A stretch of DNA of 64,000 bases, taken from the NCBI GenBank assembly GCA_002633005.1, contig NMRA01000232.1, positions 1 to 64,000 of the forward strand, in the 5' to 3' direction. Origin of the DNA: Phoronis australis (lineage: Eukaryota > Animalia > Phoronida). The number at the start of each line of letters is the position of its first letter. The first letter of the stretch is position 1. The position numbers were made by a program, and so were the translations under genes. A model generated the notes under the pieces. That model did no database searches. It had not been told where the DNA came from and saw only the letters and a list, made by a program, of their open reading frames with translations. This document shows, one piece after another, positions 1-64,000 of this stretch.

Positions 1-1866
1 GTTGAATTTCAGATGAGTCCGACTACTGTGTCGCACTCTAGTGGCAATTTTGTTTTTTTTGCGTCTGGGGAGGAATCACCTTAATCCTCTGAAGGAGCTT
101 TGTGAAATTTGAAAGATGTATTCCCATGGAGCCGACGACAAACGGTAACGAGTGTTGAACTGTTGCAAATACCACTATGCTCCCTAGTGGCAAAATGTTT
201 TTTACGTTTAGCTCTCTATCTTTGGAATTCATAAATGTATTTTCATGAAAGTCGGCGAATAAGTTTCCATTAAGGAGACGACAACGTCTTCCCATTTTTG
301 GACAGATTTGATGTTTTCTGCTCCACATGGTGCCATTTAAAAAAATAATCGGCGTATGCTTTTGACGTCCGCCTCACTACTGAAACAATCATTATGAAAA
401 TTGACGACTGTGTGCTTTGACCCCGGTTGACGTTTATTTTCGGATGTTTTCGACTATTCTAGTGCCTCCAAGGGACAATTTTATTTTTTGCGTCTACGGC
501 TGTATCTCCTCAACCCTTTGTAGGATCTCGGCGAAATTGGGCAGATGGGCTCCTATAGACATGACAACAGATGGCGATGAATTTCAGACTAATCAGTCTA
601 TAGCTGTGCCCCTTGTGTCAATTGTTTTTTACGTTTGCCTCTAAATTTTTGGAGTTCCTTGGCTTAGTTTCATGAAATTTGGCGAATAGTTGTGCACTAC
701 AGATATCTTCAGACACCTTCTGAATTCGGGTGGGTTTGATGCACTCTGCGCCATCTAATGCCCGTTTTTATGATATTAACACCCCTAGAAGCACACCGCT
801 TGCGCATTTCAACGCTCTGCATTGCCCTTGTTTAATACGAAACCATGATAATTATCGAATATTCTGTACGTGAGTGTATTTTGCATTACACAAGCGAGTG
901 TGTAGTCCAAATTCACACCTGATGACTTCTAGATTCAAACTACAAAATCCAGTAAAAACTTGAGATTTCGAGTTCAGACTTGAACTTATAGCTTTAACCT
1001 AGGGGTCATCGAGTGCCATCCAAAATAAAAGAGAGCACTTAAATCATCACTCTCAAAAATAATTTTAAACTGCATATCACACCTCAAGACTTGTCAGTCC
1101 CATTGACATCATTCTAACTTCCTCGCAACCACCTAATAATCCTATACAGATCAATATGCGGACTATTCCTGAACAACTAGAAATTTAGACATAACTTTTA
1201 TAATATTTCATCTGTGTTCCTGTGGATACACTCAGACAAATGTTCGTGTTTTCTTTGCGTGTGAGATATGCGGGGAGCAGAGGGTACAGTTTTCCAGACA
1301 CTCGAACAGTACTCCAGTGTTTACAAACAATATTCTGATATTCCTCAAATGTATAAATTTTTCTAATTGGGTGTAAAGAACTCAACCCAAATGAAAATAA
1401 GATTTTATTCGAAATAGTATCAAAATTTCTTTTTAATATTAAATCTCTTTGTGAGTCGATAAAATTGTGTACATGTAAAATAACTTATTGTGCATGAAAA
1501 TGATTTATTTACATTCGTTATCGTATGTCATTGTAATCTTAACATCAGTTCTTTAATTTATGTATTTGTTTATAGTAACTGTATAATTTGTATTTATTTA
1601 ACCCAGATACAGTGGCTCTTGGCGCTTGCTGGGCATGTATATTCACTGTACTGAAGATTTCATGATAAACGTTAAAAAATCAAGTGCAAAATAGGACTAC
1701 TCAGTTAATCCAGGGAAACCATAATAGAGCCTACATGTTAACAATAACTTTGAGTTCGATTTCGAGTAAAAAGATTATATTTTACAAAGTGAATGCTGTA
1801 GTTATCAGGTTTACTACCTCTTGCTGCTCACCGACTGAAATAGAAGGTGCAATTTTCTTCCAACAG

Positions 1867-3426
1867 GCAGTCGTGGTTTTCTCGTGGGTGCGTTACTCTC
1901 CCTCGTCCTACGGCACTTACCAACTGCCAATGTGGGCTAATGGTATTGGCTGGGCTATGACTGCTAGCGTGCTGGTCGGTCTTTTTGTGACTTTCTTCGG
2001 CATGATCATTTACTACAGCCTACGCGGAAGCGTAAGTCGAGTGTTATTTCAATTTGCTGTCTCGTTATAATGTTTCTCATCACACCCCAGTGTTCATGGT
2101 TGAAACCTCGTTTCCAATGTAATTTAGAATCCTAGATGGAACTGGAAATTCACGAGGTGTCCCAAGTGACGCGCATGACTTCTCCATACAAATGCCTGCG
2201 TTCAGGTAAATCTTATCACACGAACGCCTTTATGCTTTTTAATTGCTTTCTGCTCTCGATCCATTTAGATTTCAAAAAGAGGGACTTTTGTTAAGTAGCA
2301 CCACCTAGCAGGGCTGTCATAATTGTTGTTTTAAGTCAACTGGCATAGCAGGGAACTGAGGATCCCTTACCAGCAGAACTGGCCATTGGAATAGAAACAT
2401 CAGTGGCTGTTAAAACGTCACACGTTTGAACACTCGACTTCAAAATCATAATTACTGTGACGTGCAGCCTTGTCAATTCAGTCGTTGCACGTATCTCAAT
2501 CTCGTTTCTAACCCTAATCAGTTTTGTGAAGAGTCCCAATTTTGTCAAAACTATCGCATCGTGCAAATGTCGCACGACCCTCGAACGAATTTATGAGACA
2601 TTTTGCGTGTTTCGTGATCGTGTTTATATTGGATATTGGTTCAGTTGGCGCTTTTCTATTTCCCTACAGCCGCTGGATGCGTTCCGTCCCACTAAGGAGT
2701 GGGGACCAGCCCTCGTCAAACATAGACGACTTATCACTTACGTCCCTGGATTTGTCATTGACCCCAACGAGGACCAAGCACCAGTACTTGGGGAGAAACC
2801 GGTGAGATAAAAGCACTTAAAACTAAGCGTTACGTGTTGTTGGCCTTGGAAATTTTTAAGAATTGAAATTTGTATCACTGAGTGGTACTGTTAGTAACTG
2901 ATTGCCTTTGTTCCCTAGGATCGAATTTCTTTAATTTTTATTTTTTTGTAAGCTCATGAAACATATAATTTCAAAATCCTTAATGATGAAAGAAATTGAA
3001 TTATTATGTACACCAATAAATAGTATTTTTTTATAGAGAACACCGCCACGTCCACAAATGTGATTTTTTAAGCCAGAAAGCTCCAGTATAAAAATGATGT
3101 CAACATTTTTTGAAAAACGGAAGTTTAAGATTATTTTAGAGCTAACAACTCCATTGATTTGCAATTGATTGTTAAAAAGATATTTGATCCTTGGCAACTA
3201 AGGTTGTCACTAATCTTAATTAATCTGCTGGAAAATTTCTATTTTTTTATGGAAGTATCAAAGTTTCTGAAGATTCCAAATGCTAATTTTTGCATGTTTC
3301 ATTATCTTTTTGGTTCGACACCATTTTAATATGAATTTCAATTTGCTTTTGATTATATTTCAGGCGGATCCAAACTGGCATTATGAAAATCCTGGGTTTG
3401 TTGCCGATGACGGAAACGAGGTTTAG
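1867..3426 (+). CDS. SLC6 (Na+/Cl- dependent neurotransmitter/amino-acid transporter) gene, last three coding exons; 5' part outside the window
   Basis: Exons 1867-2031, 2670-2801 and 3364-3426, all AG/GT bounded, phase 0. They translate to AVVVFSWVRYSPSSYGTYQLPMWANGIGWAMTASVLVGLFVTFFGMIIYYSLRGS / PLDAFRPTKEWGPALVKHRR... / ADPNWHYENPGFVADDGNEV*. The YG-Y--P-W---IGW TM12 motif and the P---WGP tail motif are typical of SLC6. AATAAA at 4067-4072. Confidence 0.9.
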
Positions 3427-5014
3427 AACTTAAAAAATCTACAGTTTTAATCTCCTCTGAAAGCTCTTATCATGTGCATACGTCCTTGAGTGACCGTTGT
3501 CAAATGTATAAGAATATTTCCAAAGGCATTGTACGGTAAACCCAGTAGGGGTAATTGAGAATTCTAGCACTACATGTAATTTTGTATGTTATTTTACCTA
3601 TTTTATCTTCTGCCTATATTTTGTGTAATGAATCCACATTCCAGCTGTAAAGAGTGTGCGTAATTTTAAATTTCGGTAACGCATATTCCTTTTAAACATC
3701 GTGATAAATTAACATGTCACACTGGATGTAAGCATTGGACTGTTGACTTTGTTCTAACATGAGAACATTCAAGCGGTTTTAAATGTACATAATCTGGTTT
3801 AGGGTCGAAAACTCTTAAAATTATTTGTATTCTTTGAAGTTTTTTTGCAATTAAAATAGTTTTAAACAAACAAATAAAGCATAAAAGCGTGATTATATTA
3901 CAAATCGCCAATCCATTCTCTGTGACTATCAGTTAAGCAAAATTAGTGTTCTACACTACATTTTGATACTAAATCCTCTGTTAGTCCCTGTGCGATTTTG
4001 AATTTTATACATAACGATTTTGTATATTTTATCATGTACATTGCCAGACTGTATACCATTTTAAATAATAAAGGTTACTTTACATGGACTGATCTCGTCA
4101 TTGTCAAGGGTGACTGATTTTACAGTGCGTTATTGACATAACGGCGTATTGTCAACTTTTGATTTGATATTCTCTGAGAAGAAAAAGCAACCGTACGGTA
4201 TTCTAAACTGCAAGTAGTTCGTGACCTGAGACTGACTTAAACTCACAGAGGGGCTTGGACCCGGGCTGTAGTACATAGATGTAAAGTAACATTTAGGAAA
4301 AGGATTTCTGTGTTGGTGAAAAATGTAGAGTGGAGACAAAAAATTTTATGAATACTCAGACCACCGAATTCAGCAATGTATTTGGACACTAGTAACTGTC
4401 AGCGGGGCTGTAAACACCAAGTAAGCCTACATTTTCTTGTTGAAGAGTGGAGACCATTCGTTATGAACTGTCGTTTAAAAAGTATTCATATTATATCTCG
4501 CAACAGTTAGATTGCCAAATAATGCGTGATCAGCTTCCGCTTTCACTTAGGCAGTTCAGTGTGCTCGTAGCACGCCATATGCGCTATCCATCACTATCAG
4601 TCGCAGTGGATTTCTCGTATCTTTTCATCATGCCAACATAGTAGGCGTTGGTTCCAGATTGATGATGCCTGGAGCATCCTAACACAGATTCACTTTTGAT
4701 TTGCTGATTTGCTGCCTAAAAGCACCATTTCAGTTTTGCGTGTCGCCATACATTCAAATTCACAAGTAGATAAAGTTGTTTTTTACACTTCCCAGTTTAT
4801 CTATTAGCAGGTGTTTCGGTCGAGGAAATCTTGGAAAGTCATTGTTTTGAAAATACATTTTAATTTAAGCAAAACTATGCGACTATATGTTAAGATGACG
4901 TCATTATAACTTCAGCCTTAGATTCAATGTTTTAGACTTAAGCATACTCTGCTTCAGAAATGGTGAATATTCGTCCTATTCCATTGGCAGTCCGCAAAAT
5001 GTACAAATCTACTC

Positions 5015-5114
5015 AAAAAGGCGAGTAGTGGTTCTCCACATTGCTATAGAGAATCCAACTGCTTTCGTCTCAGTGGAAGAGTTTCTTGGTTTGCCCACTA
5101 CACCACGGCTCGCC
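5015..5114 (-). pseudogene. Array small RNA copy 1, with a 13-nt deletion in the 3' stem strand (probable pseudogene)
   Basis: Reads aaaaaggcgagtagtgg instead of aaaaagacgagtgtcggtttggagtagtgg, a deletion between two gagt direct repeats. Confidence 0.55.
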
Positions 5115-5712
5115 TAGTTATGCTGTCAAGAGAAAGTTGTATATGAAGCTTCGTCTGCTGTTGTGCAATCTAACATTGGAAGTGGTGCAACAGACTACAA
5201 CTGTGACAACTATTGGTGAAAATTAAATGAATGTAATGTGGTGCCAGTCCGGCGGAACACCTTATAACATATTAATACCGATTTAAGATCGACTGTCTCT
5301 CCAAAACCCTGCTGTCTGTATGTTTGTAAGTCTTCTGTAGGTTTCTGGAATTTCTGGAGATATAAGCCTGAGACACCGTCTAACGTCACTTTCGTTTTCT
5401 GACCTTCCTGTTAGTATTAAAAAGCACGGAGACGTTTGTGTAGGACCACCCAGTCGCATTAACGTACAGTGATTTATTTAAAACAAAATTGGAATACTAA
5501 ACATTTTAAACGTTATAAATGAACTTGCTTTGTCGCCCGGACGATTCCGCCATTCTTTCAGTTTCATTCCTTGTTGAGGTAGTGGAATTTCATTGACAAA
5601 CATCATTTAGTGAATTATGTTTTCAATAAAAATGGAAAAGTATCTGAAATACTGTTGAAAATTAACACGCACTGTGTTTACGTTTTTCATCACCAGCAAA
5701 TCTACACGTAGC

Positions 5713-5825
5713 AAAAAGACGAGTGTCGGTACGGAGTAGTGGTTCTCCACATTGCTATAGAGAATCCAACTGCTTTCGTCTCAGTGGAAGAGTTTCTTGG
5801 TTTGCCCACTACACCATGGCTCGCC
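5713..5825 (-). ncRNA. Putative Pol III small RNA (Y/sbRNA- or vault-like), copy 2
   Basis: Minus strand GGCGAG...GTAGTGGG...CCACTAC...CTCGTC-TTTTT, with A-box TGGTGTAGTGG. Confidence 0.7.
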
Positions 5826-6626
5826 TAGTTATGCTATCAAGAGAATGTTGTATATGAAGCTTCGTCTGCTGTTGTGCAATCTAACACAGGAAGTGGTGCA
5901 ACAGACTGCAACCGTGGCAGATTTTTGAAACGTTATGCCCGTCGGAACACATTAATACTGATTTAATATCGACAGTCTGTCCAAAACGGTGCAGTTAGTA
6001 CGTTTGTAAATCTTTTATGACTTTCTAGAATTTCTGTAAATATAAGCCTCTGACAGCGTACAACGGAACTTGTGTTTTTTACATTCCTGTTACCAAAAAG
6101 TAAGGAGTTGTGTTGTAGAAAGAACTAACTTTCTAGAGACCAAGCCAAAAATCAATCTTGAAGTGGCGACGAAGAGACGAAGTTGAGCTATCAACTTTGA
6201 CACCAATCGCAGCTTGACGTCACTACACCGTATTAAAACTGTTTAATCTGACTGCCCAATCTCCTCAGTCCGCGATGAGCAACTTTTCTTATGATAGATC
6301 TTGAAATAAACGATGAAAAGACATTTGTCTGCTTGTTCAGAAGCGTTTGTTATTTAAACTAACCAAAATGCATTAAATTACAATGCTGGAATTAAACAAT
6401 ATAAAATATTTAAAATTTAGTGACGTTTGACTTTGTCATTGTGTTCCAGCATTCTTTCAAATTCAATTATCTTTGAGGTAATGCGAAGTTTTCGACAACC
6501 ATCATTTAATAAATTATATTTTCAATAAAAGTTCAAAGGATTCTGAAATTCTATTTCAAAGGAACACGCACTGCGGACGAGTTTTTAAGTTTTTCATCAT
6601 ACGTTCAAAACAAGCCTACAAGTAAC

Positions 6627-6739
6627 AAAAAGACGAGTGTCGGTTTGGAGTAGTGGTTCTCCACATTGCTGTAGAGAATCCAACTGCTTTCGTCTCAGTG
6701 GAAGAGTTTCTTGGTTTGCCCACTACACCACGGCTCGCC
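6627..6739 (-). ncRNA. Putative Pol III small RNA, copy 3
   Basis: Same 113-nt cassette with intact stems and T5 terminator. Confidence 0.72.
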
Positions 6740-7357
6740 TAGTTATGCTATCGAGAGAAAGTTGTATATGAAGCTTCGTCTGCTGTTGTGCAATCTTCCA
6801 CGGGAAGTTGTGCAACAGACAGCACAATTTTGACATCTATTGGTGAAACTTACATGAATGTAATGTGATGGCAGTCCGGCGGAACACCTTATAACATATT
6901 AATACCGATTTAAGATGGACTGTCTCTCCAAAACGCTGCAGTCTGTATGTTTGTAAATCTCTTGCAGGTTTCTGGAATTTCTGGAGATATAAGCCTGAGA
7001 CACCGCCTATCTTCACTTTCGTTTTCTGACCTTACTGATACTATTAAAAAGCACGGAGATGTTTGTGTAGGATCACCCAGTCGCACTAACGTACAGTGAT
7101 TTATTTAAAACAAAATTGAAATACTAAGCATTTTAAACATTATAAATGAACTTGCTTTGTCGCCGGGACGATTCCGTCATTCTTTCAATTTCATTCCTTT
7201 TTGAGGTAGTGGGATTTCATTGATAAACATCATTTAGTGAATTATATTTTCAATAAAAATGGAAAAGTATCTGAAATAATATTGAAAATTAACACGTACT
7301 ACGGACAACGATTGTTTACGTTTTTCATCACCAAGTTCGAAGCAAGCCTGCACTAGT

Positions 7358-7470
7358 AAAAAGACGAGTGTCGGTTTGGAGTAGTGGTTCTCCACATTGC
7401 TGTAGAATTCAACTGCTTTCGTCTCAGTGGAAGTGAGTTTCTGTTTTTGCCCACTACACCACGGCTCGCC
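7358..7470 (-). ncRNA. Putative Pol III small RNA, copy 4 (small indels in the central domain)
   Basis: Same cassette; its upstream element reads TTTATATA at about -30. Confidence 0.65.
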
Positions 7471-8302
7471 TAGTTATGCTATCAAGAGAAAGTTGTATAT
7501 AAAGCTTCGTCTGCTGTTGTGCAATCTAACACAGGAAGTGGTGCAACAGACTACAACAGTGACATCTGTTGGTGAAAGGTTGTACCACTCGAAATATATT
7601 AATACCGATTTAATAACAAATGTCTGTCCAAAACGGTGCAGTTTGTACGTTTTCAAATCTTTTGTAGGTTTTTTTAATATCTGTTAATGTAAGACTCTGG
7701 TAATTATAACTGGACGTTTGTTTTCGAACTTTCGTGTTTCCAAAAAGTAAGGAATTGTGTTGGAAACATGCACGTGCGGTGTAGAAACAACTAACTTTCT
7801 AGAGACAGAGCGTAAAATAAACCTTGCATTTGTGTTGAATAGACAAAGAACCAAACGTGAGCGATCAACTTTGACCCCAGTAGCAGCCAAACGTCATCAA
7901 ACCGTTCTGTTTGATCTGATTGCCCTATCTCGTCAGTCTGCGATGAGCAACTTTTCATATGATAGATCTTGTAATAAACGATGAAAAAGACATTTGTCTG
8001 CTTGTTCAGAAGCGTTTGTTATTTAAACTAACCAAAATGCATTATATTAAAATGCTTGAATCAAAACACAATTCAAAATATTTAAAAGTTAGTGACGTTT
8101 GACTTTGTCATAGTGTGTCGGCATTCTTTCAAATTCAATTGTCTTTGAGGTAATGTAAAGTTTTCGACAACCATCATTTAATCAATTATATTTTCAATAA
8201 AAGTGAAAAGGTATTTGAAATATTATTGGAAAGGAACACGCTCTGCGGACAAACAGTTTCTAAGTCTTTCATCATTACGTTCGAAGCAAGTCTACACGTA
8301 AC

Positions 8303-8415
8303 AAAAAGACGAGTGTCGATTTGGAGTAGTGATTCTCCTCATTGCTGTAGAGAATCCAACTGCTTTTGTCTCAGTGGAAGAGTTTCTTGGTTTGCCCACT
8401 ACACCACGGCTCGCC
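8303..8415 (-). ncRNA. Putative Pol III small RNA, copy 5
   Basis: Same cassette with a few substitutions. Confidence 0.68.
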
Positions 8416-9244
8416 TAGTTATGATATCAAGAGAAAAGTGTATATGAAGCTTCGTCTGCTGTTGTGCAATCTAACACAGGAAGTGGTGCAATTGACTACA
8501 ACCGTGACGTCTAGTGGTGAAAGGTTGTACCAGTCGAAATATATTAATACGCCGATTTAACAACAAATGTCTGTCCAAAACGGTGCAGTTTGTATGTTTG
8601 CAAATCTTTTGTAGGTTTCTGGAATATCTGTTAATGTAAGACTCTGATAATGTATAAATGGACATTTGTTTTCGGACTTTCGTGTTTCCAAAAAGCCAGT
8701 AAGGAGTTGTGTTGGAAGCATGCACGTGCGTTGTAGAAACAACTAACTTTCTAGAGACAAAACGAAACATAAATCTTGAATTGGTGTTGAATAGACGAAG
8801 AACCAAACGTGAGCGATCAACTTTGACCCCAGTAGCAGCCAAACCGTTCTGTTTGATTTGATTACCCTATCTCGTCAGTCTGCGATGAGCAACTTTTCAT
8901 ATGATAGATCTTGTAATAAATGATGAAAAAGTTATTTGTCTGCTTGCTCAGAAGCGTTTGTTATTTTAACTAACCAAAACGCATTATATTAAAATGCTTG
9001 AATCAAAACACAATTTAAAATATTTAAAAGTTAGTGATGTTTGACTTTGTCATAGTGTGTCGGCATTCTTTCAAATTCAATTGTCTTTGAGATAATGTAA
9101 AGTTTTCGACAACCATACTTTAATCAATTATATTTTTAATAAAAGTGAAAAGGTACTTGAAATATTATAGGAAAGGAACACGCTCTGCGTACAAACAGTT
9201 TCTAAGTCTTTCATCATAACGTTCGAAGCAAGCGTGCACGTAGC

Positions 9245-9357
9245 AAAAAGACGAGTGTCGATACGGAGTAGTGGTTCTCCACATTACTGTAGAGAATCCA
9301 ACTGTTTTTGTCTCAGTGGAAGAGTTTCTTGGTTTGCCTACTACACCACGGCTCGTC
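9245..9357 (-). ncRNA. Putative Pol III small RNA, copy 6 (more substitutions)
   Basis: Same cassette; begins GACGAG, tetraloop is GUAA, one mismatch in the GUAGUGG helix. Confidence 0.62.
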
Positions 9358-10205
9358 TAGTTATGCTGTCAAAAGAAAGTTGTACACGAAACTTCGTCTG
9401 CTGTTATGCAATCTAACACAGGAAGTGGTGCAACAGACTACAACCGTGACATTTATTGGTGAAACGTGATACCCGTCGGAACACATTAATACCAATTCAA
9501 TATCGACTGTCTGTTCAAAACGGTGCAGTTTGTACGTTTGTAAAGCTTTTGTAATTTTCTAGAATTTCTGTAAATATAAGCCTCTGACAGCGTACAACGG
9601 GACGTCTGTTTTTGACTTTCCTGTTACCAAAAAGGAAGGAGTTGTGTTGGAAGCGTGCATTTGCGTAGTAGAAACAATTAACTTTTCTAGAGACCAAGCG
9701 AAAAATCAACCTTGAATTGGCGACAAATAGACGAAGTGCCAAAGTTGAGCGATCAACTTTGACACCAGTAGCATCAAACGCCAGCACACCGTTTCAAAAC
9801 TGTTTGAACCCAATTGCGCTACCTTATCAGTCCGCGATGAGTAACTTATCATATAGATCTTGAAATAAACGATGGAATAGACATTTGTCTACTTGTTCAG
9901 AGGTGTTTGTTATTAAAACTAACCCAAATGCATGCAAGTACAATGCTTTAATTTAAACAGAATTTAAAATATTTGATATTTATCAAAACGTTTTAGATGC
10001 AACTGACTTTGCCATTGTGTTCCGGCATTCTTTCAAATTCACTTGTCTTTGCAGTAATCCGAAGTTACTGACAACCATCCTTTAGTAAATTATATTTTCA
10101 GCAAATACGAAATGGTATCTGAAATTCTATTTGAAAGGAACACGCTCTGTGGACAACGAGTTTTTAAATTTTTCAACATACGTTCGAAGCAAGCCTGAAT
10201 GTAGC

Positions 10206-10318
10206 AAAAAGACGAGTGTCGGTTTGGAGTAGTGGTTCTCCACATTGCTGTAGAGAATCCAACTGCTTTTGTCTCAGTGGAAGAGTTTCTTGGTTTGCCC
10301 ACTACACCACGGCTCGCC
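10206..10318 (-). ncRNA. Putative Pol III small RNA, copy 7
   Basis: Consensus-like cassette; 9-bp GCAA-capped hairpin at 10236-10257. Confidence 0.72.
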
Positions 10319-10936
10319 TAGTTATGCTATCAAGAGAAAGTTGTATATGAAGCTTCGTCTGCTGTTGTGCAATCTTCCACGGGAAGTTGTGCAATAGACA
10401 GCACAACTGTGACATCTATTGGTGAAAATTACACGAAGGTAATGTGGTGGCAGTCCGGCGGAACACCTTATAACATATTAATACCGATTTAAGATGGACT
10501 GTCTCTCCAAAACGCTGCAGTCTGTATGTTTGTAAATCTCTTGTAGGTTTCTGGAATTTCTGGAGATATAAGCCTGAGACACCGCCTATCTTCACTTTCG
10601 TTTTCTGACCTTCCTGTTACTATTAAAAAGCACGGAGATATTTGTGTATGATCACCCAGTCGCACTAACGTGCAGTGATTTATTTAAAACAAAATTGAAA
10701 TACTAAATATTTTAAACATTATAAATGAACTTGCTTTGTCGCCGGGACGTTTCCTTCATTCTTTCAATTTCATTCCTTTTTGAGGTAGTGGGATGTCATT
10801 GATCAACATCATTTAGTGAATTATATTTTCAATAAAAATGGAAAAGTATCTGAAATAATATTGAAAATTAACACGCACTGCGGACAACGAGTGTTAACGT
10901 TTTTCATCATACGTTCGAAGCAAGCCTACACGTAGC

Positions 10937-11051
10937 AAAAAGACGAGTGTCGGTTTGGAGTAGTGGTTCTCCACATTGCTGTAGAGAATCCAACTGCTTT
11001 TGTCTCAGTGGAAGTGAGTTTCTTGGTTTGCCCACTACACCACGGCTCGCC
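10937..11051 (-). ncRNA. Putative Pol III small RNA, copy 8
   Basis: Same cassette with a 2-nt insertion shared with copy 4. Confidence 0.7.
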
Positions 11052-11641
11052 TAGTTATGCTATCAAGAGAAATTTGTATATGAAGCTTCGTCTGCTGTTG
11101 TGCAATCTTCCACAGGATGTGGTGCAATAGACGACAACTGTGACATCTATTGGTGAAAATTACACGAAGGTAATGTGGTGGCAGTCCGGCGGAACACCTT
11201 ATATTATATTAATACCGATTTAAGATCGACTGTCTCTCCAAAACGCTGCTGCCTGTATGTTTGTAGGTTTCTGGAATTTCTGGAGATATAAGCCTGAGAC
11301 ACCGCCTATCTTCACTTTCGTTTTCTGACCTCCCTGTTACTATTAAAAAGCACGGAGATGTTTGTGTATGATCACCCAGTCGCACTAACGTACAGTGATT
11401 TATTTAAAACAAAATTGGAATACTAAAATTTTTTAAACGTTAAAAATGAACTTGCTTTGTCGCCGTGACGATTCCGCCATTCTTTGAGGTAATGGGATTT
11501 TATTGATAAATATCATTTAGTGAATTATATTTTCAATAAAAATGGAAAAGTATATGAAATACTATTGGAAAGTAACATGCACTGCTGACAACGAGTGTTA
11601 ACGTTTTTCATCATAACGTTCGAAGCAAGTCTACACGTAGC

Positions 11642-11754
11642 AAAAAGACGAGTGTCGGTACGGAGTAGTGGTTCTCCACATTGCTGTAGAGAATCCAACT
11701 GCTTTTGTCTCAGTGGAAGAGTTTCTTGGTTTGCCCACTACACCACGGCTCGCC
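11642..11754 (-). ncRNA. Putative Pol III small RNA, copy 9
   Basis: Same cassette; continuous upstream similarity persists to about 11830. Confidence 0.7.
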
Positions 11755-12406
11755 TAGCTATGCTATGAAGGAAAGTTGTATATGAAGCTTCATCACCTGT
11801 TGTGCAATGTTTCACAGGAAGTGGTGCAACATACTTACATACTTCGATAGTTTAAAAATTCCGACATCTATTGGTGAACTATGCGACCCACTTGAAAGCA
11901 ATAAAAGACTAACGAGATCTGATATCGATTTCTTTACTGAGCGCGTACTATCAGTCTAAATCATAAAATTTCCGTACTGAATTTCTGCAAGTTAGCCTCT
12001 GAGCTGCCGGTACCCTTGAAGATATCTGGCATATCGCAGTTCAAAGGAGTGTGCCTTGGGACGTTGAGGGAGGCAGGATTTTGGAAATTCTATTTAAACT
12101 GAAGGCTATTAATACACGCACCACCTAATTGATGTTAGACATTTGTTTGAACACCAGTAACTGTCAACACCAGTGGAATATTTTCTAATTAGATTTTAAC
12201 CCTTGCAATCACTCTTTTGGTTGAACGCACCTTTCAATCTGCCTCGTGAATAAAAATCTCAACCTCTTTTATTTTTTAATTCACTATGAATTTTAATTAA
12301 TTGGTGCCATTTAGTACAACGTAAGCCTAAAATAAACTATCTATAATTTAGCCGAGATATTTCGTTCGTCGTTCAAATACAAACTCATGCATAGGCGTAT
12401 GGGGGG

Positions 12407-13192
12407 NNNNNNNNNNNNNNNNNNNNNNNNNNNNNNNNNNNNNNNNNNNNNNNNNNNNNNNNNNNNNNNNNNNNNNNNNNNNNNNNNNNNNNNNNNNNNN
12501 NNNNNNNNNNNNNNNNNNNNNNNNNNNNNNNNNNNNNNNNNNNNNNNNNNNNNNNNNNNNNNNNNNNNNNNNNNNNNNNNNNNNNNNNNNNNNNNNNNNN
12601 NNNNNNNNNNNNNNNNNNNNNNNNNNNNNNNNNNNNNNNNNNNNNNNNNNNNNNNNNNNNNNNNNNNNNNNNNNNNNNNNNNNNNNNNNNNNNNNNNNNN
12701 NNNNNNNNNNNNNNNNNNNNNNNNNNNNNNNNNNNNNNNNNNNNNNNNNNNNNNNNNNNNNNNNNNNNNNNNNNNNNNNNNNNNNNNNNNNNNNNNNNNN
12801 NNNNNNNNNNNNNNNNNNNNNNNNNNNNNNNNNNNNNNNNNNNNNNNNNNNNNNNNNNNNNNNNNNNNNNNNNNNNNNNNNNNNNNNNNNNNNNNNNNNN
12901 NNNNNNNNNNNNNNNNNNNNNNNNNNNNNNNNNNNNNNNNNNNNNNNNNNNNNNNNNNNNNNNNNNNNNNNNNNNNNNNNNNNNNNNNNNNNNNNNNNNN
13001 NNNNNNNNNNNNNNNNNNNNNNNNNNNNNNNNNNNNNNNNNNNNNNNNNNNNNNNNNNNNNNNNNNNNNNNNNNNNNNNNNNNNNNNNNNNNNNNNNNNN
13101 NNNNNNNNNNNNNNNNNNNNNNNNNNNNNNNNNNNNNNNNNNNNNNNNNNNNNNNNNNNNNNNNNNNNNNNNNNNNNNNNNNNNNNNNNNNN
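12407..13192. other. Assembly gap (N run)
   Basis: Continuous n characters. Confidence 1.
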
Positions 13193-13296
13193 CAAGTTCC
13201 TGCATTTCTACAGGGAACTTCGTTCTGCTTTAGGCTCAGACGAAGATTAGTAGCGTTTCATGAGTAAACTACTATACCACTACGCCACGGCTCACC
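13193..13296 (-). ncRNA. Divergent paralog of the array small RNA; 3' end lost in the gap
   Basis: Minus strand begins GGTGAGCCGTGGCGTAGTGG, versus GGCGAGCCGTGGTGTAGTGG in the array. It continues with three hairpins of unrelated sequence, the last capped by GAAA, and shares the upstream element TTGCACCA--TCC. Confidence 0.62.
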
Positions 13297-14340
13297 TCAG
13301 CTAATGATTAATACCTGATTTGATTACAAAGAACAATACAATACGTTTGCCGGACATGGTGCAATGTCAGGCTACCCGAACAACACGGCTCATTCACTCA
13401 TAATGACCACTCACTGAACAACGCATAGCTCATGGAGCTCAGCTGCAAATTAACACAAAAAAGCAGACGTCGTCTCATTCGTTACCGTTTACATACTGAA
13501 AAGTCGAGCCCCCATGTTAAAGTCTGGGTGCGCGCTTGCGGTCGATCCTATAAGAGTACCGGCGTGGTACGATCGAGACGTCGCATTTTCAGGTTAGTCA
13601 CAGTCGACCGTCATGACCATGTCATTGGGCAACGGCAAAGGCAAGCGGCGTCCGAGTCGGCTGGTGACGGCTATGAGCCGACCGGCCGGGTTTCCGGCCC
13701 CGCGCCCGGCTCCGCCAACACGGACACGACTACGGCCCCCCGCCGGGCGGCCCGCACGGTCCGCCACCGCCATGACTACGGCTCAGTGCAGAACTGAGAT
13801 GTCTCTGCATGTTGGACCCGGGGTCATGTGTCCAAGTCATACCTTATTTAATGTTCTGCCTGGCGTGTATGATCGGGACTGAGTTTGGTGCCCCAGCACC
13901 GGCAACTCAGTCACACTGCCGGAGCCCGCTCAGCGAGACATGCTCATCAAATGTGTGAGTGAGCTGTGCTGTTCTGGTAGCCTGGCTGCAATACCGTGCT
14001 GGTCCCGACTCAGTAGGATAGCGTTTAGTGTGGACGAAAAATTGCAAAAAACTCAAGATCATATAAGTCTTCTCGAGAGGCTGTCATGCGTTATAATGAA
14101 AGCATGTGATCTTACTAACTTTGCAATGAGTGTTTTCTGACGCGGCAAAGGCTGCCCCCAAAACGATAGGTTTCTAGAGTGAATCAGCATACTTTTTGCA
14201 AATGAATGCTCCTCGTTGCCCTGAGCACTGCGCATGGGTATCTGCTACTTCCGTTGGCTATGGAGTCGTAAATTTGTAGCGGGTGACGGTTCTTTTAACA
14301 GGTTTCCGACCTGCCTTGGTCACGAATAAGTAAATACATC

Positions 14341-14347
14341 TATATAA
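14341..14347 (+). promoter_or_regulatory. Candidate TATA box of the EF-hand gene
   Basis: TATATAA about 250 bp upstream of ATG 14595, within a CpG-richer region. Confidence 0.35.
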
Positions 14348-14594
14348 GGACGTCAGAACGCATCAAAAGGACGTTTGTTAGGTTTTTGGAGCATTTGAGG
14401 GCTATTATTATTCACACTTTGCCAGTTGTCAAGGTCAACATCGGAGTTGTTCCTGGGACGTTTTATCACCGTGAGCAAGTCAGAAGTTTGCGATGGTTGC
14501 ACAGTTGGAAAACCAAGACCGAATTTGAGTTTAGCTTTTTATTGGAGCCCCAACGATAAACATTTAGTGCCTCGAACATGACAACTCCAACGCA

Positions 14595-17500
14595 ATGTTG
14601 TCTCTGAAGATGTCTTTAAATGGGTCACCACAATCGTTCTTCCCTTCTATTGCCCCTTCTAAGGGTAGTCCAGAGCGATCAACATCGCAAAAGCGTGAAA
14701 CTGGTGTTTCGGGATCTGATGGTGCAAGTGCCGTAAGTGCTTTCTCTCCCACCAAAGATGGCCGGGCAACGGAGAAAAGTCTTCCAAAATTAGTAAATGA
14801 CCGTGCTGAAACATCTACTAGTCCCGAGGAGCGCAGCCCGAGACTCAAAGTCACCACGGTAAATTTAGAGTGTGTTTTACTGAGAAATTGGTGTATTTTG
14901 TCTGGGTGTTAAAATGAAATATTATTCAAGCTATCCTAACCATCAGGTATACCCAATTTCAAATGTCTGAAGAGTCATTTCTGCTCACTAGCTGAAGCAG
15001 AGAATCTTACTGTTGTGTAAGCTTGAGGGAGCTTTATTTAGACTTACTTCCTTCCCCACAACTTGTTAGGGCACCAGCTTAAATCTTTCATGTTGCCCAA
15101 ACTGTATATGAGATTGTATATAGCCTTGGTAGAGCTTTATACTTGTATTAAGATATACCGAGAACTCTTATATAGATCTATCCATTTTGGTAAACAGTGA
15201 GCGACATAAGGTCTAATACATGGCAAAGTTGATGCTATTAAAAACTATACCCTTCTTTGAGTATTTTAGATTTATACCTATGCTAAAAGTTGTTATTGTT
15301 CCTAGGCTAAAACAAAATTCTACATTTGTTTCTGTTCAAGTGGGATTTTTCAATTATCACTATGAAACTAGTTAGCACCTTCAGGAAATGGATTCGACTA
15401 CAAACTGATATTTTTAAAAAAGGCATATTAGCAAGATTAAATTTTTGAAGCATGTGATGTAATTAAAATGGCCCATAAACTGTAAGGGTTTGTTGAAGGT
15501 GTGAAAAATGTGGCAGGTCCGAGCCTGGGAATGAATGGTGTATTTAGTTAACTGTATGAAATTGATCCCCACACTATGACAACTGGCTGTATCAATATTT
15601 AATCACAGTTTATTGGTAAAGCCGTATCTAGCAGTTGCTAATGTGTTAATTGGTTAGCAAAGACTGCACTTTGTCTTTGTACAAAAGACTATCCATTTAT
15701 CACATTCAAGGCTCATTAGTGCTGATATATCCAAACTGGAATTAGAATTGGATTTAGTGATTAATCGATGTGGGTGTCATGTTGTTTTGGATTCTTAATA
15801 GAGAAGAATAGAAGAAAAAGAACTCTTTGCTTCGTTTTTATTACTTTGAAAATATTAAATAATAAATGAACTCTTGTGAAATTTTGTGTGTTTGAAATTT
15901 TCTATTATATGGTTGTATACAATTTTTATTATATTTTCAAAGTTGTTATTCTTTTGTTTAATAATGAAAACTGCTTTGAAATTTTGTAGTTTGATCTGCT
16001 GTGGACTAGACTGCAAAATTTTTCCACCATACCTAATAATTGTGTCTGCAGGAAAAGAAAGCCAGAAATTAATATTACATTAAATAGTAATGATTGTGAA
16101 ACTGTCCACATGTGGAGGTGTAATGTATTCAGTATTGAATATCTCTATTTCAGGTTCAACAAATCAGCAAGTCCAGTGATGATCAGATGGACCATGAGTT
16201 CTATCCGGAACCGTTGCCATATCAACCTCAATTATTCAAGTGAGTCTGCTTTCTAAACTCAGTTACCATGTAATAGTAAGCTTTCTTAAGGAAATTAAGA
16301 ATAAGTTTTTGTTGTTTGCTTTGTTGTTAATTGTAATTTATTTACTCATTCAAGTGCTTAAAAATTCTAAGGGGTCCAACACTGGACTGAAATGGGTTGC
16401 TTTAAAGGTAGATACAGGCTGTTCAGAGGCTCTTGGTATCTCCTCAGTCCTTTCTTAGTATCCAGGCCTGAACTGTGTAACTTCAAGATGAAAAATAAGA
16501 AAAAGTGTTTACAGTACATTTCAAGCTCCAGTCATTTTTGAGAATGAGCTCAAATGTCATTCTGGATGGCTTTCATTGTAAGACTTGTTCATTGAAAGGG
16601 GAGTAATAGTTTGACTAAAGTGGAACCTCTTTGTTGTCACTTACTGTGCCAACATTAATGCACATACAGGCTTTGTGTCACCTCTTTATAGGACTGTTGT
16701 TTGCGTAAGATTTCACATACCAGATGTCATTTTCTGCTCGTGATAGTGAACAATTACCTTACTTTTGTCAAGTTTCCTTCTAGACAATAGCTTGAGGTGT
16801 GAACACACGAAAACAGGTTCACGTGGTAATACTTGGAAATAGTCGCGGAATAGTGAACGGTGATATACTGTTCTGTGACTGGAATGATTTCACCACATCT
16901 TCTGGGAAACACGTTGCAGAATTCTTCATTTTCATGTTAGACCAAAATTCTGTGGATGCTAAACAGGAGTCTTGTGCACCATGCCATCAAACACTGTTAT
17001 GTCACATGGCTAGCTTTTATACAGTGTTTGGTTGTTCCTTGAGCATCAGCTCTTGTTCCCATTTTGAATATTTGGGAATGCATTAGACTTGATATGCTCT
17101 CAAAAGTGTAGTGCTTGGAATTAACCTGTAATTACCTGTCACAGACAAAGTTATTGATGATGTATTGCATCTACCATCTCCACAATCTTCCATGATCCTG
17201 GCAACTGGGCACAATATACCAAGAGTGATTTTGCCTGTGGCTGTGAGGTGTTTAGTGTTGGTCTCTCTATTGACACATCTGTATTGGTTTGTTGCAGATA
17301 TTCCAAAGGTGTCCAAGAGTGATTTTTATCTTATTTATTCAAGGTGCAAATAACCCGTCATTAATGCTCGGTCTGTCGAAATCACTTTTGATTTTGACTA
17401 TTTATCATTGTAAAATTTAAGTCTCATCTTTTTCCTTGCTTAGACAGGAAATGATTTCTAGGCTTGAGAAGAACTGATAGTTCATTAATGATCTCCCCTG

Positions 17501-20500
17501 TGTTTTAGTGAACCAATTTCAATTCAGGATGAGGTATTGCAAAGCGATGATGATGCTTGTAGAAAACAAATGCACATTTGAAGAAAGTTGATGTTGATCT
17601 CAGCAGACAGTTTACTGCAGCTTTAATAAATTTTATAAAGATATGAGATGTGGCCTTTCTTTTTGTCATAGTTTTGTTGTTCGGTATTGTAACCCCCAGG
17701 GCCTTGCAGTCACCAGAATTATACCTCGGTTTGCATTTGTGCTGATCCTGATTAGAGGGGTATATAGATTGTCCTGTTTAGTCATTCTTACTGTGGTGTA
17801 ATGGAGTGCTTGCATCCAACCAATGTCTGCCCATAATCAGACGACATTGTCAAGATTCGTCATCGTCTTATATCACAAAAGTATTTCCGACAGTCCCAAT
17901 CAATGTTCTTGTGTGTCACTACAACCATTCCTCTTCATCGATGCTATCAGTATTCTGGGCGTTCTGCAGCCCTGTACTGAGTTTTAATACCTAAATTGAC
18001 ACTGTTCACTGTTTTCAACTTTTCTTATACTGTCCTAGGTCCTCCACTGTGCTAAAGATGGTTTCAGTACCAAATCGACACCAGGCTATGTTTGGTGGAA
18101 AACTATTTACCAACAGGAAAAAGGGCATCATTGTGCATGCTGAACGTTATCAGGTGAGTATGGATGGTACTGACTGCTAATGGTATACTTGGGACCTAAA
18201 ACAATTGTGTAATGCTTCTGAACATTAAATACTACTGTAGTCTCTTTAAACTGTATTTTACATAATATATTAACACCATGTTTTTTTATCTTTCAGTGGA
18301 ACCAGAAACCCAATACAGAAGAGTAAGTTACTTGTGAATATTTTCAGCTGATGTTAATTTTAATTTTATAAAGATTAACACGTTGGAAAAGATTGATGGA
18401 ATGGCCAGATGTGTAAATGTAGACATTAATGATGTTTTACTAAAACTGCGTGACTGAAGACTTGGTTGCATTCGGTAATCATGTAAGAATCTGCCAGTAG
18501 GAACTGGGTGTATATTTGAGGTTTGCTCCACTACGGAGGTGTGTACTCAAAATCCTGGTTCAGCTAAAAAGTCATCGTATGTGGACAAGCTTGAATTGGT
18601 ATTTGAGTTTTCCCAGATCTGTAATGTAATAATGGCCATGCAGCTGGTTCAGACCCTTTGGACTTCCTTTAGGATCCCCTTCTGTGTTCACCGATCTCTT
18701 GTTTGCTTGTAGAGGGTCCTGCAGCAGCTAGTTCATTAGATAGCCATTGCATTTAGTTATAAGCTAGATTAGAAATCTTCGTCTCCATTTTTCGTCACCT
18801 ATGAATTTGCATTTTCAAGGTCATTTTCTTTCACTAGCTATTCATTCTGAATCATTCTCAGTCACCATTATTTCACTACACTATTATCTTATTTGCCTGA
18901 AAAATGAAGTCAGTTTGGTGCTTCCAGTATCATCGAGTGCATTTTCTGAGTTCCCGGTTTACTTCTTTGGTTTTGTGCTGGATTTGAGTTACGAGTGATA
19001 TATTGATGAGGTCTTTATCCTAGCAGTGTTCAAGCCATTGCAACAGACACTAAACTATTACCATGAGAAACTATATGTTAATGCCATCATTGGGTAACAT
19101 AAAACTTTGAAGAATTAATTGTTTCATGACGTCAGACGCAGAGATATGACAATGCACTTATTTTCCCATCTCGAGCCTTATGCCAGGTTATCACAATTTG
19201 TCTTCAATGTTTTCTAAGTAGGGATTGGATCAAACGCTCCAGAACACCCTTAGCTATGGTCTTGTTTCCATCTCATGCCTTTAATCACCTGGGCGGGGCT
19301 AGAAACTCTGTTTTAGAATTCTCCGAACTTTAGCACCCGTTTCTGTGTTAGTGTGTACATTATTGCTCAGCAACTTATGAATCTGTTTTAACTATTTGTC
19401 CTGCTAGATAAAGCCCTCTGAACTTGTATTATTCCGTGTGTCGGGTGTAGTTGGTTTGTACCTGTATTGTTTCTGTGTGACTGCTAGTTGCTTTCTGTTC
19501 CTGTAGTTTTGTTCTCGCCTTTTCTCTTCCTTTAGTTTGCTGCAACAGCAGAGCATGCTGGCTCCACTTGGTTTCACCGAGACCAAAACTGTTTCTAGAT
19601 TGTCCCAGCGTGACAGGTTGCTAGCTGAGCGCGCTTACATGGAGCGTATGAGGGGCATCAAACGAAAACGGGAAATCCTTCCCCACAGGGAACCCAAGGA
19701 TTTGCTTATGCAAAGTGCCAAAGCCGAGTTCTCAGAAAGGTTTGTTGACAATAAAGGTTGCTCAATGCTTAAAAGAAAGAATTTGTTAAAACTAAGAGTA
19801 CAGTTGTTCATGAGCTTGTAAGTGTAGTAATTAAAGCTACTACAGAGCCACCTTCTGTCAAGCTAAGTTTGATGTTGGCCACTCACCATTAAAAACTGGC
19901 CCCTTCTTGCTCCAGTTCTTATCCAGGCTCTGCATTTGTTCATTATTTGTGGAGGCTGTGCTTGATGCAGACAATGATCCGCTGTGTCCAATCAACTTGT
20001 ATAGCCTGAGCTCATGCAATAGCAAACTGCCTGTTCTTCCTTAGCCCAGAAACCAGTTGTAGTAAGGAACAATTTGAGACCCAGTTTTGTAGCAGGTGGG
20101 GTATGTACCCGTATATCAAAACATTTTTAACAGGAGTTGGGTTTGCTATGAGCAGCTTTAAAATGTTTACTGAAAATTTCAGACTTACAGGATTTCTTGT
20201 AAGTCGTGAACAGTGTTATTTTGCAAGCTCCTGGTAAAGCAAATGAACGCTTGACATTTTGACACGAAAGTTTAGTTATTGCCATTGGCTCGTACTCGAT
20301 TTGAGCAACAGGTGAGGCTCAGCAATGTCATGTGAATGTTCAGAATACAGCTACTTTGCAGCTATCTGTAGGGAAATGTGATATTGAGATATCAGTAGCT
20401 TGCTAATAATGTTGTATTTTGTCGTCACTGTTCACAGTAGTATAACTATTAGTACATTATCAGGATTGTTAAATTATACAAGCATTTGTTTTTTAACTCT

Positions 20501-23500
20501 TGTTCCTACTGACCAGGTTTGATGTGACTGGCGAGCTTCAGAGACTCAAGAGTATTGTGCTACCAGTGAATGCCCGAGAACTTTACCACGGCAAGGGCAT
20601 ACAGCTACCGTCGTAAGTTGGACAATAGTTTTAAACCAAGTCTAAACTAAACTTTCTGTTTTAATAAAGTTAGAATTAGTTTATATAATGTCCTATTTTA
20701 ACCTGCTTAGGCCATGTTTATGCAATGATCGAGCTTTCTTCTGACAAGAGCCCCCTGTGGCTGTTTTCTTAACCACTGGTTTCAAAAGCAAATATGTTGC
20801 CTCATTGCATGATGCTATTTCATTTAATAACTTTGAGAAGGAGTTATATGCAAAATTGAATTAGTTATTAAAGGTTTTTATTATACAGATTTTCAAAAAA
20901 ATCCAGTGATCTTGTTGCTAGGTGGTATAAAGTAAGTTTAGTTACTCTTAACGAGCTACATTCGATACCGTAAATACTGTATTAGTCATGTACAAGTTCA
21001 AAACTGGTGTTTTCATTATGGGAATTGAGGATGAACCAGAATACTCACTCCTACTGGAGTCTGTTTTGTGAAAAGTGACTGAAGATTTAAGCTTAGAAAT
21101 TCATGAAAATAATTAAATCTCATTTGAGTAAAAGTATTTGAGGATAATTATACACACAATTACTGGTTACTGATGTGATTACTATACTTTTTTCTAGACT
21201 GTCATGCACGCAATGGCTAAGCCTTTTTTCAGCAATATTCAGGGCTTGGAATTTTCCGCGGAAACGCGGATTTCCGCTTTTTTGAAATGTGCTTTCCGCT
21301 TTTTTATAATATTTCCGCGTAAAAAAATCGGATTTGATATGAAATTTCCGCGGCAAATTCCTTTCTTACCGCGGCGTTGCAGACGACGTTCACCTCGGAA
21401 AGCGGAAGTCTTTATGTTTCGGAGGAACGTAAATTGTCAACATTGCCGGGGCATCTGGGTAAAGCGTGGTGTGATTTTCAATGACGACTCGTGTTATTGT
21501 TAAGCGCGGCGACAAATACTACCGCTCTGCAGCCAAATTTGTGTGGGTTGGGAGTGGACGGGTGAGCGAAAAGGACGCAGACGCATGCTACTGATGGTGG
21601 TAACGTTTTTTTTTTTTTTATTTTAGTCCTCCCGATTTTTGTCGTGGAAAGGTTCACATTGACCCATTTCAAAGGCTGGTTATCGGGCATGATTTGGGCC
21701 GTAAAAGTTTCCGCGTTTTTTGTCATTGGTCATTCCAAGCCCTGAATATTGTAAAATAGGAGCATTTGTTCAAATTTATGTCTTAAGTCTAAAGACAGTT
21801 TTCATGAAACTGACTCTTGTTGTTTGAGTAGTATTTAGTATGTAATTGTTTTAAAAACGTGCATGCTGATGTCTTAACATAGCACCAGTTGATGCTGTCA
21901 AATGTTCTTTGACAGAAATCACTCAAGTCTGAAGCCCCGCCCTCGACCTCCACCTTATCCCAGTCAAACAGGTAAGACTGCGTCACACAGTGTGCCATTG
22001 TTAGTGGTCTGATAAACTGCAATGTAGTGCTTGGATCAGTAGTGTTTTTAAGCCGTGGCGTCAGGCATAGAATGTTTTGCTGTTTATGCTTTAGTTAGAT
22101 TGTCTAACGTACTGATATGGTTGAGACCTGTGTATAGTCATTGCAGTGTTGTACCAGGGAGTTATGAATTAAGGTGAAATCTTGATGGATTTATTTGTAT
22201 GGTGTGGCAGCTGTTGATGTCATAATTGGTGACATACATTGGCCAAGGAAACAAAGACGGAAAGGATGGGCAGCATTTGCTGCTCTAAGTCAACTCTCAA
22301 CATGGATGTTCAGTTGCCTTTGACTAGTGGTCTTTTTTTGCTTTTACTTTCACATAGTTACATTGTCAACTGCCTCACAAAAAATTGGTGAGATCCTTTG
22401 TTGGACTAACGTGATCTATCATGATCTTGCTAAAGTCGATAGAATCTGGCCAATTAACTTGCTAGAATTTAGACAATTAATCCATTATAATCTCGCAAAA
22501 CCTGCTGGAAGCTAGCCTTGATGTTTAGTGAACACATCTTGGATGTTGTGGTCAGCACTTGTCTGTAATCTGTAAACATGAGGGTCAACTCCTGGCTCCA
22601 ATATCTACTCGACTCAGGTGGAAAATAGTACTTGCTTACTGAAGGGGAGTTAGGGATTGATCTGTAACACCAGGCACTCTCATCATGGTATGAAAAGCCT
22701 TGACCTACGGTGCAGGAATAGTTTAGACATCTTTTAGACATCTTTCTCCAATGATTCAACGTGCCAGTATAACTGACCAATCATTTCAATAGTGACCATT
22801 TTCTTAGAATACACTAGCCATTCACTAAATGTAATCTTGCCTCATTTCACTAAGTTCTAAAGAAACTCGCCTTAGGGAAAGGAACCTGGAACAACACTCA
22901 CACCTGTGACATTCAGGCCTGGGCAAAGTTAACTCCACATCTCAGACATGAGTAACACCTCAGGATAGTGCTCTACTCCTTGGCAATGAATACGAGCTTA
23001 CGATAATGCCAGAGAATGATATGAATGACTTTCACACCTGTATGGCTGTCAATCTCATATGGAACACAGACAGTTGAGATAGAGAAAGCAGGTGAACAGA
23101 GCCACAAATGAAAAGCGCTGCAAAACGACCAGCATTTTTGTTGTCAGTAGTAGTGTTAACACCACTGATGTGAAACATTTAGTGAAACTGTAGAAAAGTG
23201 TATGTTGTAGCCACTTAACCAGGAACAGGACATTTGTGATGTCTACTCTAATCTTGTTTTGTGGTCTGTCTCTCTTTAATGGCCTTCTCTAAGAGTATCG
23301 ACTTATGACAAATTTATCCATGACGTTTTGTTGAAAATTGGCAACGCAATTTGTATATGCCACAGCAATATCAGTAATGGTACTCATTTATTTGTGTATA
23401 AGACCTGTGATCAACAGTGGGACATCTGTGTGAGCTGATGATATCTAGCATACTTCCAACGGCTTTGTAAATGGGATGGAAGTTATAAATGTGGTCGTCT

Positions 23501-26500
23501 GAAAGCACCATCTACTGTTGAATTGTGTAATCGTTCACTTGCAGTGGCGAGTTCGGCTCCAGCCGGTCTAGACAAAGGAACTCCTCATAAACCACCAAAA
23601 TTGCCTAGTCGGTCGTTAACACAACCTAGTTTGCGACAACCAGCCACCAAGCGGAAATCATCGTTAACATCGTCATCACTGACTAAAACAAACACAGATC
23701 CGGTTATAAAGCGACAGGTGTTTCCAAAAATTCAGGCCGAGACGAAAAAGACTGTGCAACCAGCAGCCTCCCCTAGCAATACTAGTGAAACATCGAAGAT
23801 GCCTGCAATAGAGACTGAATCAATAGGTCAGCACCTTTTACAAACTCATGTGATGTTTAGTGAAATCTGTTACCAAATTTGCAAAGGACAAACTTTCAAA
23901 CTGCACTCTAATCATCGAAGATTGAGTAAATCGAAAAAGTATTCCTCCCCTCTGTGAATGTGAATGCTTCTCAACAGCACTCATTCTTAAAACTGTGTGT
24001 TCTAAAACTCCTCATATTTGTCTAGTTTGTTGTGCTTGCCTCTTGCCAGTTGATCGGTTCTTCCTCATTAGGTGCACCTGTCGTCTGCTCTAAACCCTAA
24101 CCTTGTTGTCCGTGTGATATACTCGAGGCTTTTTCCCACTAATTTCTATGCTTTGGTGTTTAGGGTAGTGAATAAAACTTCAATGGCATCTTAGATCAAA
24201 GTTTACCATAGGTGTGTCTAACTATGGACTGTCCAGGCGTCAATACAATAAGGTGGTGCATCAGTGTTATCAAAGATATTGGCCGCTGTCACTTTCAACA
24301 ACATCACGTGTTGCGTTGATTTTTGTTTACTTTTTGAACAAGTATTCATGTTTTGAATACTCTAAGGAATTAATTTTGTTTGTTTTCCGAATATGAACTT
24401 TATTCCTCATCTTTATAAACCTTCTTTATCACCTTTAGCTACCTTGCAATGAGTTTGCGAACTTAAGCACCCGGTACCAATAACTTTGATATTGGTAAAG
24501 TAGCAGAGCTTAGTGGAAAGCTCGACTTCATTTGAGTTGCAGTTTCCGCCAAAACTCCTCCACTCACTATTGACGGTATGTTGCTTGACTCCATGTTGTT
24601 TCACTCGTACCTAATGGTGCATAGCGTTTACTATTGAATTGAAATAACTGGAAGGGATTAAAGGAATTCAAACTCTCTTAAAAGAAATATTAAGTACTAA
24701 TTACTGAAGTTCTCTGAAATTGAGAATTTCTTAGTTGCCATTATTAAATCGAAGAGCTCTAGGTTTTGCAAAGTAACTGTGAGGACAGAAAAGATGAATT
24801 AAACAATGAAAAACTGTTAAGCTTATAATAAAAACATAGTGCATGACATTTTCTAGTTACGCTCTGCTTTGGCATTTACATGGTAAACACGTTGCAATTT
24901 TTGTTTATTTTTCGGTTGCTTGTTTTTTTGCGTTCGTAATATTTGAAGCAACATTTAAATCCAATCAAAACACGGATGGAGATGGTGATTGAAAGCCTGA
25001 CTGTTTTTGTCTCCTCCGTGTAAATCACTCTGATGTCTAACATTTCCTATATGCTTCGCTCACTAACAACATTGATGCACTATGTAATTATATGACTGTG
25101 GAGTGTTTAAAGTGCACAGAATATTAAGAACTCTGAATTTTGAGCTTGCACAAACTTGTAGTAAATCTTTCTGTACGACAATACTCTCCAACGGCCCTTA
25201 CTGTGTGAGAGAAGCACATGCACAAGTGGTAACACAACAACAATTGGTACAACTACAAACATAGTATTCCACAAAGATAAATACTCAGTCTGGTGGTTTT
25301 AATGAGAATCTCAGTGGCGGATTTTGAGGAGGGCCAAGAGGGCCATGCCCCCATAAAATTCTCCCAGATTCCACTTGGCATCTCGGGAGTGCGAATTCCT
25401 GACTGGTAAAGTCGTGGCTAATACACTGTCCTGCCCCCCCCCAACTCAGAATCCTGGATCTGCCCCTGAATCTAATACTGAGATTAGCTTTTCCAGAGTC
25501 CATCATGTTGTTTCTTTGAATTGGCTGCTGAGTAGTGTTGATAGATTATTGACTCGCCAAGGTCATGGTTACTTTTTTGCATCTGAAAATCAACATGTTG
25601 ACCAAGTGTGAAAGTCAACAATACTTTTATTGTATGGGTACATCCATTAAGTATTTCATGGAAGGGGGATATGATTGGGCTTTCACTCGTTTGGTCAGTC
25701 AGCTACCAGTTTTTTACCAAAAACGTGAAAGGATTTTCCAGGAGTAGCGGTCATTATTGCAATTTAGTGACTGCGTGGTACTAGTTTTTAACTTCATGAT
25801 TTGTCCATATCACATAATGGTGTGAGTCATTGTTAAATATAAGAAATAGTTACAGGTGTAAGTTCATGTTGCCGCGTGCATATAGGGCTCTAAGTGCATT
25901 AAACTTGCCTTCAAAGTTATTACTTAAGGTGAAATATTTCTTTGTCTATGTGTGAGTTGAATGTCTCTGATGAAGCCATGTCTTAATGAGATTTAGACAC
26001 TTTAGAATCCTGCCAGATGCTTGAGTGATAGTCACGAGGCTATGTGTGTTTCTGTCAATGACATCCGACTACTAACTACTAACAGTGTGAAACTTTTGTG
26101 CTTCCTGATTGGTTTGCATTAAACTTTGACCTTAAGATGAGTGTCTGGCTTGGTTTGAGTTAGGCTTCTCACTTTTGGTATTAACCATGGCGTTTGTAGT
26201 ACTGTTATGTTTTTCGGAATCTGTTGTCAGTGAAATTATTTTGATTTACTTAGAGTGCATAGTTATTTTAAAATTTCAAGTCACTTATTTACTTTGCGTA
26301 GCAGAATTCATGTTCCTTTGATCACCACTGTATGCACTCAGTTTGATTTTGTGTATTGAAAGATTACTTGGTTCTGGTGGATAAACTTGAAATCTCTTCC
26401 GTATTTAAAGTGCGGTTAACCTTCATCCAATTTAAAAGAACTGTTTGCGGCAAAAAACAAATTTGCCTTGAATAATTCTGGAGGTCGATGCATTCTGTGA

Positions 26501-29500
26501 AAGAACTTCAGTTGCAATTATTGTTTAATTGGCTGCTAGTAATAATCACTATTGGTTTCTAAGATTTAAAAGGAAACAATTGGTGTCAGTGTTGAAAAAT
26601 ATGTCATTGTTGAGTAGAGCAGGGCTATAGAACTGCAAAATGTGTTGTATTTTTTTTGAGTTCATTAGAAATGCCGATTCCGAACATTGGCTTTCAGTCT
26701 TTCAGTAAAAGTAAGTGAAGTCTAAGCCGATGACCTTACTATGCTTAAAATAGCCACCGGCTGCTTGGTACATTGGCTTTTATCTTTCCTAACAATGCGT
26801 TGGACTAGGACAACTGAGGTTGTGTGTTTGACTGTATGTATAAGGTGTGATCTCATGTGATCTCACATACACACCTCTGTCACCACTGATGTCACCTTAA
26901 ATCAAAACACATAGAGCATTAGTTACTTGAAGCGAACATCTCCAACTTCAATTTCCAATAGATCCAATTTTGCTGTGATGAATGCGGTTGACCACAGAAA
27001 CAATTAATGACTTCCACTGTATTCTTCGCACAGACTACGATTTCAAAGATGTCTTTTGCTGATCCATTTATAGTCGCCATCTTTCAATAGTGAAACCTAA
27101 TTTGGTGCTCCTTCCTGTGTAAAGTGCATGGGGTGCATTGATGCCGAAAGAGATCCACATTAACGTACTTCTCATTTTGTGTCTGTTTACACTGTTGGGT
27201 TTATTTGGTTAATGTTTTTTCACCTTTTTGTTTTAGTGAGTCGGAAATCTGCACCATCCATTGCCAAGCCACGCACAACTCCACAACTATTAACTGAGTC
27301 AGAAGAGGAAGACAATAACAATGTTAATCCAAGTTGGACCGTTGCCAACAGGTGAACTTTTTGCTTTTCAGCCTTTTATTGCGCATATGCCTTACTGGTT
27401 TGAAGTTAAGTGGCTATAAACCAGAAGGAAAAAATGATTTAGACCTTTTTCCGTTTCAAAATTGATCTCAAATTGTTCTTTACTCAAATTGGAGGTGGTT
27501 TTGGACTTAAAAGAACTGCCGATTCATTATTGCTCGAAACGAGACCCTGCAAGTTGGCTTTTTGTGGTTATTTATTTTAGGCGTTGAACGTGATCTCAAG
27601 CATTAATGAAGTGACAGATTTTTACAAGCTCAGAAAACACGTTCGATTTGACTCTTGCTCAAGTTGAGATCTATTTTGTATCCAGTGAAATAGTCTAAAT
27701 CAGACAGAATATATGTTTATAGATGCTTTAAGTGATGTCCTACAAGAACAATTAAGGCGCCAGATTATTATGAGTGAATCTAATGCTGGCACTAAGATGT
27801 TCGAAAATGTTCAGAAGTGGTGACTTCTTGTTTATTTTATGTGCTGCAGTTAGGCTGAGATGTGTAATGTATGTGTCAGGTTGCAAGCATCTATTAAGAA
27901 CTATTCATACCCGACTGAAACTCATCTGGATGGTTGACACTATAACGGCACATGTGCATGTCTTTTAGGGCGGAGTCTGAGATGGAGATTGACGTCCCAC
28001 CTGAGCCCATCCCCCAGAGCTTATCCATACCCAACTCCATGGCCGCCAGTCCAGCAAAAGCTGTCACTCCAAACCCTCTCAAGGTAACGTGAAGTGTTAA
28101 TATATATAGCCTGGATGGACTCATCACATCAAACTTGTTCTCAGCACATCATGGTGAGACAGAGATGTGCTACTTTCACCAAGTACATGATTTGCATAAT
28201 GTTAAGTGGCTGTGATGTAATCTAAGAGACTTCATTTGCATTTACCCGTGAGAATAGCGTATATACGGGTAATCCACTGGCATTCCATGTGGTTCGAATG
28301 TTCGCTATTGTTTATGCGAGCATGCGCAGACAGTCTGTTTGTAAGTCATTCATGCTGATTCAGTTTGCGATGTACTGTCGTGTAAATACGACTTAAGTGG
28401 AGCAAGTCCGTTCATGCTTTGTGGACAATAAATAAACGTGATAGGACTGGGCTGTTTGTGACATTTGTAAATTGGAGATTTGTAATTTTGATGCACTCCA
28501 TAATTTTCTGAGTTGGTGTGCCTTCTTGGTCAGATAATGCAACATTGGTTCATACTCATTTTATCCGTTTTCAAAATTGTTCTGAAAACTGCCTTGATGT
28601 GACTGCACCTTAAATCCAAGCCATACTTTGATTTTCTTATGTTTTTCATTTAATTTTTGTGGCTTCTGTATTGCATATGTTTTCTGAAATGTTTTGGCAC
28701 AAAGTTAGAATATTTATGCGTAGTGTTGGTTTTGTATCATTTTTTGGGAAATCGTGATGGTTTCATTAACTCACTTGCTTTTGTATCAGTTTGTGTTATG
28801 TTTAGTAAGTATGGATATTGAAACCCTTTCTCATCATACCGGTTATTGCTACAGGTGCCTGATATGACTATTCTGGTGTCAGATGAAGAGCACGGTCTTC
28901 TTAAAGAAACATTCCATCGTCTTGACAACGACAAAGATGGTCATCTGACTTTTGTTCAGGCAAAAAATATTATACCGAAAGAAGCCAGTGCTTCAGAGGA
29001 GAAATACCTGAAACAGGTTTGTTTGTGGTTATTCTGTTGTCAAAAATATTAATATGTTTGCTGATAACAAATCCCGTGAACATCAGAAACTCGGCCGGTT
29101 TCACTGGACCTTGTACTTCGTCAATAGATTTGTGCAATTTCTGCTGTCAAGAAGCCTGTTCATCAGAGAATCTGGTCTAAGGTCTTATCGTATGGCTTAG
29201 GGTAATTACGGCATCACCAATGGCTTCACAGCAATAAAGCACTGGGTGAAATAGATTGATATATTGTGGACTGGTGATTTTTCGAATTGTTTAACTTCTG
29301 GAATTGTATTCCTTGTAAAAAGTTGCTTGGATCATTTTTAACCAGAAGAAATACAATAGAAATTAGCCAAAATCTATGTCTTTAGTTTCAAATCTCTGGC
29401 ACCCGTTGATGAACGGTTTTAGCAAACCTGTGAATGGTAGTAGATAATTGATCTTCGAGTACTAACGGCGGACAAAAGAGCACAGGACTAGATTGATATC

Positions 29501-31728
29501 ACAACTAGCCTCAATTTAGAGACCCCTGTTGTCTGCTGTTGAAACCAAATGGGAGTTTTTTATAATGAGCATGCAACACATGGCAACGCTGTCATTTGAT
29601 GTGTTTACTCAGGCTTGGATGATACCTTTTTATAATTTTCCTTGAACAGACTAGTGTGAATGGTTTGTGAAGCTTGTATTTTGTTATTTATGCATGGCTA
29701 AACTTGTACTGGAGGTGATCAATTGATTTCAGGTGTACGACATCACCAGTGCGAGCACATTCTTTGGTTTGAATGAGTTTATAACACTGTCGTGCCTTTG
29801 TCAAGAGATAACCAAACTCGGGTATGTGTGATTAGTCTCTCACTTAAGTATCACAAATGACGGAAATTTACATTCTTGTTTTGTATCGTGACTGTTGTTC
29901 CATGCATACTATGCGAGATTAGATCTCTTAATGGTTTATGGTTCAGTTTTGTTGGAATACTTGACAACGTTCCACTTAACATTGGTACCATGTTGTAAAC
30001 TTTGTATTTTTCAGTGATGTTGCGAAAGATGCATTTAACCACCTTAACTTTCAAAGTCTGCATGAGTCCATCATACAGTATGTGGTGAGTGATCTTTTGC
30101 AGTCAGGATGATCAATTGTTTGTTTCTCCCTTATGTGTTGGTTTATAATGTCTCCGTAGATGGTAGCACAAGGTTTGTGGCATTCTGTGAAGTCTGAGCA
30201 TTTTGGATTTTTCTTTTGCGCATCCGGTATTGCATTTTGAACAAAAGCGGATGTAATAAAATTTTCATTTTCTTTATTGAAAATTGAATTACACCAAAAG
30301 CACCGTGATTATAATACTAATAGTAACAGTAGTTCTGCAAGTACATAATATATATTATTTGATAATTGTGTGTTACTTTTTATTATTCTATTGCTGCCGA
30401 AGCAGTGGTTTCCTAATAGACAATTTGTTCTTTGCAGGAACTTTTTGAGTCCAAAATAAATGAAGGGAAAGGGTCGATTTCACTGGACAGTTTAGACGAC
30501 ATTTTATGCACAGGTCTAGGGAAGGACAAGACAACAGACCAGACTCTCCTGTTAGAAATCAGACGTTTAGTCAACCCGGTAAAAATGCAGTGTTTTTATG
30601 TCTGGAGTGTATTGACTTTTTACAACTCTGTGGTAATGGTCGCATATAACTTGCCTGAATTTTGTGAACCAGTTTTCTCCACTGAATAATGGGCATCAAA
30701 CTGGTTCTCAAAATACGGGCACGTTATATCTGACTATTGCCCAACTTTCTTAACCACTAGTGTTCAGTCATCTGTTTAAATACGCATAAAAAATAGACAC
30801 TAGACATCTGTGTCATGTATAACACTGGTGTTGTTCAACTTGTTTTTGACATCATACAGCACTCAAATGTGGCAAATAAATGTTCAAGTTTTATCTGATA
30901 AAGGGTGTTGAATCAACCTAAGCCCGTAGAACTAGTAAAAACTGTTGAACCTGTGGCATCCAGGCTATCTCTAATTGGCACTGAAATTGAACCTGTGGCT
31001 TCCAGGCTATATCTAATTTGCACTGAAGTTCACTTTCTCGGATCGAGGTCTGGTTGACTGTCGTTGTTCTGCTATAAAATATACTTATGCGTACTGTTAC
31101 AACCAACTTTTGTATGAACAGTCAGTTGCCACCAACTTGTTTGATGTTATTTTGAGATTTTCTTTGTTCTCTTTAAAATTTGGATATTCATAGATGAGCA
31201 TGTTACGCCACTGACTTACAAACATTTTACAAACATTTTACAAACAATTTACAAACATTTTACAAACATTTTACAAACATTTTACAAACAATTTACAAAC
31301 ATTTTACAAACATTTTACAAACATTTTACAAACATTTTACAAACATTTTACAAACATTTTACAAACAATTTACAATTTACAAACATTTTACAAACATTTT
31401 ACAAACATTTTACAAACATTTTACAAACAATTTACAAACATTTTACAAACATTTTACAAACATTTTACAAACATTTTACAAACCTATTGAGTATTTATTT
31501 TAAGTAACATTTTTGTTTTTGTATAAATAGTTACTGTAAATGTTACACGACCTGACACAAGGTAACTAAAGGTAAATAGAAACCTATGGTATTGGTGCTT
31601 TGTTCTTACATCTGTAGTGTACTGTAACTGAACTGTCATTGCTTTCATTGCAGGATATGGAGGACTCTGTCAGCAAAGTTAAGTTTCTGGCTCATATTCC
31701 ATATTTTCTGACATTTGAGGAATCATAG
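14595..31728 (+). CDS. Uncharacterised ~631-aa protein with Ser/Pro-rich disordered segments and a C-terminal EF-hand-like domain (15 exons)
   Basis: Exons 14595-14858, 16154-16239, 18039-18153, 18297-18322, 19536-19739, 20517-20612, 21916-21971, 23545-23826, 27237-27351, 27969-28083, 28855-29016, 29733-29821, 30015-30084, 30438-30578 and 31654-31728. All are GT-AG with compatible phases, giving one open frame of 1896 nt ending ...FLAHIPYFLTFEES*. EF-hand loop in LKETFHRLDNDKDGHLTFVQ. Confidence 0.85.
21240..21744. mobile_element. Non-autonomous DNA transposon (MITE) in an intron
   Basis: Perfect TIR cagggcttggaat / attccaagccctg, flanked on both sides by aatatt. The interior is CpG-rich with repeated ttccgc motifs. 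Confidence 0.85.
25312..25468. mobile_element. Short MITE
   Basis: Imperfect TIR cagtggcggatt / gatctgcccctg, with direct repeat aatct on both flanks (25307-25311 and 25469-25473). Confidence 0.7.
30947..31030. repeat. 42-bp tandem duplication
   Basis: gaacctgtggc.tccaggctat.tctaatt.gcactgaa present twice. Confidence 0.85.
31216..31483. repeat. 11-bp minisatellite (ttacaaacatt)n, ~24 copies
   Basis: Directly visible, with occasional acaaacaattt variants. Confidence 0.97.
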
Positions 31729-33344
31729 TTGAGCCTGCGCCATGCGACGCTGGCATGCTCTCAGCATTGAGTAGCTGTCAGTCAGCAGTGGATTTCTTTG
31801 CCCAGTACATGATTTGATTTGATTACTTCGATAGGCCTCCCTCCGGGCCTCGTAAGTGTGAAAGCCTCAATTCCACTAGAGTTATGCAGTATCTTACAGC
31901 TTCAGTCTGTTATAGATGAAGCTTCAGCTAGAAGCTGCTCTCACTAGCATTTCATCTACTGTGTTGAATAATCAATTCAAAAGTTAAAATTATTTGTTAA
32001 AAATCAGAATAAAACAGTTAATTTGAGCAAAGCGGATCATGCAGTTAAACGTTTGTTCTTGCCAGTTAAAAAAGAATCACTTTGAGTCATGAAAGTGAGG
32101 TTTTAGATAGTCCATTTTTGACTGTACTGTGATCTATGCATTGTCTTGAAAGCCAGTGCACATTGGTGGTGTTCTTCTATGTATGGAGACTTGATTACTG
32201 CACTCTGTTTTTGGGTGTTGGATTAGTCACCATTAATGTTGTAATGGTGTTCATTGGCAGTGTTTTGATCAGGTCAGCATTTTTGTTTTCTTGTTAAACG
32301 TCCAGGTTGGGTAGCGTCCAAATTTCATTGTCCCAGATGTGCCTTACAGTTATTCTTTGTGTGAGCGCCTTATTTTGAACAACATTTTTTCACTTTGGAT
32401 CACAGAATTTGTTTTGTGGTTAGATTATGTGACATGTTGCCATGCCAATTGTAGATGTTTTGAAAAATATTTTTGTTAAAATTATGAGAAGTTCAACAAC
32501 AGAACAGCATTTTTATCATCGAGGTAAATTTTGATGCCAAAGTCTTCAAATCTCGACAAGCAAAGGGTATAGGGTTGTTTTTATGCCATTTTACAGGTGT
32601 GCAAGTTTTACCGTATTCAACTCTACTTAATATTCAGCTTTTAACTCTTGTGGTGCAGACAGGTTGTTTATTTTTACTGAAATTTGTTTTATATTAATCC
32701 GTTGAAAAACATTGTGATCCTGTTGCCAAGCCATGTTACTCTGTGATGAAGTAGCATGTGCCAAGCAACGTGGCATGTCACGGGTTTCTCACTTTTTATC
32801 TGAAGTTAACTATGCCCCAGTAAATCATGGGCTGTTTTCTGTAGAGCCAAGGCACTCATGAAAATGCGAGATAACACAATTCTTCACGAGATATTGGGGC
32901 ATTAGCTTTATTTACAAGTATCTAGCTTCGGCCTACGGAATGCAGCACTGCTCTACATCTCTAAGCCTAATTTCTGGTGTCTCATTGTTTTGTTACATGC
33001 GAGTACAGAAATTTTTAAAGTTTATGTTAGTGTTACGCATTATACAACTGGTGTCAGAGAACGTACTGTCTGCTGTGCAGTGTTACTGGTTGGTGGTAGC
33101 ATTCACTGTGTTCTCACTTTTCTGAGTATTATTTTCACATTTTAGTTGTTTTCAATTTCATGATCATGTAGAATTGATCTTAGGGTTTAAACTATTTTTG
33201 GTACATTAAAAGTTTTGTAAAGATTTTGGGTTGTTTTCTTTTACACTCTGTTCCTGGAGTTTTCAGAAAAACATTGGATTCAGGTGTGCCTCCCCTCAAG
33301 AATGATGCACCCATTTCAGTAGCTACCAGTCAGTGAAAAAATCC

Positions 33345-33426
33345 ACCCATTTCGATACCGAAACTCTTGACTGATACACCCATTTCAATACCAAAACTCT
33401 TGACCGATACACCCACTTCAATACCA
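33345..33426. repeat. ~33-bp tandem repeat, ~2.5 copies
   Basis: cacc(c)atttc.atacc.aaactcttgac.gata repeated. Confidence 0.8.
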
Positions 33427-34059
33427 ACCAATCACTGAACGAAGCCACCCATTTCACTACATGGCAGAAACTTAAGTGGAATAATTGAGAATTTTGTAAG
33501 AAACCCTAACCACAGTAACACCTCCACAAAGTCAACACACAACAATACCAGTCTTGACAAAAATGATACAAATATTGATGAAAAACAGACTCCTATTAAT
33601 AGCAAAATTGGCAAAATCATACTCGTATCGGAAGTAAAATTGGTGGAAGCCATACTCTTAAGTGGCACACGTGCACCCACTCATATCAACTCGACGACTA
33701 CTTACAGAGGCATGTTCAAAGCATTCCATGGTTAACTTGTGCTCTTACAAATGAATGTTTATTTCCAATAATCGGAACATCCAAGAGCACAAATCATATT
33801 TTAAAAAACTGACAACTGTTCTATCTAGAACATTACGATGAACATGGCAGAAACTTTGATATTTTGCTTTGTCAATTTTTCAACAAAAATTCATTTTTTG
33901 TGAAAATTATGGTAATAAAAACTTCGTTGAATGCAAAATTTTGATTCACCTTTATTCTGTTATAAAATTGAACATCTCACTCCAAACAAGTTAGTATTTG
34001 ATGAACAACTATCTTGTTCACATGGGATCAGCAATTACTACACAACAATAGCGACACAA

Positions 34060-34625
34060 TCTCTCAACATTTAATAACTCAGAGAGTGCATGATAGCTAT
34101 AAACACTAAGTGTAAATCACAACAAACTCATTCAAATGAGTCACATTTTTAACATCCATAACTCAGCTAGTGCATGATGGCAGTAAATACTAAGTGCAAA
34201 TCATAACAAACTCATTCAAATGAGCCACAGACTCAATATCCATAACTCGGTGAGTGCATGATAGCTGTAAACACTAAGTGTAAATCACAACAAACTCATT
34301 CAAATGAGTCACATTTTTAACATCCATAACTCAGCTAGTGCATGATGGCGGTAAATACTAAGTGCAAATCATAACAAACTCATTCAAATGAGCCACAGAC
34401 TCAATATCCATAACTCGGTGAGTGCATGATAGCTGTAAACACTAAATGTAAATCACAGTGAACTCATCCAAATGAGCTGCAATCTCTTAACACTCCATAA
34501 CTTAGCGAGTGCATGATAGCAGGAAACACTAAGTGTAAATCACAACAAACTCATGCAAATGAACTGCAATCTCTCAACACTCCAAATCTCAGCGAGTGTA
34601 TGATAGGAACACTAAGTATAAATCT
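34060..34625. repeat. ~83-85-bp tandem repeat, ~7 copies, partly organised as a dimeric higher-order repeat
   Basis: Recurring cataactc...agtgcatgat...actaagtg.aaatca.aacaaactcattcaaatgag. Confidence 0.93.
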
Positions 34626-35678
34626 CAGGTGAATGTAAAATACCGCACATTATAAACGACAACAGTGCAATAAGCAATAACAAGTGCAAAGGCAAGAAAA
34701 GTGGCTTAAATCTTGTAAAAAGAGTATCAAGCTAAATGCGGGTGTACTGCAACAGCTACACAGTGGACATGGTTATTAAATTTCAAAAAAGCAGTAGGTG
34801 TCACTACTCTCTATCCAAAAGTGGTCATAATCAAGACTGCAGTCCATTCTTCAATTGAAGACACAATATAGTAGCAAAGTTGAATTTTGTTTATATTTCT
34901 CAAATAAAAATCAATATTGTATGTTACAGACAGACCCTTACTTCATAACTCTGCGAGGTCTGAGCTGCACACCAGTTTTCAGACATTTGGTAAAAATTTG
35001 AGTATTTACAGCCGCGATAAAGTTTGTCTTTAAAAATAGCAAAATGCCAATTCTAACAATTACTTTGTCGCAAATTGAAGAATTGTTATCGTCATTGTCT
35101 GTTGAACAACCTTGCTATGATACCAATAAAAACTTTTAAGCCAATCTTCAACTAATCAGTATCGTTTTATATGATGTGCTGCGATGGTGGAAGTTCCAAC
35201 ACAACCTTTGATCAAAGGTCATATTCAGCTAAGAGGGCAGAGTTAAACAAAGTCTGCTGGAGACAGACATCCTTAAATTCCTTCAAGGTGAAGAATGGTG
35301 CAAAGTGAAAGAAATAACATCTAACAATAGTTATCTAAGTTATAATATGATCAATAACACAGTATTATGCCTTTTACTAAATTGCAGTTAATGGGATTTT
35401 GACTACCAGCCCATTAGAGAACGTGGTAAAAACAACATGACAGTGTTTATGGAATTAACATTAATCTGCCTGTGCCAGATGTGAAAAAGTAAGTTCTTAT
35501 TGTTAGTTATAAGTAAATGCCATAGATTCTGATCTACAAAACAATATGCCAACATCTGCTAAAACGGGACTTCAGAATAAGGACAGGATATGAAATTCAC
35601 TAGGTCACACCAACATAAGAACAATCACAGAACACACGTGGCTACAGAGACATCTGGTGACAGTTGGTAATCAACTAA

Positions 35679-36507
35679 AGCCCATTTCAGACGAGCGACA
35701 TTAATCGCCTGAAAAGCTGGCCAATATGTTTACCTGTAAGTTGTTCGACTTTTCTCCATTGCATTCATACATTAGTATCAGGTCGGCCAACAACAAATAC
35801 GGCAAGCAAAAAATTATGACTATATTTGCACCAAAATGATCTTGATCAAAGCAAGCTGGACAGGGCACCACTGTGGAATTTGTTGAGTCATGTTAGTCAG
35901 GATAACTGAACAAATCTTGCTTTATGTTGACTTTGCTATGGCTGGAAAAACTAATTATTCTTATATTTTACCTCGCATCATCGAACGGAATCAAATGTGG
36001 CAAGCAGACAGCAATGCAGCTCATGACAACATTGTGGATAACTTTATACAATTGAGCTGGTAAGATTTGTATCTTGTTCACAATCAGCACATATGCTAGT
36101 GCTTAACAATTTCCGCGCACCGTTCAAAACAATTGCCCGGCAGTTATATGAGATTTCCATTGTCTTTTGATTTTGCATTCCATACATATAGTTAAGCACA
36201 CACATTTCTTCAAACTTGCACTGGTCAAACAACATTAGGTCAAGACCAAATGAAACTGTGGAAATGGGTAATGTTGGTAATGCAAATGCAACTTTTTATT
36301 GGTCTTTGAACGCATGCACTCCTCCCACTTTCGCAAAGCATTGGCTGAAAACAAAGTCAAACATGTCTGACTTCTCTACAACTTGTTAGTCGAGGCCTAC
36401 AACATGCTGCGCGACATGATGGGAGGTCATTCACAAGTGCAATTTCCGTGCCGGTCGACGCGTCGTGCAACTTTTCGGCCTGCAAGATCACTTGTCTGAA
36501 GCGGACT
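35679..36507. mobile_element. Degenerate non-autonomous TIR element (PIF/Harbinger-like ends)
   Basis: Left end agcccatttcagacgagcga versus reverse complement of the right end agtccgcttcagacaagtga; flanks taa / tca. Confidence 0.45.
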
Positions 36508-38594
36508 TCACAATGTCAGTGATATCAACCAACCAACATCACTAGTTATGCATGGGTGACTTGATAACTAAACTGGCAAGAGAAATACGAAAATACACTG
36601 CATATTGGTTCACTGAAAAACAAAAATTAAACAAGTTTTCCGATAAATTGCACCACTGGAAACAATGTTTGTGAGCATGATGCCAACAAACATGCAGGCA
36701 GAGGTTTACAAAATCAGTGTAACATCTTTTTACATTCTAAAAAGATTTCTTATGCAGGGTGAGGAAACATGTCGGGATTCATAAAAAGTCTGACCAATCA
36801 CTTGCTATGAGTCACAGTGAGTTCAGGCACTGAATTGCTTCTCCAACCTGTAATTGGTGTAATTTAAGTCAGTCCCTGTTCTAACCCATTCCGAACTTGA
36901 TGTTTTGGCTATCAGATGACTTGAAAGGAGCCCATTGTATGTATACACTTTTAAAAAACAGACAGCACAGTGGTTGATGGATTGGACGATTGACAAATTC
37001 AGTCTGTGCTGATCCAGTTTTATGCAACGACCTCTGAATGACCCTGAATTCTAGACACCACATTGGCTGACAAAGACACAAACAAAATGCCCCTCAGTCC
37101 ATAACAAACCAAGACAGCCAGTATAACGTAAACACTTGTGTAATCTAATAATTCACTCCTAATTTACCGTCATCCTAAGTATGACTTTTCTGTGAGTAAA
37201 ACTCACCTAAAACAATTTCTAAGTAATTCCACTCAGTTCCACATGACTTCCCAAAGCACATCTAGTATAAATATAGTATTCAAAATACAAAATACCCGGT
37301 GACATAATACAATAAAAGCTACAAATCACTAAAACTTAATCATGCATATAATATGCTAAACACAACACTTTTAAGCAATGGAATGATTATTTAGTAAACT
37401 ACAACCCTCGTTAGTTTAGCAAAGCAAGTTAACCACAATCCCTGATAATATAACGGACAATTTCACACATTTAGGACACAACACGGTACACGAGAAATAT
37501 TCTATATTCTCATTTTTATAAGCATAACAACAAAGTAATGGTTAATTGTTTTCAAGTTTTGTAAATTGTCTGATGGTAGTCATTGGGCAATTTTTCCAAG
37601 CAATGCTAGAAGTCACCGAAAAATGGAAAAGGCATTTCCAGCAATTGGTTCTGTCCTAAATATGGGAAATTTCACTGTAAGTAGATACAACACTCAAACG
37701 TTTGCTCCCGAGCCTCCACTGAGACTCGACAATGCTGCCCAGAACAAAGACAAAATATACAATAAAAGAGTTATTCAGCTTTTGAAATGGCATTATAGTT
37801 CAAAGCAATTCACACGTTGTAGGTCATGGTCCATAAGTTCAGTCATTAATTTTTAAACAAACTTCACAAATAAAGAAAAAAAGCAATATTTAAATGCCCG
37901 ATAACAATCTAATTATGTAACAATATGCATGTTTTGGCGTCCTTGGAGACATTAGTCCTGAACCATTTAGCGCCTTGTTAACGAGCACTTTTACAGTTTT
38001 TACACTTGAATACTTCGTAATGAATGGAGAGTATTAAAAATGTCAAATTAATAAATCTTGTCATGCTGTAAATGAAGCTGTTGGTATGCAAGTATAAATA
38101 AAACAGATTTTCTTAGTACAACAAACAACAAGCTTTTTGGTCGCAGTCAATTACCTGAACATGTCACGTGTGCACATACTTAGACCCATGTACCTAAATG
38201 TGACACTTTGCCTATATTGAGAACAAGGTGCATTCACCAAGTGCAAAACACTTTAGTGGAAAAAGAGGAAAATACCAATTTCTAAAATGTTACACGAATG
38301 CAACTTGCCTCATCTTGATTGCAGACAAATGACATCCAACTCCCAGTTTAAGAAATGCACATATGTGAAACCTTGACAAATTTGCACATACATATAACAG
38401 TTGAGTAAAACATTTCTTACAAAAAACTCTTTACTTCATACACAGGTGCATGGGCCTCAATATGTACATATCATATTCTTGTATGCTTATTAGCTAGAAT
38501 ATCACGGCAAATGCTGCCACACACTAGTGAACCATTTTTGCATTTCTGTGCAAGAAAAAACAGCGATACACACTTTCTACATCCCTTGCTGACG

Positions 38595-41544
38595 CTATGG
38601 TTGGTTTTCTTGAGAAGTTCCAGACTTTGATGATGGTGCTTCACTACTGCTCCCCGTAGAGGACTTTGTGACCTTTGGACCTGCCTTAGCCTCGTTCTCA
38701 CGTTGCCGCTGCTCCATCGCTTGCTTTATCCGAGCTTGAACAATCTGCAGATGCTGCTGTATGTAAGTCTCCTGGGGAGACAACTTCAAAGTTTTGATAA
38801 GGCACTTTTCTGCCCTCAAGATGTCGCCTCTCTCAACAAAGCAGACACAGAGATTGTGATTGGCCTGCACATCTAATGGTTTTGTCTCAAGAATTTTACG
38901 GAAATTCTGAAAGAGTAAAGTGTTAAGAAAAATTTTAGAAAAGCATACAGAACCTATATCATAAGTCAAATTTTGGAACTACAAATGCACACATATTAGC
39001 GACACTGTGTCTGATCTTGCCGACTATAGTTTGGTTACTGAAATTGTGGCCACTAGGTGAAGATTTGGCCACACAACACGACAGATCATCGATGGTCCCG
39101 TCTCACATGTAAGAGAGTAGAAATATCAGATCCACCTACTTGTTCAGTGATATAGTTTCTCTACTACTAGTGCCTCATTTTACGCTCTGCTGAACCAATC
39201 CTCCTCATAATGCAAGATAACAACACCCATTGATTCAGGAAAACGCATCCAGCGATGTTAAGATGACTAAAAACAGCAGACTCGTTTGTGGCTCCATAAC
39301 TGGGATAGCAATGCTGAGACATATGCATCAACAAAGGCGGTTTCATTTCACCACCACATCCAAACAGAGTGCCCTGTCCTCATGTGGCACACAATATGAG
39401 GGCTCGTGATGGTGCTTAGTATGTAACAACTCTTTTCTTCTCGCATGTAACCACTTTTAATGAATGCCCAACATGGATAACTGTATCTCTCAAGAAATTT
39501 CTCGGGTGTTTGTCTCTGACAGGTTCGTTATGCAGAGAGTGGAAATCAGGAAAATAAAATAAGATATTTATTGGCGTCAGGTACTACAGAAATTTGCAGA
39601 CCGTTTTTCCAAAATGTCACTGGATATTCGTGAAAAGAGACTTTGAATATTCCGCTTTTGACTACTCAGGTTAACTCTCAATATACCTGTTCAGCAGTGT
39701 CCACATCCTTCAGGTGATTGATGTTAATGTCCCCCATGAGAATCAGGGCTTTGTAATGGTTGGGGTCTTGCTGCAACAGAAGGATGTCAAGTTTTCTTTG
39801 ATGAGACAGTATACAGCATGACATAAAGAAGTAGAAACATTGGGAAATTGGAATTCAGGACTTTCTAATAATAATAACAAGAGTTTTGCTGCAAGGGAAG
39901 GCAAACTGTATTTAATTGGGTCATGTGACCATGCGTTTCAGTAAAATTTAGCAAATTTTAAAAAGGTTTAGTGACAACAAAACAATGATATCACTAACAA
40001 ATGAAATTTTATTTGATATGAAGGTCCAAGGTGACATCTCAAAAACAATACTACAATTTTCTAAAATAACGTTTTCTTGTTTTTGAAAGTCCATCATGAA
40101 AAAGTGGGACATTTTAAAACCAATTCTTACCAGCGATTTATAGAACAGTGCATAAGGGGTAGTAATTGAAAGTATTATATAAATCCGATGAGCTGTTTCT
40201 GAGCTATAATGTTCCAAAGTTAGCCTAATTTGGATATTTTTGAAAGAGGTGTATTTAGTCAATTATCTAAACAATTATAGATTTTAACTTGTTAAAAGTA
40301 AAGATTTTCTGATAGAAAACCTACGAAATTTGTTTTAGTTTTTACCAGCTGCGGTAACCATCAATTGGGTCATGTGACCATGTCCATTAAAAAGAAATTC
40401 CTTAAAAGTGTTTGAGAAAACAGTGTATAATCATATCATCTGAAAGTTTCATTTTAATTCGATCAGATTTTCCTGAGATATGATGTTCTGAAATTAGACA
40501 TTGGACATTTTCCTAGGTTCCTACATAACCATATTTGCCTCACTGATTTCCATTATATTCATAAAACGAGTCGAAATTTTGGGCTGTTGCAAATAATACC
40601 AACAAGAAGTATGCATCATATGATGATTTAACAAGTAGGTCAAGTTTATGTCTTACCAACGACATGTGCCCTGTTTCATGAAAAGTGACCTACAGTGTAA
40701 GGTAGAAACTACATCTTGTGCTCCCAGACGATTTCTTAAAAATAATTAAATGTCGCTTCACCAAAAATACTTAGTCTCTGAGAATTTTCCCCATGACTGC
40801 TAATTACTGGGATAATTGGTTTAAATTATTTCTAGATTGTGACATGCTAATAATAACATGGCTAAAACTTTATTCAATAATTGTGAAGACGAAGCCTAAG
40901 GACAAATGTCCGACTTGAGCCTGAAGTCACTCTCCATGAAACAGACCTCAGAACAAGAAAGTCATTCCCTAACTTATCTCTTGACAAAATAAACGAACAA
41001 TTGAACACATCAGGAGATGTCCAAGCTCCTTCAAATAAAACTCTGGTTGTTTGGTTTGCAAGGCTTTATGGATCTGTCAGGCATTGTAACTTCACATGGA
41101 CAAACACATTTAAAAGCATTTTGCCAGTAAAAGCAGCCAAAAGCCTGTGAAGGATGGTGATTGACAAGCGCTGATTTCTGCTCCAAAAATATCCAGAAGT
41201 AATAAAACTGCATTCAGTACCATACACCACTGTGTATACAATGACTGTTAGGGTTATCATCTAGCAGTTTAAAAGAATAGGTTGCAACCTGTAAATTCAA
41301 GGTTTTAACAAAATCTGACACTTGACTGCCATAAAAAAACTTAAAATTGTGGCAAATGGTCAGTCCAATGCTAAAAAATTCTGAGTTAAGAGTTGTTTCA
41401 CCTCCTCCCCCAAACCCAACTTTTACTCCTCATACTTACAGACAAAAGCTTCTGTAAATAAGGTACAGCGTCTAGGGGCCTATTGACGTCATTCACCAAC
41501 ATGAGCGCAAGGTTGAACAGAGCACTACGGAACTTTTCATCCAG
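38595..41544 (-). CDS. TMTC3: Protein O-mannosyltransferase TMTC3, last three coding exons (TPR region)
   Basis: Minus-strand exons 41544-41440 (LDEKFRSALFNLALMLVNDVNRPLDAVPYLQKLLS), 39770-39687 (QDPNHYKALILMGDININHLKDVDTAEQ) and 38906-38595 (NFRKILETKPLDVQANHNLCVCFVERGDILRAEKCL...YIQQHLQIV...*). All are phase 0 with AG/GT ends. The FRSALFNLAL, HNLCV and YIQxHLxIV motifs match the TMTC3 C-terminus as I recall it. Confidence 0.92.
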
Positions 41545-44500
41545 CTGAAATTCAAAATGAATAATTCCTGAACATTCTGGACATATTCAAATAAAACCAA
41601 CTAACCAAGATAAAAAAACACCAAACTATTTTACATTCTTTCAATCTTGGCTCAATACACTTTCCAATTGAAATTTAATTGCTTAGATGTTAGGTTGATT
41701 GACAATAAAAGGGAGAGCTTAGTTTTATCGCTTTTCAAATGTAAGAAAAAAAATTGATTGTAAATATAACCTCACTCGACTTTTAAGATAACTTCTCTGA
41801 TTGTAACATCACATTGCGATAACTTTGATGTCAAGTAGATAATCGTGTAAAATTTTATAGCTGCAGACCATTACTAACACAGCTAATGGGTGGATTTCAC
41901 TTGATGGAAAGAGCTTGGGGGGAGGGGAGGCAGGGAGGCTGGGAAGAGGGGGAGGCAGGGATGGGGAGAGGGGCTACTCAGCTACAGGTATACGAACTAT
42001 GCAGGAACTAAGAATTTGGTTAAATACAAATATTTGCATCCGAAACTTGTTTAAACTGATCAACCAATCCGGTTTCTAAGTGCAGATCAAACAACTGGTC
42101 AATTTGACTAGACAGTGAGAGAAGCCAATGACTACAAGTGAACCATGAAAATGAGTTCAAAGTAAAAAACATGATCACAGTCTAGTGAAGGGTGTTTACA
42201 GTCCTTAGGTTTTTCTCAGTCTTTTTGCCATCTGTTCTGTTCAGTCACCCCTAGGTTTAAAATTCTTGGAAGATTATTAATTATGACAAATGGTATTGTA
42301 GTGAAAACCTTTTTCACTCGTTATATTTTCATTTTCCAAGAGTTTTCCAGAACACAACTTTAACATTTCATGCGTATTTTTTCAAAAAAGTGGACTTATA
42401 GCCACTTGCTAAAATGCAAATGATGATAAAAAGGTCTCATCTCCTTGTGCAGTGCATGTGTATCCTTTTAAGTTAAAGCCGTCTGGCTTACAGCAGTTCT
42501 GAAGTTACTCAAACCCTCAGAAAGTATCAGCAAAAGTGGCACCTGTAAATGTTCACATGACAGTTTTGCTACTAGCAAAAATGAAAACGCTAACATTTTA
42601 GCCAGTTTGTGAACAGGATATTATGGGTTGGATGATTGATACCACACAAAACTGGAACTGATGTATGAGCTCGCAACAGGAAAGCCAACCCAAGATTTCA
42701 TTTATAATATCTAGTTTGTTTTTTACAGGTTTTCCATTTCCACCATTTTTATCTCCCATCAGTTTTGCATGCATAAAAACCATTCGTCATTTCCAAGGTT
42801 TTCTGTGACAATCACTTCCGATACAATAACCATGAAGAACTAATGTACAACAGGGTCCTAAACGAAAATACATCAAGGCTAGACAGTGATTACAAGTCAA
42901 CTGTGAAAATGACTTCAAAGTAAAAAAACGTAATGACTGAATCGTTTGTAGTCATGATGACGTTTTTGTGGAATTTTTTTGAATCCATGTTAAATATAGC
43001 GGCTAAATAAATTCATAGTTTTCTTTGTTTTGATTCCACTTTTGCCTTTAGGATTGTTATTTTGATAAAAAATACCAAATACTGAACAAACAGGTTGCAA
43101 AACACTGAACTTATTTACACACTATACACGTTCATCCACTTATGAATCAGTCACCCTTAACAATTTTCTTGAAGGTTACTTAAAAACCACTTTCATCCTA
43201 TCTACATTTTGGTTAAACAGTTGACAAATGGCAAGCATACATTTGACTACAGGCTGACATGAAATTTACTCAAATTACAAAACACAATTTCTCAAAGCTA
43301 AGGAACATACATTCCTTGCATTCTTATTTAAACAAAAAAGCCAACATTAATGTCACAATTGCCTAAGTTATAACATCCACAACCCACAACAGACTGGGGT
43401 GGTTTGAGGCTTGTTTAACTTTATGTGGTTAGGAAATTTCCTACATTGTGTTGAATTCAGTAAACATTCAGTCTTTTACGTAACTGATGTAAGATACTGC
43501 GCAAAAGGAGACAATAGTTTCCTCTGCAGCCAATATTCAGACATGTATATGCAAAAAGATGATAAAATTTTCTTACATACATGAATAACTCAATTTCATT
43601 ATTGATCACTGCTTAGGCAAATAATTATGTACAATTCTTCACTTATTTATATCACCAGCGAGTGAAATTTTATTTTGTTAAATGTTTCCACAAAGGAAAA
43701 TCTTAAGAACACCTTAGTTTGTGACAAGGATGGATTGTAGTAAAAAGATGTCACAAAACAACATTTGCTGAAATTGCAAATTAATTGCACAAAAGGTAAC
43801 CAGCCTGCGAAAAATGACATTTTTGTGTGAAATCAGTGAAAAATCACTGTAAATAAGAATTTCCATTTTCCTAGTTGGCTAGTGCATACAAACAATTCAT
43901 CTTCACTCTTGTTATTGCAAAGGAGACAAAAAGGCAATATTGTTCGGAGAAAACTCACAATGCATTTTAAGTCCGTTGAAAATTGAAAATTTCTCTCCAT
44001 TTCTCAGACCTCTAGATTATAACCTGTCACTATACAAATGTCCAAATTTGGTAAATATCAGATTGCTGTATCTTGGAAATAGCTGATCACAAGTTTCAGG
44101 TACTATGCTTTGTGCTGCTTTTCAAAATATTTCTAAAAATTGTAGAGTTTATTGATAGCTTTGATTTGCTAAACAAGTTCTTTTTTTGCTAAATGCTACC
44201 CAATCAATGACAGATTGGTAAAAAGTCAAAATTAAATCAAATTATAAAACTTTCCAATTTCAGAAAAGATTATACTTTTACAGCCTTAATATCTATAGTT
44301 TTGACGATATATTTGGCTAAATGCATAGGTTTGTCGACAAAGTCTAACATGACCCCAAAAGAGACAAATTGAATTCATTTTATTTATTTTATTAGAAACT
44401 GTAGATCTATTATTGTATGCTGTATTCGTTGTAAAAATTTTTAAACATTCGATTTAATGTCTTGTAACCCGACCAATAAGGCCCACCCAATCTAGAGATA

Positions 44501-44723
44501 CTATTTATTATTGCAAAACACTAAATTACAGTTGTTTAAAATGTGCTGGATTTTGCCTCAAAGTAAATGTTCTGAGTACACAAAACGTCCAGGACTACTG
44601 TACAAGACATAATTATACAATAACAAATGATCACTAACTACACAAAATGACTTAAAAGTGCTACAAATTGTCACAAAGTAATACTAACACAGACATCACC
44701 ACCTGTCTTTAGTCAGCATTTCA

Positions 44724-44804
44724 GTTGCCCCACCCCCCAACCAAATGTTCCCCATCAACACACATTGCCCCACTCCCCCAACCAAATGTTCCCCATCAAC
44801 ACAC
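44724..44804. repeat. 41-bp tandem duplication
   Basis: ttgccccac.ccccaaccaaatgttccccatcaacacaca present twice. Confidence 0.9.
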
Positions 44805-47800
44805 AAGTCCAGAACCAAAATCATCATAACTAACAGAGAACCACATTTCAACCTCAGATTACACTTGAAATGATTTGCACTCTATATATCAAATTCAAGC
44901 AAGAATGACTAAACTGTCAGGAGACAAAAAACTTTTGTTTAAATGGATTTCACAGACAGTCTTTCCCATTGGGTGGTCTGCTGTTTTGACAAGAGATTAT
45001 CACAAGTAATTTATACTGGCCATCAGGTTGTGGTGGAATCAGTACAAGACATTATACATCCACAGTGACTCTTTGAGTGACAATAACCACTGATTGACAG
45101 CTAAGTGATGGCTCACTGATAAAGTATTTATAAAAATGCTTACTTCAAACAACAAAGTTGGTTGTGCAGAGCCAAAAATTGACACATGGTTTGGCAAAAC
45201 CTTTTTTTAAACAACATTAGAATAGATTCAAAGTACTCTTGTCAGTTACAAACTTCACGAAAGGAATTTGACAGCAAACCAATCTGGTTTAAACTGAATT
45301 CTAAATGATGAATATGGTATTTTTTTAAAAAACGAATTTGAGGTGGTGCATTAAGGAAATGGCCACCACAGTTGAACGCCACTGAACTTCACTTTTAATG
45401 AAATGCCTGTAAAACGCAAATACATCCTGGAGCGCTGTAGTTCACCAAAAATTCCTTTCTTTGTTCTACATTGATTAAAGAAAAAGAAGTGTCCTTAATT
45501 AGTCACGTCACACACAGAGAAATCTCTAACACATATTCTCCAACACACAATAAGTTATTAGTATTTACAAGAAATAGGCAATGTCACAATTTAAAAATTT
45601 TCCAAAATGAAGATTTAAAATGAGATCATTCGCAACATTGTTCAAAGAGGATGAGGTGCAAATATGCACTAAACCTTTTCAAAAGATAAACCGATAGCAT
45701 GATAAAATGTTAGCGCTCCTCGCCAAAAAATTCTGCTAAAAGAACCCCCAAGGCAAACTATGATAAGACAAAACCAGACATGTTGCACTTACTAAATGCA
45801 ACACTTTCACCCCAAGGTTAGTGCCTACATTATGGGAAAACACCTTAAGAATTAGCCTGTATATTGACTTATTCCACGAACCAAAAGATTTAAGTGTGCA
45901 AATCATGGCTGTCTTATTATCATAGTATTCATAACAGTTTGAATACTGCAGCTTACCAGATGTAAGTTGCAGTCTAACCCAAACAACTGACAAATATCAA
46001 GACTCAGGTTCTTGAGCTAACATTGTTTTGTAATTAAATTGCCAGAAATTTTTCAAATAGCTACAGGACATGATCAGTGCTTTTAAGAAAAGGGAATGCT
46101 GGCCGAGAAATATCTCTTGAAATGCCTGCTGGTAAATGCTCCATAAAATGGTGCAAAGGTCCCTCTGCCATAATTTTGTACATGGTTAAACAGTAATTGG
46201 ACTCAAATAAACAGCAGACAATGTGATAGAACCCATTTGTGATCAGCTGGGGCCATTTCGTTTCTATTCAAAATTGTATCACTGAAGGACATAAAAAATT
46301 CAGGACACACGAGTGGGAGGATTGTAGAAACAGGATTTGGAGAAAGCTTTTATTAATAATGGGAAATACCAAGTCCCTGCAATCATATCCTTTTGAATGG
46401 CTTAATATTATGCAACGGCATCTCCTGCAGGTTGCCTGTAGAAAAGTGGCACCAAGCATGTTTGATTAGACGACATGTAAATAGAAAGTTTGATATAATT
46501 GCAAAGGTCAGTCATACTGGAAAACGACAATGCATACCTGACCACAGCAGACTGTCATTTTCCTACATAAAGGTAAGTTTTAATGAAATACCATACATCC
46601 TGTTGGTAGACAGTAGACGAAGACAGAGTTAGTTGGCAGATAGCGATTAAATGGAGTGGGATGTCCTAAAGGTTTTTATAAAGTCTTAATGCAGTCATCA
46701 TACTACCAAATGACCACTGATGTGTGTTGGCAAATTCAATTCATCTGTGCAAAAATTCCGAGGTCTCAAAATGTCGGTAAATGAAGGAAAGTGCACTAGG
46801 TTTGTCTTGTACATAGGAATTTTAAGTTGGGCCAGGCAAGAGACATTTTGTGCCATCACAACACTACAACCTCGGATTGTGTTTGTCAACTTGGGGAAAA
46901 TTCCAAGTCGCCAACCAAGTCGTCACTTCGAGTATCGTCAGACAATAGTTCCCTCTCTGTTTCAAAAACCACAGAATCAATTTCTTCAGATGGGAACCTG
47001 AGATTCTCAGTTTTGGCGACCTCAGATTTCGTTTGGCGATCTGGGATTTTCGCAAGGTCGCCAAATGCGACTTGGTGCTAAGCTTAGCAGTCCAAGCGCT
47101 GCATTTGATTGAGAGCAGTACATCACACTGCCAACCGAATGAACACGAGCAATGATTTAAAACACTTTGAATCCTATGCCATTGCACTCAAGTCTTCAGT
47201 ACTTAGAAAATAGCAAAAAGCTAGCTTACAACTTTATTGTAGCGATAATCCACTAGACCCAGTCTCAATCTCAAATTCTGCTGGACAAGGAGGCCAAAGT
47301 TGTTTGACAAAGATTGAAAGCTAATTTTGCATACACCGAGATTTTGTGATGTTGACTTTTGGCACGAGTCAGTGAAACAATCCACTCCACGAGGGTGGTA
47401 ATTACTGTCTCCCAATTACAAATCATGGACTGAAAGTGGTGCTAAGTATCCAATAGTAACTACAATTCTATAGCAATTTGTGGAGACACAGCACCAATAA
47501 ATCAGAAAATGGCTACTAGCGGGCGAAGAAATTTTTCTTTATTTTCAGCGACCGGTATAAGCAAAGTGGTTCTCAAAAATTATAAATATTTATAGATTAA
47601 TAAATAATAAATACTGTTACGGCAAAAATTTCAGCTACATCACCATTATGTTGTGACTACTAGTAAAACTTATTCCTTGCATTTTGTTTTTTCAATTCCA
47701 GAAGCCAAGTTGTGAATAAACTACTTCATGAATGAAGAAGGCATAATCACTGCTACAGGTCAAAGGTCATCAGTGAAAAAGCAGAAGTTTTACATCTGAC

Positions 47801-48046
47801 TCATTTCAGTGGACAAGCCCACTTTGAAAGACTGACAGGAAATGCTTCTTTCTAAAAATAATGCACGCAAACCATCTGCCACCCACATAATGGTGAACAT
47901 ATATATATATTGAAATAATTTTCTGATAATGAATCATTACACAAACCCAAAACTGTAGGAGTTTTAAACACGCTCCCCCCAGACACCAATAGACTGGGCC
48001 ACTTTGGAAATCTCATTCCTTAACAAAAAGTGAACCCCACAATTTG

Positions 48047-51000
48047 ATGAAGACGGCTTCAGTTGGCCAGGTGACCATGCTCTGGGTAGCCTGCCTACTC
48101 CTAGTACCAACACTGGAGGTTATGTACGCAGCACCTGTGGTTGTGCGAGGTACCTGTGATTGTGGAGTACTAAAAAACCGGGTAGCAGACGTGGAGCAGA
48201 CAATCGACCTACATCAAACAAACCATGACAGATTAGCTGGGACCCTGATCTCACAGCAAAAGAAGCTGGATAAGGTGGGTGACATCTAAAGTAGGGCTCC
48301 TCAAAGCCAAATAAAAAGTTCATACAAAAGCACATGGGTAGACTATTTCTAAACAATACGGACATCAGCAAGCTTTTATTTTGGATACTACACCAACAAA
48401 AATTGATGGAATAGAATTCAGTTTTTGAGTGACTATAAGGCCACTAAGTCATAAAAGCCTTAAGAGCATGAAATTGCTTTCTACTCAATGTGAGAAATAA
48501 CTTGCTCAACGTGAAATATATCCACCAAGCTTTTTACAATCCTAAGCTAATAACCTTATGCACGGAAGTTGTACGAGACAGCATTTTTTCATTGCCAAGT
48601 GAGTAAGTTAGATCAATGAAATTCCTTTCCAGTGAAATCTGATATAGGTGCAACTCAAAGGTGAAAACTGGCAGTGATGAGTTAAAAACTGAAGTGACAG
48701 GTAAACACATTGGTTGATCAAGTTCAACAACTCTTGCAGTCATATATTTGTGAAGGTGCTTATGAGTTGAAAGGTGTGTGCTCAACGAGCAAAATTGCAA
48801 ATGTTCTCCTGTGTGTTGAACAGAGTTGCTTGAGGTCAAATCATGAATTGCAAAAGCAGATTCAGTCTTTAGGAAAGCACTGAATATTATACCAGAAGAT
48901 GAAATGCTAAGTAGATATGATAAAAATCAGCAATTTTACTCTAAAATATTTGCCAATATTACCTTTTCTTCATTTTCAACTGCATCCTATACTAGTGTGA
49001 AAGCCCATAACTATTTTGATGGTAGTAGCTGTGGTACAAAGCTTGAATACGGAGAAACATTTAGTTTGGAAACATTATAGAATAAAATTTCTCTCGTCGG
49101 CTTCAAGTCTGAGAGTGGTTTCCCCATACTGGCACAACTGTACTCTGAAGGGTACATAATTCACAGTATACACGGGCCAAAAAATAAAAATTTTGATTTC
49201 CTTCATATCAAAACCCAGAAAAAATAGATGAAAGATGACATACTGAAGCCCTAACTGTTCAGAAATTTCTCCGCTTTCTGCTGATGAGGGTGTACATGTT
49301 TTCTAATTTATTTGGGCATTTACTATATGCTTTTCACAACCAAATTTGAACTCTACCGTATCATACCATACCACACCTATACTATACCAGCACATACCAT
49401 ACCATACCATGTCATTTCATACCATTCATATCATTTTGTACCAAACCATAGAATAGCTCCCCGCACCATACCATACCATACCATACCATATCATAGCATA
49501 CCATAGCGTACCACATAAGCATGCACAGTGGAGGACGCACATTACATTGCATTTAATTCGCTTTGACTTTGTCGTCTGAAGACTGTCAAAAGTGCACGTA
49601 CAGGATCAGAGATGATGAACTGCTATGAATAAAGCTGGGACGTAATTTTCCCAATGCACCTGACCACTGTAGCTTGCATACACCTGACCATTGTAGCTTG
49701 CATACGCCTGACCACTATAGCTTGCCTAAATAGCCAGGTGACATCACCCTGCAGTTATCAGTGATTTCAATGATGCAATGGGATAAATCCCTTTCACACG
49801 GAATGCACATTAGACATGTACTTGTGAACCCTTGACCAACAGCAAAACACCATGAGGTTGCTGTCCGTTTATAACAACAGTTTGCATCATTGACAAGATT
49901 TGTCTAAAATTATGGTTTAGTTTTTGCTCATGACACTACCTGTGGAGGACGTGAAAACCAACAGACAGGTGAAACTCAGACAATGATGGCCACTGTGCAA
50001 ACATTTCAGTTTAATCTACAATGAATGTTTGTCAAACAAGCCTTATACATTATGTAAAACTATTACCCAATTCAGGATATTATATCTAAAGGTAAATAGC
50101 TTCATATTCACATCTCAGTTGTTACAGACTGGATAATGGTTGCAACAGTTAGTGCATCCATTTAGCACTCAACCACCATATGCAGCCATGGCTTTTGTGA
50201 AGATATTCGTTGAGTAAACCCAGTAAACTGACATAAACTGAAGCAAACATTAAGTACAGATGAAAGCCATTACTAAATAACAACATGATGTGAATAGAAA
50301 TAAATGCGATCAAGTGCATGGCTTCAGTGACAGGTTCGAATTTGCTCACTGCTTAGAGCTGTCGAGGACACAGCTGTCTGATGATATTTCGTGGTGAAGT
50401 CAGCCCATTAATATGAACTACACCCTCAGCAATATGACTATGACAACAAACTCTGAAGTCCTTTGAACCCAACAAACCAATGTTAAAAAGAGAAGAGAGC
50501 TAACAGGCTTGCAAAGTTAACTTTTTCTTTACAAATTGCTATTTAAACACAACTTTGAGTAAAAAGGTTGAGTTTGGTCTGCCCAAGAAGGCTGGATATA
50601 GTTTTCCAACTTTTAAGTATAAAAAAGTTAACACCAAGGTCACTTAGAAATCATGAATGACATCACATTCACAGCTGGCCTGCTTTATTTCTTACAACAA
50701 TGATTACACAAGCTTAAAATTTCAATTTTAGGAAAAATAAATTTACTTGTAAGAAGACGAGATTGAAATAATACTTTTTCAGCTAAACTCGACTTCAAGA
50801 TCAAAACAACAATTTTTAAATAGTTCTTGTATTTTTATTGGAAGGCGTCATACAGTGGCGACATAAATCGTAGCATGTCAGTTGTTGAAGACTGGGGGGC
50901 GTCCTCTGTCAGGCAAAAATGTTTTTGATGATCTTGTTTTGGATCTGTGCTACATTGTGTATGCAGTCTCTGTGTGCGTGTGTGTGGTGATAATTCAGGC

Positions 51001-54000
51001 ATATTAATGTCTATCAGAGATCATTGTCATGAGCTTCCACACTATGAATTACTCCAGAACAAGTTACTACCAGAATGAGTTATCACTATGTTAAGTAGAA
51101 GTGTGGACAATATTTCACTGGGGAAAATTGACAGTCTGACAACTTACTCCGCCTTATCGAAGTAGGATAACTTGTTCCAGTGAAAGTCTCAGTGTGGACG
51201 CAAACTTGCAAACTAATGGGAAGTTAGGTAGTTACCACAATACCACACAGGGTAGGGTTTGTGATAAAGACCCTCGACTAAATGGGGACACATTGCAATA
51301 CGTCAAATTGTTCTAGGGTAAATTGCATCAATTGTATGATCACACTCATCTAGGTTAATACTCAGGGCAAAAATTCACGCAATGGGCGCTAAGCCGAGCA
51401 TGGCTGTTAAATGACCAAAAATTGTGGAAGTTTACCCAGTCAATATGGTCATGCAAATGCCTCACCACTTTTTGCACACACGAGGATGATATTAGAATAC
51501 ATATTGTTTCACGCCTCAGTATAAAGTAGGTGCTTCCCCCCATAAGGCAAGATGAATGTTTGTTTACCCAAAGAAAAATGAGTTGTCGTTATTTCCCAAG
51601 CTAAAAGTCTTCTGAGACGAGAGCTCGAAGAGATACTACAGCTTTTAAGACAATTTGTCAACCTTCATAAGTCATTTCGTGTTGCATCAAATAACTTTTT
51701 AATTGTCTATTTTCACCTCATCGACTTTATATTTTCTGATTTCTTGAGAACTGAAAATATTATTTTATGCTTTAGAATGTTGCACAGTCATCAATAATTA
51801 TGAGAGAGACATTTTTTGTGAATACCGTGGTTTTCATGAGACCCATTAAAAATAATAAGCAATACAAAATGAATATGTACAACAATTCATCAAAGACAAA
51901 GATGAAAAATATTACTAAAACAGTGGAAATAACAAAGTGAAACACAGAAAATTAGTTGAAAAACATACACCAATGAGAAGAGAAAATAAATAAAATAAAT
52001 AGAGTATCTTTAATAAAATGTTATTTCAATTTAGAAATCATTCTTTTTTAAATTTCAGCAACACTAGATGTGCCAGGTATTTTCAGCTTTTCACACATAA
52101 AACTTCAGGGTGACAACAAGAAAAACTTGTGAAGCCCACCCTGGGCAGGAAAGTAGTGAATCCTATGAATAACCTGCCTGACAAACTGATTAGTGATTCC
52201 AAAATTATCATACATGCTGATAACAAAACAAGGCTTCCAATACTTAAAGTTCTGACCTGTTGATGCAACATAACATGTTAACCAGGCCCCAAACAACAAA
52301 AGTGAAATTAACAATTAGTCTTCCTAAGAGTTAGACCACCCATGTGATGCGATGGGTAGCTATTCACCTGGACCCTGTTCTCACTGTGCTTGGCGAATGC
52401 TTGAGGACTGTTCAGGGGTTGAGGACTTCCATAATGTAGTTCCCAATAATGTTGTCAGGGGTAAAGTCAAACAGATGTGTTAGCCAGAAACACTCATAGC
52501 AATCAGCAAACAGGGTTCTCATTTAGCACACGTCAAGGTACAGCGTGCTGTGGTTTTGCCAATTTTGCTCAAAGAGATCGGAAAACAAGATGCGAAGAAA
52601 TGCTCCAAGCTATTAGTTTTCAGTTAATCTAAACCTGCAAAAAGCCACAGATAATTAAGGTATATGAACCATTAAAAATACGGACATATGATAAGCACGG
52701 CAAATTTTTAAAAATGCAAATGACTAGAGTGTATGAATTCAGATTACAGACCAGCTTCAAGTGTCAAAAGTTTGCTCTTGAACAACTTAAATCTAAAGCC
52801 TATAACATCACGCATTCTCAGATTGCTGTTGTAGTGTAGGTGTAGTGGCCAGACCCTTAAAACAGCCATAGAACACTGGTCATGTACCAGTTCTTGTGGT
52901 GCGTGGTTGGTGATGAAGAGTTTCACTTCTATGGAAAGCATTTCTCTCAGTCTTTGCAAATGTTTTGCGGTTAGTGGCAAGACTTCAATCATCACCCATT
53001 ACAGGCTCTATAAAGAATTGAATGCTTAAGGAATATTAAGATACCTTCCAATCACATTTTTGGCTTGGACAACACTGCTGCTGGTATGCACAATTTTAAA
53101 ATGATTTCTCCATCACAACGATACCTCCTTATGTCAGTGAACCTGTGAAAGGCTGAGGAATGGAGCACTAACTTGATTTGATTATCTTTTACTGGTAGTC
53201 AAGAGGTGAACGAAATTGTAACGGTTGAAAGGTCAAGAATGGTATTCTGCTAATGATCAATCCAGAAAAATACAGCGGTGCTATTGAAGTTTTGAAAACC
53301 ATGACAACAAGCAGGTAGGGGAAAAATGAGTGGGGCTCAAGGATATGGCACATCTGGCAGAGATAAAGACCAGACAGTAGCTAATACAGAAGATCACAGG
53401 TCACAACATGTAGTTTATCAGCCAAAGAGGTGACAAACATTAAAATAAATAGTAAGTATATTAAAGTGGCCGAGAGTATCAGGTGATCAGTGCCATGGTT
53501 GGGAGATTATGCGTGTAATATGTACTGATTGCATATCCAAGATTTGATTACATCATAAACATGTTCACACATTTAGCCAAGTTTTACCTTACCATAGTTG
53601 AACAGTAATGCTAATAAAGAAAAAAGAATTTGAGTTTAGGGTCATTATGGTTTTGGTCAATTTTAGACTTAAGTTAAAAAATAACCTTACTTACTTTGCA
53701 TGAATTTACTGAAGCATGAATTTGTGACTACCCAAACTTCTAGTACAGAACATTTTGGAAACTGCAAATTTCAGAACCTTATTCTGAGAATTTAGGAAAA
53801 TCATTAGGTCAGAGTTTGGGGGTGGACATTAATGGTGGAATGACAAATGTCAATAACCAGAAACACTAATTGACAAACAAGAATCATGATAAATGCTGAT
53901 TTTTGCTTAGCATTAAAAACCACCCACAGTTGCCAAATTAACAAGTAAAAAACTGCTCTTTCAATGTAAGGAAACAACATAGTTTTATAGGTTTGTATCA

Positions 54001-57000
54001 GAAACCATTCAAGGCATGGCCAGTCTTGTCAGAAGAAAAAACATCAATGAATTTCTTGGCAACTGTGGTATTACTGATAGTTTTGTAAGATGGTTTCCTT
54101 TATGTGGTATCTTAGCAACTAGCATAAATATTTCAGCCTTGTGTGTATGTGAGGGAGCAATATATTAAAGAACGATCAGGAGAACTCGGTCACTAATCAT
54201 ACGAGTGCAAAAAGAATGAAAGAAAAACAGCTACCACTGGAGTATGTTACATACAAGACACTCAAGAGACAATTGTGTAGGCAAATTTTGGCTCATGGAA
54301 TGGAAATGTCATTTTTATTTGGAGCTTACTCTCACATATTCAACACCTTGACATCGCTGAATGATAACTTCAGTGACGACCATTTTCCAAGTGCATGCAA
54401 ATAAAGACCCAAGTTTACTCGCCAAACAGGCAAACACCCACTGGCATGGTTTTGCGTAGTTTTGGTGTTTTTGCTTTTTTCACAACAAGCACGAATGCAA
54501 CTCTGTGATTGCCATGAAAATATGCAAGATCCCAACTGATCACTAAAATGACCAACACTGTATTCAAATTATGATAGCCAACAAAATATTCAAGACCTCC
54601 TACTGATCACTTAAACATGATCAACCCTGAATTCAACTTGTGATTGCCACCAAAATATTCAAGACCCCCTACTGGTCAGTAAAACGAATTCTTAATCAGT
54701 TTCATATTTCGTGAAATTCAGATAAAACCAAATATGAAATGCTTCCCTTTTGCTGCAATACACGTGTTCTAAAGGTTAATTAAAACACATCTGTTTCAAA
54801 TATTGAATATCCTTAATATTCCATGACCACACATATATTAAATTGGTTGTTTTAATGTAATTCTACATTGAAACCTTTTAAAAAATACTCCATGTAATCT
54901 CATGGATGTCACAACAGTTTACCTTTTGCAAGATCAATTACATAATGAAGTTGTGATTAATGGAAAAGTAAGCGCGAGAACCATGGCAGTTAAAATGGCA
55001 AAACTTCTTCCATGAAGATGTTAAACAGATAGAACCTCTTACAAAACAGTTTTGTGTTGCCCGAGTGAGAGAAGGGTAGTTCAAAGTGGAGGCGGGGAAC
55101 ATCAGGTATGAGACCCCTAAATTGCAGTGACTTGGGTGAATCTCTGTGAACTGCAGAGTCAACTATCTGTAAGTAAAGTAAAGCAAATCCTCCATGGTCA
55201 ATTACTAGTTGGGCTGTTTGTTACCACAAGATTGCATAGCATGAACAGCCTTTCAACTCTCCCTGATGGGGGAAGGCGGCTATCTTTGAGCTGCCCAATA
55301 ATTTCTACCATCTGACTGGAACCGGAACTGGTGAGATTGTAGTTGGGGGCTATCCACTTGACCATAATTCAGTGTCTATGGTGAATGGATTCTTTACAGA
55401 ATAATAGTTCCAAGAAAAATAGTTAGGCCGTGCCATAGTTATCATTGCAAAGTCCCACAAGCACTAAGCAAATACGGCGGAAGTCCTTTGCAAACACACT
55501 CTAGCAACAAATTCCTCTAATGTGTCTTTGATTATATTTAACTGAAAGTTTTGCCATATAGAGCTGCATAATCAAAGGGTCTTGGGGAAGCAAACCACAG
55601 TTGCATGACGTGGTATACATCCACGACGCCAAATGTGCGAGTCCAATCATAGATTACGTCAGCCCATTGATACGCTAAGTTCCATTAACGCAGGTGTAGG
55701 CTGGACTCAACCAGACACCGTGGGTGCGGCAGTTGTTCCCATTGTACGTTTATGGTAAGCTATTTCATAGCACAGATTATAGTGGGAAAACTACTTCCAT
55801 GCAGTTTGACCGCATGTTTAATAGTTAATTCACATAACACGCTATAAAAGGAATATGGGAACCATTATTATTATGCTTTCCACCAAGTTGCCAATAAAAA
55901 ATAATTGTGGTCAACACTCTGTATGCGGGTATACAGGATGGTTAATTGCCTAACAGGACTAATTAACATCTTTCAGTTCTAAACCCTTGTTGGTTTATTT
56001 ACACCAACCTCTAGCCTACTCACTGACCCAATAGATTTTAGAAATGATGTTTCCACAGGACAACCTCAAAGAAAGACAGCACTAATATTAGATCAAGGAG
56101 AGAAAGTCAACTCCAAATTTGAACAAATCAAGTTTGCATGCAGCAATGAATCTTTTTGTTGAAGCAATCAATAAATTCCAAGCAGTCTTCTGTGTTATCA
56201 GGTGTCATCAGAAATGTTTAGTGAAGCTGCCCTATAAAAGAACAAAACAAGCCGATTCACAAGCACATGAAACAAAACTGTGGTTCTCTGAGATGGTATT
56301 GCACGAGGCTTGACCAGAGATGGTATTGCACGAGGCTTGACCAGTACGTGTAAGATGAAATTTGGGTTTGTTAAATCTCTGATCTGTAACCTTTGATTCC
56401 TAGATTGTGATGGACCAACAAGGGCGAGGTCAATTTGTGGACAATATGCTAGAGAGGACGTCAGAGGATGTGTTCTACCTGGGTGAAAAGTACGAGTCCC
56501 TGTACAAGGACGTTGACATACTGAGTAACCTGACACAAACAACAGAATACAAGATGGAGAAGGTCAATGACAAAGGTGGGTATGCCACCTGGTGGCCAGG
56601 TCACTACCACTAACGCACTTATCATTCAGGTATTGATAAAATACATTTTGGTTCTGCCATATTCTAAAATGGTTTTTATACCAATGTGAAACTCAACATG
56701 TTGATGTTTTGGGGAGTGTCGGTCACCGTGAAAGGTTACCTTTGGTCTTAGAATGATGGCAAAATCGCAAACTTTGCAGTAAACAGGATTTAAAAATGAA
56801 ACGTCAACGCTTAATGAAAAGTGTGACAGGATAACTTTGGTGTCGCTGGAAATAGTGGCAGGTGTCGCTGTCAACAACGTCACTTTAAGTGTCATTATTT
56901 CATAACTTCATTTTATTTACTGTCTAAACAATTATGATTCGTCATGCTACAAAAAAATTACATATGCGCAAGATTTTCACATAGCAATCTGGTGTTAACT

Positions 57001-57249
57001 TTCATGTAACTTCAATGTCCATCAGCTACTGAGGCTAATTTAAAAGGTTCATCTAACTTCACTGTAAACACATTATGTTCCATATGTAAACAGTTTATGT
57101 ACATCTGAAATGGCGTATAGACATTATGATCACAAGAGGACCACTTGAATATTCATATCTAAACCAAGCAACATCTATCTACATACCAAATTTCAGAAAT
57201 ATCAAAAACCCTGAAAATTTCCAAAATAGTAACATCTCATGTCAAATTC

Positions 57250-57310
<61 letters not shown>

Positions 57311-60300
57311 GGCTTCAGGTTTTTGGTAACTTAGAGAAATTCTGTGTATACACATTTCATGTTAACTAGACAAGAAAATTTGTGACCTGAGTAAGCACAC
57401 AAACAAACAAACAAGCACACAAGAAAGCAAGTAAGCATGCAAGCTCCACATCAGAAATAAAATCACCAACAAGAAACAGTATGTCATGATTGCGCTGTTC
57501 TCCACAACCAATTTTGACTCGTTGCTACATCAAGTTTGAATTTTAGTGGGACGAGTTTGGCTTACTTGAGTCGAGTTTGGAAACCAATGCAATTAGTTTG
57601 AAGTAATGGGAGATAAGTCATTTGTTAGCAAATGTTGGCCTTTTGATACTAGTTCAATATATTTATTTCAAGACTAACATACTAACTCCCCACAGTATGG
57701 ACTCAGACTTTCGAACACCTACATAAACTTTGTAATTCCAATTGAGTTTGAATTTTCTCTGTTGTGAAGAACACTGAACTGAGTGAAACTTTTTTGAAGA
57801 CTCCTAGTTTAGCTACCAAGTTAGTGCTGAACCAATGACCTTATGATAAGGGTTGATAAATGACGCCAATGTATGCATGCACCTTCACCAAATGATACCA
57901 CACAGCAGACCTGACCCAGATGTCTGGGTGTGTCCCTGTTCCAGAGTCCCAAGTGACAAAGCATTCCATTCACAACTTGTGTAATTGTTAAAAAATGAAC
58001 AATTAATCCAGAACTACATGACAGCTTAGCAAACATGAACACAGCAATATTAGCCAGAAAAAAGCAATCATGCAGGAGTTAAGTAAACTTCCTCAATGCC
58101 TGAACACAAAACATGTAAATTCCAGGGCTGTACAACACACACTAAAACATGATTTTAAACAACTTTTTACTAATGAACAAACGGGTATTAGCCTATTTAC
58201 CACGCAAGAAGTCTGTCTTGTACATAAAAGCGCATTCCTTGTGATGTACAAAAAATTTCCGGCAATATTTTGAGAATTACGGATAGTATAAAAATATCGT
58301 AAAAGTGCTTGTGTAGATTCACTTAATACTATGCTAATGTTGTTCCTAATTGGCAAAAACGTGGGCTGATTCATCATTATGCAAATTATCATGGTGCTAC
58401 ATCTGGGAAATAATCCAACAAAATTTGGGTAAACTGAAACAACTTGTATTGTCATGGGCATAATAATATTTTTCACACAGGAGTCATGAGAATGAATACT
58501 CCATTGAGTACTTCTTCATTTCATCCCTCTTACCAAGTCCCCACCAATTCTCCTAGCCCCGCCCCCCCATCCCCGGATTGCCAGCAATTTTCACTAACAA
58601 ATGACTCCCTGAAGATTTCTTGGCAACTCACACTTTTGCCATGTACAGCAAGAATTTGTCAAGCTTAAATGGACCATTTGTCTAACTGAATGTGACACTT
58701 GAGAGGTATCACCACTCATAATTCCCACCCAAGGAAATGTTTTGCCTCTCAGTATATTAATGTTGCATTCTTATGTAACAAAATAAAAACAAGACAATGT
58801 GCTAGTGAGGGTGGATTACCTGAGTCAAGAACTGACAAGAAATAGAATCTCCTTTCTCGCCAGTACTTCAATAAGACACAGATGTGAAACTATTGTCTGT
58901 ACTGGTTGAGTTTAAAGATGTATTTGCATGCTCCTAACTATGCTAATGTATGGGAGAAACTGAATGACAATGTTATTCGAACATCATCTATGCTAAACAA
59001 AGTGTAGTAATGCTATTCATTGATGACTTGTAAATGTGAAAAAAAACATTCTGCAAATAAGTGACCTTTGCACTAATGACGTACCTTGGGGGCTCACATA
59101 GGGACCATTTTCTATGCAAAACTTGTTCTTATAAACATTTGGCAATTTTCAACCTACTTCATATCCACATTGTCGCTATACGTTGTGTTTCTAACTAATT
59201 TGACCAAACAAACACAGAGATAAGGAATTAGGGTGCAAGTTGCACCTTTAAAGTGATGAATTGTCATGAACAGATATTCTAGTCAGAGTGATCTGGGTAA
59301 TGGAAGAGCAGTGGAGGGGACTATTGACATGATCTTTGACATTAGTCTCCTCTTTAAGAATTACACTATACACTGTGATTACTAATTGGCTTCATGTTGC
59401 AATACTTGGCAATCTGGATAAAAACATTAATTAATGAACAAAAGTAGCCCATTTTTCAGTGTTCAAAATTAAGGATTCTTACTAAAATTCAGTGAATCGA
59501 GGTCATGATTAAACTGAATCCAATTCATGAGTGACTAGCACCCGAGGTGGCATTCTCAGAAAAGTCGAAATGAGTGTTTGAAAAAAACCAATACAAGTAA
59601 AAAACAGTGATCGACTGCACAAAAAATGTCAAGGATAATGCACTGAAAGATGAAGTGTAGAGTGCGCGATTAGATTACCGTGGGTAAACATTCCTTACTG
59701 CAGTCTTCATTTTGGGACGCTTTGAAACTGGCTGGAAAACTATAACAATTTTTGACAAGGACATTTTGTGAAAGGATTTCCAAAATTTTAGACACCACAT
59801 TTTGTCTCAATTGCTTCAAAACCTCAGACATGATCCCAGAATTTCAAGATACAATTATCTGTCCAGTGTCTGAACAAAATCTGTTTACACTATAACATTT
59901 CCTTTGGTTCTGGCTTAAAACTCAGATTAGCCTAATTTAGGATACAAACACTATCCTACGCAAGACGATGTGTGCACGCAAGACAATGTGCTGTTTGCAA
60001 AGCACTTGTCATGAGGGAGTTACCTCTATTTTTACATCAAATAAATGATGATGATTGACATAAGTCTACCCATGTAATGTGACTGGTTGTATACCAAAGA
60101 GCTAATAACAGAGCTTGTTCTAAACTTGTAAATCTCCTGAGCTTCACAGATGAAAAAACAAGCAAAAGGATAGAGTAAATATGAAAGCATCCCTATCAAG
60201 TCTATGGCCTCTGGACAGACAAATACTCAACATTACAGACTTAGAAATAACATCAATTTGTCCTGAATGACACTAGCCAGCATTGTTTACAGGAATCGTA

Positions 60301-63300
60301 CATGAATATCAGTTGGAATTGAGATGTCATTGTCCCACTCAAAGATTTGTTCAAATTTAGCCATCATCAGGTGGTTTTTATTCTGCTGTCAAACAGGTTT
60401 GGTCAGAGAATGATCCTGCTGACAACTGACAGGAACAGTGAGATGTTGTCCTACAATATAAGTTGATTTATTTTCCGGCATTGTTGTCTTTGAAAATAAA
60501 GCAAAACATACAACACCACAGGTGCAAGAGTGGGTAGTGTAGAATCACTTGTTTTGGATTTGTAGTCAAAGGTATGTACTCGTGTGGATAGACAGTATTC
60601 TTAAGTGTTCACAATTAGTTACACAAATGCCAGCATGGTAAAATTTGCCTTGATAATGATAATAAACGGCAAATAATGTTAAAATACAGGTTATCTTTCC
60701 ATTTAGTCATCCACCTCACCATCCATTTCATCAACCATCTTCCAACTCACCCATTAACCCATCCATTTATCCAATCATTCATATATCCACCCATTCACCC
60801 ACTTCACCCATTTTACCTACCCGCTTCACCCTCCAACTACACCCCCCCTCCCCATGCCTTTGACCATTCCATCAACTCACTCATTCTAAACCATTTAGGA
60901 AACAATTGATACATAGAGAAAACATCTATAGCACTATGGACTGTGTGAAAATGTGTTATCAGGAATCAATGATTTAAAAAACTCAAAAGACATTTGTGAG
61001 GGATGCTATTTATATTGTGTCTCTACTGATGTTGTTGTTAGGTTGTTTATCAGATTTCGCCATCGATAGTCCAAAAACAAAATCTTTGGAGTAACGGAGA
61101 AGTTGCAAAATAAACACATCATATTGTGTTGTTACTCAAAAAAGACTTTTACTCCTAAGGGCCATAACTCTAAAATAATGTGGTACTGACCTGTGTGATA
61201 AAGTTCATGTTTGGCTTAACACCCACAAATGAAATTTCCAGTTTTCAATTCTAAATGCTAAAGCACAGCTCAATGCTGACTACCAATTCAAACAATTGAT
61301 ACTACCTTGAAAGTTCCCAAGTCACCTTGAACGCATGTCCCTCCAACACCTTTACACACCAAAATATACAAAACTAGCTTACTGTTGAGTAACGAACTGT
61401 CAGAGTTTCAGCAAGACCTTACCACGCAAGTTTCTTGCGTTTCATTTGATCTGAATTGACCTTCACAAAAATTATGTTTTCAAATGCTCATCCCTGCTAG
61501 GCTTAATGCCAGCACGAAATATTGAGTGCCTAATTTAAATGCCATGGGCATTAACCAGTGTGGTACAGTTTGGTTATGAACTATACTTTCCTTAATCCAA
61601 AGAGTGTATATTCTGAAAATGTTATACTTAAAAACAGAAAGACTGATGTATCACGCCGCACAAAAATGTCTTAAAATTATATTATAACCCACTAGGGAAC
61701 TATGTGTATCTGTTGATGGTAATGTCAGAGATTTGCCAAAATTTGTAGTTGTGCAGTAATAGCCAATGTGGACAATATCAATATTCTGATTAAGCATTTC
61801 TCCAGCTATTAATGTTTGAAATAGGTTTTGTGAAATTTAACACACAGTTTCAATGAGTGCACTGTTTTGTCCATCATCTAAAACCATGCACAGATACAAG
61901 CAGGCATCTGTTTTTTGTTTTTCCATAATTTCATGAACCGAACAAATTTCAGAAAAACCAAAAACGTCCATTCAGAGTATTTTACCCTTCTGGACGTGAA
62001 CCTCATCATCTTTTTGGTATATTGGCTCTACGGAATAAAAACCCTTCAGAGTAAAGGCTTTTCAGATTCTAAAGCTACATAGATCCTCTGATTACAAATT
62101 AACAGAAATCTTGCCTACACAATGGAAACCTTATGCTGTTTTACCTCGACTGTTACAAAACTGAGTCCATTGTCTTTTAAGTCAAGCTTAAGTTCTAGTG
62201 TAGCTCAGACAAAACATAAAAGAACATACAGACAAATAGTTCACCACTGACAAATAAACATCACTACTTGGTCTTCTCATTTTTGGACACAAAAGTAAAA
62301 CTTAATAACAAATAAGGCAATACTAAAAATCTAAGAAATATTTTCTCACACATGAAACCAAATTTGAAAGTGCATATTAAGGTTGAAAAACCTTTTAAAA
62401 ACAAACCACCGGAAACATAACATTATAAAGCAAAATATTTTAGAACTACCGTGGACATGTCAATATCCTACCAAGGTCAGCATTCCTTTGAAGGCACAAA
62501 AAAACAATCCCAGCCGCTTAAAACAGCAGAACCTGCTTAAATATAAACTAACTTTAAATATCAAAACATAGTTTTGATGACCTTATTCAATCACTCCTGA
62601 CATTAGGATGTATTTAACTTGACAAATCTGGATGAGTAGCTAACAAAAAATAACAAGAATCTCATTTGTGGTGTGACAACAAAAACTACCAGGGAGAAAT
62701 TTGAGAGCAAATTAATGTCCGACAAGCACTTGAGCACAGAAAGGGATTACTTTAAATAGCACAATTCTAGTAGTGTAAAGTGATTTCTAATACTAGCGAA
62801 AACATCTCTACCAAGCAGTTCAACTTGGTAATAAGTTCACAGATCACATAACTTTGCGTGAGATATAAGTTTTTGTTGGACAAGTTTGAAATGTTGAGTA
62901 GAAACACCCGCTAGAGTTGTTATCAAAACAGCTTTGTTAACTTGGCCTTTGCACTGCCTTTCAAAACAGTTTGTGACATCATTTCTAAAACATATTACTC
63001 TTCATACACCTATACAAACCTATTTATTATGGCAACAAGTTGGCCATTTCTCCTGTGGCTATCTCCAGGTTTTACAGTGTTCTTAAAAAAAAAACGAGCT
63101 AATAGGTAGGTGGGATGGTCAAGGTATCCAGTGATGACCACATTTTCAGAATTTGTCTCGTACATAGACTTGGGAGATGATACTACAAATAACATCAACA
63201 ACTTAAAACAGTCAAGTTGAACGTCTTGTTTAATGGACACTATTTAGTTAAATCTGACAAACCCTGACCTCTGTTTCATGACAGAAATTTGGTCTAACAC

Positions 63301-64000
63301 TCCAATTCTCCCAATTCATTATTGTTAAAAAATTTAGCCAAGTATTTATGAGTACACCACAGTCCAGACATTTTCTATAAAAGATATCTTAGTAACTAGT
63401 ACTATGTGTATAATCCCAGAGACTGCCCTTTTCTGAAGTGATGTTTAGCTGTGCGGAGCTTAAGACCACATTTCTGACTTATGTCCCAAGTCACTTTACA
63501 AGACACAGATCCTTGGTAAATAAAAAACTGTTTTACAAGACATCTGTGACACTTATCTCAGTTATCTGCATCAGTTTTAATTGTTTTATTTCAGTGAAGT
63601 CCTACGCAACTCAAGCCAGTTATCTTCAACAAGAAATAGACCAAATAAGGAGTTACCTTGTCAACATCCAAGCTCGTTACCGAGCGATGGTGCCATCAGG
63701 GGACAGTGAAATGTCAGCAAATGACGTGAGGACTTTTCCGAAACTCATGCGCAAAGTGAAAGAAATCAAACGCAAGTCAGAGAGCATGGGTCGGATTCTA
63801 AACAATGCACGCGGCCAAACATGGGCCATGCAGAAGAACTTGCGCTCTATTCAGACACACCAAGGAAAACTAAGGCGGGAGATAGGATCATTACGCCAGA
63901 TGACAAGAGACAATATGGACATTATAAAGAACCAATTTCTCAACATTCAGGCAAACATAGATAAAAAGATGGTGCAATTCAACAGGACAATTCAGGGACG
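48047..64000 (+). CDS. Predicted secreted coiled-coil protein, first three exons; continues past the window end
   Basis: Exon 48047-48274 (phase 0) encodes the signal peptide MLWVACLLLVPTLEVMYA, then CDC and a heptad-like stretch. Exon 56404-56575 is phase 1. Exon 63595->64000 is open to the end: VKSYATQASYLQQEIDQIRSYLVNIQARY...LRREIGSLRQMTRDNMDIIKNQFLNIQANIDKKM. Splice phases are compatible. Confidence 0.8.
49355..49510. repeat. Degenerate (CATAC)n microsatellite
   Basis: Runs of ccataccatacc. Confidence 0.9.
49657..49726. repeat. 24-bp tandem repeat x3
   Basis: cacctgacca.t.tagcttgcata repeated. Confidence 0.9.
51033..51201. mobile_element. Possible degenerate MITE
   Basis: gcttccacact...gaacaagtta at the left end is inverted to taacttgttc...agtgtggacgc at the right end. 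Confidence 0.4.
56290..56345. repeat. 28-bp tandem duplication
   Basis: gagatggtattgcacgaggcttgacca present twice. Confidence 0.9.
57249..57310. repeat. (CAA)n microsatellite, ~20 units
   Basis: Directly visible. Confidence 0.98.

Follow-up and report, generated by a model that had tools for sequence, protein, structure and literature searches.

A short element repeated in tandem on the minus strand of a Phoronis australis contig (NMRA01000232.1) raises the question of whether it is a passive satellite or a family of RNA genes and, if the latter, to which class these genes belong. A sequence-only reading of the window, the whole 64,000-nt stretch of DNA that was analyzed, had taken the element for a cluster of Pol III genes encoding small structured RNAs of the Y/stem-bulge or vault type. 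We compared the copies with one another, with their surroundings and with the known RNA classes that they resemble.

Layout of the array and a diverged relative

The nine-copy minus-strand array was borne out, with its coordinates and spacing recovered, and the core consensus quoted for it proved correct. The copies have their 5' G at positions 5114, 5825, 6739, 7470, 8415, 9357, 10318, 11051 and 11754, at start-to-start distances of 703 to 961 nt. The core length of about 113 nt given in the sequence-only reading holds for seven copies, namely, copy 2 (5713 to 5825), copy 3 (6627 to 6739), which ends in T5 and serves here as the reference, copy 4 (7358 to 7470), with a 2-nt insertion and a 2-nt deletion, copy 5 (8303 to 8415), copy 6 (9245 to 9357), copy 7 (10206 to 10318), and copy 9 (11642 to 11754). 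Copy 8 (10937 to 11051) measures 115 nt, and copy 1 (5015 to 5114) is reduced to 100 nt by the loss of 13 nt from its 3' strand, between two ACTC repeats, and ends in CTCGCC-T5, where the array homology stops. The GG start described for the family is found in eight of the nine copies, with GA in copy 6, and the terminal T5 is the first T4 in all nine, as had been claimed. Adjacent to the locus lies an SLC6 exon, which marks the DNA as animal.

Conservation is concentrated in the core and in the sequence immediately upstream of it. Among copies 2 to 8, identity amounts to 0.952 in the core and 0.914 in the upstream 80 nt versus 0.769 in the flanks, and 16 of 113 columns vary in the core compared with 185 of 400 in the flanks. 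No dispersed copies were found in the other ~55 kb of the window.

A tenth, diverged paralog, absent from the sequence-only reading, lies at 13193 to 13296 on the same strand, its 3' end cut by an N gap (12407 to 13192). It is identical to the nine copies at 18 of the first 20 nt, and its interior matches that of copy 3 at 36 of 49 positions, with the hairpins described below retained. The score of this interior similarity, 24, compares with a maximum of 23 among 2000 shuffles, and a covariance model matched the paralog with an E value of 0.0046.

Probable promoter elements and predicted fold

Box A of Pol III genes has the consensus TRGYNNARNGG. An exact instance is present at +10 (+10 to +20 in copy 3) in nine of the ten genes, that is, in eight of the nine copies and in the paralog; copy 6, in which it carries one mismatch and the TATA-like box described below is altered as well, is possibly decaying. 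As for the internal B-box, of which the sequence-only reading saw no good example, the best candidate is off by one letter in the nine copies (at +56 in copy 3, where the mismatch falls on the invariant C) and by two in the paralog. A conserved block of about 80 nt that precedes each of the nine cores, overlooked in the sequence-only reading, is likely the promoter. In copy 3 (6740 to 6820, minus strand), this block contains TTGCACMA at -76 and -54 and the TATA-like CATATAC at -31. Upstream TTGCAYMA occurs in all ten genes, the background frequency of TTGCACMA being 9 sites per 111,200 nt, and the paralog shares with the nine copies the motif TTGCACCA, located at -68 (13350 to 13364, minus strand). 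The block upstream of copy 9 (11755 to 11835, minus strand) delimits the conserved unit on its outer side and is the sole stretch outside the array that is well matched by the spacers (80 to 87% over 76 to 82 nt).

Both the paired ends and the GUAGUGG/CCACUAC stem postulated previously are present in the minimum-energy fold, with pair probabilities of 0.97 to 1.0, and the panhandle joining the two ends of copy 3 is predicted with probabilities of 0.79 to 1.0. In the predicted fold of copy 3, the terminal stem (nt 1 to 6 with 103 to 108) and the upper stem (14 to 20 with 84 to 90) are accompanied by two interior hairpins, P2 (38 to 61) and P3 (62 to 83), the latter with a GCAA loop. Folding z-scores of eight of the nine copies (copy 7 was left out) range from -1.97, in copy 4, which folds most weakly, to -4.23, compared with -1.11 to +1.95 in 13 minus-strand spacer windows. 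A plus-strand RNA was rejected: read on that strand, copy 3 has a z-score of -0.61, and G-U pairs become A-C.

The interior hairpins, missed in the sequence-only reading, are the best-supported structure of the family as modeled. Between copy 3 and the paralog, all 15 counted pairs of P2 and P3 are kept despite 8 substitutions, including three double changes, and the simulated chance of such retention is 0.010 with substitutions at the same positions, 0.0025 under a transition bias and 0.000065 at random positions, the comparison being one sequence pair registered by hand once the folds had been viewed. Also kept between the paralog and the nine copies are a bulge, the 9-nt loop of P2 and the GNRA tetraloop of P3 (GCAA or GAAA). 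The nine copies show double changes among themselves in 0 of 34 pairs and are, taken by themselves, uninformative for covariation. The upper handle, in turn, is apparently rearranged between the paralog and the nine copies. In the paralog, a local partner, nt 31 to 47, is predicted for the A-box strand, and the distal upper-stem strand appears to be absent from the sequence preceding the N gap. Of the panhandle, the end stem alone is indicated, the 4 nt next to the gap being able to pair with nt 3 to 6.

Overall, the conservation of core and promoter over the spacers, the compensatory changes relative to the paralog and the minus-strand folding bias support the proposal that the cluster is a selected, structured RNA gene family, likely transcribed by Pol III, and not a passive satellite. 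Against this, the similarity of the cores could be produced by gene conversion alone. In standard, stranded RNA-seq (~35 million records), four minus-strand reads fell on the core, all in X1, with none in X2 or X3; these reads are just 90 to 95% alike, and some reach ~87 nt past the predicted start in the upstream direction. No reads fell on the paralog. A 35-nt dispersed repeat at 13367 to 13401 is covered by partial reads of both strands with differing loose ends.

Relationship to known RNA classes

The best explanation, which we hold at a probability of about 0.42, is that the locus is a real, so far unclassified cluster of tRNA-like Pol III RNA genes, most likely of the vault type in function, its ten related genes being predicted to yield folded RNAs of 100 to 115 nt that would work like vault RNAs. 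Vault RNAs are panhandles of 80 to 150 nt encoded in clusters, with a box A and upstream elements, and with box B poorly kept in invertebrates (PMC8824774, PMC7058938). The genes described here are similar in length, in the T-run end (nine of nine copies; that of the paralog is hidden by the gap), in the position of box A within the 5' strand of the panhandle, in the weak box B, in the clustering of paralogs and in the upstream promoter elements. In a comparison by eye that allows two gaps, the 5' strand agrees with Fasciola hepatica vtRNA1 at 15 of 21 positions; in both, a 6-bp end stem is followed by a bulge on the 3' side.

Other features set the cluster apart from vault RNAs. GGTTACTTCG does not directly follow box A; its closest match differs by 5 letters in copy 3 and by 4 letters in the paralog. 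TTACTTCG is present in the Lottia and Helobdella vault RNA candidates (PMC8824774) and in four of five Fasciola candidates, the fifth carrying a single change. In invertebrate candidates, box B is reduced to GTTC or one-letter variants of it (PMC8824774), a criterion too loose to decide on the B-box candidates with one mismatch in copy 3 and two in the paralog. Vault RNAs have a conserved handle around a variable centre (PMC9179338), whereas here it is the centre that is conserved, and in the paralog, box A seems to pair locally rather than with the 3' end. The Rfam Vault model (RF00006), despite including mollusc and annelid members (PMC8824774), gave no match to the cluster at the gathering score or at E<=10, and this blank counts against the vault-like reading together with the conserved centre and the minimal RNA-seq signal. 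Thus, the earlier suggestion of a vault architecture holds for the handle and the promoter layout, where the fit is better than that to Y RNAs or sbRNAs, but fails for GGTTACTTCG and a conserved B-box, and for lack of these two, the cluster was not filed as vault RNA.

The supposition that the family is unannotated agrees with the Rfam search, in which the models, including Vault, Y and sbRNA, gave no match for the cluster at the gathering score in the whole window or at E<=10 in three stretches; at E<=10, weak and unrelated matches to snoRNA, sRNA and miRNA models were all that appeared. Pattern scans of viral contigs and prokaryote genomes yielded no matches, and the single locus retrieved from metagenome contigs is a bacterial tRNA-Asp that matches in its 5' arm and by chance in the 3' part. 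Relatives outside the window were thus found in none of the metagenome, viral and prokaryote collections, which are poor in animal DNA, so that these blank scans carry little weight. A full-text word search of the literature, which is blind to sequences, returned no account of this one; an earlier listing among vault or Y candidates is possible.

The genes also resemble tRNA genes: their 5' arm is nearly identical to that of a bacterial tRNA-Asp, agreeing at 22 of 23 nt, and the B-box-like stretch (10 of 12 positions) lies, like the A-box, in tRNA register. The genes differ from tRNA genes in having no anticodon arm and no canonical T-loop, and ARAGORN called no tRNA gene at thresholds of 100 (default), 95 or 85%, its calls at 75% and below being at noise level. 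Lineage-specific, tRNA-derived Pol III RNAs such as rodent BC1 and primate snaR offer an analogy, and lineage-restricted tandem amplification is a further point in common with RNAs of this derivation. A possibility somewhat less likely than the vault-like reading is that the cluster likewise represents a lineage-specific tRNA-derived family whose function has nothing to do with vaults or Ro60, and in which the P2 loop and the GNRA hairpin of a refolded tRNA frame would bind another protein, for example, in translation control. The failure of the vault and Y signatures, the conservation of the interior and the recent tandem amplification are in line with such an origin, as is the cloverleaf-like four-way junction predicted for the paralog, in which P3 would stack straight onto the end stem. 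However, this cloverleaf reaches -23.7 kcal/mol in the truncated paralog versus -30.2 for the minimum-energy fold and hence relies on bases hidden in the gap, and the handle of the nine copies resembles, by eye, invertebrate vault candidates.

The tRNA-like 5' arm and the B-box relic could also belong to the head or source gene of a tRNA-derived SINE, or to a defunct Pol III gene; either would have been swept up in a local tandem duplication and be devoid of RNA function. This is unlikely, even with hardly any reads, damage in copies 1, 4 and 6 and a dispersal check confined to the window rather than the whole genome. The copies have an internal T5 stop and no A-rich, repeat or other SINE tail; no dispersed copy turned up within the window; the four reads come from a single strand, unlike those on the dispersed repeat; and the paralog has the same upstream motif as well as compensatory changes.

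Less probable still is a diverged Y RNA or sbRNA, with a lower stem binding Ro60 and an upper stem carrying the GUG-CAC replication motif. The likeness to Y RNAs (RF00019) and nematode sbRNAs extends to the length of ~100 nt, paired ends, lower and upper stems, the oligo-U tail and clustered genes; GUG-CAC is paired in copies 2 to 9, although copies 5 and 6 each carry one change in it, and the local GUG-CAU pairing that the paralog can form fits the sbRNA motif A/GUG-CAC/U. Y RNAs were, as of 2009, unaccounted for in most invertebrates (PMC2770079). The Rfam Y and sbRNA models, however, gave no match to the cluster, and UUAUC is absent from the 5' side of the loop, the best match having 2 mismatches and not adjoining the stem. 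The known Ro60 site, which is conserved in sequence, combines a helix of 7 bp with one bulged C and, opposite it, a 3-nt bulge; the Ro motif is GUCCG. Here, one of C7/C8 is unpaired with a 3-nt bulge opposite, but the end helix has 6 bp and is interrupted by the 3-nt bulge on its 3' side ahead of the unpaired C, and GUCCG is off by 2 of 5 letters. In place of a variable loop, there are two conserved interior hairpins, and the distal upper stem is not family-wide: its full distal strand is missing in copy 1, where GUG-CAC pairing is not formed in the predicted fold, and seemingly in the paralog. The A-box by itself accounts for GUAGUGG. The membership in this class considered in the sequence-only reading is accordingly not upheld. 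A hammerhead ribozyme was rejected, CUGA and GAAA being too close and GAAA lost in copies 5 to 9 and the paralog, as was a spliced-leader or Sm-class RNA, the general Sm motif being off by 2 or more letters.

Proposed mode of action and implications

Under the vault-like reading, TFIIIC would read the A-box, with the upstream TTGCACMA and the TATA-like box at -31 replacing the weak or lost B-box, and Pol III would start at the G and stop in T5. La would bind the oligo-U end, and the 5' and 3' ends would pair into the 6-bp terminal stem, while the A-box strand would be sequestered by a complementary strand, located distally in the nine copies and nearby in the paralog. Hairpin P2, whose 9-nt loop is fixed, may together with the GNRA hairpin P3 constitute a protein-binding or tertiary core. 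The RNA would be a stem-closed scaffold to which La and a TROVE-domain protein, in all likelihood TEP1, hold on. The nine copies would have arisen by tandem amplification of one paralog, with selection and probably also gene conversion keeping them alike.

Ro60 and vault proteins are present in many animals without known partner RNAs (PMC8824774, PMC7058938, PMC2770079), which have escaped detection because searches rely on short vertebrate-derived motifs. The weight of the present finding is that of one locus in one animal, derived from sequence. Tentatively, the family may represent an undescribed class of animal Pol III RNAs built on a tRNA frame, in which an end stem, a hairpin with a 9-nt loop and a GNRA hairpin are fixed and the promoter strand is hidden distally in nine genes and locally in the tenth; such RNAs may be the missing TROVE ligand, of TEP1 or Ro60, in those invertebrates for which motif searches have come up empty on both vault and Y RNAs. 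A family that combines a vault-like handle with covariation-backed interior hairpins and has none of the short vertebrate-derived motifs would provide a new search model. Should the RNA bind neither Ro60 nor a vault protein, it would represent a new class of small RNAs, with the nine-fold amplification pointing to a dosage need.

Conservation and copy structure of the array

A blastn search of the window with one copy returned nine strong matches in 5015-11756 and weak ones in 13225-13297. The nine tandem copies, numbered by rising coordinate, start on the minus strand at positions 5114, 5825, 6739, 7470, 8415, 9357, 10318, 11051, and 11754 (703-961 nt from start to start); seven are 113 nt long, one 115 nt, and one 100 nt, and in all nine the first T4 run is the terminal T5. 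The matches and mapped starts bear out the sequence-only reading of nine minus-strand copies of ~113 nt ending in T5 with no earlier T4, and its core consensus and pairing were correct. Copy 1 (5015-5114) has a 13-nt deletion flanked by two ACTC repeats; one of its G-U pairs has become G-C, which leaves a perfect 6-bp end stem, and this copy could remain functional as a shorter form.

The spacers are of two types, short (590-618 nt) and long (801-848 nt), with 69-78% identity between types, compared with 88-99% for the cores. When copies 2-8 are aligned, the core has an identity of 0.952, the upstream 80 nt 0.914, and the flanks 0.769; 16 of 113 columns vary in the core versus 185 of 400 in the flanks, the columns not being independent. 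This retention of core and upstream 80 nt over the flanks agrees with the earlier view that the array is not a passive satellite; gene conversion could contribute to the likeness of the cores. Beyond the array, the spacers match only two stretches, ~82 nt on the upstream side of copy 9 and a 22-nt piece directly past it, and there is no spacer match past the T5 of copy 1. Because spacer homology ends at these points, the conserved unit spans approximately -80 to the terminator, the extent that would be expected for a gene with its promoter.

Folding and the diverged paralog

Copy 3, used as the reference, folds at -38.7 kcal/mol with a z-score of -4.23, versus -0.61 for its plus strand; z-scores range from -1.97 to -4.23 across eight folded copies, and from -1.11 to +1.95 (minus strand) and -2.04 to +1.22 (plus strand) in 13 spacer windows. 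A tenth, diverged relative, the paralog, was detected by blastn on the minus strand, starting at 13296 and cut after 104 nt by an N gap (12407-13192). A model built from the nine found its interior at E 0.0046 and gave no other matches below E 1 besides the nine themselves. Compared with the nine, the paralog is identical at 18 of 20 nt at the 5' end and at 36 of 49 positions in the interior.

Two interior hairpins, P2 and P3, carry the comparison. In copy 3 and the paralog, P2 has the same closing pairs, a 9-nt loop (AGACGAAAG / AGCCTAAAG), and a one-base bulge, with two pairs altered on both sides; in P3, one pair is altered on both sides and two on one side, all with pairing kept, and one GNRA loop is replaced by another. 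All 15 counted pairs are maintained despite 8 substitutions; pair 65-80, for which the paralog lacks one base, and pair 37-62, which copy 3 does not form, are not part of the count. The simulated chance is 0.010, 0.0025, or 0.000065, depending on the null model, and these figures are indicative because the register was set by hand after the folds were seen, MAFFT places one gap elsewhere, and the comparison is a single one. Within the nine, 98.7% of 297 cells are paired, no pair is changed on both sides, and a shuffle control gave no discrimination.

The handle (end stem plus upper stem) appears to differ between the nine and the paralog. The final 4 bases of the paralog could pair with bases 3-6 of the same molecule, and 3 of the 4 are identical to positions 103-106 of the nine, suggesting that its end stem directly follows P3, in which case the distal CCACUAC strand would be missing there. 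Since the paralog apparently lacks this strand and copy 1, with its deletion, is intermediate, the parts common to the whole family would be the end stem, the A-box, P2, and P3, and not the Y-like upper stem. In the 3'-incomplete paralog, the A-box strand is instead predicted to pair with bases 31-47, at probabilities of 0.87-0.97. This cloverleaf arrangement scores worse than the best fragment fold (-23.7 vs -30.2 kcal/mol) and is therefore a prediction dependent on bases hidden in the gap. The paralog 5' end (13273-13288, minus strand) contains two successive 8-nt A-box-like units, and an 8-nt insert farther along pairs with the first, as if a helix had been lengthened on both strands.

Putative promoter elements and RNA reads

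In eight copies and the paralog, the A-box, an internal Pol III promoter box, fits its consensus exactly at +10; the window has eight further exact matches, each without the GG start. For the B-box, the closest match departs from the consensus at one position in copy 3 (+56) and at two in the paralog. Upstream, each of the nine has TTGCAYMA at -76 and -54 (copy 9: -75 and -53), and the paralog has it at -68 (background for TTGCACMA, 9 sites in 111,200 nt). Seven copies carry a TATA-like CATATAC at -31 or -30 and two carry variants of it; it was not found upstream of the paralog. The units are most likely Pol III genes whose mixed promoters combine the internal A-box with upstream elements. We infer transcription from the predicted start to an oligo-U end bound by La; the RNA would fold into the end stem and two conserved hairpins and act as a scaffold for a putative protein partner.

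Four RNA runs (X1-X4) were chosen by species label. The three raw-read runs (X1-X3; paired 151-nt standard libraries) are stranded and contain RNA of the organism: each covers a plus-strand exon at ~14.25-14.86 kb, and the first mates there map to the minus strand. The sample amounted to about 35 million records, or 18-19% of every run. In region 6300-7200, X1 yielded 4 reads over 6610-6826, all minus-strand RNA and 90-95% alike, two of them fitting only in part and some reaching past the predicted start by ~87 nt on its upstream side; 1 partial read, in the spacer, came from X2, and X3 and X4 gave none. The paralog drew no reads in the runs searched. As standard paired 151-nt libraries lose short RNAs, these data neither show nor exclude the mature RNA.

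Other features surround the array. An inverted-repeat pair right upstream of the paralog (13368-13401 and 13951-13984; 34 nt, 85% complementary, 549 nt apart, GC-rich interior) looks like a small non-autonomous DNA transposon, and its left arm draws partial reads coming from other loci. The plus-strand exon at about 14250-14860 is expressed and spliced and belongs to an unnamed gene; reads and assembly differ at 15 listed sites over roughly 550 nt, which indicates a highly polymorphic species. A weak EF-hand exon (28822-29049) may belong to the same gene. The last exons of an SLC6 sodium:neurotransmitter transporter (1669-2810, plus strand; Pfam SNF E 4e-5, below cut-off) match dopamine, glycine, and proline transporters. 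A terminal exon at 38598-38978 (minus strand), with weak Pfam TPR_12/TPR_19 matches, may resemble a TMTC-type gene. Minisatellites lie at 31216-31483 (11-nt unit, 24.7 copies) and 34074-34624 (84-nt unit, 6.5 copies).

Relationship to known RNA families

We place the probability of a real, selected RNA gene family at about 0.84. Rfam gave no match at the gathering score and, in three stretches at E<=10, no Vault, Y, sbRNA, or tRNA match, which upholds the suggestion of a possibly unannotated family; it is possible that the family is already on earlier candidate lists.

If the family is real, vault-type function through TEP1 is the leading, still tentative, reading. Vault RNAs are described as panhandles of 80-150 nt that have box A, box B, and upstream elements and vary in the center (PMC7058938, PMC9179338, PMC7916137); in invertebrate candidates, box B is very weak, whereas TTACTTCG is retained after box A (PMC8824774). 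By eye, the handle of the nine resembles that of these candidates, with agreement at 15 of 21 positions, a 6-bp end stem, and a bulge on the 3' side, and the A-box also fits the vault proposal of the sequence-only reading, whereas the absence of TTACTTCG and the Rfam result speak against it. The excerpt of PMC550661 gives no sea urchin vault RNA sequence.

An independent tRNA-derived family is the second, less likely reading. The one metagenome match to the 5' plus 3' pattern is a bacterial tRNA-Asp(GTC) (contig L001, 1526-1600, minus strand), beside a serine-recombinase-like reading frame (by eye); a mobile element has probably integrated at this locus, which has no connection with the RNA cluster. 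Copy 3 matches this tRNA in 22 of 23 nt of the 5' arm and 10 of 12 of the T-arm box, and the same two-base shift in both points to a tRNA-like origin.

A SINE source or dead gene is improbable: the few, one-strand reads fit a high-copy SINE poorly, whereas the dispersed repeat at 13367-13401 draws partial reads from both strands. Least probable is a Y/sbRNA-type RNA. Y RNAs had, as of 2009, been reported from vertebrates and nematodes only (PMC2770079). Y RNAs and sbRNAs are marked by a 7-bp helix in which one C is bulged and by an upper stem with GUG-CAC, to which sbRNAs add UUAUC (PMC4726728, PMC4450293); of these marks only the upper stem was seen, and it is not family-wide. The Ro60-type helix, UUAUC, and an Rfam match are all missing.

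The earlier observation thus holds and is extended, and its interpretation is supported in part: the array represents a structured RNA gene family that is unclassified, having failed the membership tests for both vault and Y/sbRNA, and its function is most plausibly vault RNA-like.

Follow-up and report, generated by a model that had tools for sequence, protein, structure and literature searches.

Nine tandem units of 703–961 bp each lie between 4.9 and 11.9 kb of the window (the whole 64,000-nt stretch of DNA analysed here), each with a putative RNA segment on the minus strand that starts at position 5114, 5825, 6739, 7470, 8415, 9357, 10318, 11051 or 11754 (copies 1 to 9). The segment is 108 nt long per unit, with copy 1 at 95 nt and copy 8 at 110 nt, and its sole T5 run sits at its 3' end in 9/9 copies. 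Copy 7 (10206..10318, minus strand), a predicted 108-nt RNA followed by T5, serves as our reference; its start is placed from the terminal stem of the predicted fold, and RNA numbering follows it throughout. Also on the minus strand are copy 2 (5713..5825), copy 3 (6627..6739), which is of the intact type, copy 5 (8303..8415), in which a single pair of hairpin P5 is broken, and copy 8 (10937..11051), whose 2-nt insertion falls in an unpaired linker. At the array edges, copy 1 (5015..5114, minus) carries a 13-nt deletion in its 3' stem that shortens the panhandle, and the upstream homology of copy 9 (11642..11754, minus) stops ~110 nt before its start. Two further minus-strand copies are likely decaying: copy 4 (7358..7470), with damaged hairpins P4 and P5, and copy 6 (9245..9357), with an altered A box and TATA-like element. 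A tenth, diverged paralog occupies 13193..13296 (minus). Its 3' end is cut by a 786-N assembly gap (12407–13192) that separates it from copy 9, conceals that end and may contain further copies; no RNA-seq read bridges the gap. A covariance-model search, with the paralog included in the training set, returned no copy beyond the ten and a single chance match (E 3.4).

The window as a whole has the character of animal DNA, its exons being short. At ~1.8–2.8 kb it contains the 3' end of an SLC6 transporter, scoring below Pfam's cut-off. A TMTC3-like O-mannosyltransferase gene contributes three 3' exons to the minus strand of 38600–41550 (exons at 38.7–41.5 kb); its only named relatives, among three matches from 12 candidates, are snail and tube-worm proteins at 61–62%, a weak pointer to a lophotrochozoan. 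An expressed, spliced plus-strand gene (14270–14910 and ~16130–16160) stands head to head with the paralog at a distance of ~1 kb, with reads leaving its exon at 14860 for sequence near 16.15 kb. We found no family for the open reading frames of this gene or for one at 19.5–19.8 kb, and no relative for an exon at about 19.6 kb. The interval from the paralog to the gene beyond it includes a GC-rich 0.5-kb block, 13430–14000, with an ORF-like stretch, mostly without reads and possibly a mobile-element remnant. At 13330–13400, a few RNA reads on both strands fit for ~35–70 nt and then continue into other sequence, with two common differences, and this stretch is probably a short element that has other copies in the genome. 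Minisatellites occur at 31150–31550 (11-bp units), 34070–34580 (84-bp units) and 49380–49520 (units of about 5 and 10 bp).

Conservation within the array is sharply bounded, running from -76 through the T run. Leaving out edge copies 1 and 9, mean identity among copies 2–8 reaches 0.95 within the RNA, 0.92 over the upstream 76 nt and 0.79–0.80 in the spacers, with variable columns at 16/108, 17/76 and 161/385, respectively. Gene conversion could have contributed to this likeness. The units fall into two upstream types, one with a 29-nt insertion (copies 1, 3, 7 and 8) and one lacking it (copies 2, 4, 5 and 6), and variants of the RNA cross this division, which points to recombination or gene conversion; copies 1, 4 and 6 appear to be decaying after unequal crossing-over. 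Such mosaicism, indicating active recombination, would also fit a neutral satellite-like repeat or a mobile element (a SINE, or something retrozyme-like) in which a GC-richer core has been homogenised and the hairpins are by-products, a reading that the substitution data below bear upon.

The minus strand of each copy is predicted to fold at z scores of -2.1 to -3.7 (9/9 copies) against -0.3 to -1.8 for the plus strand, as measured with dinucleotide shuffles, and the modelled minus-strand fold thus exceeds chance. From its ends inward, the prediction for copy 7 comprises a 6-bp terminal stem (10318–10313 with 10216–10211, p at least 0.98), an unpaired C7 (p=0.98) facing three unpaired bases, 2 bp, another 3-nt bulge, 3 bp, a U-U mismatch and a 7-bp upper stem (10305–10299 with 10235–10229). 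The upper stem pairs G17-U18-G19 with C85-A86-C87, making a GUG-CAC helix between the G-C ends G14-C90 and G20-C84. It encloses a loop domain of an unpaired linker and two hairpins, both on the minus strand. P4 (10258..10281) has 7 bp, a 1-nt bulge and a 9-nt loop, whose AG...AAAG pattern is common to copy 7 and the paralog. P5 (10236..10257) has nine pairs, including one U-G, beneath a GNRA loop, GCAA; it is the 9-bp hairpin that a first-pass annotation of this DNA had proposed on the minus strand, and it is indeed present.

Several elements suggest how such an RNA would be transcribed. An 11-nt match to the Pol III A-box consensus, at +10 to +20 (10299..10309 in copy 7, minus), is found in 8/9 copies and in the paralog, where U13C keeps the match. 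An exact B box is lacking within 260 nt of any start, the 3' end of the paralog being hidden; a B-box-like 9-mer with one mismatch stands at +56 in 9/9 copies and is not kept in the paralog. Upstream of copy 7, the conserved stretch 10342..10394 (minus, 0.92 identity) is a candidate external promoter, with a 13-nt box at -76 and a second, TTGCA box at -54, and a TATA-like ATATA lies at -30 in 8/9 copies (-29 in copy 9). Taken together, the A box, the TATA-like element and the T5 end suggest Pol III transcription with mainly external elements. Behind the terminator, at about +125 to +150 on the minus strand of copies 3–9, most units carry a TTCGAAC palindrome resembling a B-box core and then a C-box-like ATGATGA; this motif is conserved no more than its surroundings and is deleted in copy 2. 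A bacterial promoter scan, irrelevant here, returned no matches.

RNA-seq did not reveal the predicted RNA. Among ~35 million RNA-seq records from long-fragment libraries, which are expected to lose 110-nt RNAs, four reads fell on copy 7's unit; they came from three raw runs (0 in the contig run), all ran past the predicted start and, by the strand convention of the neighbouring gene, they comprise one sense pair and two antisense reads. The paralog drew 0 reads in the same long-fragment libraries, in which the adjoining gene had a depth of 2–9.

A tRNA gene or tRNA-derived SINE was rejected as an identity, with 0 genes called by ARAGORN, no exact B box and no A-rich tail, as was a hammerhead satellite or retrozyme, for which the core pattern gave 0 matches on either strand of 4901–13400 and Rfam gave no ribozyme match. 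A spliced-leader or Sm RNA was set aside on the RNA's lack of an Sm-site pattern.

We then compared substitutions among the nine copies with the predicted pairs. The changes listed in the first-pass annotation all occur in the sequence: C69U in copies 1–2 turns C-G into U-G; C72U in copy 6 turns the loop from GCAA to GUAA, still GNRA as claimed, though any base at N keeps GNRA; G2A (copy 6) and U107C (copy 1) each convert the terminal G2-U107 to a Watson-Crick pair; and C84U in copy 5 turns G20-C84 into G-U. The CUCGCC end of copy 1 is accompanied by the 13-nt deletion, through which the lower stem loses its 3' side. We add A94G in copies 2, 6 and 9 (U-A to U-G), absent from that earlier list. 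The disruptive changes it had reported in copies 4, 5 and 6 are likewise real (G60A with a 2-nt deletion, U77A and G19A, respectively), and G9A in copy 2 is a further one, which copy 2's own fold would rescue with an A9-U95 pair (p=0.77). Two deletions (copies 1 and 4) damage stems.

From these changes the annotation had argued that substitutions tend to preserve structure, a claim that the counts do not support. Five of the nine distinct substitutions at paired positions keep pairing (six with G9A); transitions account for 8/9 of them and 53% of possible stem transitions are compatible, giving P(at least 5 of 8)=0.43, or 0.19 counting G9A. Under an assumed spacer transition share of 0.49 (83/168), the corresponding values are 0.058 and 0.013, and the excess of transitions in stems (P=0.018) is a hint at most. 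Paired sites are substituted at 9/68 and unpaired sites at 8/40 (P=0.42), and none of the 34 consensus pairs has changed on both sides. Compatible changes among the nine copies are not above chance, and this, with paired sites varying no less than unpaired ones, is what a neutral repeat would also give. Nor do the wobbles orient the RNA to the minus strand, as had been proposed, because five of the nine stem changes are compatible on either strand: by strand, the wobble-making changes number three on the minus strand only and three on the plus strand only, two changes are compatible on both and one on neither. The minus orientation rests instead on the fold energies, the A box, the upstream elements, the T5 run and the GNRA loops.

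The diverged paralog provides the evidence that the array does not. An nhmmer profile built solely from the nine copies found it (E 8.6e-6; next match E 0.11), and it keeps 18 of the first 20 nt, its 5' 20-mer having two changes, C3U and U13C. On the minus strand it is predicted to form an extra hairpin (13274–13248), P4 (13243–13220) and a GAAA-capped P5 (13217–13196), and the visible part of its loop domain has a fold z score of -2.9, against -1.0 on the plus strand. An upstream box at -68 (13352..13364, minus) is identical at 11/13 positions to the -76 box of copy 2; the 8-mer common to the paralog and array boxes has six occurrences in 110,800 bases outside the array, and beyond this promoter box the 900 nt upstream of the paralog have nothing in common with the array.

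With each hairpin anchored on its loop, we compared the paralog with copy 7. In P4, two pairs have undergone double transversions (C-G to G-C and A-U to U-A), and in P5 two pairs have changed on both sides (U-A to C-G and A-U to G-C), alongside one-sided changes of U-G to U-A and of C-G to U-G, the second of which copies 1–2 also show, and a loop change from GCAA to GAAA. In all, 16 pairs in ungapped register give four double changes, two single compatible changes and two broken pairs; both broken pairs lie at the base of P5, where, by eye, a 1-nt bulge restores two U-A pairs. When 12 substitutions were placed randomly on 32 paired positions, outcomes with at most two broken and at least four double pairs arose with P of 0.0008, 0.003 and 0.017 at transition shares of 0.5, 0.7 and 0.9 (observed transitions, 7/12). 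The tool's own shuffles gave 6/500 for P5 with inner P4 and 33/500 for P4, values that the tool warns are not probabilities. The covariation comes from one paralog and thus one evolutionary comparison, and holds no double change in the panhandle, the paralog's 3' stem lying in the gap. The paralog retains P4 and P5 through compensatory changes.

These data weigh on the neutral-repeat explanation. A paralog that keeps only the promoter box, the 5' end and the hairpins, together with four double compensatory pairs, is difficult to reconcile with by-product hairpins, and a mobile element would in addition have to dispense with an A-rich tail behind the T run, a hammerhead core and any Rfam ribozyme match; we regard it as very unlikely. 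Selected, structured Pol III RNA genes are, by our estimate, very probably what the locus holds. The earlier annotation had concluded that the minus strand encodes a structured, constrained RNA, some copies being intact and others decaying. That conclusion likely holds, for reasons other than those it gave, and is supported because of the paralog's compensatory pairs. Of the two observations that it had named as counting against it, compatible changes at no more than the rate expected from transition bias were indeed found among the nine copies, and a lack of covariation was not, given the four double pairs of the paralog.

We next considered which family such an RNA could belong to. Rfam returned 0 matches at gathering score across the 64 kb and only chance-level matches below it (five on the array at E 0.89–8.9, three on copy 7 and two on the paralog), and its Y_RNA and nematode sbRNA models gave none at E of 10 or less, whether on copy 7, on the array or on the paralog. 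A metagenome scan with paired 5' and 3' motifs gave seven matches, with no homologue on inspection: by eye, three are prokaryotic tRNA genes and four lack the layout. According to published descriptions, the two ends of Y and stem-bulge RNAs (sbRNAs) pair and leave a U tail, a bulged C and a 3-nt bulge interrupt the lower stem, the upper stem carries GUG-CAC and the loop a UUAUC motif (PMC4726728, PMC4450293, PMC4030889); human Y genes have type 3 (external) promoters (PMC10498592), nematode sbRNAs occur as tandem arrays, and the letters of the Ro60 helix, GUCCG...UGAC, stand in nearly all the sbRNA alignment rows that were inspected (both PMC5745555).

The RNA described here, at 108 nt plus T5 with predicted ends, has the size and termini of this group (100±20 nt, paired, U tail), and its upper stem carries (A/G)UG-CA(C/U) with G-C clamps, at 7 bp rather than 9. 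Its lower stem resembles the Y-type arrangement in part: C7 is unpaired yet faces three unpaired bases, and a second 3-nt bulge lies above. The GUG-CAC pairing is not independent evidence, because it is automatic once the A box is paired. A strict descriptor of the Ro60 helix (GUCCG...UGAC) was found in 0/9 copies, and UUAYC after the upper stem is absent from all nine copies and the paralog. A relaxed Y/sbRNA descriptor, written after seeing the sequence, matches 6/9 copies and occurs once in 111,100 other bases, and is matched by 0.1–0.2% of sequences in which the lower stem was shuffled with the A box and its pairing partner held fixed. On sequence grounds, we would not file the RNA as a member of the Y/sbRNA family, since it resembles the layout and fails the Ro60 helix and UUAUC. 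Whether it has a Y-like role is a close call that, in our judgement, falls a little short of even.

Derived vault RNAs, Pol III panhandles whose 5'-proximal A box pairs with the 3' end, whose central domain varies and whose paralogs are clustered, bound by TEP1 in vault particles, offer another account. A panhandle and boxes A and B define vault RNAs (PMC7058938, PMC7904556), and the genes described here agree with vault RNAs in size, in the panhandle and A box, in their upstream elements and in being clustered (PMC7058938, PMC8824774): the internal A box is present in 8/9 copies and the paralog, and the panhandle fold falls within 80–150 nt. Flatworm candidates may carry a B box reduced to GTTC or a one-letter variant (PMC8824774). 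The exact B box is nonetheless missing in the nine copies and in the visible paralog. Lophotrochozoan vault RNAs were found via a conserved flank following box A, which reads TTACTTCG in Lottia and in Helobdella (PMC8824774); here only 2/8 and 3/8 of its letters match. Reports of vault RNAs include one mollusc and one annelid (PMC8824774, PMC2770079), as well as flatworms (PMC8824774), and the Rfam vault model does not match, although it contains Lottia and Helobdella sequences (PMC8824774). We consider a derived vault RNA improbable.

The failure of the strict tests for both families leads to a third account, a Pol III RNA particular to this lineage, with no relation to Y or vault RNAs, whose function would lie in hairpins P4 and P5, the best-supported parts, for which we found no counterpart described among Y or vault RNAs. 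It may possibly have arisen from a tRNA-type head, as in mammalian snaR, BC200 and 4.5S RNAs, an origin suggested by a tRNA-like 5' part (3/7 metagenome matches to the 5' motif being, by eye, prokaryotic tRNA genes) and by the B-box-like 9-mer. ARAGORN finds no tRNA, however, and that 9-mer is absent from the paralog; moreover, the placement of CCG...GAC around the bulges fits the Y/sbRNA layout more often than shuffles do. We judge this account somewhat unlikely.

Our preferred reading, which we hold tentatively, is an RNA that works as a scaffold in the manner of Y and stem-bulge RNAs. The tandem cluster would hold a single gene, in nine young copies and an older paralog, that Pol III would read into a panhandle RNA of ~110 bases, with transcription probably directed by the upstream boxes, the TATA-like element and the A box, without a B box. 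The nascent RNA would be bound by La at its U tail. Ro60 and TEP1 are the two TROVE proteins, binding Y and vault RNAs (PMC7916137), and we therefore chose a TROVE-domain protein, Ro60 or else TEP1, as the putative partner of the bulged lower stem. Binding there would leave other partners access to the upper stem and to both conserved hairpins, and the hairpin loops (GNRA and AG...AAAG) may act as docking or packing sites. In a more far-reaching version, which we think less likely than not, the cluster would represent a third Y/stem-bulge branch and supply the Y-type RNAs that an animal of mollusc or annelid type has seemed to lack; the Ro60 site would have been rewired, the A box would resemble that of vault RNAs, and two conserved hairpins would make up the loop domain.

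Ro60 homologues occur in most animals, and Y-type RNAs had been reported, as of 2015, only for vertebrates, nematodes, two insects and a lancelet (both PMC4726728); Y RNAs are listed as missing in schistosomes (PMC2770079). We found no report of mollusc or annelid Y-type RNAs in literature that did not include the main evolutionary surveys, a coverage that does not establish their absence from print, and closer relatives may stand in the published Y/sbRNA alignments or in Figure 8 of PMC8824774. If the third-branch reading is true, the family would link the RNA partners of both TROVE proteins and provide a seed for finding Ro60's RNA partner across Lophotrochozoa. A cluster with two diverged paralog types is in any case a structure-supported seed for the family in other invertebrates, and it makes the replication function of GUG-CAC and Ro60 binding testable in a third animal branch. 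Even if it is not Y-related, this would be an uncatalogued, selected Pol III RNA, and likely a real family of Pol III small RNAs absent from the Rfam catalogue.

Comparison with known systems places these genes as follows. Like snaR and BC200, they are multi-copy, recently expanded structured Pol III RNAs with diverged subsets; unlike these Alu/7SL-derived RNAs, which keep A and B boxes, they show no such ancestry (PMC10498592). They share with vault RNAs (RF00006) an 80–150-nt Pol III panhandle, a 5' A box, upstream elements and clustered paralogs, and differ in having no B box, no post-box-A flank and no Rfam match. They depart from Y RNAs and sbRNAs in carrying GCCG/CCGAC with non-pairing flanks in place of the GUCCG/UUGAC Ro60 helix, an unpaired C that lies within a 1x3 internal loop instead of forming a clean bulge, an extra base between CCG and the upper-stem motif, a 7-bp upper stem, no UUAUC, a loop domain of two covarying hairpins and no Rfam match. 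Like Y RNAs and sbRNAs, they would nonetheless yield an RNA of ~110 nt with paired ends and a U tail, a lower stem interrupted, in a partly different arrangement, by an unpaired C and 3-nt bulges, a GUG-CAC upper stem with G-C ends and a variable loop domain, from tandem paralogs with an external-type promoter.
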